Shown here: positions 1-64,000 of the stretch, piece after piece
Layout of the letters: the number at the start of each line of letters is the position of its first letter
How positions within the stretch are numbered: the first letter of the stretch is position 1
Virus record (IMG/VR): IMGVR_UViG_3300025000_000057
Direction: 5' to 3' (one strand)
DNA: 64,000 bases
Origin: a virus
Taxonomy: Duplodnaviria > Caudoviricetes
The notes under the pieces: generated by a model
Told to the model about the DNA's origin: nothing
The model's input: the letters and a program-made list of their open reading frames with translations, nothing else
The model's database searches: none
Position numbers and translations under genes: made by a program

Positions 1-2507
1 TTAACACGATGCATTGCTTGCCGTATAGTCAGGAGATTTGGATATACGATACTGTCGAAGAAGAACTCTTACAGATAGCTATTGGCAAATTGGCTGAAAT
101 CTTTGAACCCAATCGGTATCAAACTATCAGTCTTAACCATGTGACTGGTAAGGCAGAGATGAAGTATATTACAAGTGTCAGTAAGAAAGATAATAACCGT
201 AGACTTATTACTCTTATTGACAATGAAGGTAGGAAAAATACTACTACCGATAATCATGTTACTATGTGTATGGATGACTACGGTAATGTAACTGGCAGGT
301 TCCCAGAAACATTGAATCATGTTTTATCTCCAAGAGGTATCGATCTCCCACCGGTTAGAGGCGATATCGGTTTAGATCATTATCATTCACGAAAAGTTCA
401 AAACTACTTAGATGATCATATTGTAGTAACTATGGAGTTTGCCAAGATAGCTGGTTATTATGTGGCTGAAGGTAGTGTAGTAGGAGGATCTCAACTCTGC
501 TTTACAGTATGTTCTACTAATAAAGAAGATGAGTTAATCTCTCTTATGCAGCAATGTTATGGAGAGAATATTACTTATAATCGTTATCCTACACCTATCG
601 GTAAACCGAAGGATATACGGTTTAATGTAGGTAAGGTATGGGCCGATATGTTTAAAGACAAGTTCGGCTATGACGCTTATACTAAACATATTCCTGTAGA
701 GATCTTGTTTGCAGAAGATGAAGTACTTATATCATTCCTTAATGGGTACTTCAAATGTGACGGTAGTATTAAAGAGAACTATATTATAGCTACCACTGTA
801 AGTAAGAGATTACGCAATGAGTTAAATCTCATGCTTTTAAGGTTGCGTGAGCTTCCTCATATAGCCGAGAGAACTACCAGTTCGAATTACGGTACATCAC
901 TCAATTATGAGATATCTATTAGTGGAATTGCGGAGAATAGATTAGGATTAGAGTTTGGTTGTAAGGTTATGTATGAACAAAAGCATTACGACTACGAATT
1001 TCTGAAATCTCTAATCAAAGAAAACAATAAGCTAATCCAGTATAAGAAGATTAAGCCCCATGAAATAGATATATATGCTATGACAGACAAACGACTCGGG
1101 GCCGCTACTAACGTATTCCCCGTTTCTATTAATCAATGTCTTGAGTCTAACAGTGGTGATGAATACGTCTACGATTTATCTGTAGAAGATAATGAAACAT
1201 TCTTGACAGCCGAGTGTATCTTCGTTCATAACAGCAGGGGAGGGGGGCAGATCCCTTTCTCTTCTATCAACATAGGTAATGTGCAAAGTCCCGATGCTGC
1301 TAAGATCTGTGAATGGTTCTTAAGAGCTTTTAAAGCCGGTTTAGGGAATGGCGAGCAACCGATATTTCCTAACGTTTGCTTTAAGATTAAGAGCGGCGTT
1401 AATATGCATAAGTCGGATCCGTACTATCACCTATTTCGTTTGGCACAGGAAGTTTCAGCTAAACGGCTCAATCCTAGTTGGGTATTCTGCGACAGTAGTT
1501 TTAATAAAGACGGAGATATCTCTTATATGGGTTGTCGTACCCGTGTAGTAGCCGACCGTCATGGAGAATCTACTACAATTGAGAGAGGAAACGTAGGGTT
1601 TACCACAGAGAATTTACCCAGACTAGCTATAAAGGCTATGTTAAAGCATCCTGATGATACAGATGCCAGGTTAAGTTACTTCTTTGAATTGCATAATGAA
1701 GTATTAAACCTTATAGTACGGCAGCTCATGCATCGTTTTGAATATATATGTACATTAAAGGCTAAAGACTTTCCTTTCCTAATTGGTCAAGACTTATACA
1801 GGGATGCTGACAAATTAAATCCAGAAGATAGTATCTATCTAGCTGCTAGGCATGGTACACTTACACTAGGCTTTATTGGTTTAGCTGAATGTTTGAAAGT
1901 ACTTGTAGGTAAGTATCATGCTGAAAGTACAAATGCACTGGCCCTGGGTCATAAAATTATATCTTATATTCGCAAGATAGCCGATGAAGCATGCGAGAAA
2001 TACGACCTTAACTTCTCTGTTATTGCTACTCCGGCAGAAGGTTTATCGGGTAGGTTTACCAAACTTGACCGTGAAGAGTTTGGGACAATTCCCGGAGCGA
2101 CTGATAAGAAATACTATACAAACAGTTATCATGTACCGGTTGATTATCCTATTAGCTATTATGATAAAATAGCAATAGAGGGGCCATTCCATAAATATTG
2201 CAATGGTGGCCACATGAGTTACATTGAATTCGAAAGTATGCCGCAACACAATATCGATGCTATTGAGAATATAGTATTACACATGGCCGCTTGCGATATG
2301 GGTTACGCTGCTGTTAATTATCCAGTAGATTTGTGCAAGTCCTGTGGTACTCATAATAATATAATACCACATGGAGAACCCTGTCCTGTATGTGGAGAAA
2401 GAGATAAGATAGATAGGATTCGCAGAATAACAGGGTACATTTCAACACTTGAGCGCTTCAATGACGCAAAAGTAGCGGAAGAGACAGATCGCATACCTCA
2501 TGTGTGA
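1..2507 (+). CDS. nrdD: Class III anaerobic ribonucleoside-triphosphate reductase, intein-containing; 5' end lies outside the window
   Basis: Frame is open from the window edge (N-T-M-H at 3-14). Spliced junction reads NTMH/SRGGGQIPFSSINIG as in NrdD. YMGCR active-site motif, CKSC..CPVC zinc site and C-terminal RRITGY glycyl-radical motif are present. Confidence 0.96.
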   Translation, partial: NTMHCLPYSQEIWIYDTVEEELLQIAIGKLAEIFEPNRYQTISLNHVTGKAEMKYITSVSKKDNNRRLITLIDNEGRKNTTTDNHVTMCMDDYGNVTGRFPETLNHVLSPRGIDLPPVRGDIGLDHYHSRKVQNYLDDHIVVTMEFAKIAGYYVAEGSVVGGSQLCFTVCSTNKEDELISLMQQCYGENITYNRYPTPIGKPKDIRFNVGKVWADMFKDKFGYDAYTKHIPVEILFAEDEVLISFLNGYFKCDGSIKENYIIATTVSKRLRNELNLMLLRLRELPHIAERTTSSNYGTSLNYEISISGIAENRLGLEFGCKVMYEQKHYDYEFLKSLIKENNKLIQYKKIKPHEIDIYAMTDKRLGAATNVFPVSINQCLESNSGDEYVYDLSVEDNETFLTAECIFVHNSRGGGQIPFSSINIGNVQSPDAAKICEWFLRAFKAGLGNGEQPIFPNVCFKIKSGVNMHKSDPYYHLFRLAQEVSAKRLNPSWVFCDSSFNKDGDISYMGCRTRVVADRHGESTTIERGNVGFTTENLPRLAIKAMLKHPDDTDARLSYFFELHNEVLNLIVRQLMHRFEYICTLKAKDFPFLIGQDLYRDADKLNPEDSIYLAARHGTLTLGFIGLAECLKVLVGKYHAESTNALALGHKIISYIRKIADEACEKYDLNFSVIATPAEGLSGRFTKLDREEFGTIPGATDKKYYTNSYHVPVDYPISYYDKIAIEGPFHKYCNGGHMSYIEFESMPQHNIDAIENIVLHMAACDMGYAAVNYPVDLCKSCGTHNNIIPHGEPCPVCGERDKIDRIRRITGYISTLERFNDAKVAEETDRIPHV
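15..1232 (+). mobile_element. Intein (406 aa) with LAGLIDADG homing endonuclease domain, in nrdD
   Basis: Starts with Cys (CLPYSQEIW), block B TTTDNH, LAGLIDADG-like IAGYYVAEGS and FLNGYFKCDGS, block F VYDLSVEDNETF, ends VHN followed by +1 Ser. Confidence 0.95.
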
Positions 2508-2757
2508 AAATAATACATGCTCTAATCAGGACACCGTGCTAGACTCGAACGAGTATGAAGTACGTGTAATGGGTTTGGATAGGTGTTGTAAGAGTTGGAA
2601 GTTAAATCCCAAGAAGATATTAAAAGATAGTAAAGGTAGAATAGTACCTCAATATACTAATGCTATAATAGCAAATTGCGGTACTTGTCTTTATTACCCT
2701 ATCCTTACTACCGTGATGAACTTGAAGTATATAAGTGAAATGGGTATTGACATGTAG
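2500..2757 (+). CDS. Hypothetical protein (85 aa, Cys-containing)
   Basis: ORF overlapping the nrdD stop; no family recognised. Confidence 0.6.
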   Translation: MCENNTCSNQDTVLDSNEYEVRVMGLDRCCKSWKLNPKKILKDSKGRIVPQYTNAIIANCGTCLYYPILTTVMNLKYISEMGIDM

Positions 2758-2775
2758 CATGTAACATGGTATCAT
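2747..2775 (+). promoter_or_regulatory. Sigma-A-type promoter with extended -10
   Basis: TTGACA (2747-2752), 17-bp spacer ending TGG, TATCAT (2770-2775), upstream of GAGGTG SD and the 2795 ORF. Confidence 0.75.
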
Positions 2776-2794
2776 CTCTTCATGAGGTGGTACC

Positions 2795-3136
2795 ATGAAA
2801 GCTATGACACGTCATAATCGTACAGACATGATGGTTGAGATTGAAATTCTCAAGTTCGGAATGTACGAATCGTTAGTAAAGTATCCCGGAATGTTAGACC
2901 CTGAAGGTAGGGGTTATCGAGAGATTAATACATTCCACATATATGTACTTGATCATCAAGCAATGTTATTACACAATAAAGCATTAAAGAAACTTCAGGC
3001 TGCTGGCGAGGAACTAAGAACTGTTAGTAAGGGACTCAAAGGTATATACTCTCACCTATTGGAAGAATGTCGTGACTTACCTCAACCGATAGAGTCAGAC
3101 CTTGAACCTCCAGAAGATCCTCCGCCGCCAGAGTAA
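2795..3136 (+). CDS. Hypothetical protein (113 aa)
   Basis: ATG preceded by GAGGTG SD. Confidence 0.8.
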   Translation: MKAMTRHNRTDMMVEIEILKFGMYESLVKYPGMLDPEGRGYREINTFHIYVLDHQAMLLHNKALKKLQAAGEELRTVSKGLKGIYSHLLEECRDLPQPIESDLEPPEDPPPPE

Positions 3137-3149
3137 AGTTGGTGATACG

Positions 3150-3455
3150 ATGAGTTTTGCCAATCTTCTTAAAGAAGATATAATCGAATTTAAGACCCGA
3201 GTAAGGAATTCTTTTAGCAATAACCAATGCTCAGGTTATAGCGGGTTGTGCATAGTAGATGAAAACGGTAAAGAGCTTAAAAATAGCGTAGATTACATTA
3301 TAGATGGCGGTATTTTAACAGTAAAAGAGCATATCAATCCTATCGGTCTTATGATGCATGCTAGACTCGCACCTATGCCTCTTGAGAAACCTAGCTATGA
3401 AAAGTTTACATCTAACAATCCTGTAAAATGGTATAATAAACGACGCAGGAAGTGA
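3150..3455 (+). CDS. Hypothetical protein (101 aa)
   Basis: Start moved to the ATG at 3150 behind a GGTGA SD; the track start at 3102 overlaps the previous gene. Confidence 0.75.
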   Translation: MSFANLLKEDIIEFKTRVRNSFSNNQCSGYSGLCIVDENGKELKNSVDYIIDGGILTVKEHINPIGLMMHARLAPMPLEKPSYEKFTSNNPVKWYNKRRRK

Positions 3456-3460
3456 TTAGT

Positions 3461-3706
3461 ATGAATGATACAAATAAAGTTCAGGACTTAAAGAGCATCC
3501 CTGACGTTGAAATCGAGAAAAGATTTAGCTATCATCCTCCTACGGAAGAGCAGCCTCAGAAGTATGAGGAGATTCGCGGTATGGGTAAGGCTTTCGCAGA
3601 ACTTATCAATGAATTATGTCCTGACAGCATGGATAAACGCGAAGCTATAAAGAAGATTGAAGAGGCTGTATTCTGGGCCAATGCTTCAATAGCTCGTTAT
3701 AGTTAA
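3461..3706 (+). CDS. Acb2/Tad1-hairpin-like small protein, putative anti-defence nucleotide sponge
   Basis: RFSYHPP..Q..KYEEIR..GKAFAELINELCPDS.DKREAIKKIEEAVFWANASIAR resembles, from recall, small phage proteins annotated as Acb2/Tad1 domain. ATG at 3461 after AGGAAGTGA. Confidence 0.55.
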   Translation: MNDTNKVQDLKSIPDVEIEKRFSYHPPTEEQPQKYEEIRGMGKAFAELINELCPDSMDKREAIKKIEEAVFWANASIARYS

Positions 3707-3720
3707 GGAATGTCGAAGAT

Positions 3721-3886
3721 GTTAATAGGTAGTGGGCTATACCGAAGGCTAAGGTATACACTGGGATATATTATACATGGCGTATAAGGTGTGGTATATC
3801 TCAATTCCAGAAGTCAACACTGTGTAATTCTACTGCAGGGGATTACTAAATCATGAGAGACTGCAATCTCTCATCTACCTATTAGC
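3721..3886 (+). ncRNA. Candidate structured ncRNA, multibranch fold closed by a 12-bp helix; family unknown
   Basis: 3721-3732 pairs with 3875-3886; four internal hairpins; no ORF. Confidence 0.5.
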
Positions 3887-3895
3887 TTTTAATAA

Positions 3896-3977
3896 TGGAT
3901 GTTGGCAGATGTCCAGTGCTCACAAACAATGTCCAGTGTGCCGGAGGGTGCAATCCAAGACTGGCACACTGGATGAC
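3896..3977 (+). ncRNA. Duplicated two-hairpin RNA motif, copy 1
   Basis: 82 nt, homologous to 4678-4759 with compensatory stem changes; ends 2 nt before tRNA-Asn. Confidence 0.6.
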
Positions 3978-3979
3978 AC

Positions 3980-4054
3980 AGGGATATAGTTCAATGGTAG
4001 AACGGCGGACTGTTAATCCGTATGTTGCTGGTTCGAATCCAGCTTTCCCTGCCA
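3980..4054 (+). tRNA. trnN: tRNA-Asn (GUU)
   Basis: Cloverleaf, anticodon loop CTGTTAA, T-loop TTCGAAT, encoded CCA. Confidence 0.95.
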
Positions 4055-4056
4055 AT

Positions 4057-4170
4057 GTGGCAGCTGCAAGCGGCGCTGCTTCTTGTTCGGATAGATTCTC
4101 TAGTTTATTTATTAAAGTGGACTAGAGAATCTATCCTCAAGAAGTACACGTAGTCCACTAAATTGCAGCA
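4057..4170 (+). ncRNA. Duplicated pseudoknot RNA motif, copy 1
   Basis: Conserved 20-nt 5' block and 27-nt 3' block shared with 5696-5821, around a long variable hairpin. Confidence 0.7.
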
Positions 4171-4173
4171 CAT

Positions 4174-4251
4174 GTCGGTGTAGTCCAATTGGCAGAGACA
4201 TACGGTTTAAGCCCGTACCAGTGATGGGTTCAAGTCCCTCCACCGATACCA
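4174..4251 (+). tRNA. trnL: tRNA-Leu (UAA), short variable loop
   Basis: Cloverleaf, anticodon loop TTTAAGC, A73, CCA; no long variable arm; T-stem has a bulge or mismatch. Confidence 0.85.
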
Positions 4252-4272
4252 ATAATATAAGGTGATGATATA

Positions 4273-4425
4273 ATGTCTAAGAAATCATGTTCAACTTGTT
4301 TGTATGGAAATTGCGATATAGAATTTTATGAATTAATTCCATGCATAGAATGTAATGAATTATTATTTTGGGAATTTAAAGACTTAAGTTTCTTAGATAT
4401 TGTAATACACTTTATAAATATGTAG
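4273..4425 (+). CDS. Small Cys-rich hypothetical protein (50 aa)
   Basis: AAGGTGA SD and ATG; MSKKSCSTCLYGNC...CIEC; below the ORF-track cutoff. Confidence 0.5.
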   Translation: MSKKSCSTCLYGNCDIEFYELIPCIECNELLFWEFKDLSFLDIVIHFINM

Positions 4426-4501
4426 GGGTGTAGCTAAGTTGGTCTAAGGCATACGGTTTTGATCCGTACATTCGTAGGTTCGAATCCTACTTCCCCTTCC
4501 A
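4424..4501 (+). tRNA. trnQ: tRNA-Gln (UUG)
   Basis: Cloverleaf, anticodon loop TTTTGAT, T-loop TTCGAAT, CCA. Confidence 0.9.
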
Positions 4502-4504
4502 TAA

Positions 4505-4577
4505 CGACGCTGAGTAGAGGTAGCTTGTCAGGTTCATACCCTGAAGGTCGTGGGTTCGAATCCCTCCCCTGAAACCG
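4505..4577 (+). pseudogene. Degenerate initiator-like tRNA-Met (CAU)
   Basis: Anticodon arm TCAGG-TTCATAC-CCTGA and T-arm are intact, but the acceptor strands do not pair and the end is CCG, not CCA. Confidence 0.55.
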
Positions 4578-4584
4578 TTATCAT

Positions 4585-4670
4585 GGAAGAGTGCCCGAGT
4601 GGTTAATGGGAGCAGACTGTAAATCTGCCGTGTAACAACTTCGTAGGTTCAAATCCTACCTCTTCCACCA
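4585..4670 (+). tRNA. trnY: tRNA-Tyr (GUA)
   Basis: Cloverleaf with long variable region, loop CTGTAAA, CCA. Confidence 0.95.
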
Positions 4671-4677
4671 TAAGTAT

Positions 4678-4759
4678 TAGAGTTGGCATATCTCTAGAGC
4701 TCACATACAATATTCAGTGTGCCCAATGGAACCCACTTAAGACTGGCACACTGAATGAC
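4678..4759 (+). ncRNA. Duplicated two-hairpin RNA motif, copy 2
   Basis: 82 nt, homologous to 3896-3977; 12-bp stem 4712-4723/4745-4756; ends 1 nt before tRNA-Ser. Confidence 0.6.
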
Positions 4760-4760
4760 T

Positions 4761-4845
4761 GGAAGGTTGACAGAGCGGTAATGTGCTTGATTGCTAATCA
4801 AAGGCCAGGGTAACACCTGCATAGGTTCAAATCCTATACCTTCCG
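4761..4845 (+). tRNA. trnS: tRNA-Ser (GCU), CCA not encoded
   Basis: Acceptor GGAAGGT/ACCTTCC, G73, loop TTGCTAA, long variable arm. Confidence 0.9.
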
Positions 4846-5308
4846 CTCTAAACTAATTGGTGGTGATTATTATTTCTAATAAATATAAAAAGATTAGAAT
4901 AAACAAAAATACCACCAATAACGAACATAGATTAGTTATGGAAGCAAAACTTGGTAGAGAGTTACTTAGTTCTGAAATTGTTCATCACAAAGATGAATGT
5001 AAAGGAAATAATGAACCTAGTAATTTAGAATTGACCACAAGAAAAGAACATAGTAGATTACATATGCTTGGTAAGAAATTACCCGAATCAACTAGAGAAA
5101 AGATGAGAAATAGACCTAGTATAAAGGGTTCTAATCATGTTAATGCAAAACTTAATGAAAAACAGGTTGTATATATTAGATGTTTACTTAGTAATGGCTA
5201 TGGTATTAGAGAATTAGGAAGATTATTTGAAATACATCACAGTGTAATATCTGATATAAAGAATCGTTTAATATGGAAACATGTATTATAAGGGCCTATA
5301 CCTTCCGC
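4833..5308 (+). repeat. 14-bp direct repeat (CCTATACCTTCCGC) flanking the HNH gene
   Basis: Copies at 4833-4846 (3' end of tRNA-Ser) and 5295-5308, the second followed by CA to give CCA. Confidence 0.85.
4857..5291 (+). CDS. HNH homing endonuclease with C-terminal HTH-like region
   Basis: EHRLVMEAKLGREL...IVHHKD..K.NN...NLEL...EHSRLH HNH motif; start codon uncertain (TTG 4857 or ATT near 4872). Confidence 0.9.
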   Translation: MVVIIISNKYKKIRINKNTTNNEHRLVMEAKLGRELLSSEIVHHKDECKGNNEPSNLELTTRKEHSRLHMLGKKLPESTREKMRNRPSIKGSNHVNAKLNEKQVVYIRCLLSNGYGIRELGRLFEIHHSVISDIKNRLIWKHVL

Positions 5309-5450
5309 CATTTATGGAATCATGGAGAGTCGCAATTTATAAGTCGATTCTCCCTCTGTCTCCGCCAGTATTAAATTGTAGACGGTTGATATTTTAATGG
5401 CTTTAGCATACCGGAACAATTAACTAAGCGAATAAAAGCCATTGCATTAC

Positions 5451-5535
5451 GGAGGGTAGGCCAACGGTGGTAAGCTGTCTTGAAAACAGTCGAGGTGTAA
5501 AAGCCTAGCGGGTTCGACTCCTGTACCCTCCGCCA
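5451..5535 (+). tRNA. trnS: tRNA-Ser (UGA)
   Basis: Acceptor GGAGGGT/ACCCTCC, G73, loop CTTGAAA, long variable arm, CCA. Confidence 0.9.
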
Positions 5536-5599
5536 GGGATAACTGCTGATCCCAACCACTTTATCATGTGCTCAAGGAGTTGCGACCCTTGGGCCTCCT

Positions 5600-5676
5600 C
5601 GGGATGTAGCTTAGTTTGGTAAGGCGCCTACTTTAGGAGCAGGTAACTGGGAGTTCAAATCTCTCCACCCAGACCA
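5600..5676 (+). tRNA. tRNA with UAG (Leu) anticodon on a tRNA-Pro-like body
   Basis: Loop TTTAGGA; closely similar to tRNA-Pro at 6921; two acceptor-stem mismatches; CCA. Confidence 0.75.
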
Positions 5677-5695
5677 GAGGGCTTCACGCCCTGTA

Positions 5696-5821
5696 GTGGC
5701 AGCTGCAAACGGCGCGACTTTAACCAGTGATATAACTCCATAAGCTGATGTAATATATCTGCTAATATGGGTAAAGGATCTATCACGGATTAAGGTACAC
5801 GTAGTCCACTAAATTGCAGCA
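5696..5821 (+). ncRNA. Duplicated pseudoknot RNA motif, copy 2
   Basis: 19/20 and 27/27 identity to the end blocks of 4057-4170; different internal hairpin. Confidence 0.7.
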
Positions 5822-5825
5822 TTAT

Positions 5826-5901
5826 CGCAGGTTGGAGCAATTGGAAGCTCGTCAGTTTCATAAACTGGAGGTTGCCGGTTCGAGTCCGGCACTCGCAACC
5901 A
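5826..5901 (+). tRNA. trnfM: tRNA-Met (CAU), initiator-like
   Basis: C1:A72 mismatch, loop TTCATAA, CCA; lacks the three consecutive G-C anticodon-stem pairs. Confidence 0.8.
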
Positions 5902-5913
5902 AACATTAAAGGA

Positions 5914-6216
5914 GTGATATTTATAGATACAAATAAATTTATATTTCATGTATGTACGTTTCCAGATGAACCAGATTTAATTGTAGTTACGATCAATACT
6001 AAAGAATGTTGGAATAATTATCATTATCTTACTGATAGTTATACCAAAGAAGAGTGGGATATACTTAATCCCATATTAGATGAACTTTCTTTAGTAAGTT
6101 TAGCGGATTCTTCTTTTGAATCTATGATTGATAGAGACATACCCACTCTTGTAAAATTACTTATTTCTAAAGGTTTAGAGCAAGATTCTGAGTTTAGTAA
6201 CTGGATGGAGATCTAA
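5914..6216 (+). CDS. Hypothetical protein (about 97-100 aa)
   Basis: AAAGGAGTGA SD at about 5908-5917; likely start ATA 5923. The track start at 5872 lies inside a tRNA. Confidence 0.6.
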   Translation: MIFIDTNKFIFHVCTFPDEPDLIVVTINTKECWNNYHYLTDSYTKEEWDILNPILDELSLVSLADSSFESMIDRDIPTLVKLLISKGLEQDSEFSNWMEI

Positions 6217-6247
6217 AGATGAGTAATAGGTTGTAACCGATCATCTT

Positions 6248-6328
6248 CCGGGTGTAGCCCAATTGGTAGAGACATACGGTTTAAGCCCGTACCAGTGATT
6301 TAGGGTTCGAATCTCTCCATCCCGACCA
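6248..6328 (+). tRNA. trnL: Second tRNA-Leu (UAA), short variable loop, partly degenerate
   Basis: Anticodon arm identical to 4174 copy; weak T-stem; 3' acceptor strand CATCCCG-A-CCA identical to tRNA-Pro. Confidence 0.65.
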
Positions 6329-6702
6329 AAAATTAATTTAGGTGATGATTTAATGAACTTTAAGGAGTGAATAATATATTCGCAAAAAGTCATTATAATT
6401 GTTCTAATAATAGTAGTGAATTAGATGGTGTATATGTATTTGTTATGTCTGGCATTGAAAAAGATATGCTCGAAGAGGCTATAGGAAATGTAAATTTCGT
6501 TCCTAAAGATGTTTAGATAGGATTTGTAATTTAAAATCTATCGGTAAAGCATTTAGAAGAATCAATAACCCGATAGAATGTAATATTTCATATACGAAAG
6601 CACTTTTACAATTATTATTACAGTTGGAAGGAATTAAAGATGACAATTAAAAGAAAATTAGTATTTGTTATAACAATGGAATTTGATATGAAACTTATTT
6701 AA

Positions 6703-6777
6703 GGGCCTTTAGCTCAATGGTAGAGCATCCGGCTCATAACCGGTTGGTTGGGAGTTCGAATCTCTTAGGGCCCACCA
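6703..6777 (+). tRNA. tRNA-Ile2-like (CAU; lysidine type)
   Basis: Cloverleaf, loop CTCATAA, GGGCCTT acceptor resembling bacterial Ile2 tRNAs, CCA; elongator Met not excluded. Confidence 0.8.
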
Positions 6778-6920
6778 GAGCCTTATTAATAAGGCAGGAT
6801 TGACTACACCTTGAAGTAGTTGGGTTTCGGGCTGTACCCGGCATCGATAAGTATGTCAAAACAGTACTAACTTAGTGCTTCGACACTTTGACCGGGTCTT
6901 CCTATCTCCCCGGTCATTGT

Positions 6921-6997
6921 CGGGATGTGGCCTAGCTTGGTAAGGCGCCTGTTTTGGGAACAGGAAATCGGGGGTTCAAATCCCTCCATCCCGACCA
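6921..6997 (+). tRNA. trnP: tRNA-Pro (UGG)
   Basis: C1-G72, A73, loop TTTGGGA, CCA. Confidence 0.95.
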
Positions 6998-7063
6998 TAA
7001 TAATCTTTTATCCAAGACTGTAGTATTTTACTATAGTCTTTATTTTATAAAGGAGGTGATACT

Positions 7064-7486
7064 ATGAAATGGGTACCAGGCCCTGTTATGCAAGACTGGC
7101 TATTTGCTCTAACATTAAAAGAGCAGACAGTTCTTTTACTAAGTCTAAGGGGGTCGGATATAGGAGCTACAGTAGAGGTTAAATCATTAACCAGGTGGAT
7201 ACGTTCTATCGTTTTAAGAAATGCGGCACCGGATAAGACATTCATGAAACGTACTTATTTTGGTAGGATAATAGATATGGCAGAGGCTAATCCTCCTGCA
7301 TTTGATATGTTATCTGTACACGTATTCGGTCATCTGATGCATGCATTTGAAATAATAGGGTACAAGCACCCGGATACCGTCGTCCGGGCAAAGGCATTAC
7401 AAGCATATTTAGATCTTTGCGAGTACATGCATGTTAATCCGGAAACCGAAGTAGAGATGTCCGCTAGACTAAGTGACGAGGTGTAA
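7064..7486 (+). CDS. Hypothetical phage protein (140 aa)
   Basis: AAAGGAGGTGA SD and ATG. Confidence 0.85.
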   Translation: MKWVPGPVMQDWLFALTLKEQTVLLLSLRGSDIGATVEVKSLTRWIRSIVLRNAAPDKTFMKRTYFGRIIDMAEANPPAFDMLSVHVFGHLMHAFEIIGYKHPDTVVRAKALQAYLDLCEYMHVNPETEVEMSARLSDEV

Positions 7487-7490
7487 TAAC

Positions 7491-7784
7491 ATGAGAGATA
7501 TAAAGGAAATAGAAGAGGACATAAGAAGTAGGCAACAATGTATTAATAAATTAAATAAAGAAATCATCGTATTTCAAAGAGAACTTCTTGAGACTAAGAC
7601 AGGTTTTAAACCTGATGATATAGTAGAAGATCGCGAAGGACGTCGTGGCGCTCTTTGTCATTGCGAAGGTTACACTCCTTCTTCTTGGTATTGGAGGAGA
7701 TTTAAAAAGGACGGAACCCTTTATAAATCTGTCGAGTATCTACCTCCGAATGTAATCTTGATAGAAAAGAAAGGACGAGAGTAG
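7491..7784 (+). CDS. Hypothetical protein (97 aa)
   Basis: ATG at 7491 behind GAGGTG. Confidence 0.8.
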   Translation: MRDIKEIEEDIRSRQQCINKLNKEIIVFQRELLETKTGFKPDDIVEDREGRRGALCHCEGYTPSSWYWRRFKKDGTLYKSVEYLPPNVILIEKKGRE

Positions 7785-8645
7785 ATGTGTAAACCGTTTA
7801 TCAAATGCTTAGGAGGAAAGGGTAGTATAACAGATGAGTTAATGCAGAGAATGCCTGCAGCGTATAATAGATACGCTGAACCTTTTGTAGGTGGCGGCGC
7901 ATTATACTTTAAACTCCATTCGCTTGGTCTTATGAATGGCAAACATGCTATCTTGATAGATGGTAATAAAGACACCGCTATTTGCTACATGGCTATTAAA
8001 ACGAATCCTGGTGGTGTATTGCAAGAGATAAGGAACCTACTTGCCAGATATCCATTTAACAAGCATCCAGGCGACCATATTACCGAAGGTAACTATTACA
8101 AGGTAAGAGAATTCGATAGAGACTCTGGATGGAATCCCTCGCCAGAGGAACGGGCCGCTCGGTACATATACTTAAATAAGACTTGCTTTAATGGGTTGAG
8201 CCGCTATAATAAAAAGGGGCAATTTAACGCTCCTATAGGTAACTATAAGAATCCAATCATCTACGACTCATTACTCATTACGTCTGTAGCATCTACTCTT
8301 AAAGGACAAGTCATTATCCATGGAGACTTCGAATTGGTAGAGCCGTATATATCAGCAGGAGACTTTATATATTTCGATCCTCCATATAAGCCTATCTCTG
8401 ATACGGCAAAATTCACAGAGTACACAGACAAGGGCTTTCCTGATACAGAGCATATCAGACTTAAGAATCTAATCGATAGACTGACTGCAAAGGATGTCTT
8501 TTGTATGTGCAGTAACTCTGCACATACGGATATAAAAACATTGTTTCAAGGATATAAGATCGATACAGTACACGTACGAAGGAATGTTAACTCTAAAGGT
8601 ACCGGCCGATCTGAAGTTCCTGAATATATAATCATGAATTATTAA
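7785..8645 (+). CDS. dam: Dam-family (D12 class) N6-adenine DNA methyltransferase
   Basis: KPFIKCLGGK, EPFVGGGA (motif I), YLNKTCFNGL.RYNKKGQFNAP, FIYFDPPY (motif IV). Confidence 0.93.
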   Translation: MCKPFIKCLGGKGSITDELMQRMPAAYNRYAEPFVGGGALYFKLHSLGLMNGKHAILIDGNKDTAICYMAIKTNPGGVLQEIRNLLARYPFNKHPGDHITEGNYYKVREFDRDSGWNPSPEERAARYIYLNKTCFNGLSRYNKKGQFNAPIGNYKNPIIYDSLLITSVASTLKGQVIIHGDFELVEPYISAGDFIYFDPPYKPISDTAKFTEYTDKGFPDTEHIRLKNLIDRLTAKDVFCMCSNSAHTDIKTLFQGYKIDTVHVRRNVNSKGTGRSEVPEYIIMNY

Positions 8646-8659
8646 AAAGAGGTGATACT

Positions 8660-8992
8660 ATGATCGAGTACGCTATATTTATATGGACAAGATTTATCGA
8701 TCTTACCTGGTGGCAAATGATTCTATGGATATGTTATCTGTTTTACTTTGGGGTAAGGGCTCGCGATTTCTGGATAGAGACAAGAGAAGGAGGCTTAATA
8801 AAGGGATACAGGCATGTGATGTTTGGATGTGATAAATACTTCAGGGTATATCATATTTTTAGAATCGTATTTGATATACCACCGGCAATTATAGGGTTAT
8901 TCTTTCCTATACTGCGTAAGGTATTCTCGTATAAGATTTATACATTTAAGAATGATCCTAAGAATAACTTCAATAGTAATAGTGATTTATGA
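8660..8992 (+). CDS. Hypothetical membrane protein (110 aa)
   Basis: GAGGTGA SD; two hydrophobic segments. Confidence 0.8.
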   Translation: MIEYAIFIWTRFIDLTWWQMILWICYLFYFGVRARDFWIETREGGLIKGYRHVMFGCDKYFRVYHIFRIVFDIPPAIIGLFFPILRKVFSYKIYTFKNDPKNNFNSNSDL

Positions 8993-9150
8993 ATAATGTA
9001 GTCGATGTGTTTAGAAATCATGAAGGATATTACATTCTTTTCAAGAGTGGTAGACTACGTAAAGCACCTAAATGGTATTACGATAGAGCTGCTGCTCACG
9101 TTAGGGAAAGACTATTTAAGCAGAGAATAAAAAGCGAAAGGAAACGGTGA
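8989..9150 (+). CDS. Small basic hypothetical protein (53 aa)
   Basis: ATGA overlap with previous stop; open to TGA at 9150. Confidence 0.55.
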   Translation: MNNVVDVFRNHEGYYILFKSGRLRKAPKWYYDRAAAHVRERLFKQRIKSERKR

Positions 9151-9172
9151 TACTAACACATGAGTAGCACTT

Positions 9173-9283
9173 ATGAATACTAAGACATGGATTATACTAA
9201 CTGTAATAGCAATTGTAACTGGATTAATAACCGGTTACTATATGTTCGATGATTTTTGGGACAATATTAAAGTTAATGAGTAA
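9173..9283 (+). CDS. Small membrane peptide (36 aa)
   Basis: MNTKTWIILTVIAIVTGLITGYYMF; ends at the terminator. Confidence 0.45.
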   Translation: MNTKTWIILTVIAIVTGLITGYYMFDDFWDNIKVNE

Positions 9284-9310
9284 AGACGGGAGCAATTAAG
9301 CCCCGTCTTT
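9283..9310. terminator. Likely bidirectional terminator at the strand switch
   Basis: AAGACGGG...CCCGTCTT hairpin between converging genes. Confidence 0.65.
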
Positions 9311-10207
9311 CGTATTGAATAACTGTATTTTTCCTTCGGTACTACTCTCGATCCATTCGTCTGTAAATCCATTCTCGTAAGAGGTAAAGAACCAGACTAC
9401 ATTTGTTTCCGCACATAACGCAGAAAGCTCTTCAGTACGTTTCCATGTTGTTGTAGTACATAATACGATCGGGAATTGTAACTCACTGTCTTTCTGCCAA
9501 TGCCGGCTATCAAAATACAATTGATACCTGGCTATTTTCTCCTTCCACTGCTTTAAAGACATCGTTCCTCTATCGTGCTCGTAAAAGAAATGGAACCCAT
9601 CTTCTTTATTAAACCAGTACTGACAATACCCATCCGGCTCTAACCTATAATTAAGTTCATCCATTTCAAACGATACATAATTATGATGCTCTACCTTCCA
9701 CACTCCAGGGAGATGGCCCGCTACCTTAGCGTTATTGACCAGCCATTCTCTGAAGCTATTAATCTCTATAATATGGGCTAAGTAAGGTATTTGTACATCA
9801 TTCCTTTCTTTCTTCCACTTTAATTCTTTCATAGTACATCCCCACCATCCTGCTAGTATCATAGCCCCTATAACATCAAGTGTTACATACTGTGGAGAAC
9901 TCCCCTTATTTAACCCAGGGTCTACAAAGAATCGGTCAATTATATGCCACCGGTAATATTGTTTAAGCCTCCGCCTAGCTATGATGTCTGCGATCTTATT
10001 CGGGTTACCATTAGAGTCTATACCAAAGAATTCACTACCCAGGTGTCTTGGTATCACACATTTGCGGTAATATACCGCCTCCAGAACCTTCAAATCCCGG
10101 GGTTGAAGTACTCGACTTTTTAATAGCTCCTGGTATAGCCTTAAGGGATCCTCTAGGTTTATCCTTTCGTACTTTGATATTTTGCGGTTGCTTTTGAATG
10201 GTAGCAT
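9296..10207 (-). CDS. Replication-relaxation (Replic_Relax) family protein
   Basis: N-terminal wHTH-like RDLKVLEAV...ARRRLKQY, then LAHIIEIN, LEPDGY and FYEHDRGTM motifs. Confidence 0.85.
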   Translation of the reverse strand: MLPFKSNRKISKYERINLEDPLRLYQELLKSRVLQPRDLKVLEAVYYRKCVIPRHLGSEFFGIDSNGNPNKIADIIARRRLKQYYRWHIIDRFFVDPGLNKGSSPQYVTLDVIGAMILAGWWGCTMKELKWKKERNDVQIPYLAHIIEINSFREWLVNNAKVAGHLPGVWKVEHHNYVSFEMDELNYRLEPDGYCQYWFNKEDGFHFFYEHDRGTMSLKQWKEKIARYQLYFDSRHWQKDSELQFPIVLCTTTTWKRTEELSALCAETNVVWFFTSYENGFTDEWIESSTEGKIQLFNTKDGA

Positions 10208-12647
10208 CTGTTACCGTATCCTCCTTGGTAGTCTTGTATCTTGCTTCTATATCTCTAAAGCACTGCATAATTGACACATGATCTCTTGTATGGAGTTTAT
10301 TAATAGTTTCAGTAACCTTTCCGTAATCCTTAAACAGTTTCCAATATAAAGGAGTATAGAAGGTGAAGGGTTCGGGTGATAATTTCTTCATCCTACAAAC
10401 TCCTTCAAGTCCTTCGTTTATATCACAAGTAAAGCTCGTCATATCCTGAGATTCAAAGCCCGGAAACATCTTGGAGATAACCGGGGCCGAAGCGTCTCCA
10501 ATATTCATAGCGACCTGTGTAAATGTATTATCAGCAATAATATCAAATATCCTATCCGGCAACTGGCTTTTAGCCTGGTGAGTTAAGATAAGACCATTAC
10601 CACATTCACGAGCCATAGCTAGGAGTCTTTCAAACTCAACAGGATCTTTAGCAAATTCCTCGAATTCGTCTAGGATAGTAACATGAGTCTCTCTGTCATT
10701 CTCGTGCCGACCATCTTTTAACCTTTTAAAGGTATCTTGCCGTATCATAGTCATTAACATAGTGGCAAAGAGCCTTTGAATTTCAGGAGTATTAGTCCCT
10801 ATATTGAGATTGATTAATACAATCTTCTTCTCATTCATAAATCTCTCCCAATTTAAAACGTTACTTCTTTGAGAGAGCATCATACGAGGTCTAGTACTTT
10901 GCATAATCTTCTCTAACTTATTAATAATCGGCTGAGCATCCGGGTCATCATAAGCATTTTTCTTCCCTACGAACTTCTTCCAGTACTCATAAACTTCTGT
11001 GTACTTCCCCTGTTGGTATAACCTCTCTAGATCTTCTAATCTTCTTCTACGATAATTACTATCAGTAAACATTCGGTATACTTCCATTATGGTACCATTC
11101 TTATCATTGACGGAAACGGCTAACACAGCCTGTCGCAGTACCTTCTGACTTCGAGCTTGAATGGATTTCTCTCCAAAGGCACTAATGAATATATCCACAA
11201 TTAGGTTTGCTAAATCATATGGTGGCATACTTACAGCCATGATATTCATTGGTATAAAGAAATCATCACTAGAGAGGTCTACGTATACGACACGCTCTCT
11301 TTCACTCTTATTTAGATACCCTATAAATCTATCCAAAGTGGTACCCTTAACATCAAAGAATGTAAGTCCGGCTTTTTTAATAACAGCAAGAGCCATGGAT
11401 ATTAACATAGTACTCTTACCAGCACCGGTACCTCCTATAATATAAGCATGTTGTCTTAGCATCTTTACATCTCTAAAGGCAAGCCATTTAGTTCTACCCC
11501 TAAATGTAGAGTATCCAAATGGTATTGCATTATCGTTAATGGCATCCCAGAATGTTTTGTATGTCAGGACTTCTTCTGGAACGGGTAGTTTCTTACTCTT
11601 GAGTCTTTCCACATAGGGTACTCTTTTATCCGGGAAGTGTACAAAATAAGCAAGTTCATTACTTGATAAAAGGTTCTCTGTTACATAAGGAGGTATCTTT
11701 CTTTTACAGAAGTTATCAATCCATTTATTCGTAGGTTTTACCTTATTTACTATAAAGCTATTACCATCACTTATTGTGGCAAAAGCGCTGGCCATAGTAG
11801 ATAAGTTACTCATAGCTACAGCATCGTTACTAGCTATGGCTATAATGCGAATATGGGTATCAAATAGTATCCCGCTGTTAATCTTATCTTTCATCTTTTT
11901 AATATCTATGTTACTGTACTTGGGTGCTGGTATATTCTTAGTACCTAGTATGTAAATTGCATTTCCTAGTGTTAGTATAGGCCCGAATACCTCTGTAATC
12001 ATCTTAAGGTTACTGTTTAATTTAAGAGGTTCGCTATGGGTTTTTGCATAGTTATTGAGATAGAATTTACCTTTCTCAATATATCTACCGGATACCGGTC
12101 TTGTTAAAATCTGTACTATCACCTCGCAACCTGATGCTAAATTTGTACCTGCGGATATTATATTAGTTACAGGGTCTCCAGGCATCTTCTCTCCACGAAT
12201 CATCTCTATATTGAAGATATAGTTCTTTGCTAATTCAAGTTCGATTGCTTTAACCGACCGCCCTTTGAATCTATCCAGAGTTAACGGATCTTTAATAGGT
12301 TTTAACTCAGCAGCTTTATGCACGGCATTTAAGGTTCGCTGCATAGTATTATCCAGTCTACGAGGGTACCATTGAATCATCTTAGCTTTATGCTCTGAGA
12401 AATGGAATTCAGTAGAGAAATGCATTGGCACCTCGCATCTACCAAGTACGCCTAAAGAATCCCAGTAATTCTTTAAGGCTTGCGCCCCTAACTCTGAATT
12501 CCTTTCGACCAATACCTGCCTTGTAACTCCGGTGGTTAATACGTCGTCCATTTGTTTTCCAACCATATAATCTCTGATAGCTTTAATGCCGGCACTGGTA
12601 GTAATAGTTGCTCCTAATACTCCTCCTATGATTAAACTTACTCCCAT
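10035..12647 (-). CDS. VirD4/TraG-like type IV coupling-protein ATPase (870 aa)
   Basis: N-terminal TM helix, HAYIIGGTGAGKST Walker A, FFDVKG, ILDEFEEF Walker B, ARECGNGLILTHQ..SQL. Confidence 0.88.
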   Translation of the reverse strand: MGVSLIIGGVLGATITTSAGIKAIRDYMVGKQMDDVLTTGVTRQVLVERNSELGAQALKNYWDSLGVLGRCEVPMHFSTEFHFSEHKAKMIQWYPRRLDNTMQRTLNAVHKAAELKPIKDPLTLDRFKGRSVKAIELELAKNYIFNIEMIRGEKMPGDPVTNIISAGTNLASGCEVIVQILTRPVSGRYIEKGKFYLNNYAKTHSEPLKLNSNLKMITEVFGPILTLGNAIYILGTKNIPAPKYSNIDIKKMKDKINSGILFDTHIRIIAIASNDAVAMSNLSTMASAFATISDGNSFIVNKVKPTNKWIDNFCKRKIPPYVTENLLSSNELAYFVHFPDKRVPYVERLKSKKLPVPEEVLTYKTFWDAINDNAIPFGYSTFRGRTKWLAFRDVKMLRQHAYIIGGTGAGKSTMLISMALAVIKKAGLTFFDVKGTTLDRFIGYLNKSERERVVYVDLSSDDFFIPMNIMAVSMPPYDLANLIVDIFISAFGEKSIQARSQKVLRQAVLAVSVNDKNGTIMEVYRMFTDSNYRRRRLEDLERLYQQGKYTEVYEYWKKFVGKKNAYDDPDAQPIINKLEKIMQSTRPRMMLSQRSNVLNWERFMNEKKIVLINLNIGTNTPEIQRLFATMLMTMIRQDTFKRLKDGRHENDRETHVTILDEFEEFAKDPVEFERLLAMARECGNGLILTHQAKSQLPDRIFDIIADNTFTQVAMNIGDASAPVISKMFPGFESQDMTSFTCDINEGLEGVCRMKKLSPEPFTFYTPLYWKLFKDYGKVTETINKLHTRDHVSIMQCFRDIEARYKTTKEDTVTDATIQKQPQNIKVRKDKPRGSLKAIPGAIKKSSTSTPGFEGSGGGILPQMCDTKTPG

Positions 12648-13042
12648 TAGTACATCCCCGCAAAGTCCATTACTTTATTAACAACACCTCCAGCTAAGTC
12701 ACAGATAAGTCCTACGCATACCATAGTACCAATAAAGACTAGAAGCCTAGCTACGTTGCCATAACCGATGGTAGAGGCTATGGTAGCAGTAATTCCGCCT
12801 ACAATAGCTATCAAAAGAACCTCTATAATGATAAATCCAGGGCCTCCAATTCCGAAGGTAGCGGCCGCCGCAGCAGCTTTAGTACTACCGCTTATCGCTG
12901 CCATGACAGGTGCCGGTGTTGTTAACTTTACAGCCTCTACAGCTACAAAAGCCATTGCACAGAATCTACGGAGAGATTTAAGCTCTTCAACTTTCTTCAC
13001 GTTGGGTTTAGGCTTTCTCACATTACATACTATCATTCTCAT
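12647..13042 (-). CDS. Membrane protein, SpoIIIAC/AD- or VirB2-pilin-like C-terminal two-TM hairpin
   Basis: ATG at 13042 behind AAAGGAG; signal-like segment plus two TM helices. Confidence 0.7.
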   Translation of the reverse strand: MRMIVCNVRKPKPNVKKVEELKSLRRFCAMAFVAVEAVKLTTPAPVMAAISGSTKAAAAAATFGIGGPGFIIIEVLLIAIVGGITATIASTIGYGNVARLLVFIGTMVCVGLICDLAGGVVNKVMDFAGMY

Positions 13043-13043
13043 A

Positions 13044-13358
13044 TTACAGTCTCCTTTCATTTAAACTCTGTTTTACATACTCTTCTTCCTCACTGTTTTT
13101 AATCATCTGGCCCCATTCATTATGCAGCTCTACTTCTTTAACCTTCCCATCTTTAACGATAGCCCAGAAAATCTCTTTTCCTATACCACCTCTTACAATT
13201 TTCCCACGGTAATCTTCTTGCATAACCTGCACTCTCTTTAGTAAATCTCCATTTCCCTGGCTACTTGCGGGAATCTGACCACTACTAGAGCAGTGAGAGC
13301 CAAGAAAAGCTCCGACCCCTAAGATTACAACACCCTTGATAAGCCATAGCGGAATGAT
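13044..13358 (-). CDS. Small protein with N-terminal hydrophobic anchor; non-canonical start (ATC 13358 or ATT 13355)
   Basis: The track ORF 13044..13232 extends upstream without stop to IIPLWLIKGVVILGVGAFLG, directly after a GGAGGTG SD. Confidence 0.7.
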   Translation of the reverse strand: MIPLWLIKGVVILGVGAFLGSHCSSSGQIPASSQGNGDLLKRVQVMQEDYRGKIVRGGIGKEIFWAIVKDGKVKEVELHNEWGQMIKNSEEEEYVKQSLNERRL

Positions 13359-13406
13359 AAATCAACACCTCCTATAAATATACTATAGGATACCGCTGTT
13401 CTTGCG

Positions 13407-13413
13407 TAGTATG
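13407..13413 (-). promoter_or_regulatory. CATACTA sporulation-sigma-type -10 element upstream of the coupling-protein operon
   Basis: Matches B. subtilis sigma-G -10 consensus CATAHTA; no convincing -35. Confidence 0.35.
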
Positions 13414-13474
13414 AGGAACAGAGGCTACAAGATTAGTAATAACGATGATTGTCAAAACGATAACGATGATACCT

Positions 13475-13693
13475 TTAATTAACGATTTCACTCCCCTTTT
13501 GTTCACCTCTATTTACCTCCTTGATACCTTCTTTAATCTCTTCAACCTCAGCCTGTAGTGCATCTAAGTATATGATTAACCTATTGCCGCTAGTAGCATT
13601 TATCTTGGTAGGTTTGCTACACTCTTCACGAAACTTTCGCATAGTCTTCATAGCCATGTCTAAGTTCTTTTCAAAGCATTGAATATAATCCAT
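13475..13693 (-). CDS. Small coiled-coil hypothetical protein (72 aa)
   Basis: GGAGG SD and ATG. Confidence 0.8.
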   Translation of the reverse strand: MDYIQCFEKNLDMAMKTMRKFREECSKPTKINATSGNRLIIYLDALQAEVEEIKEGIKEVNRGEQKGSEIVN

Positions 13694-13820
13694 TTAGTTA
13701 AACCTCCTATAAGGTATTCGTTAACACATATAAGACAACAACACCGGATTAACTGGCGTCACAAAGATACACTACATCTATTCATAATAAGATCTAGACT
13801 ACCGATACCGGTTTGTTAAT

Positions 13821-13848
13821 ATATATGCTAACATAGGTTTATTTATCT
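13821..13848 (-). promoter_or_regulatory. Possible sigma-E-like promoter
   Basis: AGATAAA-14 bp-CATATAT on the - strand; AT-rich context weakens the call. Confidence 0.3.
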
Positions 13849-13905
13849 AGTTTATTTTATATACCAAGTAAATAGTGCCTATAAAGAAAAGAAAACCCTC
13901 TTAAG

Positions 13906-14214
13906 TTAAGAGGGTTTTATATATTCCATGAACCTATGAGTAAACTTACTGAATTTAAGATGCCTATCCAGAGCCAGGTGAGATAGGTACCCTAAACCCA
14001 GTGGAAACGAAATAACCATTAGAATTAAAGCTACATCAATCGTATGAAGGAATCCACGATGTTTGGTAAATAACCACATTGGTAGAAACCGTCCAACATA
14101 ACTATTACGACAATCAGCATCCGGGAGAAGGCTACCGATTGCAACTAGGACAGTATCTAATCCCGATAATTTACCAAGCACGACTCCAGCAATTAAATGC
14201 GTTATTCCACTCGT
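13906..14214 (-). CDS. YdjM-like membrane-bound metal-dependent hydrolase; apparent ACG start
   Basis: (T)SGITHLIAG, GSLLPDAD, HRGFLH, GYLSHLALD motifs; GGAGAGGTGA SD 6 nt before ACG at 14214. Confidence 0.85.
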   Translation of the reverse strand, partial: TSGITHLIAGVVLGKLSGLDTVLVAIGSLLPDADCRNSYVGRFLPMWLFTKHRGFLHTIDVALILMVISFPLGLGYLSHLALDRHLKFSKFTHRFMEYIKPS

Positions 14215-14241
14215 CTAGCATCACCTCTCCCCCCTTGTCTA

Positions 14242-14270
14242 ATAGTATGTACTATGTGACATGGTTTATA
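14242..14270 (-). promoter_or_regulatory. Sigma-G-like (forespore) promoter
   Basis: GTATA-17 bp-CATACTA on the - strand, about 28 nt upstream of the hydrolase start. Confidence 0.55.
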
Positions 14271-14290
14271 CCTATTTTCTATAAATATTA

Positions 14291-14307
14291 TACGACATTA
14301 TACGACA
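14291..14307 (-). promoter_or_regulatory. Tandem Spo0A-box-like sites
   Basis: TGTCGTA-TAA-TGTCGTA on the - strand; each 6/7 to TGNCGAA, 10-bp period. Confidence 0.5.
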
Positions 14308-14363
14308 TTTTGTGTAGGTTTAATAATATGTAATATATGACATTAAATAAGCGGATTGCCCGC

Positions 14364-14639
14364 TTATTTAATGTCAAGCTTTGTAGGTTCTGATGTAATA
14401 CTGGTATTGCCTCTCTTATCGACTGCTGTAACAATAAAGTAATAACAGCCATAGCGTAGCTCTGGAGTTGTAAACTTAGTACTTGTAATAAGATTCTTAT
14501 TTAAGTTTGTGTACGGGCCTTCCTGCCGATTAGATACCAGTATGTTATATCCGGCTAAGTCAGTTGCTCTACTAGGCTTCCATGTTATTTCAGCACCCTG
14601 GCTATTCAAGGCTACATAAGAAGATGCAGCCGTATACAT
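14364..14639 (-). CDS. Single fibronectin type III domain protein (91 aa)
   Basis: ITWKPS...LAGYNIL...YYFIVTAVDKRGNTS FN3 pattern; TAATG coupling to upstream gene. Confidence 0.8.
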   Translation of the reverse strand: MYTAASSYVALNSQGAEITWKPSRATDLAGYNILVSNRQEGPYTNLNKNLITSTKFTTPELRYGCYYFIVTAVDKRGNTSITSEPTKLDIK

Positions 14640-16141
14640 TAGCTAAATCTCCTTATCTCCAGTATTAATATATCGCCTTTGATAAGTGGTTCGTCAAATT
14701 CGATTGTAGTAGGATTGGTCTCAGCGTAAGCTCCCCAGGGTGTTGCCTCGGTTATTGGGCTTTGCCGGCTGCCGTTTACATAGACCGCGAGTTCATTTGT
14801 ACCTACCTTATACGGAACGCCTATAGTAACCTGAAATTGCTCATCCTCTTCTATCATCATATGGTACGTGATAATTCCTAATGGCTCGTTCCAGATATGA
14901 TAGGTAGGCGCTTCTTCTTCTACGGTTATTACATCTGCTATAAATTCATTACTAAACTCTCCACTAGTAAGTACCTTGAATTTAATAGTACCAATTACCG
15001 TCGAGGGAATGAATAATGATATCTCCGTATCAGACCAGTACTCTGTAGCTACAGGAGTATTATTAATAAAGATTGTCCCAGATTCGCCAAAGTTAACACC
15101 AAAGACAGTCGTTACCTGTCTTTGAATAGGTTTTATCGGACTGGTAGATCTTATTTCAGGGTTCGGGGATATTACTAAGCTGTGTGGAAGACTTACTAAT
15201 CCATCACATTCGACAATAACCTGTTGAGTACCGGTAAAGTTGGCTGGCGGAACTACTCTAACCCTGTCTGGAGGTATCCATTCCAAGACCATCAATGGTA
15301 CTCCATTGATGGTGACATTACCATGGTCTAAGAAGCCATTTCCAATGAGAGTAAACTCTCTACCTTGTAAAACCTTGACCGGCTCGTGACTTATAATCTC
15401 AGGACTAGAATGAATCTGGAAATTATAGTACTCAGAAGTTACTCCGCTCAGTGTAGTAACTTTAACAGTAGCTTGTCCTCTTGCTACCGATGGTAGATTT
15501 ATTCTTATACTACTGTCTGACCAATAAGTAGGTGTAAGTTCTATATCGTTTACATAAATCTTACCCATCTGTGCTCTAAAGTTTACACCGTTAATAGTCA
15601 TTTCCTGTCCCGCAACTGGATTTAGAATTCCGTTAATCACAGGATACATCTTAATCCAGAGTAGATAGGCAGAACTCTTTAATGTAAATTGTTGAACAAT
15701 AACTTCGGCATATTCTGAGATACTGTTAGGTAATAGACACTCTATACGAGTATCCATCCAAGTAACTAATTGAGCTGGTCTACCTCCGATGTAAACGGCT
15801 CCAGTATCGTTACCAAAACCTTGCCCATAGATAGCTATATAGCTATCTTCGTCCGGTTCAATTGGATCGATCCTGTTTATAATTGGATTATTACCGACTG
15901 CCGCTATATTAACAACGACCGAGTTACTGTAGCCAACTTCTGTCTTAACTATAAAGGACATCGATTGGTCTATAAACCGTGAAGGTATAGTAAGTATTAT
16001 CTTATTATCTGCCCATGAATCGTAAGAAGTCTCATAGCCATTGATGTATACCATTCCGGATGCGCCAAAACCCGTACCGGTAATCGTAGCTATATCACCA
16101 CTGGTTAATGTTTGTGGAGAGACATATGATATATTAGGCAT
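14639..16141 (-). CDS. IPT/TIG (Ig-like) repeat protein (500 aa)
   Basis: About five repeats of I..ISP......ITITG.GFG..G.VYI....W.D..I...P. Confidence 0.85.
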   Translation of the reverse strand: MPNISYVSPQTLTSGDIATITGTGFGASGMVYINGYETSYDSWADNKIILTIPSRFIDQSMSFIVKTEVGYSNSVVVNIAAVGNNPIINRIDPIEPDEDSYIAIYGQGFGNDTGAVYIGGRPAQLVTWMDTRIECLLPNSISEYAEVIVQQFTLKSSAYLLWIKMYPVINGILNPVAGQEMTINGVNFRAQMGKIYVNDIELTPTYWSDSSIRINLPSVARGQATVKVTTLSGVTSEYYNFQIHSSPEIISHEPVKVLQGREFTLIGNGFLDHGNVTINGVPLMVLEWIPPDRVRVVPPANFTGTQQVIVECDGLVSLPHSLVISPNPEIRSTSPIKPIQRQVTTVFGVNFGESGTIFINNTPVATEYWSDTEISLFIPSTVIGTIKFKVLTSGEFSNEFIADVITVEEEAPTYHIWNEPLGIITYHMMIEEDEQFQVTIGVPYKVGTNELAVYVNGSRQSPITEATPWGAYAETNPTTIEFDEPLIKGDILILEIRRFS

Positions 16142-16147
16142 TATAAT

Positions 16148-16504
16148 TTAACCACCAAGAATTGTACCTTTATATATTTGTTCTCCTGGCGCTTCATGAA
16201 ATACGCAAAGGGTTACCTCCGCATTTGCAGGTAATAGTATACCCCTGTCTGCAATATAAGCATTTCTCATATTAGGATGAACTTGCTGAGCGTACCATGG
16301 ATTGCTATCATCGAATGTTTGATTTGGAAAGTTAGCATCCCACCATTGAGGTGTTAGGTTTCTAACATACATTCTAAATTCAGCAGACCAGCTACCTGTC
16401 GCATTAAAGCCTATTAGGTAACGTACGCCGTCAGCTATCCATTTGCTAATAATGGTTTCTTGTTCTGGTTGAACAATTGTACCTTTATTATTTCTGGCAA
16501 GCAT
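16148..16504 (-). CDS. Hypothetical protein (118 aa)
   Basis: In operon; no family recognised. Confidence 0.8.
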   Translation of the reverse strand: MLARNNKGTIVQPEQETIISKWIADGVRYLIGFNATGSWSAEFRMYVRNLTPQWWDANFPNQTFDDSNPWYAQQVHPNMRNAYIADRGILLPANAEVTLCVFHEAPGEQIYKGTILGG

Positions 16505-16506
16505 GA

Positions 16507-16935
16507 CTATTCCCCTTTCAACGGCGACGGTACAGTAATACCCACTCTCCTTAGTCTCCTTAATAAGGACTCTAAGTTAAGGGGCATATCGTAACGTATT
16601 CTGATTAGCTTAATACCACGTTCATTACAAACTTTATTCTTGATCTTGTCACATCGTTTCTGATGTTCAAATGCGTCGATTGAAGAATGAAAGTACGTTG
16701 AATATTGAACATGTTGCCGACCATCAACTTCGATAGCCAACTTTAACTCAGGATAGTACCTATCTAATTGCATAGGACTACCATGGGGGCTTTTAAGCCA
16801 TGAATAAAACCCGTTATCTATGGCTATTAAATTTGGCAATATCTTATTAAACAGCATCATTACTTTCCACTCGCGTTTAGAGTTGTAAGGGCCCTTGCTG
16901 TTTCTGGGTTTTACTTTCGGTTTACCTTTATTCAT
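16507..16935 (-). CDS. Vsr/DUF559-like PD-(D/E)XK endonuclease
   Basis: QLDRYYPELKLAIEVDGRQH...D..K...C...GIKLIRIRY pattern. Confidence 0.8.
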   Translation of the reverse strand: MNKGKPKVKPRNSKGPYNSKREWKVMMLFNKILPNLIAIDNGFYSWLKSPHGSPMQLDRYYPELKLAIEVDGRQHVQYSTYFHSSIDAFEHQKRCDKIKNKVCNERGIKLIRIRYDMPLNLESLLRRLRRVGITVPSPLKGE

Positions 16936-17704
16936 GGTCGGAGTGTCCTTTAATATATGTTTTGGCAGCTAAACGTTTCCGATTTATAGTAGCTCTACAC
17001 AGGCCCAGTGTATTTGCTATCTTCTGATCTGACATCTCGTAGATGTAGTATAACTGCAAGATTCGTCTATCCAGGGGATTAAACTTTAAATAAGCTTCTT
17101 CACATGTAAATCCGCAAATCCAGTTTTCATCTATTTCACTTGTGAGTTCAGTTTGTTTACATCGACCCTGCTTGTATATTAAGTTATCGATGAAGTCCTG
17201 GTTATCAAGTTCTTCATCTGTATAATTAAAGTTCGTTAGTTCGTTAGCGAAAGCTGAAGGATCTGTAATTAACTTTTGCAGGTGCCTATGTACGTAATAG
17301 TGAAATGATTTCTGCACATAGGTATGAAAGCAGTAAACCCCATCGTCCCGTAACTTATACCTATTGGCCATTTCGAGTAAGATACAAACAAGTTCATTGT
17401 ACACTTCTTCTTTTTCATTATTCTTGAATATGTTTTGTATCCAGGATGCACGTTTAAGGATCTCTTCAACAACATCCTTGTACTTGTAATAGCCGTGTAA
17501 TCGTTTCAGTACGTAAGGTTTTTTGATATATAAACCTACATATGAACGAAGAGATGTGTCAGATATATCGAGCCGGCCATATTTGATGAGGTTTATAAAC
17601 TTCATGATAAAACCTTCAAAATGTCTAACGATTTCATTAGCCGCATCATTATCTCCGTCTCGATATCGCCTGACCAGATCATCTAACTCTTTGTATTCAA
17701 GCAA
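16928..17704 (-). CDS. Phage-encoded sigma-70 family RNA polymerase sigma factor
   Basis: Region 2-like LVRRYRDGDNDAANEIVRHFEGFI and region 4 DRRILQLYYIYEMSDQKIANTLGLCRATINR. Confidence 0.85.
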   Translation of the reverse strand: MLEYKELDDLVRRYRDGDNDAANEIVRHFEGFIMKFINLIKYGRLDISDTSLRSYVGLYIKKPYVLKRLHGYYKYKDVVEEILKRASWIQNIFKNNEKEEVYNELVCILLEMANRYKLRDDGVYCFHTYVQKSFHYYVHRHLQKLITDPSAFANELTNFNYTDEELDNQDFIDNLIYKQGRCKQTELTSEIDENWICGFTCEEAYLKFNPLDRRILQLYYIYEMSDQKIANTLGLCRATINRKRLAAKTYIKGHSDHE

Positions 17705-17709
17705 TTAGA

Positions 17710-18255
17710 TTAGGCCTCTTTGATTGATGTAGGTATTATATTGTAGGTATATAAACCCGCCACTGCATCTGCCATATCATCTTGCTTAGGAGCCCGTTTC
17801 TTTCCGATATACTCCGGTATAATATGTTTTAATACAACTGGTTGGTTCTTAAATATATCAACGACCTTCAACATTACTTCTTCTTTCTCCGCATGTTTAA
17901 ATCCTGTAATTGTAAATTTGATTTGTCCGTTTTCAAATGTACCGACCCTGATGTTATTAAGTCCGGCTGCGAGCTGTATAACTCCGTCAGCCTTACCCAT
18001 AGAGAGTGCGTTCTTTACACTAGTACTCTTGCCGAGAAATTTCTCTTCCATTATCATATACTCTACCTGGAACTCCTTGATTAAAGTGTCAACACGGTTA
18101 AAGATATGACTTAATCTCTTTTCTAGAGGATGTTTACTATTAGTTGTCACTCTTTCGATATACATGATATTTGGAAGATGTGTATTGAACTCGCACTGGC
18201 CAATAGCGATTCCGCTAGAGGTCAAACTACCGTCTACAAACATAACTATAGACAT
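17710..18255 (-). CDS. ruvC: RuvC-like Holliday junction resolvase
   Basis: VDGSLTSSGIAI, IMEE, QIKFTITG..HAEKEEV, DDMADAVA; start moved to ATG 18255 (GGGGGT SD). Confidence 0.85.
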   Translation of the reverse strand: MSIVMFVDGSLTSSGIAIGQCEFNTHLPNIMYIERVTTNSKHPLEKRLSHIFNRVDTLIKEFQVEYMIMEEKFLGKSTSVKNALSMGKADGVIQLAAGLNNIRVGTFENGQIKFTITGFKHAEKEEVMLKVVDIFKNQPVVLKHIIPEYIGKKRAPKQDDMADAVAGLYTYNIIPTSIKEA

Positions 18256-18259
18256 CGAT

Positions 18260-18847
18260 CTACCCCCATTCTTTAAGATTGGTAGGCAGTGTCTCGTCAA
18301 GCGCATCGGATACATTGTGACCAATACTCATTTCCAGCATCTTAGTTACTATTTGAGTATGCAATGATTCTAACTTTTCTGCCTTGGTATTACTATATGC
18401 AGCATGAAGTTTTCCATGAGAGTTGGTTAATGTTACTACTTCAGCTTCTATTACTTTAGAAGTACGTTTAGCTAGATCGCCGGCTAGTGTAGTATCTAAT
18501 GTATTTCCTTCTCTTGAATAATGTTTCCAACCTCGGGCTAATACAGTACGTGTTAACCGGCTATGTTCTTGTTCGATACTCTCCTGAGTCCATCCTTCAG
18601 GAGCTCCCTCTTTGTGCCATTTATGAAGTTTCTCATGGCTCGCTAAAGCCTCTATCATATTTCCAGCAGGTACTTTAAGTATATTATTAGTCGATTCAGT
18701 AACGGTGGACGACTCTCGAACGGAATCTTCAATACGTTCCTGAGCATCCCATTGTTCTTTTAAGTCAGGATCGAGAATTTCAAGTTTACCATCATCTGAT
18801 TCTTTAAATACAGGTTGGCCCGTACGGGCGTTTCTAAATGTAATCAT
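18260..18847 (-). CDS. Hypothetical protein (195 aa)
   Basis: AGGAGG SD; internal duplicated LH/H motif. Confidence 0.85.
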   Translation of the reverse strand: MITFRNARTGQPVFKESDDGKLEILDPDLKEQWDAQERIEDSVRESSTVTESTNNILKVPAGNMIEALASHEKLHKWHKEGAPEGWTQESIEQEHSRLTRTVLARGWKHYSREGNTLDTTLAGDLAKRTSKVIEAEVVTLTNSHGKLHAAYSNTKAEKLESLHTQIVTKMLEMSIGHNVSDALDETLPTNLKEWG

Positions 18848-18856
18848 GTAGTCCTC

Positions 18857-19621
18857 CTAAAACCACTGTTTTCTTAGACAGTGTAATCGGTACGAGCAGG
18901 TATGACACTGACCACCCAGGTTAGGTACAATTAATTCATGTTTGATAGCTTTTTCGAAGTTATCCAGTATCTTAACCAGTCGTTTGTAATCTTCTGTACC
19001 TCTGGTACTTTTATATATAGCACCAGTATCTAAATACAGGTATTGGACATAGCTCTCCTTTGTCTTAAGAAGGTACCTTAAGGCAAAGGAAGCCGCTGTC
19101 AATTCTACATCGTGCTTTAATTGCGTTTGTTCGGCTCTACGCTTAGACATTCTGACATCAATAAGTTCGACTTCTTCATCGACAATTCTAACCAGTTCTA
19201 TCAATCCTGATACGGTGTGGCGACCCAATGGAACGGTGTAGGTTTGTCCTACCAGTATGGGAACACCTGGCTTCTCTTTATATTGCTCCCTTAATCTAAG
19301 GCCTATATCCAGCCCTTGCCGTTCCTTAAAACGAGGATTATATGTTATCTTATTACCATTCGAGTATAAGTGTGAAAGGATCTGTTGCATACTTCTGCCG
19401 GGACACCATATTCTACCCCAAGCTTGCTTTACATGATAGCCAGATGGGTAATAGTTATTCTGTACCTGATTAAATAAGTAGTAGAATAACTGATGTATAG
19501 CCTGATTAAATACCTCATGTACCATGAATCTCTTTTGGGGTATTAGATTGTCTTTGTATTTGAGCTTCCACATTAGAGGACATTGCATATAAGTATTAAG
19601 CTCTTTAATATCTACAACCAA
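18857..19621 (-). CDS. PD-(D/E)XK (RecB/Cas4-like) nuclease-fold protein with 4-Cys cluster motif
   Basis: YMQCPL..KLKY N-terminus, CHTCSYRLHC C-terminus; catalytic motifs degenerate. Confidence 0.8.
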   Translation of the reverse strand: MVVDIKELNTYMQCPLMWKLKYKDNLIPQKRFMVHEVFNQAIHQLFYYLFNQVQNNYYPSGYHVKQAWGRIWCPGRSMQQILSHLYSNGNKITYNPRFKERQGLDIGLRLREQYKEKPGVPILVGQTYTVPLGRHTVSGLIELVRIVDEEVELIDVRMSKRRAEQTQLKHDVELTAASFALRYLLKTKESYVQYLYLDTGAIYKSTRGTEDYKRLVKILDNFEKAIKHELIVPNLGGQCHTCSYRLHCLRKQWF

Positions 19622-19636
19622 TTGTGACTACCTACT

Positions 19637-19924
19637 TTACTGACAAGTTACGCAGCGCATAAAGATTTCTTCTATCTGCTCTCTAACCTCTTCTACCGTA
19701 TTCTTGGTATTTAACTCGTAGGAAAGTTGTTCGGGATTTTTACTCCGTACTGGCATTTCCTTAACAGTATATAATACCTCTGAAACATTATACTTTTGTA
19801 TCAATGTTTCAATTATTTGTGTTACGGTTATAGAGGTTATGTTGGCAGCTTTATTTACAAAGATAAATGCATTCTTATTAGCCATCGTTAAATGAAACGC
19901 ATGAATATTATTTAGACTGTTCAA
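19637..19924 (-). CDS. Hypothetical protein (95 aa)
   Basis: ORF in operon. Confidence 0.7.
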   Translation of the reverse strand: MNSLNNIHAFHLTMANKNAFIFVNKAANITSITVTQIIETLIQKYNVSEVLYTVKEMPVRSKNPEQLSYELNTKNTVEEVREQIEEIFMRCVTCQ

Positions 19925-20081
19925 TCTTTCTTACCTTCTTTCGGATCTTATTTACCTTATTACGTACGATTGATGTAGCTTTACCCTTTGTTAATTCGTC
20001 ACAATCTCTCCCGGATAGTGCTTTAACAAATGCCATTTGAACCGGCGTAGCGGGTCTTTCTTTCCAGTTACCCATTATCAT
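19908..20081 (-). CDS. Small hypothetical protein (57 aa)
   Basis: MIMGNWKERPATPVQMAFVKALSG fills the gap between 19924 and 20093; weak SD. Confidence 0.5.
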   Translation of the reverse strand: MIMGNWKERPATPVQMAFVKALSGRDCDELTKGKATSIVRNKVNKIRKKVRKIEQSK

Positions 20082-20092
20082 GGTAATCGCTA

Positions 20093-20470
20093 TCAGAATG
20101 ATAAACCGAAGGTATTAGAGTCTGGTAATCTCTTAGCTTCCCGTCGTTTTATCTCTTCTTGTGCAGCTTTTCTGTGCCGATCGGGATCCATTCCGGTTGA
20201 GAGGTCGAGGGTAGCTCCAATCGCTTCGTCACATGCATCATGTAATAAGTTTTTATACTGGTAAGCTCTCCGTTTAGGATCTTTACTAAAATCGTTAGTT
20301 CGAATTGGCTTACCGCAAGCTTGACATATAAGCTCACCTGGCTTAGAAGGAACCTTTTTAGGTGGTACAAAATCTATAGTTTGAGAATAGTCTATACCAG
20401 GCACTTCATTTACACCAGCATTAATCTTAGGGATATTTACCTTTCCCTTAAATTCTTCCCTGGCTCTCAT
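20093..20470 (-). CDS. Hypothetical protein with CxxC motif (125 aa)
   Basis: AAAGGAG SD before ATG 20470; ICQACGKP. Confidence 0.75.
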   Translation of the reverse strand: MRAREEFKGKVNIPKINAGVNEVPGIDYSQTIDFVPPKKVPSKPGELICQACGKPIRTNDFSKDPKRRAYQYKNLLHDACDEAIGATLDLSTGMDPDRHRKAAQEEIKRREAKRLPDSNTFGLSF

Positions 20471-20744
20471 TTTGTTCATCTCCTTTCTTCTTACCCTCGT
20501 TAATACTGGGTAAGAAATGCATTAATCTGTGCCGTTGATTCTCTCGTCTAATCATAAAGTTGCGAGCTCGCTCATCATGTCCACATATAGGAACCTGGCA
20601 ATTTCCACACTTGATGAACAGATGACTGGCCTTAACTTTACATTTATAACAGATTTCACACGGTTGGTAGCGAGTACAACCCGCTTCTTCAACCTTTTGT
20701 CTGTAGTAATCCTTTCTACTACTCCATTCGTTTAATTGGGACAT
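20448..20744 (-). CDS. Cys-rich putative zinc-binding protein (98 aa)
   Basis: CEICYKC...CGNC...CGH. Confidence 0.7.
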   Translation of the reverse strand: MSQLNEWSSRKDYYRQKVEEAGCTRYQPCEICYKCKVKASHLFIKCGNCQVPICGHDERARNFMIRRENQRHRLMHFLPSINEGKKKGDEQNESQGRI

Positions 20745-21010
20745 ACTTTGACATCCTTTCTATACCTGTAAGTAGGCCATCCTTTCGGATAACACCGTCT
20801 AACAATTCGTTGACCAAGTAATCGTTGAATTACATGGACGGCATTTACAAAATCTCTAGCTTCATCAGGATGTTGACGATCCATCTCCCAGAAAGCTGCC
20901 ATACATTGATTAAGACCATCCATACAGTTCTGTTCCAGCTCGGTAAGACCAAGCTCATTAACGGATTCCGGTATTGGTAGATCGGCTTTTCTCTTTTCCA
21001 ACCCCTCCAT
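20732..21010 (-). CDS. Hypothetical phage protein (92 aa)
   Basis: AGGAGG SD before ATG 21010. Confidence 0.8.
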   Translation of the reverse strand: MEGLEKRKADLPIPESVNELGLTELEQNCMDGLNQCMAAFWEMDRQHPDEARDFVNAVHVIQRLLGQRIVRRCYPKGWPTYRYRKDVKVCPN

Positions 21011-21020
21011 TGTAAACCTC

Positions 21021-22133
21021 CTAATGATCTGTGTTATAAACCGCCTGAGTATAAATAGCCGTTCTAGCTGCATTAGCTTCTTCGAAGTAAGCCATCTCTG
21101 GATACATCTCAAAGAACAATCTGCCCTTATAACTATTATACTTGTTCTTATCGACCTTAACTTCGTATACAGGTTGTTTCTCTACTACACCCTTTCTCTC
21201 CCAATAACAAGCTGCGGCTTCTCCCTTAAGACCTACTTCGTTGTAACAAACAAGGATACTTTTAGCTTCATACTTAATCTTAACAGTCTCCCGAATATCC
21301 TCTTTGGTAGGTCTCTTATAGTTATTTAGTTTACGAAGCTCCGCTGTACATATTATAGGAATGCCAAGAGTGTTTGCCAAATCCGATACCGTTTGAGCAA
21401 TGTAATCATATTTGTTTTTATCATTGCCTACGACCATAGTATTGGCAGTTGTTAAATCATGAAAGTTATCTATAATAACTACTAACTTAAGAGGAGTGCT
21501 CTGGCTCTTTAATTTGATACACATCCTCTTAATTTCGTCAGTAATATCTTCTATATCTGTACCAAAAGCAGTAGAATCAACGGCTCTATATCTCCAAGCG
21601 GCTTGTTTCAACATTTCAATACCATGAAATACTCTGGTATATAAAATAGGATGAGAGTCTTTATAGGCGTTAGGATTACTTACAGCATTAATCAGTACTT
21701 TATTAGCCGCCGCCAGTATTCTGGCAAGCTTGTCCTTTAGAGGATCGTCTAGTGAAAAAGAAAGAACATATGCGTCAGGGTTGTTATTGTATATGTTCCA
21801 TTCTAACATAGATAGCCAGGACGACTTCCCGATATTACTATCACCTGCGACTACATGAAAGCCCGCTTGTAGTTTATTTAGTGCTTTATTTAGTCCACTC
21901 CATCCGGTATCAAACCCGTGATTATCTGATTGTATCTCTTTGGTAAACTGATCTATGGAATTCAACTGTTCTGCTACATAATCGGGCATATTAACGGTCT
22001 GATTAGATTCGCCTAATATAGGTCTCTCTCTATAATCTGCTGCACATGTTGAGTTTTCCTCTATTATATCTGGTATTTCATCAGGGATGTTACATATCTC
22101 TTCCTGATAACAGTATTCCGGTTCCCTATCCAT
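21021..22133 (-). CDS. dnaB: DnaB-like replicative helicase (ATPase domain)
   Basis: GFDTGWSGLN, VAGDSNIGKS Walker A, FSLDD, VIIDNFH, IPIICTAEL, KVDKNK. Confidence 0.88.
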   Translation of the reverse strand: MDREPEYCYQEEICNIPDEIPDIIEENSTCAADYRERPILGESNQTVNMPDYVAEQLNSIDQFTKEIQSDNHGFDTGWSGLNKALNKLQAGFHVVAGDSNIGKSSWLSMLEWNIYNNNPDAYVLSFSLDDPLKDKLARILAAANKVLINAVSNPNAYKDSHPILYTRVFHGIEMLKQAAWRYRAVDSTAFGTDIEDITDEIKRMCIKLKSQSTPLKLVVIIDNFHDLTTANTMVVGNDKNKYDYIAQTVSDLANTLGIPIICTAELRKLNNYKRPTKEDIRETVKIKYEAKSILVCYNEVGLKGEAAACYWERKGVVEKQPVYEVKVDKNKYNSYKGRLFFEMYPEMAYFEEANAARTAIYTQAVYNTDH

Positions 22134-23196
22134 GCTTATTTACCTGTCCTTTCTTTCGACGTGATGCAAACTTACATTTTGTAGGTTCGCATTCTGATAG
22201 AGCGATCATAGACCCACAACCCCAAGTTTTATTTGTCGTATACGCCGACCGAACCGTGCTTAGAAGCTCAGAGGCTGGTAGACTTGGCACACAGCATTTG
22301 TTATTCCAATCGTTCATTAAATCACAAGTCTCGTCATAAGGTTTACCAAACTGTTTAAAGAAGTTAGCCAGGGCAGCAGCGCTATTATTCCGCCGACCTT
22401 CTGCTATCTGGAAGTTTAGTATATTATCTACACAAGGAGGAACGAATTTCAGTCGACGGCCCGGTGCGTCATCTATTCGGTTAGGTTTAAAATCCTTAAT
22501 CAACTGACTAACCTTCTTGATAGCTTTAGCTACCGGAGCTGGATTCTTTATTTCTATCTTTCTCATCGTACTGGCTAATTCTTTTACCTCTATAAGACTT
22601 TTTGATACGACTTCTTGGTAAGTTAATGGTACTTTGTAAAACCCGCTGTCCTCGTGTCTGCTGTTTATTAATCGCCATAATCTCACCCTATCGTATATTC
22701 TAGTATCAAGCGTATCGTTAGGACAATATGTCTTAACTTCCATGACCATCTGTTTAAAGATTTCATTTAGATACTCATGAGGCTTATACCCTATACATTC
22801 GGCATGAATTAATAAACTTATACCCTTCTTACCGGAGAAATAAAAGCGTATCTGTTCCGTCATGATTCCATAGAATACATCATAAACGGATACGGCATGC
22901 CGTACATCCTCTACTACTTTTCTCCAACCTGCTTCAGCTATGTATGGATCGGGATTGATAAGATCTTTATTGTCAAAATCGTTGTAGAAGAAGTCTGCCC
23001 ATAACTCACCTTTCTGGTCTCCTTGCTTATACCTATAGGCGGTGGTATAGATTCCGACATTTCCGTGCATTTGCCTAAATTCTTCAATCTTGTCTATCGT
23101 GAGTATTATATTACGATGAAACCGGTTTCGTGGTAGTGCTACTCCCCCTTCTATCCAGAGGAATTCTTGGCTTATAGACAACACTAAGGCCTCCAT
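22126..23196 (-). CDS. Archaeo-eukaryotic-type primase with PriCT-1-like C-terminal domain; start uncertain
   Basis: YNDFD motif I, FSGKKG motif II region, IYDRVRLWRLINSRH, EGRRNNSAAALA...WN..C.PSL. Confidence 0.8.
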   Translation of the reverse strand: MEALVLSISQEFLWIEGGVALPRNRFHRNIILTIDKIEEFRQMHGNVGIYTTAYRYKQGDQKGELWADFFYNDFDNKDLINPDPYIAEAGWRKVVEDVRHAVSVYDVFYGIMTEQIRFYFSGKKGISLLIHAECIGYKPHEYLNEIFKQMVMEVKTYCPNDTLDTRIYDRVRLWRLINSRHEDSGFYKVPLTYQEVVSKSLIEVKELASTMRKIEIKNPAPVAKAIKKVSQLIKDFKPNRIDDAPGRRLKFVPPCVDNILNFQIAEGRRNNSAAALANFFKQFGKPYDETCDLMNDWNNKCCVPSLPASELLSTVRSAYTTNKTWGCGSMIALSECEPTKCKFASRRKKGQVNKHG

Positions 23197-23836
23197 TCTC
23201 TGTCAATTCAGTAAGTCTTGTCTGCATTAATTCCATGGCTTCTCTGGAATAGTCCTGAATAACCAATGGAGTATTGGGCTCTAGAATTTCACCAGCTATC
23301 ATCTTGTTAACTATAGTGTCGATCATATATAATACATGATCTATACCATAACCTTTAACAAGTATATTAAATACAGACATATATCTTGATATTTGATTAT
23401 TCCGTATCGGCTTTACAACCCAATTGTAGTAAGAAATAAGCTCTTCTATAGTATAACTAGCTCTTGGTTCCATGTAATAATCCTGTTGTTCGTACTTAAT
23501 CTCACCAGTGTTAATATCTACATCGATTACGGGAGCTGCCGCAAATACGCGAAGCTGAGAGTGAGTATAAACCGTACCAGGATAGAGTATGTTTTGTTTG
23601 TTGCGTTTAAGTTTATAAAAGAAGGCCAGGAGGTTTCCCTGCTCGGGTTCAACTCCTGGCGTTTTGGCGGCCGCTTGTGATATATGAGATATCATTTCAT
23701 CAGCAGTCCATCCATCTTTCAATAAGCTCCAGAATATATTGTATATATTGACTTTATCTTTATCCGTTATAGGCTTATTTAAGGGATAAAGATCTGTAAA
23801 GTATTTATACACAAGGTCGTATATTGAAAGTTTCAT
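23111..23836 (-). CDS. Hypothetical protein in replication operon (241 aa)
   Basis: Coupled to upstream gene; no family recognised. Confidence 0.8.
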   Translation of the reverse strand: MKLSIYDLVYKYFTDLYPLNKPITDKDKVNIYNIFWSLLKDGWTADEMISHISQAAAKTPGVEPEQGNLLAFFYKLKRNKQNILYPGTVYTHSQLRVFAAAPVIDVDINTGEIKYEQQDYYMEPRASYTIEELISYYNWVVKPIRNNQISRYMSVFNILVKGYGIDHVLYMIDTIVNKMIAGEILEPNTPLVIQDYSREAMELMQTRLTELTENGGLSVVYKPRIPLDRRGSSTTTKPVSS

Positions 23837-24151
23837 CTAATTATCTTCATCTACAATACCGAATAACAACATAGCGTCTTTAAGAGCAGATAGCTTAGCT
23901 TGATATACATTCGCTCCGGTACCAATACCATCCCTAAAGCCCATACCATCAATGAATAACCTTACTTGTAGTACGTATTCCCGTTCATCTAAGGTTGTCC
24001 CAGTATCGATAATGGAAAGACACCATTTATGATTGAACAAAGAGTTTAGCTCGTCCACTTCAGGAACGTTAGATAATAGTGTCTTTTTGATACTTTCACG
24101 GATTTGTCCATCTCTCATAAGACTTAATCCTGTTGCAATTGTACTTTCCAT
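23837..24151 (-). CDS. Compact Rad52/Rad22-like ssDNA-annealing protein (104 aa)
   Basis: LNSLF..KW...VRLFIDG..RDGIG...ALKDAM..FGI pattern. Confidence 0.5.
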   Translation of the reverse strand: MESTIATGLSLMRDGQIRESIKKTLLSNVPEVDELNSLFNHKWCLSIIDTGTTLDEREYVLQVRLFIDGMGFRDGIGTGANVYQAKLSALKDAMLLFGIVDEDN

Positions 24152-24180
24152 AATTACACTCCTTTGCGCTCTTTAATGCA

Positions 24181-24209
24181 ATTATACCACCTTGAATTTC
24201 ATTTTGCAA
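24181..24209 (-). promoter_or_regulatory. Sigma-A-type promoter of the replication operon
   Basis: TTGCAA-17 bp (ending TGG)-TATAAT on the - strand upstream of AAAGGAG SD. Confidence 0.8.
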
Positions 24210-24236
24210 CACGTATTTGCCAAAAGGGATTACATA

Positions 24237-24929
24237 TTACATAATCCTTATGATAGAAAATGTGGATAATTTCCGTAGATTGTTGTGCATGACAAATTCC
24301 GTAGTACGTAACGTATCCCATAAATAATCAATAAGTTTATCACCAAACTGTATCCATTCATTAATGAGTTCGTTTCTTTTGTCAGAGTTTGTTTTAACAT
24401 TAGCTATGTGCTCTGATACTTCAGCATAATCAAAGGCTAATTCTGACAATGTTGAAAGCGTCTTTTCCATATCGATAGTACTGTTAGGATTTATTTTTTT
24501 ACAAATCATGATTACTTCTGCGATAGCCTCTTGTAATTCGGCTAAATGATGATTCATAATATCGGTTCTTTCCGTACCACCCATATATCCATAACTCTGT
24601 GCTGCTCTTAAGAAAGATGTAAGACTTAACTTTATTTCATTATTAGTACGAGTTCTAGTAATGCGTTTAATAAGTTCCTGGCGTAATATGTTACCTACAC
24701 CGAGTCCACACCACATTACTATCCATCCGATTCCTAGAGCGATAAGTGTCGATATCGATACGGCATCTGATTTACCGGCAATTATAGTTGATAGATTAAT
24801 TAAGATAAAAACAAGAGTAGATACCCAGAATTCATTGGTAATCGTATTATCATTATCGTCCATAAATAGACCAATTAAAAGCCCCATTACAAACTGCACC
24901 GGTACTACCATTAGAATTGGTGTAAACAT
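24237..24929 (-). CDS. Membrane protein with N-terminal TM helices (230 aa)
   Basis: Three hydrophobic segments then a helical soluble domain. Confidence 0.8.
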   Translation of the reverse strand: MFTPILMVVPVQFVMGLLIGLFMDDNDNTITNEFWVSTLVFILINLSTIIAGKSDAVSISTLIALGIGWIVMWCGLGVGNILRQELIKRITRTRTNNEIKLSLTSFLRAAQSYGYMGGTERTDIMNHHLAELQEAIAEVIMICKKINPNSTIDMEKTLSTLSELAFDYAEVSEHIANVKTNSDKRNELINEWIQFGDKLIDYLWDTLRTTEFVMHNNLRKLSTFSIIRIM

Positions 24930-24940
24930 CGTAACGCCTC

Positions 24941-25501
24941 CTAAATTGTTGGTTCGTTAGAACCGTATTGCGTATCGCCAGAAGGTGAATTGTAATTACG
25001 ATCTTGTACAATAGGGCCACCAAGATCATTCAGCTCCCTTTCCAACCGTCTAAGTTCTTTGATTTTATCCATATTGTTTTTTAGATTTTGTATACGTTGA
25101 TCTAATACCACAGGATCTATATAGTCAGGAGATTGTTCAACTTCTCCTGATTCAATCTTGGAAAGTCTATTATCCAAGATTCCTGGTATAGCTATGCCCC
25201 ATTTTGTACTTATTCTCTTAAGAAGATCGATAGCCTCTCTTGCTGCCAAACCTATTACTACAAGATATTGTGTACTTTTCCACCCCATAGCTGCGGTAAT
25301 ACCTGCAGCATCCATACGATTTGCTATCATAATAAAAACTAGGTAAGCAAATGCAGCTTTGAGTGATTCTTCTAATATAGGTTTTACAGTTTTCGTATCG
25401 ATAATTTTAGATATTGTGTTAATAATTATTATACCGGCAAAAGACAACATAGTAACATCGATAGGGCCAATACAAAAATTAACGATTGTGCCTGGGTTCA
25501 T
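24941..25501 (-). CDS. Putative holin (Phage_holin_4_1-like)
   Basis: Three TM segments and EAIDLLKRI..WGIAIPGILDNRL resembling the E..S.LEN...G.P.P motif; charged tail. Confidence 0.6.
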   Translation of the reverse strand: MNPGTIVNFCIGPIDVTMLSFAGIIIINTISKIIDTKTVKPILEESLKAAFAYLVFIMIANRMDAAGITAAMGWKSTQYLVVIGLAAREAIDLLKRISTKWGIAIPGILDNRLSKIESGEVEQSPDYIDPVVLDQRIQNLKNNMDKIKELRRLERELNDLGGPIVQDRNYNSPSGDTQYGSNEPTI

Positions 25502-25521
25502 TAAAAACCCTCCCTAACGTC

Positions 25522-26721
25522 TTAAGGCACTCCAGTAATACTATAGTCAAGCTCCACCGCTTCTAATGCAGGGATTGCTTTATTATTCGGATCTGCATTA
25601 AGACTAGCCTTAATGATTATATTGTTACTATTAACGTAGATAGGTAGTGTATTACGTGTAAAGATCAGATTACCCTGATCATCAACCTCGTATATAGCAT
25701 AATTAAATACACTACGTTTCTCAGTCGTAGTATCTGTTAAGGCTCCGGCGTTGGCAAATAGCGGTGTGATGGTATTAATCGCCCTACGGCCACTTCCTTT
25801 AAGCTCTATGGGGATTAAAAGATCACCATTTTCAGTTTTGTAATTCGCGCTATATACTCCAATACGCTTGGCGCCTAAGTAAAACTGTTTGTTCTCACCT
25901 TCGATAATGAAGTTACGCTGCTTGAAAGTAATACGAAGTTGTTTGATAGCTATCGATGCAAAGTATAAAACCATATCCTTAGCATTACTCATAGGCACAA
26001 ATCCGGGTATAACATTCCAGCTGCCATCAACGTTATATTCTATGTTTGCGATATCTACCATGCCGCATGGGTACGGAGCTATATTTATCATATTAACATT
26101 CCTATTTGTAATTATCTCTTCAGGTAAATCTATAATAACCTGAGCAGATACGGAAGGAATATATTCACTAGCTCTTTTAGTAACCTTGCGTCTCCAAAAT
26201 GCGAAACCACCTTTTATAGAATCGAATATATTTGTGTCTTTGATTATCGCATTGTCTGCCGGTGGATCTACTACAGCATTTAAAACATTTGGTAGTATAA
26301 TCTCTCCGGTAAAAGTATCGGTTAGGTATAATTTAGATACGGGTGATCCGGTTGAAGAGATTGTCACCAAGTTGTGATGTCTATCTGTCGAAGCTGGTGT
26401 TTTAGAAGTTTCGTCCGGTAACATATCCTTTGCCATGACGAACTGTTTTATAGCATTATTAAGACTCGCTTTCTCTATCTCCATTTCCCTAATTAGACGG
26501 TCTTGTTCAGCCAGTTTCATCTGAATAAACACGTCAGTAACTCTGTTTGTTTCAATAGCAAAGTTAAGATCTTCTTCTAACTTATTTGCTATATTATACA
26601 AGTTTGAAATATCAAAGAAAGTACGTCTTGTGAATTTGTTATAATCCTCGCTTTTAGCCTCGCCTCTAAAAGGCTTCTCTTCTCTTGGTGTAGCGGGTAC
26701 TCCAGAATTCATATCATTCAC
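25522..26721 (-). CDS. Putative virion structural protein (399 aa), paralog family
   Basis: Long ORF in late region; shared N-terminal motif. Confidence 0.75.
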   Translation of the reverse strand: MNDMNSGVPATPREEKPFRGEAKSEDYNKFTRRTFFDISNLYNIANKLEEDLNFAIETNRVTDVFIQMKLAEQDRLIREMEIEKASLNNAIKQFVMAKDMLPDETSKTPASTDRHHNLVTISSTGSPVSKLYLTDTFTGEIILPNVLNAVVDPPADNAIIKDTNIFDSIKGGFAFWRRKVTKRASEYIPSVSAQVIIDLPEEIITNRNVNMINIAPYPCGMVDIANIEYNVDGSWNVIPGFVPMSNAKDMVLYFASIAIKQLRITFKQRNFIIEGENKQFYLGAKRIGVYSANYKTENGDLLIPIELKGSGRRAINTITPLFANAGALTDTTTEKRSVFNYAIYEVDDQGNLIFTRNTLPIYVNSNNIIIKASLNADPNNKAIPALEAVELDYSITGVP

Positions 26722-26936
26722 CTCAGTATATTACATCTTTTAGAATCTTCATCAATTTCATTCATAACTTCCTGCACCGGTAATAAGAGTTTCTTTATCT
26801 CATCACTAAAAGAGTCAAACCTCTTTTTCAATAAGTCGATACTAATAGCGACACTTGTAATATCGCTATTAAACTTCTTACTTTCTATTGGCCCGGCCTT
26901 ACGCATACTGGTTCGTACCATACTTGGATAGTTCAT
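26718..26936 (-). CDS. Small protein (72 aa), related N-terminal motif
   Basis: Coupled ORF; PIESKKFN..I..V...I..L. Confidence 0.7.
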   Translation of the reverse strand: MNYPSMVRTSMRKAGPIESKKFNSDITSVAISIDLLKKRFDSFSDEIKKLLLPVQEVMNEIDEDSKRCNILR

Positions 26937-26944
26937 TTCTTCAC

Positions 26945-28888
26945 CTACTTCGTTAAGAGCTTATACCCTAACAGATGACACGTTACCTCTTCGGCTAAAT
27001 GGGTACGTTCCAGTATCGACATCATTCTAAACCCAAGTAGTTCATCATCTGTATCCAGGTACTTATAACTGTAGGAGAATCTACACCCCTGCTTATATAA
27101 GTCCCTATCTATTGGGTTAAAGTTAACCAAGACGAAGTATTTATCATCCTTTTTTAGAAGGGCGAACTTATTATTATCGTCAAGGTTTGTATTACAGGTT
27201 AAATCGTGAACGGATATCATCTGCATGGGCCAATAGTTAGCAAAGATAGTATCGGAAAGAACTTCAAGACCTAGTTTATGTCTGAATTCATTTCCTGTCT
27301 CATAAGCGGTTATAAAGAATTCTATTTTATTCCATTCTTTGTTGAACTTTAACGGATATTTTCCGGATACAGGTTGAATTCTGGTAGAGTTAACATATAG
27401 TGAGAATTTACCACCGGTCATATTAGGCATTACACTAGTTGGTGTCAAGTCAGAGGTACAGTAGATATAGGTAGTTAAACGATATAGATTGCCTGCGGAT
27501 AATGCAAGAGCAACTCTGTCGGTATCTATTACACGTTTATCTACCTTGATAGCGTATTTCCAATCCGCAACAGTTGGAATATAATCTGCGTTTATATTAT
27601 TAGGTAATGGTATACTTTCCACCGACCACATACGTTCTCCAGCTCGCACATCTATAATATTTGCAAATGGTATATGGTTGATAATACCAATGGTATAATA
27701 TTTAATACCAAAGTTCTCTAAGATGCTTATGCCGTAATAATCATCTCCGGGGGCAAACAGGCCAAAATCTTCATCTACGTTATCAAATACGTAAGAGGTA
27801 TCTTTCTTTATTTCAAACCAGTCAAACGGAGCGTTTTTATACTCTAATGATAAATAATACCGGATATTGGTTTGAGGTGGTACAATTTCATCAACTTTAA
27901 GTAGAATTTCATTTATTCTATCAAGTGGAAATTTCTTGGTTACCATATAAGCCTTGTCCTGAAATTGTACAGCCTTGATACATAAATGTTTGATAGCAAA
28001 AGTGTATCCCTTTTCTATATCGGGCGTATCTTTAGTTAGGATAATCGTTAGTTTGTCTATACTTTTGGAGTTCATTTCCCAAGCTAGAAAATCACCGAAG
28101 GAGATTGTATTTGTACTCTGATCTACAGTATTAATTTCCACCTTAACGTTGCCAATATTCTCGTATTCTAGTTCTATACAATTAGTCATGACCGGCTCTT
28201 TAAGTTCTACATTAATGGTAAGTACGGCATTTTCCTCACCATCTATATTTAAAACACACTGCCATGTATCGTTAATACTATCGGAAAGAATGTTCTTTAT
28301 GTCTCCGTATTGTTCAAGCACTCCATTCCCACTTACTCTGATATAAGCATCTATCATATCGAACTTAGCAGGCAATCCTGCTAATCGCGGTAAACGAATG
28401 CTACTACGTTTTAAATCGACCATGGCATTAGTCGAAGGTAATCCTTGAGCATCATTACCAATGGTTTCAACATTGTCAAAGCTTATGAAGCTATCTGTAA
28501 ACCCTCTGATATTTGGATTGTCTAATTGCTCTTCTAATATAGCGCACTTAAGATTTAGCTCTTTAATCAATTGATTAAGTCTGTCTCTTTCATGGCTATA
28601 ATATATTGAAAGGGCCATTAACTGTTGGCCCTGAGCTTTTGTTTCATTAAAAAGAGTTGATAAATCCCATAGAATTTCCCGAAGTTGTTTATTCCACTGT
28701 GTGGCGTCAGATACTTCATCCGGAATTAACTTAATAGGATCGAAGAATGGTAGACCTAATACTTTCTTTCCTTTAATCCTAGTAGCCAGAGTTTGAACTC
28801 TGGTTGTAAGAGGCTGAATACCATTCTTTAAAATGGTCATGTAAGCTTCCTTAGTGATCATTTGCTGTTGCTGATTATACACGCTCAT
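26945..28888 (-). CDS. Putative virion structural protein (647 aa), paralog family
   Basis: Long ORF; helical N-terminus, beta-rich remainder. Confidence 0.75.
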   Translation of the reverse strand: MSVYNQQQQMITKEAYMTILKNGIQPLTTRVQTLATRIKGKKVLGLPFFDPIKLIPDEVSDATQWNKQLREILWDLSTLFNETKAQGQQLMALSIYYSHERDRLNQLIKELNLKCAILEEQLDNPNIRGFTDSFISFDNVETIGNDAQGLPSTNAMVDLKRSSIRLPRLAGLPAKFDMIDAYIRVSGNGVLEQYGDIKNILSDSINDTWQCVLNIDGEENAVLTINVELKEPVMTNCIELEYENIGNVKVEINTVDQSTNTISFGDFLAWEMNSKSIDKLTIILTKDTPDIEKGYTFAIKHLCIKAVQFQDKAYMVTKKFPLDRINEILLKVDEIVPPQTNIRYYLSLEYKNAPFDWFEIKKDTSYVFDNVDEDFGLFAPGDDYYGISILENFGIKYYTIGIINHIPFANIIDVRAGERMWSVESIPLPNNINADYIPTVADWKYAIKVDKRVIDTDRVALALSAGNLYRLTTYIYCTSDLTPTSVMPNMTGGKFSLYVNSTRIQPVSGKYPLKFNKEWNKIEFFITAYETGNEFRHKLGLEVLSDTIFANYWPMQMISVHDLTCNTNLDDNNKFALLKKDDKYFVLVNFNPIDRDLYKQGCRFSYSYKYLDTDDELLGFRMMSILERTHLAEEVTCHLLGYKLLTK

Positions 28889-28890
28889 GG

Positions 28891-30630
28891 TTATACGCTC
28901 CTTGAGGTAACTTTTAAGTTATACTCAGTTACTAGTGGTGTATAGAAGTCTGCATCATCTAGTTCTGCAACTTCTGGTCTTTGTAGTTCTACCTTTACCC
29001 TTACTTTATAGATAGGTTCGGAACTATCTATATAACCTACGTTATCAAGTCTTGCTTCAAGTGGGGTATTTGTGTTGATTAAGTAGAGTTTTTTTAAGTT
29101 CGTACCAATAGTACTAGTAGGATATATTCGGTGCCAATTAGCAGCATCGTCAATAGAGATATAAAACCTAACCCAGTCACTGGTACCAAACTGTGGTGGT
29201 ATTTGTATATTAGCCTCGATAGCTATTTCATTAATAGGATTCTTAGCTGGCCATATATCGCTAATAAATGTTGAAGTAGACTTGAACCTATAGTTAGCTA
29301 GGAGTATTTCCCTTAAACCTAATTGATACCTGGTAGCTTTAATAGCTTCGAGGTATATCTCAAGACCGTCCGACGATACACTAAATAGATTGTTCTTAAT
29401 CTCTTGTTCTTCGAAGATGGTCTCCTTTGTATATACGAGCCAGTCAACACCCCTAGTTCGCGGATTATATTTAACACCAAGATTTCCTACACTAGGCATT
29501 GGCCCTAGAACCCTTAATCTCGATTCTTCTACACTACCGAATTGATTACCCTTTCTTTCACCTGGCTCTATAAAAGCCCAATGACCGGCCAATATAGAAT
29601 ATCCATGAGATTGTCTTAATCTTAAGAGTACTCTTTTAACCTTTTGCCGAGGTATTAGAAAAACTGTATCGTTATTTAGCATCTCATCTTTGGTAATTAC
29701 AGACTTAAGCCCCTTACCATCGTCTAGTATTAAGTACTCTACAACAGGAGCTATAGCTCCCTTATCTGCCGGAATAAACGGTACGATACTTACCCAGTTA
29801 ACTAGTTGTGCTATGCGAGGCTCTAATATTATTTCTATAATTAGATCTCCGCTATCGACCCATGATATTCCTTCTATATAATCAAGCCCAAGACCAAGTA
29901 TATCTTGGCGTACACTATCACTGATATTAAACTTTTCAATCTCAAACCATGTATCCGTGTTACCATCCATTGCATCAGCTAAATTAATATGAAGACCGTC
30001 TTCACCATAGAACTTGTACTTATTATCAATGGCTCGTACTTGATGTGTATTACCAGGCAAACCATTACAATCCACGACACTAATATCGAGATCCTCTAAT
30101 ATAGAACTGTCTTCGGTAGCTAATGTTAAAACGCCAGCCCGTATATTAATTTCTGCCGGCGTATCTTTAACTATTGAGATATCGTAGTTATCAGTACTAG
30201 CAAACGTTTCTTTGAATATTTCGACCATGTTGGAATACTCTTTAGCCCTTGTGGATAGGGTAGCTACCCTATTATTGAGAGTCTTAATCTTTCCTTGGAT
30301 ATTACTCCGTTGTATCTCTATATTCTTGAACTCTACAATGATAGCTTTTGCAAGATTACCTAACTCGCTATACAGTGAACTAAGGTCTTCAATTGCCTCT
30401 TCTATCATCATATTGTAATCGGAAGAGATAGGAGCGCCCTTAGCTTCTCTTATTGTAAAAGAGGGTTTATCCATAGTTAGATAGATATTCTGCAACGCTT
30501 CGTGTAACTTGTAATATAATTCTATAGGACTTTGAATACTTCCATTACGAACCTCTTGCTGGAGAGGTATTAGGTGAAGTTTCATGCGTTCTTCTAGTAT
30601 CTTAGTCTTAGTAGACAATAGTATAGACAT
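28891..30630 (-). CDS. Putative virion structural protein (579 aa), paralog family
   Basis: Long ORF; SSDYN..I....DL..LY motif. Confidence 0.75.
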   Translation of the reverse strand: MSILLSTKTKILEERMKLHLIPLQQEVRNGSIQSPIELYYKLHEALQNIYLTMDKPSFTIREAKGAPISSDYNMMIEEAIEDLSSLYSELGNLAKAIIVEFKNIEIQRSNIQGKIKTLNNRVATLSTRAKEYSNMVEIFKETFASTDNYDISIVKDTPAEINIRAGVLTLATEDSSILEDLDISVVDCNGLPGNTHQVRAIDNKYKFYGEDGLHINLADAMDGNTDTWFEIEKFNISDSVRQDILGLGLDYIEGISWVDSGDLIIEIILEPRIAQLVNWVSIVPFIPADKGAIAPVVEYLILDDGKGLKSVITKDEMLNNDTVFLIPRQKVKRVLLRLRQSHGYSILAGHWAFIEPGERKGNQFGSVEESRLRVLGPMPSVGNLGVKYNPRTRGVDWLVYTKETIFEEQEIKNNLFSVSSDGLEIYLEAIKATRYQLGLREILLANYRFKSTSTFISDIWPAKNPINEIAIEANIQIPPQFGTSDWVRFYISIDDAANWHRIYPTSTIGTNLKKLYLINTNTPLEARLDNVGYIDSSEPIYKVRVKVELQRPEVAELDDADFYTPLVTEYNLKVTSRSV

Positions 30631-30641
30631 TAAAACTCCTC

Positions 30642-32843
30642 CTATTTTATAATCTTGGTAAGTAACATGTAATCTTGCATAATAGGTGTAACACCAAACT
30701 GATCAGGCACAATCCGTCTTAGTATAGCCTTAACTCGCAGTGTATCTATCAGATATGAATAGTTGACCGTAACGGTAATGTCCTTAGCTAATACGGTATT
30801 AAATTGCATTTCGTTACCATAGATACAGTACTGATAATTCTGCCCCGCGAATTGCTCAAGTTCTATATTGCCTGTGAAATAATCTGTCTTATTTTCTAAC
30901 CGCACGGCGGTTTCGCTATTAAGAGGTTGTGTAATCGTCTCGCCCGTTGCTAATTTAATAGTAACTACAACCGGTATTAGTTCGCCGGATAGAATGCTAG
31001 GATTCCAATCCTCTGGCAATTTATATAGGATCTCTTTATCGATAAAATGATACTTTGATAAATGAATCTTACCTGCATTATCGGTACCGTTAAACACCTG
31101 GGTAATGGTTTCATTATTTAAATCAAACTTAACTATCTTCGCCTCTTCGGTAGGAACATAATCCACTGTGTAAATAGTTCCAAATTTCCAATCATTGATG
31201 ATGATAATATCATTGTTAATCATATACTCATTCTGTCCAAGAGGTAGACCATTACCCTTAACGGTAATAATACGGTCGTACTTTGCTACTGTCTTAGCTC
31301 CAAACACTTGCTGTCCTCTTATTAAATAAGTCTTCATGATAAGGAGTTCGTTGTAAATGGTATCAATATTGAGTGGCACAATAGGGTAGAACTCATTATC
31401 CGGGTCTCCAATGTAATACTCTATATTAGCAAGTTTAAATCTTTTAAGTTGATCGTTTAGATAAATAGGTATTTTCTCACTTACAGCGATACTTACTTCC
31501 CTTATTACCCCACCCAGGGATATGGGACTTGATACATATACAGCACTCATTGCAAACTGATTGTACTTTACGCCGATATCAAACATACCGAATTCGTACT
31601 GATATTTAACTACAGGAACTCTGGTATCTTCTGTATCGGCTTTAAGAATCTTATCTATATCATTTTGTATCTCACTTGTAGCTTTTAAGAATGCCATTAT
31701 ACCCGGCATCTCTTCACAGATAGTTTCATAATTTGCAAAGTTTAACGTAGCGGGACTAGGTATGATGCTAACAGGAGTTAATAAGTTTCTTTCCTTAATC
31801 TTATCCCTGCTCGATAATATAATGTCTCGTTCTATATAGTGTCTTTGATTTAATATAATCCAGAATTTCTTAACAACGATATCCGGGAATGTATATACAT
31901 GTAAATCCTTGGTAGATACATTACGCAGATCTTCAATAGCCTGAAATGGCGAAACAAGACTAATCGGTTGCTCGTTAGGATTATCAGAACTAAACGCCAT
32001 GACACTAATTATATCAATTGGAAATCTTGTAAATGGTTTAAAACTCAACTGGTTGACGCTTTGAGCCGCATTTAATGTAATGTCTAGGATAAACGGTACG
32101 CCTTCTTTTATACCGTAAGCCTCTGGCCCAAAATTTACCTTAACAGGTTCGTCGGTTAAAATACTACAGTACCAATAAGTATCAGGACTTGTATCAATAG
32201 CCTTATCGAGAGAAGATTTAGGGTTTTCTATTTCCCTAAACGAGGCAGCTACCTGACGTATCACGTTAATAGAAGCGATCGATTGTCCCAGTACATTTAC
32301 CAGACAATTAACCTCATTTATAAGAGGCAACTTAACGCATTCATGCTCCATGTCCATGTACGCAAATGGCAATAATGAGCCATCTCTATCTAATCTTAAT
32401 GCCGGATCGAGATCTACATTAAAACCGTCTATGAAAGATTCCTTATAGAAAGTCTGTCCACTATTATTAATTAAATTAGCAGAGTTATCGAGTTCTTCAT
32501 CTAGGATTTTCAGTTCGATAATAGAGTTTTCTACAGACGATTGATTAAGTCTTTGTTGTCTATTAATAGATTGGTCTAATAAATCGACCTGTTTGAATAG
32601 TACATTTAGATCTATATTTAACTCTTGGAACGACTGGTTAATATTCTCAGCATCCGTTAAATCAATTTGCTTTCTTAATATCATGGAGGGTGTATCAAGA
32701 GATATAGATTCAATATTCTTTACAAGATAAGAGTACTCTGTTTCAGACTTTATAACACCGGTTTTGTATAGGTTATCTAATCGCTCCAAGAGGTATTGTT
32801 TCTTGATATTCTTTAAATCAATATCTGTAAGCTGTAAGTTCAT
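30642..32843 (-). CDS. Putative virion structural protein (733 aa), paralog family
   Basis: Long ORF; GGAGGTGA SD. Confidence 0.75.
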   Translation of the reverse strand: MNLQLTDIDLKNIKKQYLLERLDNLYKTGVIKSETEYSYLVKNIESISLDTPSMILRKQIDLTDAENINQSFQELNIDLNVLFKQVDLLDQSINRQQRLNQSSVENSIIELKILDEELDNSANLINNSGQTFYKESFIDGFNVDLDPALRLDRDGSLLPFAYMDMEHECVKLPLINEVNCLVNVLGQSIASINVIRQVAASFREIENPKSSLDKAIDTSPDTYWYCSILTDEPVKVNFGPEAYGIKEGVPFILDITLNAAQSVNQLSFKPFTRFPIDIISVMAFSSDNPNEQPISLVSPFQAIEDLRNVSTKDLHVYTFPDIVVKKFWIILNQRHYIERDIILSSRDKIKERNLLTPVSIIPSPATLNFANYETICEEMPGIMAFLKATSEIQNDIDKILKADTEDTRVPVVKYQYEFGMFDIGVKYNQFAMSAVYVSSPISLGGVIREVSIAVSEKIPIYLNDQLKRFKLANIEYYIGDPDNEFYPIVPLNIDTIYNELLIMKTYLIRGQQVFGAKTVAKYDRIITVKGNGLPLGQNEYMINNDIIIINDWKFGTIYTVDYVPTEEAKIVKFDLNNETITQVFNGTDNAGKIHLSKYHFIDKEILYKLPEDWNPSILSGELIPVVVTIKLATGETITQPLNSETAVRLENKTDYFTGNIELEQFAGQNYQYCIYGNEMQFNTVLAKDITVTVNYSYLIDTLRVKAILRRIVPDQFGVTPIMQDYMLLTKIIK

Positions 32844-32909
32844 TATCTCACCTCCTATAGCAAATTATCTATTCACAATATAGAATAAGCCATATATTTA
32901 TTAGTTCCT

Positions 32910-34109
32910 CTATATTAATTTATTATATATAATAACGACATCCATTAAGGGGCTCAGGATGGTAACACCTGTCCATATAACATCTCCATCTTCATTTACA
33001 GAAGCGTTTTTAGAACCCCAGTAGGTGGTATCACCTACTGATACTCCTAATAGTTTAATTAAACCAAGAGGAGAACCGAGATTTGTCTGACCGTTTGTAG
33101 ATATGGTAACTTCCATTATATCTGTAATTCCGATTAAACCTGATTGTGTTTGTATAGACTTTACTATCAATGGGGAGTCTAACTCGAACCCATCTTCTGT
33201 CTTCATCATGATGCCATTACCGATCTTGATAGAACCTGTTGATTCGTTACCTACTATCAAGTTTTCAGTTACCGTCAATTGCCGCACCTTATAATTCCCA
33301 GACTGATTTAAATGTCCAGGTTGAATAACACCAGGCCCGATCATATCTTCTGAGATAATACCGCTTTTACGAACAAGACAATCTAATTCCTTAGATTTGG
33401 CTACCAGATCGTGTTCAACAGAAAGGCCGGCTATACCTATTTTATGAGCTATTAATATCTGAATGATATTCCAGCCTTCTCTTAAATCATAAGACCTTTC
33501 TATAGTAACATCATAAGAACTTTCACCGATTTCATCCATGTCTCCATTGATGCTTGTACTAAGATTTCCATCGTATTTAAACTTTAATTTAACGATATCG
33601 GCCTGTTCCATTAGGACGAGTATTGTATAACGCCTAACCACATTGTCTTTAAATTCGATACCCCTGTCGACATGAATTTCTGCATTCTCTCCAAAGTAAT
33701 ACCCTTCTCTGATAGCAAAACTATCCGCTTTATCAAACAGTTCGTCAGAAGGAGTTGTGTATGGAAAATCTATCTCTTCCACTTTCCATGGAGAAAGAAG
33801 TAATCGTATATCTTCTTTATTATATATACTCGTACCGTCAACACCACTTAGGCTACTAATTAAATCATGGAGAGTTTGGTCGGCAACTTGTCTTGCATCC
33901 GTCTCTCCAGTTAACCCTGTCTCTAAACTATTTACCTTACTTACAAGTCCCGTGTGAGCATTTCCGAGTACACCGAGTTGTTCAGTCAACTCTAGATCTG
34001 CATTAATACGATCGGTACCCTCCTTAGATACTTTATTATATAAGTCAGCCTCTACGGGCGTCATTATCTTAATAAAGGTACCATCTGGACGTTGTTCAAT
34101 TCTAGGCAT
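32910..34109 (-). CDS. Putative tail/fibre-associated protein (399 aa)
   Basis: Coiled-coil N-terminus (ETDARQVADQTL), beta-sandwich middle (LREGWNIIQIL). Confidence 0.7.
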   Translation of the reverse strand: MPRIEQRPDGTFIKIMTPVEADLYNKVSKEGTDRINADLELTEQLGVLGNAHTGLVSKVNSLETGLTGETDARQVADQTLHDLISSLSGVDGTSIYNKEDIRLLLSPWKVEEIDFPYTTPSDELFDKADSFAIREGYYFGENAEIHVDRGIEFKDNVVRRYTILVLMEQADIVKLKFKYDGNLSTSINGDMDEIGESSYDVTIERSYDLREGWNIIQILIAHKIGIAGLSVEHDLVAKSKELDCLVRKSGIISEDMIGPGVIQPGHLNQSGNYKVRQLTVTENLIVGNESTGSIKIGNGIMMKTEDGFELDSPLIVKSIQTQSGLIGITDIMEVTISTNGQTNLGSPLGLIKLLGVSVGDTTYWGSKNASVNEDGDVIWTGVTILSPLMDVVIIYNKLI

Positions 34110-34944
34110 CTATTACACCTCCAAATCTAGCTTTAACCTCATCTAATACAGTATCGGTATTGGCTAGAATTTCCTCGTGGACGCCTAAGAATTCAGTCTT
34201 AGTGTCCACATTCTTATAATTAATTCCAGTAACCTTGGCCTTATCTCCATCTATCATTACCACAGCTTTTACCCTTCCGGTTAAATCCTCTACAGCGCCG
34301 GGTGGACTTGACTCGAAATAAATCAAATGAACTGTTCCTCCTGGAGAATCGTATCTAACAACTTTCTCATTCTCTTTAACAATGTATGAATCTCCTGTTA
34401 CCCGCCCCGGTCGGCCCCAGCTTTCGCTAACCATCCGGCCCGTATATTGATAGACTTCTATCTTAATAGAGGTACTTTCCGTAACACCGTTTTGACCTGG
34501 GTCGCTTTCAAACATCAAAACTCCGGCTTTATAATCAAATACCCAGGATAGATCTGATAACTCAGGTATTCTTGTTTCATCACCCTTGAATATCTTCGCT
34601 ACATAACCTGGGCCATATTTGGGACTTATAAAGTTACCAGCTATCTCAGTAACATCTCCGGTACCTGAAGACCAGTTAGATTGCCATACCGGTAATGCTA
34701 CCCATGCTTTATTCCCCGAAACTGTTTTATCTCTGGTAAGAGTGAGATTCATCTTCTTAATAATATCCGTATCAGCAATCGGCACGTCTCGGGGGATCGA
34801 TTCAGCATACACTTCGTCAGCATGTAGGTCGAAAGCGGTAGGTATATTCTCTTCAAAGAATTGTTTATCCGGGCTCGTACGAGCCCGGCTGAATATAGCT
34901 TTCCATAGTCTATCTGTTTTAGAACTATCTAACCAATTAGCCAT
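34102..34944 (-). CDS. Putative structural protein (280 aa)
   Basis: Long ORF in late operon. Confidence 0.75.
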   Translation of the reverse strand: MANWLDSSKTDRLWKAIFSRARTSPDKQFFEENIPTAFDLHADEVYAESIPRDVPIADTDIIKKMNLTLTRDKTVSGNKAWVALPVWQSNWSSGTGDVTEIAGNFISPKYGPGYVAKIFKGDETRIPELSDLSWVFDYKAGVLMFESDPGQNGVTESTSIKIEVYQYTGRMVSESWGRPGRVTGDSYIVKENEKVVRYDSPGGTVHLIYFESSPPGAVEDLTGRVKAVVMIDGDKAKVTGINYKNVDTKTEFLGVHEEILANTDTVLDEVKARFGGVIDA

Positions 34945-34945
34945 C

Positions 34946-37267
34946 TTACCACCCTGCCTTTAGTGCTGTGATAATCCTACTATTATTTCTAAGGGTAACT
35001 CTAACGTAAATTCTACCACCACAGTCTACAGTCGAGAGTCCTCCGAATGTAGCTGTTAAGGTAGCTTTGCCGCCAGAATAGCTAACACTTCCGCTCAACA
35101 TACCCCAGCCATCCTGACTCTTACCTGCTGAGGAATCGTATGGTTTGAGAGCATCTCCCCAACCGGATAAGTTCGGTAACTTGATTTCAATATTAATATC
35201 ACCTTGGCCAATCTGACCGAGTCCATTAGTTATACCTTCCAAAGTCATGACTACACTAGATTTACCACTTGCTGCCGCAAAGGCCCGACAATACTGTTGA
35301 TTACCTGTAAAACTACTGTAGTTTACTACGTTTTCTGGTAGGTTAGAAACAAAGTCCTTAACCGGGTATATCAAACCAGTTAGATAGCATTGAGCATTAC
35401 TATTTATTAAAGCAAGCGTGCTATCCCATTGATTCTTAATTGCATTATTGGTAACCTCGAAGTTAAAGTTGAGAGGAAGTCGATAAATCTCGTCACAGAA
35501 ATACTCTTGCGTATCATTACTTCTATTTCCATAAGTTGTAACCAGAATACCGTTAGATGACGTTTTCTTTATATCTTTATTACCATACGGATCTTGAACA
35601 GTTACCGTTACTAAAGCGTCTTCTGAAACAACATTTATCTTATCTAACTCTACAATCTCGCTAACTTCAAATACATCTGCAATTCCTGGTATACTTTGTG
35701 GATTTTGAATCCTAGTATTTAGACCAGGCATCTCTATTGTTCCTACTTGACTTGAATGATAAATACTCTTAAATACATTATCAGCTTTATAAGAGATATT
35801 AAACTTATCACCTATAGTATAATATTTAACACCACTTAGGTATCTACCCAAGATACTATGCTCTACAATAGTCGGCAATGTTGATACTACTATCGGTGTA
35901 TTATCAGTATCTATTCTCATCTGATAGATATCACCTTCTTGTTGTACAACAAGTTCTCTTTTAACCTGGATTGTGTGTATACCATCTCCAATATTAGTAT
36001 CGAGTTCTATTTGTGCCGATGCTATTTGCCATTTCTTAAAGTTATATTTCTTAACCCATAGTATTTTAAAGACACCACCGGTAAATGTAGCAGCACCTTC
36101 AAATAACGGAGATCCGTCACCGGTGAGATTGTACGTAGTTAAATCCTGCTCTCCGTTTCGATTATCTTCATTAAAGTTTGCTCCAAGGTCTATTGCAGCA
36201 ACCTTAGTATCATCGAGATAAAGACATATAAGCCCTGTATCTGCAAAGTTAAATGTAGGTATTGTCCAAATTCCTTTAGATGTAAGCACTACATCGTTTA
36301 CTATTTGGCCAGGTACTCTCCCGTCTTTATACCATTTGTCACTGGTTAAATCCTTTGGCAATTTGCCAGTATACTTTGTTGGCCCACCAAATAAAGATTT
36401 AGTCATGGGTTCTGCATTTTCGGGCGCAAGTGATAAAACAACTTCATTAAGGTCATCTAAAGCATTGGCTACGAATGTATCCGGCGTCCAGGTAGCTACA
36501 CCGTCAGACCAACTACCGTCTTGAGGACGACCTAATTTAATCGCATCGGCGGTTTCTTTCACAGTTATAACTTGTCCATCATCACTATCATCCGGCGGCT
36601 GTTCTGGATCGATTTCAATAGTTCCTTCACCCAATGGCATTCCGATCACACTCCCATCAGGTAGTGCAATAATACCTATGGTAGGATCCCACCATAGAAG
36701 AGCCCAGCTTTCTATGCGAGGACTATTTGTAAGAGCGGATCTAGATAATTCTGCTCTTATAATCAGAGTATTACCATCGGTAGAGATATGCTTTAATGGA
36801 TTACTGGAAGGATCTATATCAAAGTAATCTATACCGTTATTACTTATTTGAAATTTAACCAACGTTCCTTGTGGCGTATAATATTTAGTCAGTAAAATGA
36901 TATCGTTTACAGGTAACTTTGAGGGATTGATATAGGGCTTTGAATATACAAATCCAGTAAGTACTGAACTGTCCGGGTTTAATATTACAGCTCGCTCATT
37001 TTCGTCAAAGATAACTTCGTAACTACTGTATAAATCTATCCGGTCATCATTTTTAAATAAGTCAATCCATAAGATATTAACTGCCGGATGGTGCTCTAAA
37101 ACCATCTGGCAGTCTTGTTTAAAGTTATCGTCACGAATCTGAAATAAGATCCGTTGACTTTGCTCTTGTATATCTTGAATGATATTGATATCGGTAGCAG
37201 ATATATTTTGTTGTATATTATCAGCCTTAGGTGGTAACTTTATAAAACGATTAGGATCTAATGTCAT
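34946..37267 (-). CDS. Putative structural protein (773 aa)
   Basis: Start moved to ATG 37267 behind AAGGAG SD. Confidence 0.75.
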   Translation of the reverse strand: MTLDPNRFIKLPPKADNIQQNISATDINIIQDIQEQSQRILFQIRDDNFKQDCQMVLEHHPAVNILWIDLFKNDDRIDLYSSYEVIFDENERAVILNPDSSVLTGFVYSKPYINPSKLPVNDIILLTKYYTPQGTLVKFQISNNGIDYFDIDPSSNPLKHISTDGNTLIIRAELSRSALTNSPRIESWALLWWDPTIGIIALPDGSVIGMPLGEGTIEIDPEQPPDDSDDGQVITVKETADAIKLGRPQDGSWSDGVATWTPDTFVANALDDLNEVVLSLAPENAEPMTKSLFGGPTKYTGKLPKDLTSDKWYKDGRVPGQIVNDVVLTSKGIWTIPTFNFADTGLICLYLDDTKVAAIDLGANFNEDNRNGEQDLTTYNLTGDGSPLFEGAATFTGGVFKILWVKKYNFKKWQIASAQIELDTNIGDGIHTIQVKRELVVQQEGDIYQMRIDTDNTPIVVSTLPTIVEHSILGRYLSGVKYYTIGDKFNISYKADNVFKSIYHSSQVGTIEMPGLNTRIQNPQSIPGIADVFEVSEIVELDKINVVSEDALVTVTVQDPYGNKDIKKTSSNGILVTTYGNRSNDTQEYFCDEIYRLPLNFNFEVTNNAIKNQWDSTLALINSNAQCYLTGLIYPVKDFVSNLPENVVNYSSFTGNQQYCRAFAAASGKSSVVMTLEGITNGLGQIGQGDINIEIKLPNLSGWGDALKPYDSSAGKSQDGWGMLSGSVSYSGGKATLTATFGGLSTVDCGGRIYVRVTLRNNSRIITALKAGW

Positions 37268-37280
37268 TATTTTACACTCC

Positions 37281-39758
37281 TTATAGAGGTAAGCTCTTGA
37301 CGTTTTCAATAACAACCTGCTCTGGAGGTGTAATATCTCCAACTTCCGCAATGATAGTCGTTGGCATAGAATGCTTACCAGAGGTATCTACTGTAAAGAT
37401 ACTATAGGCGTATATTGTTAAGTCTTCGAGTCCCATATCGTTATAAACGATACTATCTTCGATAATCTCAGCTGCTGTAATTGCATCAGGATTATCGAAG
37501 GATGGAAATACATTATCATTTTCGTATACCTTACGTCGTATTACGATTTTACTAACTCCGCAGTGAACGGTTACCGGGCCTACAGCTGCGCCTGGTAGAG
37601 ATTCTTGCCCAGCAGAGTTAACGAGTTTTACTCTATATTGTGAAGATTGAGCAAGTCTATCTAACGTGACAGCATTCCAACGAAGCTGTACATTAATGAG
37701 ACCTTGACCGTCTAAAGATGTTACATCAACATCAAGATTGCTAACAGGTTCTGGATTTAAATTACCAGGCTCGTCAGTAAAGACTCGTTGGTTATTGTAT
37801 TTTACAAGTCCCCAGTCTCCATTATCATCCAGTTTCTCAAGTTTATACGGAGTTTCGGGATGTAGTTGCATAATCCGTCCAGCTACCTCATCGGAAGGAA
37901 CTGATTCATTACCACTCTTATCAAAGGCTATCCAGGAGAAATAGTAATCAGTACCCATGTCCGGTGGCTCGTCAAACTTCACAATCAATTGACCGGTTAT
38001 TCCATTAGATTCGATGGTAGTATTAATAGGTGGTAATAGTTGTGAATCATCTATAGGTTCCGGGCCATAATAAATAACTCCGGGTTGTAAAACGGAGCAA
38101 TCTAAAGCATTCACTCCGTCGAAAGTATAACTAGCTTTGACAATATCTCTTTCTCCGGCTGTAATAGTAAATATTCCATTCTTTAAATCTATTTCAAAAT
38201 CGGTTACGTCCACGTCATTTACCTTAACAGCAATAGCTCTATCACTTAAAATATTACCATGCAGTGAATACCATTTGTTATCTCTATAGATAAGTTTTTC
38301 ATTTGTGATAGTAATGGGGTTTATATTCTCTGGTTGCAAAACTTCCATTACCTTGATAGGAAATGCATTAAACTTACTGCGGCGCATTATTCGATACCCT
38401 TTAACATCGACATCGGTACATCTATCGATTGTTAATTTAAAGGAGCCGGCCTTTACCACGTTAATATGAATTACCTTGGATAATCCATTGTAAACAACTG
38501 TAATATTAGTAGCACCAACAACTAATCCTATAATTTGTCCACCCTCGATAGTAACAATACCTTCTACAGAAGAGACCCAAGTAGCGGTATTAGTTACCTC
38601 TACAATACTTTGGTCGGAGTAGATAACAGAGGCTTTATATTGTACAGATTTATTAATATATATTATAGATACATCGGGCGCAATGATAAGCTCTACGGGT
38701 ATGGCAGGGGTAACTACAATAGGTATAGTTCCGGAAACGTTATTGTAAGTAGCAGTTATCGTAGCGTTACCGGTTGCTACACCTTTTACAACTCCTGTAT
38801 TAGATATAGTAGTAATAGAAACGCTACTTGAATTATATAAAGCCTCTCGTGTAATATCAGAGATACGTCCATCTGAATACTTACATCTTACGACTAGTTG
38901 AGCAAATGTACCAGCTACGATAGTGGATTTGTCGATTGTAACTGTAACTTCATCTATTATGGCTGGCGTTACTGCCATAGGTATTGTAATTTGTTTATCC
39001 TCGTAATTGACGATAATAGCTGCGGTACCTTCTCCTACAGCAGATATCAAACCTATGTTAGATACATTTAATACAGCATAGTCTGTAGAATTATAAGTAA
39101 CGAAGTTAGTAAGATTCTCTGTACTACCATCTGATTTGGTAGCTGTTATTATTAATTGTCGTTGATGACCGATAGGCAAGGTAGTCGCTCCAGCATCACT
39201 TGCAATGGAGTCGATTACAGGATCGAGAACTATTACGGTAATAACCGCCGTTAAAGAATTGTAAGATACTGTTACGGTCGCGCTACCTACCTTTGCAAGG
39301 GTAATTCTATTCCCGGATATAGTAGCTATTTCAGGATCGTTAATACTAAGTGTAGCCAGGGTGGTTATATCAACAACCGTACCATCAGACATATTGGCAG
39401 TAACCGTAACGAGTTCGGTACGTCCTTTTGGTAATTCTATTTCTTGTACCGAGGTGCTAATAGAATCCATGATAGCCTCGGTTACCTCTACAGGAACCTC
39501 CCTAGTAAGTCCGCTATTAGATACTGTAATGAAGGTCGAACCAACAGAAAGACCCTGTACTAAGCCCGTAACGGACACGATCGCTATAGCAATATTTGAA
39601 CTACTATATACAGAAGTCTCTGTAGCTTCACTTAATGTACCATCATCCATTTCTAACATTACAGATATCTGCTCGGTCTTACCCGCAGGTACACTGATAC
39701 CTACAGGTTCGACTAGAATATTACCGGGTGCGATTGCTATTTTAAATTCATCAGACAC
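37281..39758 (-). CDS. Ig-like (Big_2) repeat and FN3-containing virion protein (825 aa)
   Basis: About five repeats of A.Y.SS...IA.V...G.V.G...G.T.ITV.Y; FN3-like C-terminal strands. Confidence 0.85.
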   Translation of the reverse strand: MSDEFKIAIAPGNILVEPVGISVPAGKTEQISVMLEMDDGTLSEATETSVYSSSNIAIAIVSVTGLVQGLSVGSTFITVSNSGLTREVPVEVTEAIMDSISTSVQEIELPKGRTELVTVTANMSDGTVVDITTLATLSINDPEIATISGNRITLAKVGSATVTVSYNSLTAVITVIVLDPVIDSIASDAGATTLPIGHQRQLIITATKSDGSTENLTNFVTYNSTDYAVLNVSNIGLISAVGEGTAAIIVNYEDKQITIPMAVTPAIIDEVTVTIDKSTIVAGTFAQLVVRCKYSDGRISDITREALYNSSSVSITTISNTGVVKGVATGNATITATYNNVSGTIPIVVTPAIPVELIIAPDVSIIYINKSVQYKASVIYSDQSIVEVTNTATWVSSVEGIVTIEGGQIIGLVVGATNITVVYNGLSKVIHINVVKAGSFKLTIDRCTDVDVKGYRIMRRSKFNAFPIKVMEVLQPENINPITITNEKLIYRDNKWYSLHGNILSDRAIAVKVNDVDVTDFEIDLKNGIFTITAGERDIVKASYTFDGVNALDCSVLQPGVIYYGPEPIDDSQLLPPINTTIESNGITGQLIVKFDEPPDMGTDYYFSWIAFDKSGNESVPSDEVAGRIMQLHPETPYKLEKLDDNGDWGLVKYNNQRVFTDEPGNLNPEPVSNLDVDVTSLDGQGLINVQLRWNAVTLDRLAQSSQYRVKLVNSAGQESLPGAAVGPVTVHCGVSKIVIRRKVYENDNVFPSFDNPDAITAAEIIEDSIVYNDMGLEDLTIYAYSIFTVDTSGKHSMPTTIIAEVGDITPPEQVVIENVKSLPL

Positions 39759-39770
39759 AGCTTTACCTCC

Positions 39771-42446
39771 TTAGAAGTTGTTTACGATTTCTATATTCGG
39801 GTGTCCGGGTAGCGTTACCGTTTTACTAACGTTAATATTGTCTATATTTAAGTGACTGGGTTTCTCTATTACTATTGAAGATATAATTATTCTTTCGTTA
39901 TCATTAACCGTAACATGTAATGGTTTAACGACTCCGGTTAACTCATCACTTAATATAATATTCGGATGTGTGGGTTTCTCTAAAATGATCTCTTGACGAT
40001 CGACATATTCGATAATCGGTAATGTTCCCCAGGCTATATACTTATGAACAACGGTTTCAACATTCTCTTCTGATAACTTTCCACCATATTTCTTAAGTAC
40101 CTGTTTGGGCACTCTAATTACCCCTATACCTGATTCCATATAAGGTTGTCCATCTAGTCGACCAATATCCCAGTAATACTCAGACGCAGGTTCTATCTCA
40201 AGAGCCTTATCTATAAGTTCAGGTTTGATACCGCCTCCTCTTGTTCTAGTATCTACGATAGATAATCCTTTACTAGTAAGGTGAGGTCTTATACTAATCA
40301 TGCCTATAAGAGTCGCTGTAGGTACATTAAGTGGTTCGAAACTATGCAACAAACTATTTGGATTGTAGCTTCCCGGAATTAACTGATCATTTTCATCGAG
40401 CCGGCCGGCCGGATTAAGATAAATATATATAGTCTTGTTAAGTAATTTGAAAGTTTCTATGGTTTTGTATTTATTATCAACCCCTACAATACTACAGGTA
40501 TGACCAACACCCGGATTCAAATCCAGGAACCAATAATTATTGTGTTCATCGGTAAAACCCTTATAAGTAAGACAAGTTTCCTTATAGTAATAGAAGGCTT
40601 CAACCTGATCTGTCTCCATAATAATACTCTCTAATTCGATAATACCACGTTCCGGGTCTATATCGATAATACCAACAGACTTATCATTAATCTTTATCAC
40701 TACAGGAGCGAGCTCATTAATAAGTATTGGAATCTTTTTTACTTTGATAGTGTACTTATTTTCTATGATGGGTCTTTCATGGTCTACTTTGGCGTAAGGT
40801 TTACCAAACCCTGAATAAGGTTGTCGCTCATATTCCGGCAAGAAGTAAACGTAAGTATTCCGGTTCTCATCTATATCAAAGATAGTCCTTTTAAACATAC
40901 CTCGTTGGATACGAACGTACCAACTCTCAAAAGGCCCTTCTTCTAGCGGTGGTAATAGTTTAATACGCTGACAATCAATAGACTTAACAGCATATGTGGA
41001 TGCGTAATAATGATAATTAGCTCTCGATACTGCGTATAGAATGATATTGTTATTGATAGTTTGATACGAGAAATGAATATTACCATTGTCTCCAAATATC
41101 AATCTACCACCCGAGTCTGCTACAAACATATCTACCATAGGTATTGTCTTATCCGGGTTAGCCAGGTATTTAACGTTTACAGAGCATGTGTTTAGTTCTG
41201 TTTCGGTAAGATTTAAGAAACCAAAGATATTCTTAAAATTGGTCACCTCTATTTGACCGAGAGACTTTTTAATATTTATAGTAAATGACCTTTGTCGGTA
41301 CACCAGATCGTTATAAACAAGTTCGACAATGAAAGAACATTCCTGCTCCTTATCTTCTACGAAAGTATTGTATTCACCAGTTATATTTACCTTACCGGTA
41401 TCCTGAGTAGTAGTTGCGTATAAGGGCCCTAATCCATCCGGTCTTGTCTTAACCCTTACTTCTGGATTATCACATATAGCAGTATAAGTATAAATAGCAC
41501 TTTCAAGATCTCTATACGCGCTCGGTACGTACGGATTTATCAAATCTTTTGCAGCTCTACTGGTAATTATCTTATCGTTGCGATTATATTCAGTCAGTTC
41601 TCCGGGTAATAACGACTTCTTATTTAACACTTCTGCGTAATAAGAAGGTGTAAAGAACACCTTTGTCTCTGCGTTTACCTGAACCTCAAGACGGATACTA
41701 TAATGAAACTGTTGAGGTTTTCGTACTTCTTTGATTATTTCGTTTGGTACATATACTCTACTGGTATTAAACTCGTCGCCATTTGTCCTGCAATAAACTC
41801 TATCCCAGGGAGATGCGCTCATAACTTCGTCAATACTCATTTGCTCGAATATACGAGTTTGCTTACATAATTCTTTATACCCGGTATAAGTTGCTTTGGT
41901 ATTATCAATTCGAAGATCAATAGCATCGTACCTAACATATACCTTTTCTTCTGTCTCAAGATATACATCTGCATAGTAAAGGTTACGTTTATTAGATACC
42001 GGTAGAATCTTTACAAGCCACTTAGTACTAAGTGGAAAATCGTATTTATTAATTAACTGAATAGAACTACCCGTGTAGAATCCTGCATTATCAGGTGGCT
42101 TTTGACTGTATATATAATACTTGAGCCTATGCTTATAAAATAAAGGTATCCCATCTTTAAATATATCAGTGATTAGAATATCCTGCCCGGGAATAATATT
42201 CTTTCCTGCAAGATTGCACAACGTACTTGTTTTGTCTGGCCACATGATTATAGGATTTAGATTGTCAATATTCCCGGTGCCAGGTTCGTCTATATCAACT
42301 ATCTTAATATTCTTACTTACAGAAGGGAGTGGCGCATAAGCATAAGCGAGGTTAACCGCGCCGGCCGGTACCGAAGTACCGGCTCGAATGCGTGGTATTT
42401 TAGTACCTTCGACGTATTTCTCATGTTCCTTAGTCTGCCAGTACAT
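39771..42446 (-). CDS. Putative structural protein (891 aa)
   Basis: Long ORF with GGAGG SD; no family recognised. Confidence 0.75.
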   Translation of the reverse strand: MYWQTKEHEKYVEGTKIPRIRAGTSVPAGAVNLAYAYAPLPSVSKNIKIVDIDEPGTGNIDNLNPIIMWPDKTSTLCNLAGKNIIPGQDILITDIFKDGIPLFYKHRLKYYIYSQKPPDNAGFYTGSSIQLINKYDFPLSTKWLVKILPVSNKRNLYYADVYLETEEKVYVRYDAIDLRIDNTKATYTGYKELCKQTRIFEQMSIDEVMSASPWDRVYCRTNGDEFNTSRVYVPNEIIKEVRKPQQFHYSIRLEVQVNAETKVFFTPSYYAEVLNKKSLLPGELTEYNRNDKIITSRAAKDLINPYVPSAYRDLESAIYTYTAICDNPEVRVKTRPDGLGPLYATTTQDTGKVNITGEYNTFVEDKEQECSFIVELVYNDLVYRQRSFTINIKKSLGQIEVTNFKNIFGFLNLTETELNTCSVNVKYLANPDKTIPMVDMFVADSGGRLIFGDNGNIHFSYQTINNNIILYAVSRANYHYYASTYAVKSIDCQRIKLLPPLEEGPFESWYVRIQRGMFKRTIFDIDENRNTYVYFLPEYERQPYSGFGKPYAKVDHERPIIENKYTIKVKKIPILINELAPVVIKINDKSVGIIDIDPERGIIELESIIMETDQVEAFYYYKETCLTYKGFTDEHNNYWFLDLNPGVGHTCSIVGVDNKYKTIETFKLLNKTIYIYLNPAGRLDENDQLIPGSYNPNSLLHSFEPLNVPTATLIGMISIRPHLTSKGLSIVDTRTRGGGIKPELIDKALEIEPASEYYWDIGRLDGQPYMESGIGVIRVPKQVLKKYGGKLSEENVETVVHKYIAWGTLPIIEYVDRQEIILEKPTHPNIILSDELTGVVKPLHVTVNDNERIIISSIVIEKPSHLNIDNINVSKTVTLPGHPNIEIVNNF

Positions 42447-42457
42447 TATATACCTCC

Positions 42458-45400
42458 TTAAACTACGTACATCACAAAGGATGTAATAAGATTATCTTTA
42501 ATTGCTTTTATTAGTAACTTCTTATTCTTATTCGGTATAGTTTCGTAAGGTATCTCTACACCTACCTTACCACTAACTAACTGATATATGTGTATCTTAT
42601 TACCTATGACAACTTTAATATCGCCATTTAACGGTTGATAATTACCATCAGTTCCTGTAATGGTTAGTGTAGCAACTCCACTACTTAAAATAGATGGCCC
42701 AGTAATTATCAACTTACCAGTGATAGCTTCCGGAGAAAGCTTTACGACTTTAGAAGTTTCTACTCCTGTAGCATGAGCCTTTATTACTATTTGCTTAGCT
42801 TGGGTTATAACCTTTGATGGTACGATGTACTTAGCAATTGCTACTCCGTTAAAGTTTGTTTCTGTATTAGCCGGTGTAACAACACCATCGGTACTTGTAA
42901 ATGATACGGGTTCGTGAGGTATTGGATTTCCAAACTCGTCACGAACTATGGCAAATATACTTGCCTGGTCTATACCATTACCCAGGAGAGTATCTGGCGA
43001 AACATGTATATCTATCGTAGTAGGTACCGGTATCCTATCGCTGATAAATAAGAATCTACCTTCTTCTATGCTCATAATAGGATTTAAGTTTACTTCTTCG
43101 GCCTTATAGTACGATGACCAGTTATTAGTCTCGTAATATACCTTGATTTTACGGTCTAGACCTAACACGGGATCGTAAACTTTTATCTTAATCAGGTCGT
43201 TTTCGGGTTTGTAGTTATAATCGACATAGAAACTACCCGTTAAACAATACCGAACCCGGATTTTTGTATTTTCACTTACCTTGTACGCCAGCCATATTAT
43301 ACTGTCGTATAATATTACATCTTCGATATCGACCGACTCCCACTTATCAAAGCCAGTCCAATCTATGGCAATATCTAGACTATTAGGATCTATACCCATG
43401 TGAGCTAGATCGACCCTATTAGTACCATCACCGATTATAATTTCAGTATTTATAAGGGTAGGCTTACCGTCACTATCGGTAAAGAACACTTGGCGTAACG
43501 GTTCTTCTCTATTATCGTAGACTACAATAGGAGCCCCTTGTCTAGGTACAGGATATACCTCGATTTCGTTAGCCGTATCTAAAACAAAGTTATCAGTTAT
43601 CGTTACATCAATCTTCCTAACTTCTTTGATAGCAGCGTGTACAGATGTTGTACCATTGCTATCATATCTAAATTCGACTCCGACTGGGCCAAAGACTCTG
43701 TATCTACGGACATTTTCGTACTCAGCTTCATTTAGATAGATATACTCATCCACCATTTGCTTTAAGGTTTTACCCTCTGTTATATCATAGAACAAACCAT
43801 CTGTTTTTAAAGCAGCTGATTTATTAATCTTAACATCTGTCGGATAAATACCTTGAGGTCTGGATAACTCGATCCGTACACTACCGATATAGGGTGGGAA
43901 GATATCTTCCATAGTAGCTACAGCACCTAGTACTATCCGTTCAATAACAGGAGCTTGTCTTCCATCTCCTTTCCTGGCTACAACCTTCCACTTAATATAT
44001 GGTTCTTGAGTGGATTTGATAAACCCTGTTACATCGTCTACCAGTACCCATTCATTCCATGGGCCCATAATACTCGAACTTGTTGAGGTATTTAATTCGA
44101 GTATAGAGCCTTCGGGCACCCATCCATCGATCCATAGTATATCCCACTTATGAATAAACTTTGATAAGCTCTCAGACGATATTGGGTTAGATATTAGTAC
44201 CATATCTGATAGTAAATCTTGTGCAGTGATATAACCCTCATCGTTAATTACAACATTATGGCACTCTATATCTGAAAGCATATTTCCGTCCCAGGCAAAC
44301 TCTGTATTGTTTGGTACCTGGATAGTACCTTGCTGCATAATGAGCCTATATTGAATTTCTGTACCCATTGGTACCAATGGTTTTGTACCATTAGCGATTA
44401 AATACCAATTACTAATTTCACCATTAACCTTAAACCTAACTTCTGTGTTAAGGCTACCTTGTGGAATATAACCTTTAGCTTCGAAGTATTTCCATTCTTG
44501 AATACCACTACTTACCGATATCCAATCGGACGTGAAGATACCTGCTTGCCACCCGGTATTAGATTGATTCAAGGTTAGGGATTTATTCTCGTTATTTATA
44601 ATAACTCCGCCAGTCGTAACTCCTGCAGCAAAGTTCTCTACTACGTGTCCTATAACTTGACTGTCAGCATTTTGCTCTGCATCTGTTTCAAATATAATTT
44701 CCAGTTTGATACTCTCAGTATCAAACTCTTTAATAACAATAGGTTTAGCCTCGGGTCTTGTATCTACAAATAGATAATATTCATCACTACCAAGATAATA
44801 GTAACCCGACTTAATTAACGGATTCCATCTACCTAATTCAGGTATTATTGTTTTCAAGTTAAGGTAGTAAGTACGCCAGCCGGGTTCTGATTCATCAATA
44901 TGATCTATCTCGAATTCGATATTCGGGTCGTCCGTATTTAAATTAATATCAAAGTCTTCGCCAGGGTAACTGGGAATACGAATTCTAATCAATCCGTTTT
45001 CCCACGATATATCGGTACCTCCTGGTAGGTTCTGTCCGCCCGGCGATATCCATGGTTTAACGGGTGCGTATATAGAACCGGGCGCTACCGGTGTCGTATA
45101 GTAACCGCCAGAATAACTTCCGCCGCCAGGGTAACCTCCAGGATAAGCCCCGGGATAATTACCAGGGTAACCTCCTGGATAACCTATCCCTCCTGGATAG
45201 CTACCGGTACCGCCGCCTATAGCACCTCCTGGATAACTACCCCCAATAGAACCGCCTATACTACCTCCGCCAATTCCATAACTGTCAAAACCGGCCGCAC
45301 AACCGCAACAATACATATTCTCTTTAGTTCTCTTTAAGATTTGTTCTACCCATGATTTTTCATAGCCATCTGGTTTTAACTCGATATGGTAATATTTAAT

Positions 45401-48400
45401 AGTAAAAGATTCTCCATTTACAGGTACCGTGTTGTAGTTATTATAATTATTCCAGAAGAATTCAAGATTGATATCTGGTAATACGATGTCAGGAAACATA
45501 ACACCGTATTTTACATTAAACCAATTATTCAATGGTTCTGGTGCATTACATACACCTTCAAATGGTACCCAACCACTTCCGTTTTGATTAAATGGTTCTA
45601 ATCCATTTATCCTTGCAACTTTAACATCTGATTTCAATATTCCTGTTTCAATTCTTGAGACTTCCTCTACATGGGCGATTATACTTTCAGTAGGTAGTAC
45701 CCGTCGGTAAGCACTGCTTAACGGTACATTCGGGTTACTTATACTAGTAAACGCGATCCCCCCATAAGAAGACGCAACCGCGACGCTATACTCAACATTT
45801 ACATCTAAACTCCATGGTATAGTAACCTGGTCTTTAACTACGTACTCTACTTCTATAGGTTCACTAGAAGCTAAATTAATCTCATTAGTAACGGCACCTG
45901 GTAAGTTTCTAAACCATATAGATGCTATAACACCGGTAAATAATGTACTTAAGTCAACCTGATTATCGGCCGCCCAGGATAATAAACCTAATCCATTACT
46001 ATCTTGTATATGAGCACTCCATTTAACTACCTCTTCTCCGCTATATACCTCTCCTGTACTATTCACAAGACTTATACCATTACTGGTAAAGACATGCACA
46101 ATACCGTCTTCATCTCGTTTAGCTTTACATTCTACACCGGTAGCTTGTCCGGTATATGTGCCGATACCATCGTACCATATCTCAAGTGGACTAGAATTAT
46201 TAGGATCCCAGATACCTTCAGGATCTGGAACTGGCTGAATAGTATCGAACTTTAATTTCCTTCTTCCCCACTCTGTACTTCCTATTGCGATAGTGTAGCT
46301 GAGCGGTTTCGCAAAGGGATAATATATAGGAGAATTATTATACCAGTCTATAAACAATTCAGTTAAGGTATTAATACTTACATTCAATGGATTGTCACTT
46401 GTACTATCCGGTGTAATAATAATATCCTTATCCAGGATTACTGGGTAAGTATGTTGATAATTACTGACAAACGTTTCGTGAGTTGTCCATACAGTAACCC
46501 GTTCAGTTTCATCTAATTTCCAGAATACGTCAACCGGCATTCTTGGTGTAAGGGTAACATCTACTAACTCTAATGGTGAGATATTAAAATTAGGGTAACT
46601 TGCCTTTAATGCCGCAAGAGCCTTTTCATTTATATGTCTACGTAATGAATGTCCTGTAATCTTGTGCAGCTGATTACACTTCGTAATCTCGGAATAGAAT
46701 GGGCCTACGTTTACGTTATACGTAGTAATACCATCACTACCGATCATATCAACGCTCCATGCAAATCTATATGGTACGTGACAACTATCTTTTTGTCCTG
46801 TGGTATAAGCCCATACGTAATCTTCATCCATAAAAACAACTACCATATCGTTATTTATACCATGACCATCTACCTTGATATTAGTAACAGTGTTTTGATC
46901 GATATCTGGAAATTCATTTGCAATGATCTCTTTAACAGTAATGCCAAATACATTAAGTGGCCCATTAATTTCACTTCCGAATAACGGGCCCACAGCAGGC
47001 CCTCGCCAATCATACACATCTGAAATAGTAGATACATAAGTTTTAACATGATGCTCTGGTACCTCGATTATATCTCCAGACCACCAACCAAGGACATTAT
47101 CACCGAAGAGACCGAAACTTAGTACGTCTTTCCGAGTCCAATTTAAGGTAACGCCTTTGACATTGAGCTTCATATACGATGGTATCGTTACTCCGACGCC
47201 GGCTGGTAAAGTAATGCTTGCTGGTACAGCAATAACTCTAACAAGTGTCGGCACAAGAGTAGTATCTACTGTAAACTCGAATGATACTTGAGTACCATTT
47301 GTACAAGTTCCGGTAATTCTAACGCTACCTCCGCTAATACAAGTAATATTACCGTATTCGTCAATAGAGATAATACCAGGTATATCACAATGCCAAACTA
47401 TTTGTTCTGTAGCGTTTGCAGGATAAATATTGACATAGTTGAATAAATTAACAGATTCTGTTATGTTACAATATATAGCTTCGTATTCAGTTTCGATATT
47501 CGTTATACCAATATACGGTATACTAACAACGCAAGTATCAGTATATTCACCATCTTCGGTTGTCGCTATTATAGTACAATAACCATACCAAGCTCCAGTT
47601 ACTATTCCATTATCATCAACAGTGGCTACGATTGGATTATCACTAGACCATCTGACATTCTTATTTGTAGCATTAGTAGGATATATTGTTGCAGTTAATG
47701 CTTGTGTTTCAAATCTAGATAAGGTAGCAATACCCGGTGCTACACTAATCCAGGTGACAGGAATCCTACTATCAACATTAATAAGAGAGCTATCAGTAAA
47801 TCCTCCATCATCGGTTCTTACAGTAACCAGGCATTCACCTGGGCCCGTAATATTAACTTTTCCCGAAACGGCAGAATCCGGAACTACTACGTTAGAATTA
47901 CTAGTCGACCATGTAATGCTTTTGTTTGTAGCATTAGAGGGCGATACGGTCGCCGTTAACATAACAGATGATTGACCAATATTGGTATCGATACGATCTG
48001 GTGTAAGAGTTATACCGGTTACATAAATAGCAGGAGTAACCGTTATGATTGACGAATCAGTAAGTCCACCATCATTAGTTCTTACAGTAATAGTACATTC
48101 ACCAGGGCCTATAATATTAATTCGTCCTGATACGTTAGGATCCGGAACTGCTACATTAGAGTTACTAGTCGACCATGTAACACTTCTATCAGCAGCATTA
48201 AAAGGAAGTATTCCTAAGCTTAACGTAATATAGGATTGATTCGATACCGTATCTACGTATTCCGGATTAATCCATACATTTGTAACATGTATTGTAGGGT
48301 CTACAATTGTTACAACTATTGAATCAGTAAGTCCTCCATCTTCTGTTGTACCTGTAATAATACATTGACCATAATTCCTTGCCGTAACACGACTATAATT

Positions 48401-51400
48401 CGTTTCACAAGGAGCTACCGTAGCTATCGATTCGTCACTAGAACTCCATATAATATTCTTATTTGTAGCATCACTCGGAGTTATGGAATAATATACATTC
48501 ATCGTATCAATACCCAAGTTGGCAGGGTAAACACCGAATGTATATGAAGATAAATTAAGACTAAAACTTATAACTGCTGTCGTTACGGTAATAATACAAG
48601 TATCATTTAAATAAGATCCGTCACTAGTTCTTGCCGTAATGATACAGGTACCTATACTTACACCTCGTACTACTCCGTTACTATCTACAGTAGCGACATT
48701 TGTATTATCACTACTCCATGCGAGAATCTTGTTAGTAGCGTCAACGGGTAATATAGTATGCATTAACGTATGTGTCTGATCAATTCTTAAAGATTGCATC
48801 TCTTGATTTAAATACATGTTGGTTATAGGAATCGCAACCGGATCGGGTGGTAATACCGTAACGTAAATACCGGTGTTTACGTTCGTATCAGCATTACATG
48901 TAAGACTAATATAACCACTCCCAGCATGTATAGCTGTTATTACTCTATTTTGATCAATATTAACGATATCGGGATTTGCATTATACCAAGTAATGCTTTT
49001 ATCCGTAGTATAAATTGGATATACATCGTATTCTAATGTAAATACCTCGTTAATTCTTAAAGAAAGTTCATAAACGTTTAAAACTATATTTCTTGGAAGA
49101 ACCGGTGGAACAATTACTGGTTCAACAAATAAGGTATTTGGTAGTTTTATAACTGGAACTACATGATGTAGTTCATCAACATTGACATAATACTCCTCAC
49201 CATAAGAAGTGCTAGGACAGAAAATACCCTGTGTTGTAGTTCTACCGCTCATTATCCATAACGAAGGTATGTCTTTAAAAACAAGATTCATTAAATCGCT
49301 ACCGTCGTCTGGAATTGTTATCTTATAATCAGCATCGTAATCATCAGCAATTAAGATTAGATTTTGTTCATCAGTAGTAAATGTATTATAGAAATTATTA
49401 TTGAGATAGTAAGCTACATTGTCAGGATCGGTTGGAATATACTCCACCTCGTCACCTGGACTTTTATCAAATGCCATAGGAGGTAACGGAGTTTTTAACA
49501 TAGCCTCACAACTAGTAGAATCGGGATGATTAACGAATATCCATGATCTACCAGAGAATATAAATTCATCTCCTGCTCTAAAATCGGTTATACGTACGTA
49601 TCCGGGCGGCCCTTGTATTACAGTAACACTCATGCTATCACTTGCATGTGAGGCATCATTGGCCGTAATAGTAATATTACAAGTACCTACACCTACAGCT
49701 TTTATTCTTCCGGTAATACTATCTACAGTAGCTATACTAGTATTAGAACTACTCCATGTAACACTCCTATCTGTAGGATTAGTAGGTAACATTTCATATC
49801 CAGGACTAGAGTATCTACCTATTTCTAAATATAAACTACTTATATTAAGAGTTATACTATCTACCAAAACGATACTGGTATCTACTTTCTCTACAAGCAT
49901 AGTCTTGTTCAAGTAAATTTGCGGAACAACATGACACGGTGAAGTAACATTAGTATATATATTCTCGCCTGGACTACCTGGATAATAAGCATATCTTCCA
50001 CCTATACCGTAACTCCAACTCCAAAGTGAAGGTATGTTCTTATAAACATTATCAAAAAGTTCTTTATAACTAGCAGCACTAGGTAGTTCTACTTTAGAAC
50101 AAAATGTAGGATTAATAAGTAAACCTTTTTCCTCTACTGTAAACGTATTATAGAAAGTATGGTTAAGATAGTAAGCTATATTATCAGAATCATCTGGATT
50201 ATAATATTTGTCATTTACATCATTATCAAATGCCATAGGGGCTAATGGAGTTTTTAATATAACCCTATCATATGTAGTAACCTCTTCGAGAAGTATCCAT
50301 ACTCTACCTGAGAATATGAATTGATCCCCTTCTTCTAGTTCACTTAATGGTAAGATTTCATTAGCTTTGCTACTGAATATGGGTTCTTTTATTATATCTA
50401 TAGATACCGGTTCTATTATAGATTCTGCAGCTGTAGAAATCGTTACAGTACCATATTCATTAATAGTTACATGAACCCATAAAAGCGTACCCTGGCCCGG
50501 CTTGCCAACTGCTATATTAGTCTCTCCCGGACTCATACCGTATACAACACCATCACTAGTGACGATAGCTATGTTAGGATGACTACTGGTAAACTCGACA
50601 AGATGGTTTATATTACGAGAACTACCGTCGCTATACTCTTCTATTATTTCAAGTCGCTGTCCAGTATTAATATTCTTTAGCAGCTTAGATAATGAGTAAA
50701 CAAGTAACTTATTATCCTGATCGTTAGATATACTAAGACGTACAGGGTTATCAAATATATAGGAGCCGAGTTGTGTAGCTATAGGTGTAGTATCAAATAG
50801 AGTTTCAAGCCGGGAGCTAATATCTGTTGTGATATCGGTTAGTCCCGTCCAGGTAACGGTAAAGTTATCATCATAAATAGTAATCTTGGCGCTATTTAAT
50901 ATAGACAAGATATTACTTGGTACTATGGTACCGCCATGATCGATATAACGCGACAGAATTTCACCAAGTGTTAAATTAATATATAAGTCATTACCAATTT
51001 GAACATGAGCTATTTGTGGCGTACCTGTAATAGTAGGCAGCCATAAATACATAATCCCTTCTCTGTCGGTAATCTCGTAACTTTTATTACCCGTATCTAC
51101 CTTTAAGGTATATGAGACAAGAGCGAAATCATCTACTATCATTTCCCAATTTATCCCACTTGCTAATACATCATCGACAATTCTTTGGACACCTATACTA
51201 TCAAAGTTAATATTGACAGTATAATCAATATCACTTGAATCACAACTCTGATAGAAAACGTCGGAAGTTACTTTAATATTAGCAGATATTTTATCAGTAA
51301 CTTGACCACAAACATCTATGACAGCTCGTGCTTCCGGTATTGCCTTTAGTATTAGTTTGAGCTGACCGGGGTCGTAATTATAATAATTACCTTGTGTGTA

Positions 51401-52906
51401 AAACTGATAAGGTAGTATTTTAACAGGGTAATAATTAAACCCTTTTAATACTTTTCTTTCTACATCTAATACAATTTCAAATGCTGTATAACTAGAGATA
51501 CAGTTGTGACCAAGATTATCAACATATTGCTTAACCCACGAATCTGTTACATACCAATCAGTACTACTTGCCATAGCGGATACAGGTAACTGAGCTTCGT
51601 CAGAGAGATATTGCTCCATCGTATCAATAATAGGGGCACTATTAGCCTTTGTAAGAATTCCCTTTACAAATAGATCAAGACCATCACCTACACCACTTTT
51701 GAAAGCTTTAATACGTCCTTGTGGTATATAGTGAGCATTATGTTCAATTGGACACTCAACAATTGGTTTAAATGTCATAGATACTAATTGGATAAATACG
51801 ATATCCGATAGTTCACTTACTCCGAACTCGTTATAAGCCTGGAGACGTCTTCTATAAGTAATATCGGTATCAAGATTCTCTTCGCTGAAATACCCAACGC
51901 CGCCAGGTATATTATGAAGTATTGTGCCATCTTCATCACAAATATAAAATTCATCTACATTACCATTATCAATCCATTGATAAACAATGGAGTTAGGCCC
52001 GGATGCAGACCCGTTAAGACTTGGCTTACTTGGCTTTAATTCATGTACAGTATCAGGAATAACTACGACTGCCTCATTAGTAAATTCACTTGTCTGCTCA
52101 TCCGTAACCACTCTTAACCTTCTGCTATAAATACCTGGCACGAGTTCTATCTCTGTACAACTACAATTATCGCTATCAAATGATTTTAACAATTCGTCGG
52201 TTATACCATCATATAAGTTGTAGTGACCTTTAGGGCCCGTGTAATTCCAACTCCACAGAATACCCGATAAACTAAGACAACGTCCCTTTAAACCGTAAGG
52301 AGAGCTATCTGATATAGAAGGTAATGTTATATCAGCAAAAGTACTGGCAATTCCCATACCGGCAGAATTATACCCGGCAACTTTTCTTTTAATCGTCCGT
52401 CCATTACAAGTCACCGGTTCTATCCACTCGCTACTATTCTTGGGAAGTTCCTTTAATATCGTATTATTCTCATCTAGGATACAATACTTTTGCTCGTTTA
52501 ATATATCAGACCATGTCCACCTAACACCGCTATAATCCGGTAGCAGCACTCCGGTAAAGTTTGCCGGCGCGAGAGGCGGTGCGACAATAGGAGTGTAGTA
52601 TCCATAAATATACTCGTTACTTTTAGCTGTTGCTATTTGTCCATCAGAAAAACAGACCGCGACAGGTACCATACTATCGGTCAAATGGATGTAATATTGA
52701 TTAACATTAATGTTTTCAGCATTTAGTTTATGCTTAGTGGCAAATTCATCTATAGCCGGTTTTAAAAGTTCACCTACGGTTAAATTACTAAGCTTAATCT
52801 TAGATAATTCTGTTACCGTATTATCTACCTGCGCAGGTAGCTCTACGGTAATGTAAATACTCCCGGGTGTAATTTCGGCATATATATGAGCTACGAAGTA
52901 GTTCAC
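42458..52906 (-). CDS. Giant multidomain virion/adhesin-like protein (3482 aa): FN3, Big_2 repeats, two DUF6273-like domains, Gly-Tyr-Pro tract, Big_1-like C-terminus
   Basis: 10.4-kb ORF; repeated P.NAT.K.V.WSS.N..VA.V...G; ANGIDQA.I.A.V.D..GNP pattern near the C-terminus. Confidence 0.9.
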   Translation of the reverse strand: MNYFVAHIYAEITPGSIYITVELPAQVDNTVTELSKIKLSNLTVGELLKPAIDEFATKHKLNAENINVNQYYIHLTDSMVPVAVCFSDGQIATAKSNEYIYGYYTPIVAPPLAPANFTGVLLPDYSGVRWTWSDILNEQKYCILDENNTILKELPKNSSEWIEPVTCNGRTIKRKVAGYNSAGMGIASTFADITLPSISDSSPYGLKGRCLSLSGILWSWNYTGPKGHYNLYDGITDELLKSFDSDNCSCTEIELVPGIYSRRLRVVTDEQTSEFTNEAVVVIPDTVHELKPSKPSLNGSASGPNSIVYQWIDNGNVDEFYICDEDGTILHNIPGGVGYFSEENLDTDITYRRRLQAYNEFGVSELSDIVFIQLVSMTFKPIVECPIEHNAHYIPQGRIKAFKSGVGDGLDLFVKGILTKANSAPIIDTMEQYLSDEAQLPVSAMASSTDWYVTDSWVKQYVDNLGHNCISSYTAFEIVLDVERKVLKGFNYYPVKILPYQFYTQGNYYNYDPGQLKLILKAIPEARAVIDVCGQVTDKISANIKVTSDVFYQSCDSSDIDYTVNINFDSIGVQRIVDDVLASGINWEMIVDDFALVSYTLKVDTGNKSYEITDREGIMYLWLPTITGTPQIAHVQIGNDLYINLTLGEILSRYIDHGGTIVPSNILSILNSAKITIYDDNFTVTWTGLTDITTDISSRLETLFDTTPIATQLGSYIFDNPVRLSISNDQDNKLLVYSLSKLLKNINTGQRLEIIEEYSDGSSRNINHLVEFTSSHPNIAIVTSDGVVYGMSPGETNIAVGKPGQGTLLWVHVTINEYGTVTISTAAESIIEPVSIDIIKEPIFSSKANEILPLSELEEGDQFIFSGRVWILLEEVTTYDRVILKTPLAPMAFDNDVNDKYYNPDDSDNIAYYLNHTFYNTFTVEEKGLLINPTFCSKVELPSAASYKELFDNVYKNIPSLWSWSYGIGGRYAYYPGSPGENIYTNVTSPCHVVPQIYLNKTMLVEKVDTSIVLVDSITLNISSLYLEIGRYSSPGYEMLPTNPTDRSVTWSSSNTSIATVDSITGRIKAVGVGTCNITITANDASHASDSMSVTVIQGPPGYVRITDFRAGDEFIFSGRSWIFVNHPDSTSCEAMLKTPLPPMAFDKSPGDEVEYIPTDPDNVAYYLNNNFYNTFTTDEQNLILIADDYDADYKITIPDDGSDLMNLVFKDIPSLWIMSGRTTTQGIFCPSTSYGEEYYVNVDELHHVVPVIKLPNTLFVEPVIVPPVLPRNIVLNVYELSLRINEVFTLEYDVYPIYTTDKSITWYNANPDIVNIDQNRVITAIHAGSGYISLTCNADTNVNTGIYVTVLPPDPVAIPITNMYLNQEMQSLRIDQTHTLMHTILPVDATNKILAWSSDNTNVATVDSNGVVRGVSIGTCIITARTSDGSYLNDTCIITVTTAVISFSLNLSSYTFGVYPANLGIDTMNVYYSITPSDATNKNIIWSSSDESIATVAPCETNYSRVTARNYGQCIITGTTEDGGLTDSIVVTIVDPTIHVTNVWINPEYVDTVSNQSYITLSLGILPFNAADRSVTWSTSNSNVAVPDPNVSGRINIIGPGECTITVRTNDGGLTDSSIITVTPAIYVTGITLTPDRIDTNIGQSSVMLTATVSPSNATNKSITWSTSNSNVVVPDSAVSGKVNITGPGECLVTVRTDDGGFTDSSLINVDSRIPVTWISVAPGIATLSRFETQALTATIYPTNATNKNVRWSSDNPIVATVDDNGIVTGAWYGYCTIIATTEDGEYTDTCVVSIPYIGITNIETEYEAIYCNITESVNLFNYVNIYPANATEQIVWHCDIPGIISIDEYGNITCISGGSVRITGTCTNGTQVSFEFTVDTTLVPTLVRVIAVPASITLPAGVGVTIPSYMKLNVKGVTLNWTRKDVLSFGLFGDNVLGWWSGDIIEVPEHHVKTYVSTISDVYDWRGPAVGPLFGSEINGPLNVFGITVKEIIANEFPDIDQNTVTNIKVDGHGINNDMVVVFMDEDYVWAYTTGQKDSCHVPYRFAWSVDMIGSDGITTYNVNVGPFYSEITKCNQLHKITGHSLRRHINEKALAALKASYPNFNISPLELVDVTLTPRMPVDVFWKLDETERVTVWTTHETFVSNYQHTYPVILDKDIIITPDSTSDNPLNVSINTLTELFIDWYNNSPIYYPFAKPLSYTIAIGSTEWGRRKLKFDTIQPVPDPEGIWDPNNSSPLEIWYDGIGTYTGQATGVECKAKRDEDGIVHVFTSNGISLVNSTGEVYSGEEVVKWSAHIQDSNGLGLLSWAADNQVDLSTLFTGVIASIWFRNLPGAVTNEINLASSEPIEVEYVVKDQVTIPWSLDVNVEYSVAVASSYGGIAFTSISNPNVPLSSAYRRVLPTESIIAHVEEVSRIETGILKSDVKVARINGLEPFNQNGSGWVPFEGVCNAPEPLNNWFNVKYGVMFPDIVLPDINLEFFWNNYNNYNTVPVNGESFTIKYYHIELKPDGYEKSWVEQILKRTKENMYCCGCAAGFDSYGIGGGSIGGSIGGSYPGGAIGGGTGSYPGGIGYPGGYPGNYPGAYPGGYPGGGSYSGGYYTTPVAPGSIYAPVKPWISPGGQNLPGGTDISWENGLIRIRIPSYPGEDFDINLNTDDPNIEFEIDHIDESEPGWRTYYLNLKTIIPELGRWNPLIKSGYYYLGSDEYYLFVDTRPEAKPIVIKEFDTESIKLEIIFETDAEQNADSQVIGHVVENFAAGVTTGGVIINNENKSLTLNQSNTGWQAGIFTSDWISVSSGIQEWKYFEAKGYIPQGSLNTEVRFKVNGEISNWYLIANGTKPLVPMGTEIQYRLIMQQGTIQVPNNTEFAWDGNMLSDIECHNVVINDEGYITAQDLLSDMVLISNPISSESLSKFIHKWDILWIDGWVPEGSILELNTSTSSSIMGPWNEWVLVDDVTGFIKSTQEPYIKWKVVARKGDGRQAPVIERIVLGAVATMEDIFPPYIGSVRIELSRPQGIYPTDVKINKSAALKTDGLFYDITEGKTLKQMVDEYIYLNEAEYENVRRYRVFGPVGVEFRYDSNGTTSVHAAIKEVRKIDVTITDNFVLDTANEIEVYPVPRQGAPIVVYDNREEPLRQVFFTDSDGKPTLINTEIIIGDGTNRVDLAHMGIDPNSLDIAIDWTGFDKWESVDIEDVILYDSIIWLAYKVSENTKIRVRYCLTGSFYVDYNYKPENDLIKIKVYDPVLGLDRKIKVYYETNNWSSYYKAEEVNLNPIMSIEEGRFLFISDRIPVPTTIDIHVSPDTLLGNGIDQASIFAIVRDEFGNPIPHEPVSFTSTDGVVTPANTETNFNGVAIAKYIVPSKVITQAKQIVIKAHATGVETSKVVKLSPEAITGKLIITGPSILSSGVATLTITGTDGNYQPLNGDIKVVIGNKIHIYQLVSGKVGVEIPYETIPNKNKKLLIKAIKDNLITSFVMYVV

Positions 52907-52909
52907 TTA

Positions 52910-54037
52910 TTATTCACCCCCGTAATTCTCCCAACCCTTAACAGAACCATCACAAAAGCTAGGTATACAGGCAGTTCCAGAATTACTCGGATCGAAAGAA
53001 TCCCATACTCCCTGGTTCCACCTGAATTGTCCCCATTCTATGGGAACTCGATCTTTCACAAGCTGCACGTAATAACGAAGTCTTTTAGTAGCATCGCCAT
53101 CTGGTATGAATAGCTCATTCATAAACTCTCTATCAGACATATCCCAGAATAACCTTAAGTCTATACCTGCTGCATAAGTAACTACTCTTTTATATCCTTC
53201 AAATAATGGATCTCCAAGAAGTATTACTCGACCTCCAGAATCTATTTCATATTCGTAAGATTCTATTAACCGGTCGTCAATCATTATAGTATGCTCTGCT
53301 AAATACGGGCGACGGAGTATTAAATCTTTGCCGCCATTATGCCACACTTCCTTATACTTTAAAAGTAATTCCCTGGCTAATCCGTTAATCATTCCATATT
53401 TATTAGCACTTCCAGGAAACCTCATCACATCTAGAATACGTTCTTTATAAGAGGCATTCCTTTCCCCGTAAATACGAGGACAGGATAAGAGTAAACCAAA
53501 TTCGTCAAAGAAGTTCCATACGTGATGAAGAGAAAGTTTTAGGTTTTCATTAGCTAGTCTTTCACCGTTTTGCGAGTATATAGCAATCTGTACTTGTCCT
53601 TCTGGATGGTTATCATCTATATTGTAAGTATGTCTGGTGTATATAATCTTAGTTTCCCAATCGATGTAATAGGTATTCTGAAGTAATAACTCTGGTGTAA
53701 ATGTAGATTCTGTACTAAATCCTGAGAAGAACTCATCTAAAGTCTTAGCGGGTTCGAGTTGAATAGCATCTACCGATGCTATTGTGATCAAGAAATCTTT
53801 ATTTAATGATGCCGGCAATGTAGTTCTGTAACAAATATCGGCCTGGCCTATATCTGCCGTCAAGACATGAATTTGCCTCAATGCGTAATTTAAAACGTAT
53901 TCAGCTTCGTCGATTTCCATGCCTACAATGTTTAAGAAGTAGGCGCCAATAGATTCTTGAGGTTTCTTTTTAATCTTCCACCAGTAGGGAAGTTTTCCCA
54001 CGATATTCGAAGTAGCTTTAGCAAATCTCTCTGCCAT
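52910..54037 (-). CDS. Putative baseplate/tail structural protein (375 aa)
   Basis: Long ORF directly upstream of the giant gene; function inferred from context only. Confidence 0.65.
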   Translation of the reverse strand: MAERFAKATSNIVGKLPYWWKIKKKPQESIGAYFLNIVGMEIDEAEYVLNYALRQIHVLTADIGQADICYRTTLPASLNKDFLITIASVDAIQLEPAKTLDEFFSGFSTESTFTPELLLQNTYYIDWETKIIYTRHTYNIDDNHPEGQVQIAIYSQNGERLANENLKLSLHHVWNFFDEFGLLLSCPRIYGERNASYKERILDVMRFPGSANKYGMINGLARELLLKYKEVWHNGGKDLILRRPYLAEHTIMIDDRLIESYEYEIDSGGRVILLGDPLFEGYKRVVTYAAGIDLRLFWDMSDREFMNELFIPDGDATKRLRYYVQLVKDRVPIEWGQFRWNQGVWDSFDPSNSGTACIPSFCDGSVKGWENYGGE

Positions 54038-54057
54038 ATAAAGACCCCCATATAGAA

Positions 54058-54079
54058 ACAGTCCATTATAATGGACTGT
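54058..54079. repeat. Perfect 22-bp palindrome
   Basis: ACAGTCCATTATAATGGACTGT in the 54038-54145 intergenic region. Confidence 0.9.
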
Positions 54080-54145
54080 AATAAATAGTAATATTCGCTT
54101 TGTCTCTATTTATAAAGATACTACCACTAATCGGGTAGTAATTGA

Positions 54146-55999
54146 CTATAACCAGGCTATTATTAACGAAGTGTATCTCGCTCGTCTACCGGCAAGCATT
54201 CTCTGTACATTACCAAAGATATCTCGTTTATAATTAGGTACCTTGTCTGAATATACATCCTCTTCAACAATACCTATACATGGATCTTCTATGGTAGTAC
54301 CTATTACTAGATCTAGTATAGTACCTTCAGATAGGTAATGACTATAAGGTATGATTATCTCCTCGTGTACTTCCTCAATAACATCATCGGTATAATCATT
54401 AGGTTTAAGATCTCCAAAGATTATTGTCTCGATAAGGCCTGTATACTCGTACTTCTCGAAACTGGGTAACTGTATATCACCATCTAGCCAATCATCACAC
54501 GACATACCAGCTATATATTGAAGTTTACCGCTAGTTAATACTGATAGTTTAAGACCTGGTAAAAGTATATCATTAACCGGTAAATCAATTATACTGGCAC
54601 TTTCCAGTAATAACTGGGTTATTACTTTACAGATAGGTTGCCAATCTCCGAGTAGTAAGCCAGGAGTTATCATACCATCAAAAGCTAGGTTACCACCTGT
54701 CTGTATAATATTGTTAAGATTTTCTACTACAGATGTAATATCCATGACGACTTTAGATAAATTCCCGCAAAGAATGTCTGAAAGATATCCTTTGGAGGTT
54801 TTAATACGTTTCTTAAAGGTAATCTGTAGATATATGCGCTTTGTATAAAACTCTATCTCGTCTAAAATAGATCCCCAGTTACCATTCTGGCTTAGTTGAA
54901 TTCTGAGATAACGTTTACTCGTATTAATTTCGTATGAGAATCCCATTCCGTATGGAGGATTATTGTATATGACCCATGGTACAATAATAGTCCAATTGAT
55001 ACCGTCTTCCGAAACAGATATCTGATAGTTCGATGAAGCTTCGTCTCTCGCCTTTGGATATATAACAATAGTTTTTATAGGGTTATATCTTAACCAGTTT
55101 ATTATTGCTCCGAAATCGAAAGTTAATGTTGCGGCCCCTTCACTAAGCCAGTAATGATATCCATCACTATAGGAAAGAATACTGCCATTAAACATATTCC
55201 CCATATAATAAAAACCATTATTTATCCATACTCTTGCTGTACTATTTACCGTAACACCATTTGGTGCTATATAAGTCCGTTCCCCGCTACGACCTCCGTT
55301 ACCATTAGATAAATCTAGTTTACTCATGATAAAGTTCTGATTAAAATATATCCCTATCTTATAGTCAACGGTTTCAAGTATGTGATACGTAGCATCGAAT
55401 TTAGGAGTCGAAGTAATTACCGTATTCTCCATAAAAACCGAAGGACTAGAAGGAGCTACTAGTTTAATATCACCATAGCAATTCTTAAAAACTATACGAT
55501 TAATATCGTACGGATTAAAACATTCTATTGTATTTACCATTAAGTCGAATAAACAGTTAGTAAATCGTAACCATCCGCTTATGATAATAAAATCGGAATA
55601 AACAATATTGAAGAAGTTTCTAAAGACAACAAAATCGAATTCTATCTTACTATCATTACCTAGATAGAAGTAGTTAGCATAGGATTCTGTTCCTCTGGTT
55701 TCGAATATAAGATTACTAAATTTGCAATTGCTGTTAAAGTCAAAGTAACCCCATCCGCCGGTACAGCGTTTATAGCCTGGATCAAAGATTAGAATAGTAT
55801 TAATTCCTTCACCTACAATTGTAATATTATAGGCGGAATAGGCAAGTTGAGTAAGGGTATAAACTCCTATGGCAAGATGGATAGTACTTTCTATAGGATC
55901 TGCCATAGACCATGCTTTGTTTATTGTCAGATAAGGATGTCCAATAGAACCATCGTTACTATCGCTACCGGTTATGGAGTTAACGTATATATCGATCAT
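54146..55999 (-). CDS. Tail-associated protein: DUF1565-like/beta-helix N-terminus plus discoidin (F5/8 type C)-like domain
   Basis: YVNSITGSDSNDGSIGHPYLTINKA; YQISVSEDGINWT..RYLRI..ILDEIEFY; ATG 55999 behind GGAG. Confidence 0.75.
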   Translation of the reverse strand: MIDIYVNSITGSDSNDGSIGHPYLTINKAWSMADPIESTIHLAIGVYTLTQLAYSAYNITIVGEGINTILIFDPGYKRCTGGWGYFDFNSNCKFSNLIFETRGTESYANYFYLGNDSKIEFDFVVFRNFFNIVYSDFIIISGWLRFTNCLFDLMVNTIECFNPYDINRIVFKNCYGDIKLVAPSSPSVFMENTVITSTPKFDATYHILETVDYKIGIYFNQNFIMSKLDLSNGNGGRSGERTYIAPNGVTVNSTARVWINNGFYYMGNMFNGSILSYSDGYHYWLSEGAATLTFDFGAIINWLRYNPIKTIVIYPKARDEASSNYQISVSEDGINWTIIVPWVIYNNPPYGMGFSYEINTSKRYLRIQLSQNGNWGSILDEIEFYTKRIYLQITFKKRIKTSKGYLSDILCGNLSKVVMDITSVVENLNNIIQTGGNLAFDGMITPGLLLGDWQPICKVITQLLLESASIIDLPVNDILLPGLKLSVLTSGKLQYIAGMSCDDWLDGDIQLPSFEKYEYTGLIETIIFGDLKPNDYTDDVIEEVHEEIIIPYSHYLSEGTILDLVIGTTIEDPCIGIVEEDVYSDKVPNYKRDIFGNVQRMLAGRRARYTSLIIAWL

Positions 56000-56001
56000 T
56001 A

Positions 56002-57747
56002 CTATACATCTCCTGTCTGAACCCATATACAAAGATTTAACCAGATAGAAAGTTTCTCACTCCAGACTTCTTCTGGTATAGATTTAAGTTGCCAGAAGGC
56101 CATGCCATATATACTAACATCGTTAGTATTATATTCTATCCAAGTATGACTATTATGATCATAAGCTAACCAGGTATTTCTATTGTCAAAACTTAATAAG
56201 ATCTTAATATCGTATAACTGATTAGGGTCAATCTCTATATCTTCAATCGTAATAGTATCGCTTGTATCAATTCGGTTATTATCATCAGTTATCGTAATTT
56301 GTTGACTATCAATACAATATAGTTTTTCAGTATCGATTTGCTCTTCAGGTATAGTCTCTTGTCTATCGGATGATAGTATTTCTATTTCTATATCGACGGG
56401 CTTACTAGATTTTAAATCGCCCATTAAGAAGGTCAGCTTAATAATTTCGAAAGAACTAACGATAGTCTTAAACGTTAATGAATTTATAAACGAGGTATAC
56501 GTAGGCAATCTTGATATAATAACCAAACCTGCATTATACCATATATTTGTATTAATAATAGGGTTACGTAAATTACCAGCATACGAAGAACCGCCATATC
56601 CGCCCCTATTTATATCACCGGCCATACCACCGTAGTAGCCACCACCGCCACCACCGCCAATCTCTGGATGGTTTTGACCATTGCCTAATATTGTAGTTAA
56701 ATGCAAAGTTTCTCCACCGGAACTACCGGCGCTTAAATTCCCACCGCCGCCACCGCCACCAGCAACGATAATTCTATTTTCTAATTCTATACCGCCTCTT
56801 CTAATATCGGTAGCACCGCCACCACCTGCACCAGGCCCTAGCGGCCCGGCATTACCACCGCCATTCCATCCTCCACCTTCGCCAATAAAGCCCGTTCCAT
56901 CCCCGCCGACAAATATATATAACTCTTGACCGGAATCTAATAACATTTGACCACGAACATGACTACCAGAACCACCAGGGTAAGAATAAGCACCACCTAC
57001 AGCACCGAAAAGATCTAATTGATAAATTCCTGTAGTTGGTACAATAAAGGTCTGATAATTACCAGAACTATTAAATACCGCAGTTTCAACAGCTTCTTCT
57101 ATACCCAGTAAGGCAAGTAAAGTTATAGCAACCTTACCATATCCAGTACGAATTCCAGGGGTAGTGATACCGTTTAGAACTCCACCATAATAGGAGGAAC
57201 CTCCTCCACCGGAACTACCTCAAGTATATCCACCTCCGCCACCGTACCATCCACCTCCGCCACCAGAACCATGACTTATTCCATTACTACCGTAACCAAA
57301 GCTACCATATGTTCCACTTACTCCTCCTGAACTACCTCCTTGTGTTTGTGTACCTCCACTGCCAGTAGTTCCACCAATACCAATTAATCCACCACCAGCG
57401 CCACCTTGAGCTGTATGAGAGTGTCCAGCTCCGCCGCCAGCAACCAGGATACGGTCATTAAGAGTTTGTCCTCCTCTTCGTATATCGGTACCACCACCGC
57501 CGCCGCCATAAGGACTAGCAAAACCGCCTCCATTCCAACCAGTAGAATTAGGAGCTCCTATTCCTCCAATATATATATAAAGAGTTTCAGTATCCCCTAA
57601 GTTTAAAATACCAGAGGCGTAACCACCGGGAGCTCCATTATTACCACCCTGAGCGCCCCATGTTTCAAGCTTATATATACCGGGAGGTAGTGTTACTTCT
57701 TGTTGACTACCGGTATAGTTAAAATTAAATACTTGTAAATCCACCAC
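56002..57747 (-). CDS. Glycine-rich tail-fibre-like protein (581 codons) interrupted by one in-frame TGA at 57220-57222
   Basis: Track ORFs 57220..57747 and 56002..56946 share a frame; the 273 nt between are open and continue the Gly-rich repeat (FNYTG..Q....P..G.YKLE.WGA.GG). Confidence 0.8.
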
Positions 57748-57755
57748 ACTACCTC

Positions 57756-60700
57756 CTATCCGTAAATCCAGTTGTCACTAAAGGTTTTAAATCCTACACA
57801 AACATTTAACCAGTTAGTTAAAGCTTTATGCCAAGCATCTCGCGGTATGGATTTAAGTTGCCAGAATGTCATTCCTGTATTGTGAATGTTATCTATACCC
57901 TTCTGTATCCAAGAACTAGTATCGTGGTCGTAAATGTACCAGGTTTCTCGATTATTAAAGCTTAATAAGAATCTAATTTGTATACCATCGATCTCTTGAT
58001 AATCGGCCACAATATCTTGAATAGCAACGGCTTGTCTTGTGTCAATTCTATTATAGTCATTTGTCATAACTATAAATTCTGTATCTTCACGATTATCAAT
58101 AATATTGAGCATTGCAAACTGTTCTTCTTTGTCATAATAGATAGTATCGCTCTTTACCTGTTCTTTAGGCAAATCTTGTATATATAAGATATCATCAACA
58201 TCTGGTTCGGTATAACTCGATTTACTTATTAAGAAATTACAGACTATTTCCGATTTAAGTCCTGTAAAGCTCTTTGGAATATCAATAGTGAACAGTTTAT
58301 CTAAATCTCCAGATTCCAATATTCCTGTGATATAATGACTTGAGTTATTAGTAAGAAGTCCTGTGATTATACTTATAGCATTTCCATCAAAGTTCTTTAA
58401 GGTACGAAAAGGTATTAATACAGGAGAATCTTTCTCTTCTAAAACCTCGTGAATAGGAATATCTAATTTAAACCCCGTTAACATGGGTATCTGGTAGACA
58501 TCGAATTTATTAACAATTGTTCTGAAAGTGAATCCATTAACAGTATACATTGTCGTATTTAATAAGGTTATTCTAGCCTTACCATTCCCGGCTTGAACTC
58601 CAATCTGCATAGTACCGTCCGATACTCCGTCTGTATAACTAGAACCACCGCCGCCATTTGCTGAATATCCAGAACCATGTGGCGAATCGTTACCACCGGC
58701 CGCGCCGCCATAATAACCGCCACCGCCACCGCCTGAACCAGAGCAACAACCAGTATCTCCTGCGCCGCCTTGATATAGCGTCCCATTCCCACCTTTTACA
58801 TACGTTCCGGCTCCTACACCTCCTTGTGTTTGAGAACCTCCTCCACCACCCCAAGACCATTGATAACCAGCACCCGTTCGTGCTGGATTGGTAGTTAATT
58901 GACCAGCGCCCGATTGTGCTTGTATTTCGCCGCCAGCGCCGTAACGAGAATTTCCATACTCGCCACCGCCACCGCCACCGCCAGCAATAATAATTCTATT
59001 AGAAAGAGAAGTATCGCCAACTCTTATATCAGTAGCGCCACCACCGCCACCACCATAACGAACACTACTACTGGTATCGGTACCTCCATTACCTCCACCA
59101 TTCCAACCTCCTGCTTTAGCACGACCCGGATATCCACCAATACAGATGTATAAAATATCACCCTGGGTTAAAGTAATCGTACCTTTAGTATAACCTCCGA
59201 GACCACCGGTTATTGAACTTCCTCCCGGCAATCCACCTTCAGCACCCCATACTTCTAATCGGTAATCGCCTGTAAAAGGTGCTATCCATGTTATGTAATT
59301 GCCGGTATAAGTGAAATCGTATATTGTTTCATTACTATCGCTAGGATAGGCTATTAATCTAATAGCCATGTCTAACCATTCTGACAACTTTGTACTCCAA
59401 GTTTCTTCAGGAATAGAACTAACTTGCCAAAATGTCATTCCTTTCTCCTGAATATCATCTAAACTTACAATAACCCATTGGTTGGTACTATAATCATAAG
59501 AATACCAAGTATTTCTATTGTCAAAGCTAAATAAGAATCTTTCATTTCCATTACTGTAATAGTCCTTATTTATGTCTTTAATTGTTACTATATTAGATGT
59601 ATCTATCCTTGTATAATCATCTGTAGTAACGGTTATATTAATCGGTCGATCGCTACATATAGAAGTAAATATAGAAGGTGTTTTATCCAATATTTGAATC
59701 GACTTTAATGTTTCAATGTCAACAGTCTCACATATCAAATCTAAAGGTTTAGTACTGTAGTAAGACGGTATATGAAGACCTTTTAAATACTCTAAAACAT
59801 TACCAGAAAGTTTAGGTATAACGGGATCGATACTAATTAGATCATTAATAATTAAAAAGTCTATCTTATCTTCCTCGTTATTATGACTACTTTTATAAAC
59901 TCCTACTAAATGACTCGCAATTAAAGCTCCAGCTCGCGATAAGATAGGAATATTTATACTATTATCCATTCTTTCTTTAATACCATTAATTCTACAGGTA
60001 TTGCTTATAGTACCAGCTATTGTATCTATAGCAGCTCCGCTAGATACTATTGTTGGTATATTCTCTACTTCATCAGAAGGATGAGTAAAGGTAACTTCTG
60101 ATACGTTATTTATATAACATGCTATAGTTGTCCTAGTAATTACGCCTAGTAAGTTTCCGACGTATTCTATTAAAAGTTTACTTACAGATGGTGTAATACT
60201 TATATCTATGGTAGCAAGAGCAACTGCTATATTTAAATTTCCATGTACGCCCGGTTGAAAATAGTTCCAATCTACAGTATTTAGTTCGTCTGCTGTCATA
60301 CCTACTCTATCTATATCGTCAAGTGACGCTTCTTGCCATACGGTATTATAAGTTAGCCAGCTACCTTTATTATCAAAGCTTACCAAGTATCTTAACAAAG
60401 TACCCTCGGGTTCTATTTGTACAGCCATTATATTAAGGATCTTTTTAACTTCGCTACAATCTATCTGATTATCTCCGGTAGTAATGTGATAAGGGATTAT
60501 AGGATAAGAGAATAATACAAATCCAGCCTGATAGTTGATTTGTTTCTCTTCTTGACTAAGTACTCTATTATATATTCTGGCCATAATAACACAACCATCA
60601 AAGGCTCCATAAGGGCCTGCGCCCATAATAATTGGTGACCATACTCGTGTCATATTAGACTTAAGTCCAATACGTACCAATACTCCATTAATATAAATAA

Positions 60701-61340
60701 ACGGTTGCCTATCTATATACTCTACAATGACATGGGTTATTCCCGTAACCTCACCGCTATAAACGGCCACTGCGGGAAAATGAGCATCTCCGTATTCGTA
60801 AACACTAACTCCGTTAGAACCTATAGATACCCCTGCACCAACTCTAGTATCTATATATTTAGAAGGATAAAACAAATACTTTTGACCATCTAATCCTGGA
60901 GAAGAACCTGTATTTATCTCATTATCAATCTGGTGTAATTGATCGGTCTGAACCCACGCTTCCAGGGTAAAGGTATCATAAACAGGATTATAGCTAAGAG
61001 TGCATTTACTATTTATACCGTTAAATAAAAGAGCATAGGGATTTGCATTAGTTCCATCCCCTATCCAGCCGTCCGAAATAAAGTTAAAGTCAGAAAGCTC
61101 GGTCAACTTCCAATCTCCGCTTGCAGCGAGATTAATCCATGTAGATAATGGATTAGAGCCATGTTTGTCATCCTCTGTAGCTCGGGCAGCAATCAAATCG
61201 ATTAATAGCCCGTCCTTTACATACTCATGTACTGTTTTATGTAAAGTGACGGCATCAACTAGAAAATCGATGCCGTCAATATTTGGGATGACAAATGACT
61301 CTTTATCATAGATATTAAATTGCAAAGAGTCCTTTGCCAT
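57756..61340 (-). CDS. Tail-fibre-like protein (1194 aa): LamG/concanavalin-like, glycine-rich and repeated SFDN modules
   Basis: FTLEAWV...HVIVEY....FIYINGV...FDGC...RIYNRVLS; Gly-rich domain with WGAEGG. Confidence 0.8.
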   Translation of the reverse strand: MAKDSLQFNIYDKESFVIPNIDGIDFLVDAVTLHKTVHEYVKDGLLIDLIAARATEDDKHGSNPLSTWINLAASGDWKLTELSDFNFISDGWIGDGTNANPYALLFNGINSKCTLSYNPVYDTFTLEAWVQTDQLHQIDNEINTGSSPGLDGQKYLFYPSKYIDTRVGAGVSIGSNGVSVYEYGDAHFPAVAVYSGEVTGITHVIVEYIDRQPFIYINGVLVRIGLKSNMTRVWSPIIMGAGPYGAFDGCVIMARIYNRVLSQEEKQINYQAGFVLFSYPIIPYHITTGDNQIDCSEVKKILNIMAVQIEPEGTLLRYLVSFDNKGSWLTYNTVWQEASLDDIDRVGMTADELNTVDWNYFQPGVHGNLNIAVALATIDISITPSVSKLLIEYVGNLLGVITRTTIACYINNVSEVTFTHPSDEVENIPTIVSSGAAIDTIAGTISNTCRINGIKERMDNSINIPILSRAGALIASHLVGVYKSSHNNEEDKIDFLIINDLISIDPVIPKLSGNVLEYLKGLHIPSYYSTKPLDLICETVDIETLKSIQILDKTPSIFTSICSDRPINITVTTDDYTRIDTSNIVTIKDINKDYYSNGNERFLFSFDNRNTWYSYDYSTNQWVIVSLDDIQEKGMTFWQVSSIPEETWSTKLSEWLDMAIRLIAYPSDSNETIYDFTYTGNYITWIAPFTGDYRLEVWGAEGGLPGGSSITGGLGGYTKGTITLTQGDILYICIGGYPGRAKAGGWNGGGNGGTDTSSSVRYGGGGGGATDIRVGDTSLSNRIIIAGGGGGGGEYGNSRYGAGGEIQAQSGAGQLTTNPARTGAGYQWSWGGGGGSQTQGGVGAGTYVKGGNGTLYQGGAGDTGCCSGSGGGGGGYYGGAAGGNDSPHGSGYSANGGGGSSYTDGVSDGTMQIGVQAGNGKARITLLNTTMYTVNGFTFRTIVNKFDVYQIPMLTGFKLDIPIHEVLEEKDSPVLIPFRTLKNFDGNAISIITGLLTNNSSHYITGILESGDLDKLFTIDIPKSFTGLKSEIVCNFLISKSSYTEPDVDDILYIQDLPKEQVKSDTIYYDKEEQFAMLNIIDNREDTEFIVMTNDYNRIDTRQAVAIQDIVADYQEIDGIQIRFLLSFNNRETWYIYDHDTSSWIQKGIDNIHNTGMTFWQLKSIPRDAWHKALTNWLNVCVGFKTFSDNWIYG

Positions 61341-61352
61341 GTGATCACCAAC

Positions 61353-64000
61353 TTATCCGCGATTATATACAGCAACTGCTCTAGTTCCTGCTAAACTACT
61401 ATATCCGATCGAACCTGCTGTATGAATATCATACACCTGACTACCTACGGTAATGGTATCATCCTGGATTACACCCGACAACGGAATCGCATAAACATGA
61501 TCAATCTCTCCACGAATACCATCACTAATACTACCAACCTCGATAGGAGCCATATAATACAACCCGCCGCCGCCAGGGTTAGATGGCGGCAAAGCTGAAT
61601 AGAAATCGTAAGCAGGCCCATTAACAGTATTAGCTTTATCTTTAAGTGGATAGATTTTAGAATTTCCTTCAATATTTGTCGAAGCTAATACGACAGCTGT
61701 ATTATTAGGTTCAACTCCAAATAGCTTAAGCCGTCCTACATAATGCAATGCATTGACAGCACCAGCTATAGCTACTTCTGCTATTATAGATAAGACAATA
61801 TGATCATCGAATGTATAGAGCTTATAGTTAAATGGTGAAGTCTTTACGATTACAGCCGAGGCAAAGAATACAGATTTACTTTGATCGTTAGTAAAAGTAC
61901 CGGCCAATCCGGTAAGATATCCGAGTTTAATTGTGGTATTAAATGGGCCAATTGTCTTACGTGTTACTAAGATTGAATCGATATTACTAACATTTATAGT
62001 TACATCGTAAGTATTGGTTACCTCGGCTTCAGCTGTAAGTTTGTTCTTTATAGCAGTGGCTACTTGTGATACAGTTTGTCCACTCGTAACCGACACCTGA
62101 ATCTCCTTATTAATAATGCCATTGCTAACAAAGATTTGTAATAGCCCGGTTGTCGTACAATTGGAAAGCACTTTGATAGTATTTTCTTCTTTAGAACCAC
62201 TACCTCCTTGAGCTAATACACTAATGGTCAAAACGGTACCTGTATCGTTAGCGTCGAAAGTAGGATCTGGATTGTCAACCATTAGTGTAGATGAAATAGT
62301 TACGACATTATCCACTACAGTAGCATTCCAATTATCTAAAGCATCGGCAACGGTACGAATCCTATTAACTATAGATGTGAAACTATCAGCTCCATTTAAA
62401 GTCGCGATTAAGGTTTTATTTAAGATACCATCACTTAAATTAATACTAATAGTACCATCGTTTATCGCACCTGTTAAGACTGTTAGTGTATTTACTTCAG
62501 CGACGCCTGTTACACCGACTACAGACTGAGTTATAGAACAATTTACTTCGATAGCTACTACACCTAATGTAACAACAGTATCAACAGCGCCGGTAGCGTC
62601 TCGTGAGATTATTACGTTATTATTTGTACTGGTTATTGTATAACTAGAACCAATTTGACCATCGTTTTCTAACAAAATAGCAATCTTAACAGCCAAGGTA
62701 TCTATCGTATCTGTAGATAGAATATCAAAGTTAACTGACTTATTAATTATTCCATCATTAAAGTTAATTACACCGGTTTGTGAGATATTAGATACGTTTG
62801 TAATCGTAAGTGTATTAATCTCTTTTACGCCGGTAATACCCTGTTGAGTTATATTAATAGTAACTGTAGTGCCAGTATCATTAGGGTTAAAAGTAGCATC
62901 TACTTGACTCTCTGCGGAAGCGGCGGCAATGGTTACGACATTATCGTTAACGATAGCGACATAATCTGCTAAAGCATCTACTGCAAATTGTATAGCTGAG
63001 GCCACTTCTTGAAGACTATCAGCTGTTACTACGTTTACGTCAATAGTCTTATTAATTACACCATCACCAAAGAATACATTTATCGTACCATTAGCAGTAC
63101 AAGCGGAGTTAACAGTAATTGTATTAACCTCTTGTATTGAAACATCCCCGGGAGTTGTTTCAACGAAGGTGGCACCAATGCCGGTATTATTTCCAGCAAC
63201 AGCTATGGTTAAATCTACAGCGCCTACATCATTCTTAGTAATAATAACCTGATTACCAGAGCCGGAAATTGTATACGAGACGGAAACATCCGTGTCAGTG
63301 GCTAGTACATTTCTAATCTTGGCCGCGACTTCTTCCGTAGTATTGTCACCATTACTTACAGTTACATTTACCGGAGTATTATTTAAGATTAAGCTAACAT
63401 TCCCACTGGTAATAGGAGAACCTGTTACCGTTAAGTCAAATACTTCAGCTACAGATGTAACACCTATTTGAGTTTCTGCAATTGTCTTGACAACTCCGTT
63501 AGGAACTTCGGTAATGGTAATAGTAATACTTTTAGGGCCACCAGTTTTAGAAGCTATGGTTATTATATTAGTATCTATCACATTAGTTATTGTATATGCT
63601 GTATTAATATCGTTATCGCTAGTTAAAGCTGTCTTAATTTTACCAGCAACTTGAGCAGCTGTATCGTTACCGACTACTGGAAACTTAATACCGGGCTTAA
63701 TAATAGTACCGTCATCAAAGTTAATATTAAGCGTACCAGAAACAGTAGCACCACTATTTACAATAATAGTGCGTTCTTCATTAACCGGTGTAATACCAGG
63801 TATCGTTTCTATATCACTTGCGGTAACACCGGTAATGGTATCAGTTATACTCATATTAAAGTCAATAGCCCTTGAATCTTTGGCTGTAATTATAACTTTA
63901 CCATTAACGTCTACAATTACATCGTAAGCCATAGCTATTGCCGAGTCGCTCAGTAACGTATCGCGAATTTTCTCAGCTACCACCCTAACACTACCGCTAT
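61353..64000 (-). CDS. Repeat-rich tail/fibre protein, N-terminus outside the window
   Basis: Frame is open to the window edge; about eight ~95-aa repeats (E..T.TV...A...G.I.....DG.....V...DT...VA.KI...L). Confidence 0.8.
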   Translation of the reverse strand, partial: SGSVRVVAEKIRDTLLSDSAIAMAYDVIVDVNGKVIITAKDSRAIDFNMSITDTITGVTASDIETIPGITPVNEERTIIVNSGATVSGTLNINFDDGTIIKPGIKFPVVGNDTAAQVAGKIKTALTSDNDINTAYTITNVIDTNIITIASKTGGPKSITITITEVPNGVVKTIAETQIGVTSVAEVFDLTVTGSPITSGNVSLILNNTPVNVTVSNGDNTTEEVAAKIRNVLATDTDVSVSYTISGSGNQVIITKNDVGAVDLTIAVAGNNTGIGATFVETTPGDVSIQEVNTITVNSACTANGTINVFFGDGVINKTIDVNVVTADSLQEVASAIQFAVDALADYVAIVNDNVVTIAAASAESQVDATFNPNDTGTTVTINITQQGITGVKEINTLTITNVSNISQTGVINFNDGIINKSVNFDILSTDTIDTLAVKIAILLENDGQIGSSYTITSTNNNVIISRDATGAVDTVVTLGVVAIEVNCSITQSVVGVTGVAEVNTLTVLTGAINDGTISINLSDGILNKTLIATLNGADSFTSIVNRIRTVADALDNWNATVVDNVVTISSTLMVDNPDPTFDANDTGTVLTISVLAQGGSGSKEENTIKVLSNCTTTGLLQIFVSNGIINKEIQVSVTSGQTVSQVATAIKNKLTAEAEVTNTYDVTINVSNIDSILVTRKTIGPFNTTIKLGYLTGLAGTFTNDQSKSVFFASAVIVKTSPFNYKLYTFDDHIVLSIIAEVAIAGAVNALHYVGRLKLFGVEPNNTAVVLASTNIEGNSKIYPLKDKANTVNGPAYDFYSALPPSNPGGGGLYYMAPIEVGSISDGIRGEIDHVYAIPLSGVIQDDTITVGSQVYDIHTAGSIGYSSLAGTRAVAVYNRG

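Follow-up and report, generated by a model that had tools for sequence, protein, structure and literature searches.

In phage T4, genes e, soc, 49 and I-TevI each have an inhibitory hairpin whose 5' arm contains a promoter, and for e and I-TevI the hairpin forms only in the longer transcripts (PMC3014915). The T4-type phages RB49 and phi1 carry PeSL (promoter-early stem-loop) cassettes, which have strong promoters, terminator-like stems, an AT-rich tract and a Shine-Dalgarno sequence before ORFs, at about 50 per genome (PMC2839356). The tRNA region of T4 also encodes RNAC and RNAD, two small non-tRNA RNAs (PMC3014915, PMC9697503), and theta ribozymes are HDV-like double pseudoknots cutting at tRNA 3' ends (PMC10879173). 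Bacterial RNase P contacts leader positions N-1 to N-8 and is slowed when the leader is masked; in synthetic RNase P riboswitches a hairpin directly before the tRNA masks these same positions (PMC7897497, PMC8925977). In the literature searched we found no natural leader-masking counterpart of such switches. Phage tRNA arrays contain many unannotated folded units, which are usually taken for small RNAs or ribozymes.

Here we analysed a stretch of 64,000 nucleotides (the window; IMG/VR record IMGVR_UViG_3300025000_000057) belonging to a 137-kb virus record; its first 9.7 kb are 99.8% identical to another, longer contig of 219,483 bp. Among the proteins of the window, a virion protein has matches in 0305phi8-36 and Moorella phage MTATph1, and the source is a 0305phi8-36-like Bacillota jumbo phage. 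It encodes two sigma-70-family factors, one of them SigH-like (window 16928-17704 and contig L303 9163-9732, both on the minus strand), and a Cas4-like gene was seen at 18857-19621. Eleven tRNA genes lie at 3980-6997, and a single terminator-like site closes the array at 7014.

The initial annotation had reported a duplicated 82-nt motif abutting tRNA-Asn and tRNA-Ser(GCU), and this observation is confirmed. Both copies are found where it had placed them, at 3896-3977 (A1) and 4678-4759 (A2), and contain the shared words it had named. The final TGAC of A1 stops 2 nt short of tRNA-Asn(GUU) at 3980, and that of A2 stops 1 nt short of tRNA-Ser(GCU) at 4761. BLAST aligned the copies with 76.5% identity over 81 nt (E 1.6e-11), and with the variable loop left out they differ at 10 of 67 alignment positions. 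A pattern made from the 25-nt core matched twice in the window against no match in 100 shuffles, while a search of the 137-kb record by BLAST and a covariance model revealed no third copy. An Rfam search over the element with a threshold up to E 10 returned no family. The two copies are genuine duplicates of a folded RNA element matching no known family. Coordinates of the element and its predicted parts are collected in Table 1.

Table 1. Element copies, their predicted parts and adjoining features in the window
Feature	Position	Strand	Basis
Element copy A1, through the base preceding tRNA-Asn	3896..3979	+	folding, BLAST, alignment, covariance model
Element copy A2, through the base preceding tRNA-Ser(GCU)	4678..4760	+	folding, BLAST, alignment, covariance model
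P1 hairpin of A1, paired by 4 Watson-Crick and additional G.U pairs; -35-like hexamer in loop region	3896..3915	+	predicted fold
P1 hairpin of A2, 5 pairs; compensatory changes relative to A1	4678..4696	+	predicted fold
Possible helix P2, 5' strand of A1 with bulged C; partner 3974-3979	3916..3922	+	predicted fold, favoured in A1 only
P3 long stem of A1, 11-13 bp; closes variable loop and invariant AAGACT	3930..3975	+	pair probabilities 0.99-1.0
P3 long stem of A2, 11-13 bp	4711..4757	+	pair probabilities 0.94-1.0
Sigma-A-like promoter of A1, TTGGCA-N17-AACAAT, 9/12; start inferred at 3936-3938	3902..3930	+	consensus match; start from standard spacing
Sigma-A-like promoter of A2, TTGGCA-N17-TACAAT, 10/12; start inferred at 4717-4719	4683..4711	+	consensus match; start from standard spacing
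tRNA-Asn(GUU), first in array; discriminator G73, CCA encoded	3980..4054	+	tRNA calls
tRNA-Ser(GCU); discriminator G73, CCA not encoded in place	4761..4846	+	tRNA calls
Terminator-like site closing the array, only sense-strand one in 2700-7300	7014..7040	+	terminator scan

The array holds several further unusual features. A second duplicated motif, B, was seen at 4057-4170 and 5696-5821, each copy ending 3-4 nt before a tRNA; its invariant ends form two helices that cross each other (GTGG/CCAC and GCTGCAA/TTGCAGC) and enclose an exchangeable long hairpin, and it gave no Rfam match, no promoter boxes and no exact IMG/VR match of its 3' core. Directly before A1, a structured stretch at 3721-3886 has two ACTGCA-loop hairpins, the CTGCA of which is also a stem strand of motif B. 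Orphan hairpin-rich spacers precede tRNA-Ser(UGA), tRNA-Leu(UAG) and tRNA-Pro (5368-5450, 5536-5598 and 6778-6920, respectively), and a copy of 6774-6856 with two mismatches occurs in a low-depth contig of the source samples. In three related phages (L083-L086) the tRNA arrays likewise hold many conserved structured spacers of 100-400 nt.

An HNH endonuclease gene (window 4857-5291) follows tRNA-Ser(GCU), and the last 14 nt of that tRNA (4833-4846) are repeated after the gene at 5295-5310, where only the second copy has CCA; the arrangement looks as after insertion into the 3' end of tRNA-Ser(GCU). At 5322-5367 there is an anticodon-less tRNA remnant with a tRNA-Ser-like 5' end, a T-loop-like hairpin and a GCCA end, and at 4505-4580 a degenerate initiator-like tRNA with a CAT anticodon loop and a poor acceptor stem, which has a partial Rfam match of 36 bits and no ARAGORN call. 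Three tRNAs with Leu anticodons (4174-4251, 5600-5676 and 6248-6328) are without the long variable arm. tRNA-Leu(UAG) is 82% identical to tRNA-Pro. It shares C1-G72 and A73 with tRNA-Pro, as does the tRNA at 6248, which makes the charging of these two uncertain. Directly before the array, 3452-3706 encodes an 84-aa protein with an Acb2/Tad1 hairpin domain (PF24729), likely an anti-defence signal sponge.

Closeness to a tRNA is not special in this array, where a predicted stem ends 3-6 nt ahead of the 5' end of most tRNAs. The initial annotation had suggested a processing signal, a proposal that is weakened by the nine of eleven tRNAs that lack the motif, most of which also have a predicted stem near the 5' end, and by a tRNA-Ser(GCU) about 92% identical to the present one that, on a contig of higher abundance from the same samples, follows unrelated sequence. 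As most array tRNAs lack the motif and the closely similar tRNA-Ser(GCU) does without it, the motif is not a required processing signal.

Compared with shuffled sequences the sense strand folds with z-scores of -3.4 (A1) and -2.4 (A2), against -0.8 and -1.4 for the opposite strand. The compensatory changes pointed out earlier in both stems are present at alignment columns 2:19 and 38:78, and reading off the alignment adds two further exchanges, T.G to G-C in the first hairpin and, at the foot of the long stem, G.U to A-U. In helix P2 the segment (T/A)G[C]TCA would pair with the final TGAC(A/T) and reach the base preceding the tRNA; it has a double change of its own (columns 22:84). P2 is tentative, having been noticed post hoc and being favoured by the predicted fold in A1 only. 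Six of the 10 differing columns form three compensatory pairs and no pair is broken. In only 0.06% of random-change trials did every P1 and P3 pair survive together with two double changes (p about 6e-4), and in 0.001% when P2 was included and three double changes were required; these statistics come from two sequences and a structure drawn from those same two. An alignment shuffle control is powerless with two rows (67/500). The unpaired core changed at 2 of 21 columns and the variable loop at 10 of 15 (Fisher p 8e-4), hence helices and unpaired letters both appear constrained. The absence of broken pairs, the three double changes and the conserved core together support the earlier proposal of selection on RNA structure.

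The same observations bear on the notion of a neutral duplicated spacer in which template switching at DNA inverted repeats would have preserved perfect stems. Copy B1 of motif B, with its 16-bp perfect repeat, would suit such a process. The stems of the present element, however, are short and interrupted and contain G.U pairs, the sense strand folds better than the antisense, and the unpaired letters are kept better than the variable loop, which makes this the least probable of the explanations considered.

The main rival to the reading preferred below, also raised in the initial annotation, is a stand-alone small RNA of about 85 nt, to which we give well under an even chance. It would be stacked in the array as a tRNA is and be freed passively, with RNase P making its 3' end and 3' processing of the preceding unit its other end, in the manner of T4 RNAC and RNAD. 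The invariant unpaired letters would bind a protein or an RNA, and any likeness to a promoter would be chance or secondary. This would explain all of the covariation and the difference between core and variable loop; the spacers of 0-9 nt to the neighbouring units are as elsewhere in the array, which has at least five other orphan structured stretches. On the other hand it leaves a -35/-10 match at exact spacing unexplained, no binding partner was identified, and no homologue was found, in contrast to widespread phage small RNAs. The small-RNA and promoter readings can both hold.

The match in question, which the initial annotation had not mentioned, consists of two invariant hexamers, TTGGCA, which lies in the P1 loop, and (A/T)ACAAT, which precedes P3. 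In both copies they form a sense-strand sigma-A -35/-10 pair with hexamers near consensus and a spacer of 17 nt, where 16-18 nt is expected. A pair of this kind turned up in 0.13% of column shuffles of the two-row alignment, or in 0.03% when spacer 17 alone is counted; these figures were obtained post hoc, after other ideas, and therefore overstate the match, a fair value being nearer a few percent. In the phage DNA, sites of at least 10/12 with spacer 17 occur at 0.94 per kb in non-coding against 0.17 in coding sequence, a 5.5-fold difference from small counts; at the 9/12 level of A1, about 15 sites arise per 4.6 kb in shuffles and there is no enrichment in non-coding DNA. A1 occupies a place at which one would expect a promoter, ahead of the array's first tRNA, and we found no other sense-strand promoter-like site between 3535 and 3902. 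Nor did five other orphan RNA stretches of the array, checked for sites of at least 9/12, contain any.

Sporulation and alternative sigma factors were also considered. For sigma E, F, G, K, H, L, B and D, the boxes and spacing do not occur in both copies: A2 carries a complete sigma-E -10 (CATACAAT), yet its -35 at allowed spacing is poor, and it scores 10/12 for sigma-G where A1 at the same place does not. A sigma-54 promoter was set aside as well, and the alternative consensuses fit worse across both copies.

Comparable units exist in relatives. The related phages L084 and L086 have a perfect TTGACA-N17-TATAAT directly before tRNA-Tyr, and its -35 box lies in the loop of a hairpin, as it does in P1. 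This unit is a fused terminator-promoter, in which a G+C-rich hairpin is followed by a T run and TATAAT, and its stems have changed. In the relatives, 12-15 nt separate the strong tRNA promoters from the tRNA, and the hairpin there is a terminator that includes a T run; P1 has no such run.

Our preferred reading, for which we put the chance slightly below even, is that each copy is a duplicated internal promoter and folded leader cassette before a tRNA gene. As DNA, the element would offer its two boxes to the host sigma-A RNA polymerase. The end of the -10 box is 49 nt from the tRNA in both copies, and transcription would start within the 5' arm of P3, about 42-44 nt ahead of the tRNA. An RNA started here would have a short 5' hairpin and present 8-12 predicted unpaired leader bases to host RNase P. 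In RNA from upstream the whole element would fold (P1, full P3 and perhaps P2), leaving 3-5 such bases, and the RNase P cut at tRNA +1 would create the 3' end of the element. Promoter-like sites are found further upstream at 2747, 3157 and 3507, and as no sense-strand terminator was found between them and the array, read-through RNA is allowed.

A promoter alone cannot explain the changes at 2:19, 38:78 and 22:84, since each involves bases upstream of the predicted start, and for the same reason the full fold could be selected only in read-through RNA. The fold might regulate processing, protect RNA ends or be a small RNA itself. Against the promoter with folded leader it also counts that the invariant AAGACT and GCTCACA are not promoter boxes, that A1 scores only 9/12 with a -10 box lacking T at -12, that the strong promoters of the relatives lie closer to their tRNAs and have a terminator hairpin, and that there are only two copies, from one phage.

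An extension of the preferred reading is a natural switch, in which promoter choice sets tRNA maturation: the read-through fold would slow RNase P, and internally started transcripts would be processed at once. This is T4 gene e logic moved to tRNA processing. We regard it as rather unlikely, the main objection being that most leaders in the array are predicted to be as paired as these. If true, it would be a natural control of RNase P processing, so far known only from synthetic riboswitches.

The P1 loop further allows for a clamp similar to a T-box antiterminator, in which UGGC would pair with the neighbouring tRNA at its G73-CCA end, and P3 may touch the tRNA elbow through a UGNAA loop. 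The A1 loop TTGGCAG exactly complements 7 nt at the 3' end of tRNA-Asn (4049-4055), and the lowest-energy fold of the precursor pairs the two. With regard to UGGN and the discriminator, both downstream tRNAs have G73, which is found in 3 of 11 tRNAs of the array (chance about 0.05, from two copies only). tRNA-Ser, however, allows only four pairs and has no CCA encoded in place, neither a T-box motif nor a T-box match in Rfam was found, and a -35 box explains TTGGCA equally well. We consider the clamp very unlikely.

The initial annotation had also raised the possibility of self-cleavage. A ribozyme of a new class cutting near its own 3' end could free the tRNA or punctuate the array, and conserved unpaired letters with a swappable peripheral loop are what small ribozymes have. 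Theta ribozymes show that ribozymes are used in phage tRNA arrays (PMC10879173). The element nevertheless matches no Rfam ribozyme at E 10, shares only isolated words such as GCTCA with known cores, and lies on the 5' side of the tRNA, the wrong side for a theta ribozyme. The known small ribozymes generally need paired bases past the cut and leave a 5'-OH, which is unusable as a tRNA 5' end, and self-cleavage is unsupported here. We hold it to be quite unlikely, and a promoter with folded leader is more likely than a self-cutting RNA.

Individual identities were also checked. Hammerhead, twister, twister-sister, pistol, hatchet, hairpin and glmS gave no Rfam match at E 10, and their cores are absent save for single words. 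The nested double pseudoknot, L3 motif, catalytic C and tRNA 3' cut site of a theta/HDV-like ribozyme were not found, and neither were the specifier stem, the T-box motif in an antiterminator bulge and the terminator of a T-box riboswitch. As for a tRNA remnant or mimic, the copies gave no tRNA call and no array tRNA aligns clearly to both; a D-loop or tRNA-Ser remnant was set aside after these alignments. The register differs from that of the bulged-C helix of Ro60 Y-RNA, and the 21-nt loop is too large for a DNA cruciform.

The element is so far known from two copies in one jumbo phage. The covariance-model search of phage genomes suggested at the outset was run against about 40 related phage records and genomes without yielding a homologue, and with filters off on the tRNA regions of related phages the best E was 0.5. 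Three samples of about 150 Bacillota genomes each (about 450) likewise gave none; the model was built from two sequences and is weak. BLAST of phage and plasmid records found no homologue, and no variant of the element was seen in contigs of the source samples. Exact patterns searched in IMG/VR gave, among the matches listed, only chance hits lacking the long stem, the tRNA link and the model score, and one strict pattern in JGI metagenomes also gave chance hits only. Searches with neighbouring proteins led to the same phage or to non-syntenic loci. As the searches used exact patterns or a two-sequence model, diverged relatives may be missed.

The present weight of the finding is modest, given two copies in a single uncultured phage. 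Conserved "loop" letters of a folded unit may be promoter boxes, a possibility to check before proposing a new RNA class.

Compared with the systems described above, the element brings a promoter and a stem-loop, each known in itself, together within a tRNA array in a combination we have not found described. Theta ribozymes share with it a small structured RNA abutting a phage tRNA, yet this element lies at tRNA 5' ends and is without their fold or catalytic motifs. T4 RNAC and RNAD, likened here by description, are detected RNAs, whereas the present element is duplicated and has promoter-like boxes. The synthetic RNase P riboswitches are engineered and ligand-driven, and the likeness consists in a hairpin directly ahead of a tRNA. 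The nearest known arrangements, by analogy, are T4 gene e and the PeSL cassettes. As in PeSL, a cassette of about 100 bp is repeated and combines a sigma-70-type promoter, here a putative one, with stem-loops that may overlap the -35 or the -10 box. The present element differs in its two copies before tRNAs, weaker boxes, lack of a T run and fold of two or three helices; there is no sense-strand terminator at the element, and a tRNA follows in place of a Shine-Dalgarno sequence and ORF. In the gene e type, a stem formed in long transcripts covers a downstream signal, and RNA started at the internal promoter is without the 5' arm. The covered signal in T4 is a ribosome-binding site and the promoter is of the late gp55 class, while here the proposed counterparts are a tRNA leader and a sigma-A-type promoter, both as predicted.

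Follow-up and report, generated by a model that had tools for sequence, protein, structure and literature searches.

Phage tRNA clusters are already known to carry extra RNAs, namely the species 1 and 2 RNAs of T4 and the theta ribozymes; for the T4 pair we know of no established function. Structured spacers have also been described between phage mRNAs, where RNase III sites split the units of a polycistronic transcript: in signals of the T7 R1.1 type and in the early RNA of the Bacillus subtilis phage SP82, several sites of one phage keep common sequence around an internal loop low in an irregular hairpin but vary in its upper stems. Theta ribozymes are placed by phages at tRNA 3′ ends, with the cleavage site (G1) within ±5 nt of the tRNA 3′ end, a variable P4 after the 3′ strand of P1, and a J4/2 that starts with the catalytic C; the tRNAs adjoining them encode CCA in 4.5% of cases (PMC10879173). 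Coremin is a much smaller RNA of 26-27 nt, in which a conserved 10-nt spacer links a 3-bp hairpin carrying a YGAD loop to a second hairpin of 4 bp (PMC6546385).

We analyzed a tRNA array in a window of 64,000 nt (the whole stretch of DNA under study) from a groundwater phage with a 219-kb genome, of which a 137-kb record was available for genome-wide scans. The array contains two copies of an unclassified, folded RNA spacer of about 120 bases, a genuine repeat without a match among known RNA families; what the analysis establishes is this repeat, together with its pattern of conservation, its predicted nested fold and its position. The two copies (PK elements) and their flanking features are as follows.

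3980..4054, plus strand: tRNA-Asn(GUU), CCA encoded, ending 2 nt before copy A
4057..4170, plus strand: PK element copy A, 114 nt (5′ block 4057-4076, variable hairpin 4077-4143, 3′ block 4144-4170), MFE -54.5 kcal/mol, z -8.75
4174..4251, plus strand: tRNA-Leu(UAA), starting 3 nt (CAT) after copy A
5600..5676, plus strand: tRNA-Leu(UAG), CCA encoded, 19 nt upstream of copy B
5677..5695, plus strand: small 5-bp hairpin AGGGC/GCCCU between tRNA-Leu(UAG) and copy B, from the sequence and its fold in context
5696..5821, plus strand: PK element copy B, 126 nt (5′ block 5696-5715, variable hairpin 5716-5794, 3′ block 5795-5821), MFE -36.8, z -3.24
5826..5901, plus strand: tRNA-Met(CAU), starting 4 nt (TTAT) after copy B

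Comparison of the two copies bore out the description in an earlier note on this DNA, made by a model from the letters alone: the 20-nt 5′ blocks are identical at 19 positions and the 27-nt 3′ blocks at all 27, and each copy ends 3-4 nt before a tRNA, the first base upstream of which (-1) is U. The 27-mer GTACACGTAGTCCACTAAATTGCAGCA has two exact matches (4144-4170 and 5795-5821), a count of two being reached in 0 of 100 shuffles, and the 20-mer GTGGCAGCTGCAARCGGCGC likewise has only two (4057-4076 and 5696-5715). Together the ends agree at 46 of 47 positions, as against 82-83% for other duplicated DNA of the same array; by our calculation, one mismatch or fewer in 47 would have a probability of about 0.002 if the copies were as old as those other duplicates. 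The inner segments (67 nt in copy A, 79 nt in copy B), which the note had called unrelated, both fold as hairpins and are not significantly similar (global p~0.11, local p~0.18). A third copy was found neither in the 137-kb record, with up to 3 mismatches allowed, nor in the window by covariance model; no sub-block or 12-mer of the conserved ends has a further occurrence in the 137 kb, and neither hairpin was found elsewhere in the record. Both elements are in sense orientation and confined to tRNA spacers, both have CCCUG a short way upstream, and their conserved blocks hold many short palindromes (CAGCTG, GCGC, GTAC, ACGT).

For each copy, the MFE structure is one long irregular hairpin closed by a helix (b) between the conserved ends, with a second candidate helix (a) crossing it.

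4063..4069 with 4163-4169, plus strand: closing helix b of copy A, GCUGCAA/UUGCAGC, 7 invariant pairs in the MFE folds
5702-5708 with 5814-5820, plus strand: closing helix b of copy B, the same 7 pairs
4057..4060 with 4155-4158, plus strand: candidate pseudoknot helix a of copy A, GUGG/CCAC, duplex energy -5.1 kcal/mol
5696-5699 with 5806-5809, plus strand: candidate pseudoknot helix a of copy B, the same pairing

The strands of the two helices are complementary, cross and are joined by UAAA, just as had been claimed, and an H-type geometry is feasible, since the 7-bp helix would be spanned by an L1 of 2 nt and the 4-bp helix by an A-rich L3 of 4 nt. Helix a is invariant in both copies and thus uninformative as covariation evidence, and the chance probability of its 4 bp in random tail/loop pairs is about 0.06. 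Elsewhere in the predicted helices, every difference between the copies keeps pairing (G.U/A-U twice, U-A/U.G once, C-G/U-A once); the conserved GUAC has a 5′ partner that varies between the copies with pairing kept, and both inner hairpins dock at the same position, C23-G1′. Taken alone, the inner hairpin is very strong in copy A (z -9.1) and modest in copy B (z -2.5). Copy A folds better on the plus, tRNA-sense strand than on the minus strand because of its G.U pairs (-54.5 versus -48.7; hairpin A alone, -35.5 versus -28.8), and its duplex runs to 22 + 9 bp, whereas that of copy B is interrupted. The fold of copy B is marginal (z -3.2) and absent from the MFE structure of the full precursor; elsewhere in the array, spacer structure is unremarkable (z +0.3 to -2.6).

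Searches for relatives were negative throughout. Rfam scans at a permissive E<=10 returned only tRNA and miRNA-hairpin noise, with no family matching the elements; neither the HDV-type covariance model nor the other self-cleaving classes (hammerhead, twister, twister-sister, pistol, hatchet, hairpin, glmS and hovlinc) gave a match on the array or on either copy alone. In IMG/VR, word scans with the 27-mer, a 15-mer, a core whose stem positions were left free, the 5′ block and the gapped block pair gave only chance or coding matches among those listed, with no homolog. The core pattern had no match in JGI metagenomes and no homolog in GTDB genomes (one chance match, in Marinicaulis); the 3′ block had no blastn match among GenBank phages, and covariance model R1 gave only noise on the nearest isolates (0305phi8-36, Moorella MTATph1, WH1 and KLEB27-3). 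Anchoring on neighbouring features fared no better: a tRNA anticodon-arm word led to two unrelated arrays, both lacking spacers; NrdD to a 71% relative with no tRNA array and no other gene in common; the 140-aa downstream protein to homologs without nearby tRNAs; the in-array 100-aa ORF to homologs from the same phage or without nearby tRNAs; and a virion protein to a single 43% relative, with none in IMG/VR. In all public copies of the phage itself (runs and contigs, all of the runs being DNA) the elements are identical, with no strain variation, and the sole variant contig differs at 6072-6082. With two copies in a single genome and no homolog found there is no covariation support, and since relatives in other genomes were not found, neither a pseudoknot nor a ribozyme role can be supported from these sequences.

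The earlier note had reported the order two-hairpin motif, tRNA(s), pseudoknot motif, tRNA twice, which is correct, with an HNH gene and two more tRNAs intervening in the second unit.

3896..3978, plus strand: 'two-hairpin motif' copy A, promoter-like TTGGCA-17-AACAAT (3902-3930), then a leader hairpin
4677..4759, plus strand: 'two-hairpin motif' copy B, promoter-like TTGGCA-17-TACAAT (4683-4711), with a leader hairpin between it and tRNA-Ser(GCU)

With its conserved hexamers, the two-hairpin motif most probably corresponds to a SigA-type promoter that has a 5′ leader hairpin behind it, which in copy A (CCAGUGUGCC/GGCACACUGG) ends 1-2 nt before tRNA-Asn. What had been taken for a duplicated functional unit is better read as two tRNA transcription units.

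Our preferred reading, plausible though held at somewhat less than even confidence, is that the elements act at the RNA level, as spacer modules within polycistronic tRNA precursors. Each would be transcribed together with its flanking tRNAs and fold as a long irregular hairpin whose upper part is free to vary, while the base would form a conserved clamp made of the 7-bp GCUGCAA/UUGCAGC helix, short helices with G.U pairs and a bulge of 8 nt (CCACUAAA); pairing of this bulge with the 5′ GUGG may knot the base. RNase P, cutting 3-4 nt 3′ of the clamp, would release the downstream tRNA, and a host endonuclease, possibly RNase III acting on the >20-bp duplex or else RNase Y/J, would cut between the element and the CCA with which the upstream tRNA ends; the 137 kb yielded no phage RNase III. 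With both termini base-paired, the excised RNA of about 115-130 nt should persist as a stable small RNA, by analogy a counterpart of the T4 species 1 and 2 RNAs. Nine other tRNA junctions of the array lack the element, which is thus not required for processing in general. In favour of this reading we count the near-identical ends around dissimilar interiors, hairpins anchored at one and the same position, differences that keep pairing, the better fold of the tRNA-sense strand, the placement in tRNA spacers only and the T4 precedent; the lack of covariation and the marginal fold of copy B weigh against it.

The strongest competitor, in our view an unlikely one, is that the pair is a functionless leftover of segmental duplication: gene conversion would have homogenised its ends, and something else, such as an unrelated palindromic insertion, would have taken the place of its interior. 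The array does hold several further duplications (tRNA-Leu(UAA) with a small ORF, and tRNA-Leu(UAG)/tRNA-Pro), the shared CCCUG hints at a longer duplicated segment, no homolog turned up in any of the collections searched (the IMG/VR matches listed, JGI metagenomes, GTDB, GenBank phages and the nearest isolates), and recent gene conversion could explain identical ends without function. Such a history must nevertheless account for two different interiors that are both hairpins docked in register on the same nucleotides, with pair-preserving changes, and for ends far better conserved than other duplicates; and neither hairpin occurs elsewhere in the record, unlike a mobile palindrome.

An element acting at the DNA level seems unlikely to us; its blocks would then be protein-binding, promoter or recombination sites around an inverted repeat, for instance a promoter for a phage sigma factor lying in the 3′ block directly ahead of each tRNA, or a site at which tRNA cassettes are gained and lost. 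The short palindromes of the blocks would suit it, as would the TAAATT within a 3′ block that ends 3-4 nt before the tRNA start; the phage encodes its own sigma factor, and the HNH homing endonuclease gene and segmental duplications mark the array as recombinationally active. The blocks have no -35/-10 pair at usable spacing, however, and the absence of their sub-blocks and 12-mers elsewhere in the 137 kb is unusual for, and argues against, a general promoter or operator. Moreover, the G.U pairs make the structure strand-specific, favouring a sense RNA, and the conserved GUAC keeps its pairing despite a varying 5′ partner.

We likewise give little credence to a pair of trans-acting small RNAs with a common scaffold, serving as an anti-defence decoy or sponge or as a coremin/xrRNA-like roadblock that shields the downstream tRNA from RNase J1. 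A conserved scaffold with a variable module, termini that can both be sequestered, and a gene for an Acb2/Tad1-family protein directly upstream of the array are all consistent with such a role, but the variable parts are double-stranded and so would make poor guides, the defining coremin arrangement is absent from both blocks (PMC6546385), and no xrRNA family is among the Rfam matches.

The earlier note had inferred a conserved catalytic or protein-binding core, possibly a new self-cleaving ribozyme class or a tRNA-maturation element: a repeated, structured, sense-oriented element confined to tRNA spacers stands, whereas for catalysis we found no evidence. A new ribozyme class, or a very aberrant HDV-like one, that cuts itself close to or at the 5′ end and thereby matures the 3′ end of the upstream tRNA appears very improbable; its catalytic core would be the conserved ends, and the hairpin would be a dispensable peripheral stem. 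A 47-nt core that does not vary and a peripheral hairpin that does, the feasible H-type geometry, the start of copy A only 2 nt after an encoded CCA, and the precedent of phage ribozymes at tRNA 3′ ends (PMC10879173) speak for it, and the strand order GUGG, GCUGCAA, CCAC, UUGCAGC fits the HDV succession of P1 5′, P2 5′, P1 3′ and P2 3′ strands, though with a helix a of 4 bp that is invariant and within chance. As the note itself conceded, the canonical P3/L3/P1.1 is missing, the interval from the 5′ strand of P2 to the 3′ strand of P1 being a single long rod, which helices c and d form together with the variable hairpin; neither copy has L3/P1.1 partners, the UAAA coming after CCAC. P4 would have to come after the P1 3′ strand, yet the variable hairpin precedes CCAC and is thus on the wrong side; the UAAA joiner offers no catalytic C for the start of J4/2 unless P1 is shortened to 3 bp; and the putative P1 has 4 bp and no G.U, where 6-7 bp with a G.U are expected. 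Neither copy alone matches a ribozyme family even at E<=10, the crossing helix is within chance, and copy B begins 19 nt after the CCA of its tRNA, past a separate hairpin. Both upstream tRNAs encode CCA, as theta-adjacent tRNAs mostly do not (PMC10879173), and no CCA-adding enzyme was found in the 137 kb. Equally improbable, in our estimation, is a conserved 47-nt core that serves as the central catalytic or sensing part of a new small ribozyme, or of a switch binding CCA ends, specific to phage tRNA precursors. The 5′ GUGG would then change partners between the internal CCAC and the CCA with which the upstream tRNA ends, and maturation of the tRNA 3′ end would come about by cleavage that the element performs or licenses; in copy A, the CUGCCA at the 3′ end of tRNA-Asn is complementary to UGGCAG at the element start (6 bp possible).

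Other candidates were rejected: a sigma-54 or ECF-type promoter in the 5′ block, an integron attC-like site, a retron ncRNA, a CRISPR-like repeat, guide-like complementarity of the hairpins, and a tRNA-derived origin of the 3′ block, whose GTAGTCCA match to tRNA-Leu is at chance level.

As far as the available sequences indicate, the element is at present one lineage-restricted pair, a lead rather than a discovery. Should the spacer module prove to be a functional RNA, it would represent a third, unrelated design in phage tRNA clusters, in which an exchangeable hairpin sits on a conserved clamp or knot, and a handle on the processing of CCA-encoding tRNAs in huge phages of anaerobic Firmicutes-like hosts.

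Set against the described systems, the elements come close to the T4 species 1 and 2 RNAs (rnaC, rnaD), which are also two non-tRNA RNAs, of about 120-140 nt, inside a phage tRNA cluster and in the tRNA orientation, with a homing endonuclease gene adjoining; in both cases tRNA processing sites lie on the flanks and release by the tRNA-processing machinery is presumed. The T4 RNAs have tRNA-like 3′ parts (a T-arm in rnaC, CCA in rnaD), whereas the elements have neither T-arm nor CCA; the elements have ends common to both copies, lie between tRNAs rather than at the cluster end, and show no sequence similarity to rnaC or rnaD by eye. Theta ribozymes (Kienbeck et al. 2024, PMC10879173) are likewise small structured RNAs directly 3′ of a phage tRNA and share the crossing order a-b-a′-b′ with an A-rich joiner before the last strand; they differ in a 7-bp P1 rather than one of 4 bp without G.U, in having P3/L3/P1.1 and a P4 after the P1 3′ strand, in the catalytic C of the joiner, and in adjoining tRNAs that mostly lack an encoded CCA; copy B, besides, lies 19 nt from its tRNA. 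Coremin/xrRNA_C (Dilweg et al. 2019, PMC6546385) is pseudoknot-capable and has an A-rich UAAA segment, as do the elements, which are four times longer, are built on one long hairpin and lack the parts that define coremin. With phage RNase III signals, which have about two turns of dsRNA and an internal loop near the cut, the elements share a conserved base and differing upper stems; they lie between tRNAs, not mRNAs, cleavage here is putative, and the 22 + 9 bp of copy A contrast with the interrupted and perhaps too short duplex of copy B.

The PK element, a folded spacer in the tRNA array, is a real repeat, and on re-reading the sequence both copies were found exactly where, and as, the earlier note had described them.

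PK copies and adjoining tRNAs (tRNAs by ARAGORN and Rfam)
2 nt upstream of copy A: tRNA-Asn
4057-4170: PK copy A
3 nt downstream of copy A: tRNA-Leu(UAA)
19 nt upstream of copy B: tRNA-Leu(UAG)
5696-5821: PK copy B
4 nt downstream of copy B: tRNA-Met(CAU)

The 20-mer GTGGCAGCTGCAARCGGCGC of the 5′ block had exactly two matches in the window (4057-4076 and 5696-5715), as did the 27-mer GTACACGTAGTCCACTAAATTGCAGCA of the 3′ block (4144-4170 and 5795-5821), for which none of the shuffled controls reached two. No third copy was found in the 137-kb record containing the window, a search that covered 137 kb of the 219.5-kb genome; a covariance model trained on copies A and B (model R1) returned nothing else in the window. 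The interiors, called unrelated in the earlier note, show no significant similarity (67 nt in A versus 79 nt in B, p ~0.1-0.2 against shuffles), and neither recurs elsewhere in the 137-kb record.

Folded alone, both copies adopt the same nested MFE fold, based on a 7-bp closing helix (GCUGCAA/UUGCAGC) with an 8-nt 3′ bulge, CCACUAAA; above this base come two short helices (R14-U and C-G, then G.U, C-G and G-C) and the variable hairpin, whose basal pairs extend into the conserved GUAC. The copy A fold is exceptional (-54.5 kcal/mol, z -8.75, 22-bp apical duplex); that of copy B is marginal (z -3.24) and gives way to other structures once the full tRNA-PK-tRNA precursor is modelled. Structure in the remaining spacers of the array was not unusual. 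Pairing is kept at all four positions where the copies differ within helices (G.U/A-U twice, U-A/U.G and C-G/U-A once each). Because of G.U pairs, the sense strand of copy A is more stable than the antisense (-54.5 versus -48.7 for the whole copy, -35.5 versus -28.8 for the hairpin alone); the asymmetry in copy B is small for the whole element (-36.8 versus -34.2) and nil for the hairpin (-17.7 versus -17.9). The element probably acts as RNA. At 4049-4063, the tRNA-Asn 3′ end CUGCCA is perfectly complementary to the UGGCAG opening copy A, with a 3-nt loop between, and at copy B CCA and UGG are able to pair across a small hairpin (5677-5695), which may be a CCA-binding feature or coincidence.

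For the proposed crossing of GTGG/CCAC with GCTGCAA/TTGCAGC, the complementarity holds and the geometry is feasible. GUGG (element positions 1-4) is complementary to CCAC in the bulge of both copies, and the candidate would be a classical H-type knot with the long hairpin inserted at the loop 2 site, 2 nt spanning the deep groove of the 7-bp helix and UAAA the shallow groove of the 4-bp helix. The GUGG/CCAC helix itself stays a candidate: it has four base pairs and a duplex energy of only -5.1 kcal/mol, for a 6-nt tail and an 8-nt loop, a run of four Watson-Crick pairs is expected at random in ~6% of cases, and both helices are invariant between the copies, which neither supports nor opposes them.

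A second repeat, the two-hairpin motif (3896-3978 and 4677-4759), stands ahead of tRNAs. Its conserved 5′ half carries TTGGCA-17-AACAAT at 3902-3930 and TTGGCA-17-TACAAT at 4683-4711; the promoter-hexamer scan itself gave no enrichment over shuffles, and the SigA-like reading is made because hexamers and spacing are kept in both copies. The strong second hairpin starts near the expected transcription start and stops 1-2 nt short of the tRNA, and the motif is likely a SigA-type promoter with a 5′ leader hairpin. The duplicated functional unit of the earlier note, in which motif and PK element do occur together twice, would on this reading be two tRNA operons with one PK spacer apiece. The best-supported mechanism, a tentative one, is that the PK element is a structured spacer which RNase P and an endonuclease would cut out, yielding a stable RNA.

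The PK ends are far less diverged than other duplicates of the array and are therefore either constrained or recently homogenised. Identity between array copies is 83% for tRNA-Leu(UAA) with the start of its downstream ORF, 82% between tRNA-Leu(UAG) and tRNA-Pro, and 83% for the two-hairpin motif in its 5′ part; at most one difference in 47 PK end positions has p ~0.002 by our calculation, assuming an age similar to those duplicates. The tRNA-Leu(UAA) duplication (4174-4425 and 6248-6516) includes a ribosome-binding site and a ~50-aa ORF, and its two tRNAs have different T arms. Homogenised ends would suit neutral duplication with conversion, an unlikely account of the copies. A DNA-level site and a trans-acting or roadblock RNA are each somewhat less likely still.

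Word scans found no PK homolog in IMG/VR (among the matches listed, some patterns leaving stems free), JGI metagenomes or GTDB genomes, nor did blastn against GenBank phages. Nothing above noise came from applying model R1 to the four nearest isolates, and protein anchors in or beside the array led only to the same phage, in whose public runs and contigs the PK elements are identical, or to loci without tRNAs. A search of 5.8 billion proteins gave one relative (43%) of a virion protein, and IMG/VR gave none. Another huge phage (L261, a 244-kb contig of JGI 3300001242) has a 38% homolog of the in-array ORF, adjoining RtcB; the ~880-nt stretch upstream of this homolog (L261:4178-5060) holds no called gene, tRNA or model R1 match.

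The phage itself (219.5 kb, GCA_902725955.1), assembled from groundwater and sediment metagenomes, is presumably a member of the Al-Shayeb huge-phage set, and its virion proteins are only ~25-31% identical to those of Bacillus phage 0305phi8-36 and Moorella phage MTATph1. For its intein-containing NrdD, the closest sequences are those of Desulfotomaculia/Peptococcaceae-type Bacillota, so the host is probably an anaerobic Firmicute. This anaerobic ribonucleotide reductase (1121 aa; gene 9-2507, running past the window start) has a LAGLIDADG domain in its intein, and an intein-less 71% relative occurs in another groundwater phage with no other gene in common (16 window ORFs compared, 9-16141).

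All 11 ARAGORN tRNA genes of the 137-kb record lie within a single 3.3-kb array. Directly upstream, an 84-aa ORF (3452-3706) matches phrog_1454 and Pfam Acb2_Tad1_hairpin, an anti-CBASS/anti-Thoeris sponge family. Between tRNA-Gln and tRNA-Tyr, a partial tRNA match (4512-4566; Rfam 36.4 bits, model positions 10-63, CAU-like anticodon loop, no ARAGORN call) could represent a tRNA that is truncated or lacks an arm. An HNH endonuclease ORF (4857-5291) sits between 14-nt direct repeats (4833-4846 and 5295-5308) equal to the tRNA-Ser(GCU) 3′ end, CCTATACCTTCCGC, with CCA following the downstream copy only; the arrangement resembles the insertion of a homing endonuclease that duplicated part of its target. 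Comparison with a second metagenome copy (JGI 3300025154) shows only seven differences, all substitutions within 11 nt (6072-6082) of ORF 5914-6216 and altering five residues of the 100-aa in-array protein; local hypervariability or an assembly artefact could account for them. On the minus strand 2-5 kb from the array (9296-12647), genes for a Replic_Relax-family protein and an 870-aa DUF87/TrwB-like ATPase together resemble a module for DNA transfer or replication.

The PK element is unclassified. Rfam 15 gave only tRNAs in the array at gathering thresholds and only miRNA-like hairpin noise at E<=10 for the array and each PK copy alone (single copies with the laxest filters), so that the check raised earlier turned up no described family matching the element at either setting. 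Like the theta ribozyme (PMC10879173), it adjoins a tRNA and, with the candidate helix counted, has the a-b-a′-b′ strand order; the canonical P3/L3/P1.1 of that description is missing, as previously stated. Its variable hairpin precedes the P1 3′ strand, whereas that of theta comes after; its joiner lacks C, its candidate P1 has 4 bp without G.U, and copy B lies 19 nt away from the tRNA upstream of it. Both tRNAs upstream of the PK copies encode CCA, in contrast to tRNAs adjoining theta ribozymes, from which it is mostly absent (PMC10879173). That the element is a new ribozyme is highly improbable. Nor does the element answer to the definition of coremin (PMC6546385). Although the sequence and tRNA-like 3′ ends of T4 rnaC/rnaD are not found in the PK elements, the setting is common to both.

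Follow-up and report, generated by a model that had tools for sequence, protein, structure and literature searches.

A probable DNA translocation operon, like those of 0305phi8-36 and SPO1, in a groundwater phage

What use would a large phage have for a relaxase and a coupling-type ATPase if it carries no mating-pair apparatus? The question is raised by an operon in the 64,000-nucleotide stretch analysed here (the window), which belongs to a groundwater phage with a genome of about 219 kb (GCA_902725955.1). Because of its flanking genes and its tail sheath, which is 38% identical to that of 0305phi8-36, sequence comparison shows this phage to be a 0305phi8-36 relative; its host can be judged only from relatives, which are Bacillus and Moorella phages, and two of its relatives carry SASP genes. 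The module is probably an accessory operon that is not new in kind, since a "DNA translocation operon" of the same kind was described in 0305phi8-36 (orf200-207) and SPO1 (gp27.3/27.4/27.9) by Pathria et al. in 2012 (PMC3357382). Added here are the conservation of the active sites, the fold of the relaxase, the VirB4-like build of the ATPase, the near-threshold SpoIIIAC-like scores of a membrane protein, and the endospore-former host range.

The operon is tightly packed on the minus strand from 13693 to 9296 and begins past a terminator-like hairpin (Table 1). Its products are small proteins, one of them N-terminally anchored, a 137-aa hairpin membrane protein, an 870-aa ATPase and a 303-aa Replic_Relax protein. 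The small anchored gene overlaps the 137-aa gene by 17 nt, the stop of the latter overlaps the ATPase start in an ATGA junction at 12647, and the ATPase tail shares 173 nt with the relaxase gene. These open reading frames match the four-gene operon of abutting or overlapping genes described in the sequence-only reading. Because the 72-aa and 44-aa ORFs and the preceding hairpin lie upstream, the sequence suggests a transcription start near 13.85 kb, a little outside the interval proposed there. The 72-aa protein is conserved only in near-identical copies, while the YdjM-family gene lies upstream of the module in 6 of the 9 loci compared, a conserved arrangement. The same gene order was found in at least nine independent phage contigs. 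Around the operon, no set of repeats resembling an oriT is conspicuous.

Table 1. Features of the operon and its upstream border, with positions in the window.
Feature	Position	Strand	Remarks
YdjM-family membrane hydrolase-like gene, 91 aa	13906..14181	-	PF04307, 38.6 bits; clustering family 4
Terminator-like hairpin	13892..13918	-	12-13 bp stem and T run; closes the upstream late/YdjM unit, operon begins after it
72-aa soluble coiled-coil-like protein	13475..13693	-	Strong Shine-Dalgarno; first gene past the hairpin
44-aa single-transmembrane ORF	13372..13506	-	GTG start after AGGAGG; status as a gene uncertain
~104-aa anchored small protein	13044..13358	-	N-terminal membrane anchor, then Ser/Gly-rich linker
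137-aa membrane protein	12647..13060	-	Signal-like helix and conserved C-terminal two-helix hairpin
870-aa ATPase	10035..12647	-	N-terminal TM helix, DUF8128 domain, P-loop motor
303-aa Replic_Relax / MOBC-type protein	9296..10207	-	PF13814; winged HTH and PD-(D/E)XK nuclease domain

The ATPase matches DUF87, TrwB_AAD_bind and T4SS-DNA_transf as well as phrog_5156 (3e-53), and its relatives carry PF26449, PF02534, PF10412 and PF12696. Its own N-terminal helix, which in most relatives is a separate gene of ~60 aa, ties it to the membrane; the DUF8128 domain is VirB4-NTD-like, the P-loop motor carries a helical insert, and the C-terminal ~60 aa are disordered. In the structure model (pLDDT 82), the motor domain matches VirB4 (Z 27.2), TrwB (24.8) and HerA (23.3), and full-length structure matches were obtained to VirB4 (TrwK) only. 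As modelled, the protein is a membrane-anchored member of the VirD4/VirB4 superfamily with a VirB4-like two-domain build. The ATPase profile of the clade matches SPO1 gp27.4 (2e-43), 0305phi8-36 orf201 (1e-32), DetA (2e-27) and an Embleya T4CP (2e-45). In the tree, whose branches are long, the clade groups with orf201 or gp27.4 no more closely than with the plasmid and CPR versions, and the module may be a replacement and not an inherited copy.

The anchored small protein and the hairpin membrane protein are encoded ahead of the ATPase. The hydrophobic anchor of the former is in frame, yet the codon at 13358, 9 nt past AGGAGG, is ATC; standard gene callers report a version of 59-62 aa without the anchor. 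In the closest relative, the 112-aa orthologue has an ATG at the start position and its alignment spans the anchor (E 1e-17). The 137-aa protein belongs to a family (clustering family 2) present in 8 of the 9 loci. The sequence-only reading had called it a two-TM SpoIIIAC/pilin-like protein, and this stands for its relatives, 7 of 8 of which score 16-23.9 bits on PF06686 (SpoIIIAC), just under the cut-off of 24, but not for the window's own copy, which does not score on that profile. The hairpin counterparts in 0305phi8-36 and SPO1 lean to T4SS_pilin rather than SpoIIIAC, and no sequence similarity between the 137-aa protein and orf204 or gp29.1 could be detected. A protein of the SpoIIIAC/AD or T4SS-pilin hairpin type is predicted, for which the label "SpoIIIAC/pilin-like" is fair at the family level.

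Directly after the ATPase, and overlapping it, lies the gene for the 303-aa protein, which matches PF13814 at 56.6 bits (cut-off 25.3) and phrog_9381; PF13814 corresponds to MOBC (PMC5357655). The winged HTH, a DNA-binding domain, occupies residues ~22-128 and the nuclease domain residues ~141-299, and the structure model (pLDDT 87) shows a wHTH (Z 9.5) and a restriction-endonuclease fold (BstEII, Z 8.2). The long start is supported, because the N-terminal RKISKY motif is conserved. The clade relaxase profile matches gp27.3 (1e-25), Skywalker gp19 (1e-22) and orf200 (2e-17). Residues E173, H175, P191-D192, E210 and K224 are invariant and D212 is near-invariant, as the Walker A, Walker B and HQ motifs of the ATPase are invariant across homologues. 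Both active sites are conserved, and the restriction-nuclease-like site is intact.

This conservation bears on whether the operon is decaying or selfish DNA, a piece of a plasmid's transfer region that phages took up and that does nothing for them. Such an origin could account for the ATC start codon, for the split of the ATPase into two ORFs in a near-identical metagenomic copy (L017), and for the behaviour of 0305phi8-36 without orf200-207, which shows no laboratory growth defect, with plaque size and yield unchanged (PMC3357382). However, homologues that share only 33-62% identity keep the Walker A/B and nuclease residues without exception, gene order is preserved across very different phages, and the ATPase occurs in 146 phage records; we regard this explanation as very improbable.

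The absence of a conjugation channel was examined beyond the window. VirB4 (PF12846, PF03135) is absent from the part of the source phage that was searched, a 137-kb record some 82 kb short of the full 219 kb, and tblastn of this record against the Tcp, PrgI and VirB4 proteins of related plasmids gave no match. Eight complete phages (four relatives, SPO1, 0305phi8-36, Skywalker and Goe16) also have no VirB4 (AAA_10) or other T4SS gene, so the lack of such genes noted earlier is borne out for the record and for these phages. The reading as a module of relaxase and coupling-type ATPase, served by membrane proteins of its own and lacking a mating-pair apparatus, is supported. Related ATPase/Replic_Relax pairs, which the sequence-only reading placed on Bacillota elements, lie within complete T4SS clusters on plasmids of Bacillota and Actinomycetota; there they are relaxase and coupling protein, and a separate true VirB4 (AAA_10, 212 bits) is encoded beside them, whereas the phages are without VirB4. 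We know of no coupling protein that moves DNA without a channel.

A channel could be borrowed. The phage relaxase and coupling protein might engage the T4SS of an ICE or plasmid resident in the same host, so that phage DNA or other DNA with the target site enters cells closed to virions, as in the mobilisation of CloDF13 (MobB and MobC) and streptococcal class-8 IMEs. The gene pair and its order are those of conjugative and mobilisable elements, the closest plasmid homologues operate within full T4SS clusters, the phages have no channel of their own, and temperate phages with the pair carry adjoining integrases (PMC3357382; Skywalker gp20). On the other hand, the pair is conserved in the strictly lytic, fast-killing SPO1 and 0305phi8-36, the extra membrane proteins are always present although a plain mobilisation module could do without them, the genomes measure 100-220 kb, and SPO1 DNA is modified. 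Host range also weighs against the hijack of a host channel, one of two functions proposed in the sequence-only reading. Staphylococcus, Streptococcus and Enterococcus are hosts rich in conjugative elements. No matching record comes from phages of these genera, of Lactococcus or of Listeria; because these non-sporulating Bacillota genera, conjugation-rich as they are, yield no matching phage, the hijack is disfavoured and we consider it unlikely.

The other proposed function was transfer of phage DNA into the forespore. This idea, still hypothetical, survives the two refutation tests run here, because no T4SS was found in the eight complete related genomes and because 145 of the 146 phage-borne ATPase records are in phages of endospore-formers; one Microcystis phage record is among the matches. 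The module occurs in lytic and temperate phages alike, and gene exchange among phages sharing hosts may explain part of the host-range pattern. Spo0A boxes show no enrichment (7 against 5.2 expected), and none is near the operon. SPO1 is trapped in spores, forming virospores, and its operon gene 27.9 has already been discussed in that context (PMC12991052).

For an operon of the 0305phi8-36/SPO1 kind, we judge the following mechanism somewhat more likely than not. The nuclease would bind and nick or cut a specific DNA site, most simply on the phage's own DNA. The ATPase would form a membrane-bound hexamer, with roughly four TM helices per subunit from itself and its partners, and would pump this DNA out of the infected cytoplasm across a membrane, independently of virions; the operon would be dispensable for lytic growth. 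Since the phage copies are nearly confined to phages of endospore-formers and a membrane partner resembles SpoIIIAC/AD, our tentative choice of destination is an adjacent compartment when the host is sporulating or chained, with the forespore (virospore formation) as the foremost candidate, although this particular destination is itself rather less than an even prospect.

Two further explanations were weighed. The membrane translocase and nuclease might intercept, expel or cut incoming foreign DNA, such as that of competing phages or plasmids, with value only in the wild. The motor is of the HerA/DndH/VirB4 class, which is nuclease-paired in defence systems (PADLOC mad8 at 1e-15), the operon is present in lytic and temperate phages, and single-phage cultures in the laboratory do not require it (PMC3357382). 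Yet the mad8 match covers the generic ATPase core only, the nuclease is in the relaxase family PF13814 with no PADLOC match, the nearest non-phage relatives are conjugation modules, and the restriction to endospore-former phages is left unexplained; such exclusion seems improbable. Alternatively, nicking by the Replic_Relax protein could start rolling-circle-type replication, with the ATPase and the ParM/RHH proteins of relatives segregating genomes. The phrog_9381 label reads "replication initiation by nicking", the operons of 0305phi8-36, SPO1, the Skywalker neighbourhood and three metagenomic relatives open with ParM/MreB-like and RHH-like genes, and the operon adjoins replication and nucleotide-metabolism genes. 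However, the label is an annotation, not an experiment, the window operon has no ParM, membrane anchoring and the hairpin partners are unexplained, and the 0305phi8-36 deletion affects neither plaque size nor yield (PMC3357382), which makes a role in replication or partition quite improbable.

Among known systems, the operons of 0305phi8-36 (orf200 relaxase, orf201 translocase, orf202-204 membrane proteins, orf206, and orf207, MreB/ParM-like) and SPO1 (gp27.3, gp27.4, gp27.5-27.8, gp27.9 and gp29.1) are the standard of comparison (PMC3357382). As in both, the ATPase precedes the relaxase, small membrane proteins including a signal-plus-hairpin protein lie ahead, the genome is without VirB4, and profiles match both core proteins over their full length. 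The window operon occupies the same genomic place as in 0305phi8-36, past the RecB, RuvC, orf193 and Ig-fold virion protein genes, but is inverted. Unlike both, the window contains no ParM/MreB-like gene, obvious RHH gene or VirB6-like polytopic protein, and the ATPase carries the small anchor helix in its own chain.

DetA/DetB of staphylococcal pWBG4-family conjugative plasmids and the pairs of B. subtilis and Embleya plasmids likewise combine a two-domain ATPase of ~800-910 aa with a PF13814 protein directly after it; these plasmid pairs head full Tcp/PrgI-type T4SS clusters, which the phage lacks. Identity between the phage and DetA/DetB-type pairs is about 21-23%, and the phage-clade relaxase profile does not reach DetB or the B. 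subtilis plasmid relaxase. The B. subtilis and Embleya pairs are labelled "DUF87/T4CP" and "replication-relaxation family protein". MOBC relaxases such as CloDF13 MobC and pAD1 TraX are related to restriction endonucleases, and CloDF13 is an element without a channel that carries a relaxase plus its own coupling protein. The phage profiles have no direct match among the CloDF13 ORFs; the CloDF13 link of the phage family is the HHpred result of Pathria et al. for orf200 (E 4e-22; PMC3357382). The winged HTH and PD-(D/E)XK architecture has been described for TraX (PMC12857230), and DetB has been assigned to MOBC and DetA to the coupling proteins of VirD4/MobB type (PMC4993578).

Full-length relatives ~21-24% identical, such as a Saccharibacteria protein, are found among the DUF8128-type orphan coupling ATPases of Patescibacteria (CPR), a family of 2,042 clusters at E<=1e-30 with a VirB4-like N-terminal domain; the phage copies always have an adjoining relaxase. 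As a working analogy only, SpoIIIE/FtsK and Streptomyces TraB are membrane-anchored hexameric motors that move dsDNA between compartments without a T4SS. The ATPase motor fold is related to FtsK (Z about 18), and its score on PF01580 is 14.5 bits against a cut-off of 24. The phage motor has neither a one-chain four-helix N-terminal domain nor a gamma domain, and has a nuclease partner instead.

All four genes proposed from the sequence alone as an operon (a small anchored protein, a hairpin membrane protein, a VirD4-like ATPase and a Replic_Relax protein, called the relaxase here) were confirmed, with the overlaps described for them. A minus-strand run of structural genes closes with a YdjM-like gene, which is followed by a strong terminator-like hairpin and then by the compact module. 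The ATPase and relaxase genes overlap by 173 nt, a stretch encoding the disordered tail of the ATPase and the conserved N-terminus of the relaxase. The gene calls for L017, a near-identical metagenomic copy, divide the ATPase into two ORFs of 411 and 475 aa (L017:1948-4613), perhaps through an assembly error or because this variant is broken.

Features of the module and its upstream boundary in the window
Feature	Position	Strand	Basis or remark
YdjM-like gene	14181-13906	minus	end of structural run, upstream of module
Terminator-like hairpin	13918-13892	minus	precedes module
72-aa soluble protein	first gene of unit	minus	ORF calls
44-aa single-helix ORF	second in unit	minus	ORF calls
Small anchored protein (104 aa)	13358-13044	minus	ORF and L039 orthologue
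137-aa membrane protein	13060-12647	minus	hairpin architecture
870-aa ATPase	12647-10035	minus	DUF87, TrwB_AAD_bind, phrog_5156
303-aa Replic_Relax protein	10207-9296	minus	PF13814, phrog_9381

The two small membrane components stood up in part. In the anchored protein, only an ATC codon at 13358, which lies 9 nt past an AGGAGG, puts the hydrophobic N-terminus in frame. Its orthologue in L039, the closest relative, has an ATG at this position, and the alignment runs through the anchor (E 1e-17). The anchored protein is real, but begins with ATC: an unusual start codon, or else the mark of a recent knock-down of this gene. The 137-aa protein, which had been read as SpoIIIAC/pilin-like, has a helix resembling a signal sequence and, at its C-terminus, a conserved hairpin of two helices. 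Seven of eight members of its family score 16.1-23.9 bits across the whole 56-position SpoIIIAC profile (PF06686, cut-off 24 bits), all below threshold, but the window's own copy gives no match at E<=1. The Atlas feature score for the SpoIIIAC/AD test, 0.79, lies inside the chance range.

The ATPase has the P-loop motor, Walker A and B motifs, helical insert and family signatures of a type IV coupling protein. It matches DUF87, passes TrwB_AAD_bind (25.4 bits against 20.5), lies just below the threshold of T4SS-DNA_transf (19.4 against 20.1) and matches phrog_5156 at 3e-53; its relatives carry PF26449 (DUF8128), PF02534, PF10412 and PF12696, and the wider family comprises 2,042 clusters (50% identity) at E<=1e-30. 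Residues of Walker A (G405-K411) are nearly all invariant, as are D660-E661 without exception; H690 is invariant in the clade and Q691 near-invariant. The structural model (pLDDT 82) contains a long N-terminal helix, an alpha/beta N-domain and a motor domain, with helices 476-605 placed between Walker A and B. The motor domain aligned most closely with Thermoanaerobacter VirB4 (Z 27.2), followed by DndH-C (25.9), TrwB (24.8), HerA (23.3), DotL (22.7) and FtsK (~18), and full-length structural alignment was obtained only with TrwK/VirB4. Membership of FtsK/SpoIIIE was not supported, with PF01580 at 14.5 bits against 24 and the FtsK Z score well under those of VirB4 and TrwB. Among the VirB4 signatures, AAA_10 and CagE_TrbE_VirB gave no Pfam match and TIGR00929 an E-value of 0.078, and a sequence-profile search of the PDB was uninformative (best match DotL, E 0.006). 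The modeled fold alone is ambiguous between coupling protein and VirB4. However, in the plasmid pWBG707 and in one from Embleya, a true VirB4 (AAA_10, 212 bits) is encoded a few genes from an ATPase of the DetA type. Because the plasmid homologue coexists with a true VirB4, the phage ATPase takes the position of the coupling protein. On the model, it is best called an ATPase in the coupling position that has a VirB4-like N-domain. A role of the module in exclusion or defence is possible, at lower odds. PADLOC gave a generic mad8/HerA core match only and nothing for the nuclease, and a known defence system was rejected.

The relaxase passes PF13814 (56.6 bits against a cut-off of 25.3, residues 77-239) and also matches phrog_9381. 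Its AF2 model (pLDDT 87) combines a MarR-type winged HTH (residues 26-124, Z 9.5) with a restriction-endonuclease-like domain (residues 141-299), which aligned with BstEII (Z 8.2 over 132 residues) and also with AF1548, Cdn1 and VC1899. These domains were resolved by VIA-align, while Foldseek returned weak rows only. Across 13 homologues, E173, H175, P191-D192, E210 and K224 are invariant and D212 is near-invariant. The protein is predicted to share with MOBC relaxases a winged HTH and a PD-(D/E)XK fold bearing conserved acidic and Lys residues. The clade relaxase profile does not reach CloDF13, DetB or the relaxase of the B. subtilis plasmid. A repeat search of 8900-14400 for an oriT returned neither an oriT-like repeat array nor a conserved non-coding element.

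No channel was found to accompany this pair in the sequence searched. The absence of T4SS genes, first noted within the window, extends to the whole 137-kb record (of a 219-kb genome), in which neither AAA_10 (PF12846) nor CagE/VirB4 (PF03135) was matched and tblastn found no match to TcpC, TcpD, TcpE, PrgI or VirB4 of plasmids bearing the homologous pair. A T4SS elsewhere in the genome would speak against the proposal of a channel-less module; AAA_10 occurs in none of five IMG/VR relatives with the pair (four have a completeness rating of 100%, and three of the four have terminal repeats), and PF12846 is also lacking in SPO1, 0305phi8-36, Skywalker and Goe16, all searched as complete genomes. 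In neither the record nor any of the eight complete related phages was a VirB4-containing T4SS found on the same element as the coupling-type ATPase. The textbook reading of a relaxase and a coupling protein without a channel is that they use a T4SS of the host, for which CloDF13 and class-8 IMEs provide precedent (PMC5357655, PMC4993578). This would, however, leave unexplained both the constant extra membrane proteins and the confinement of the module to phages of endospore formers.

The window corresponds to the minus strand of bases 50927-114926 of the 137-kb IMG/VR record, which is rated 61% complete; the same phage is also represented by a 219,483-bp contig (GCA_902725955.1) and is present in groundwater metagenomes. 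Tail-sheath and major-head genes in the record identify a tailed phage, and by tail sheath it has only two cultured relatives, Bacillus phage 0305phi8-36 (38% identity) and a Moorella phage (32%). Past the module, genes on the opposite strand converge on it: a Dam methylase, tRNAs and an intein-bearing NrdD. NrdD, the anaerobic ribonucleotide reductase (window 3-2507, plus strand), continues upstream of the window to a full length of 1128 aa, includes an ATP-cone and is split by an intein that carries a LAGLIDADG homing endonuclease. Eleven tRNA genes (3980-6997, plus strand; Asn, three Leu, Gln, Tyr, two Ser, two Met and Pro) lie between the NrdD region and the methylase. At about 3452-3706 (plus strand), the near-identical NCBI copy has an 84-aa gene of the Pfam family Acb2_Tad1_hairpin (anti-CBASS/Thoeris sponges). 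Giant ORFs occur in series, one of 3482 aa at 42458-52906 (minus strand) and three of 1933, 2700 and 2073 aa upstream of the window (genome 25554-45685), with neighbours of 801-1194 aa, one of which has Big_2 domains. The series may encode tail or fibre proteins resembling the curly fibres of 0305phi8-36.

In IMG/VR, a single-protein scan found nothing and an alignment-based scan found six loci. About fourteen relatives of the ATPase were collected (33-62% identity), and every context fetched was phage-like: YdjM, hairpin protein, a helix protein of ~60 aa, ATPase and relaxase, followed by convergent genes for dUTPase, RNR, RuvC, Thy1 and a sigma factor. Most relatives encode the helix protein in a gene of its own, the stop of which overlaps the start of the ATPase gene; the ATPase of the window, like that of its nearest relative P0002, itself includes a similar helix. 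In three relatives, a ParM/MreB-like and an RHH-like gene head the unit; both are absent from the window's unit. Small proteins beside the ParM-like gene (L036:11921-12187, orf206 of 0305phi8-36; L034:4135-4560, gp27.8 of SPO1; and two in related loci, L012:137-340 and L010:8367-8633) look ribbon-helix-helix by eye, and with ParM would make a ParMR-type pair. Two related phages encode an alpha/beta-type small acid-soluble spore protein (SASP; L012:452-634 and, in L038, G004:C1:22929-23093), one of these genes only ~2 kb upstream of the module. In the ATPase tree, the window's clade is well supported and is no nearer to the orf201/gp27.4/Skywalker group than to plasmid or CPR versions; since the branches are long, no firm conclusion was drawn from this tree.

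The host range of phage-borne copies was surveyed by tblastn with gp27.4, the SPO1 ATPase, which found 146 phage records. By the first word of the organism name, these are Bacillus (133), Geobacillus (5), Deep-sea (2; thermophilic phage D6E), Lysinibacillus (2), and Alicyclobacillus, Brevibacillus, Clostridium and Microcystis (1 each), Microcystis being the sole host listed that forms no endospores. They cover unrelated phage types, namely SPO1-like myoviruses, Tsamsavirus siphoviruses, phage G, 0305phi8-36 and small temperate phages, and none comes from a phage of Staphylococcus, Listeria, Enterococcus, Streptococcus or Lactococcus. Staphylococcus plasmids do carry the ATPase/relaxase pair, and tblastn with the plasmid relaxases DetB (Staphylococcus) and Embleya RR gave no phage match. 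Common occurrence in phages of non-sporulating hosts, which would have told against the sequence-only reading, was not seen: phage-borne copies are almost confined to sporulating hosts, with the Microcystis record as the one exception among the 146.

Collectively, the sequence features fit a nick-and-pump unit that would be accessory to lytic growth. The sequence-only reading had gone further, to a minimal translocase moving phage DNA into the forespore or hijacking a host conjugation channel. Its relaxase/coupling-ATPase module without a channel stands, and the host range fits its link to spores, but the operon itself is not new, having been described in 2012. A spore-linked role would agree with how the copies are distributed, with the SpoIIIAC-like partner, with the SASP genes of relatives and with the virospores formed by SPO1, in connection with which the authors of that work have already drawn attention to the ParM gene of the operon (PMC12991052). 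Against it stand Spo0A boxes at chance level without enrichment, the lack of an oriT-like element and the sub-threshold value of every SpoIIIAC score. In its most explicit form, which we regard as unlikely, the operon would provide phages of endospore formers with a pared-down DNA translocon that is self-sufficient. Marking of the phage genome would fall to the relaxase-like nuclease, and the membrane-anchored ATPase would be positioned at the sporulation septum with the aid of the SpoIIIAC/AD-like hairpin partner, possibly docked on the host SpoIIIA-SpoIIQ channel. If spore entry is true, it would account for the way in which lytic phages actively achieve lasting survival inside spores, and a septal translocon would be the first phage-encoded machine for entering dormancy together with the host; if it is false, the operon would still be a rare example of viruses reusing conjugation parts. 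At least 146 sequenced phages of Bacillus and relatives carry the ATPase, model phage SPO1 included, as do uncultured phages of 100-220 kb. SPO1 is culturable and a virospore assay for it is published (PMC12991052), making the spore-entry hypothesis and its rivals testable.

The closest known system is the "DNA translocation operon" of 0305phi8-36 (Pathria et al. 2012, PMC3357382), which comprises a relaxase related to CloDF13 MobC (orf200), a VirD4-like translocase (orf201), membrane proteins and an MreB-like protein (orf207), with homologues noted in SPO1, GBSV1, BV1 and the Gamma group. Searches of INPHARED by megablast with the region and by tblastn with the ATPase were empty or reached Goe16 alone (22% identity); the module was tied to known phages first via the relaxase (30 phage records by tblastn, all Bacillus phages, SPO1 gp27.3 among them) and afterwards via profiles. 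The clade ATPase HMM matched gp27.4 at 2e-43 (positions 63-730) and orf201 at 1e-32 (blastp 7e-12 and 5e-9), and the clade relaxase HMM matched gp27.3 (1e-25) and orf200 (2e-17), the profiles of both proteins matching over full length. The same operon forms the SPO1 locus (gp29.1, 27.9, 27.8, 27.7, 27.6, 27.5, 27.4, the 906-aa ATPase, and 27.3) and has its Skywalker counterpart in gp15-gp19. The window's module shares with it the ATPase, the downstream overlapping relaxase and membrane-attachment components, here the hairpin protein, the anchored 104-aa protein and the ATPase transmembrane helix. The MreB/ParM-like gene heading the operon has no blastp match across the 137-kb record and is present in relatives L020, L023 and L025 (E 1e-29 to 4e-37); it is not universal in the operon, since Pathria et al. 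found it only in 0305phi8-36 and SPO1 (PMC3357382). A role in replication or partition is possible, likewise at lower odds, and is weakened by the viable deletion of orf200-207 in 0305phi8-36, which left plaque size and yield unchanged; this laboratory dispensability was established for 0305phi8-36 only (PMC3357382), the window's phage being uncultured. The hairpin protein is like orf204 and gp29.1 in architecture only, with no similarity by hhalign. The predicted relaxase has the same winged HTH and nuclease architecture as reported for TraX of pAD1 (PMC12857230). The question of the operon's role dates from 2012 and is sharpened here by the lack of a channel in the complete phage genomes examined, the conserved active sites, the membrane partners in the unit and the near-confinement of phage-borne copies to sporulating hosts. 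In 0305phi8-36 the operon occupies the same genomic spot, after homologues of RecB, RuvC and orf193 and an Ig-fold virion protein, but is inverted; the window's module belongs to this known kind of phage module.
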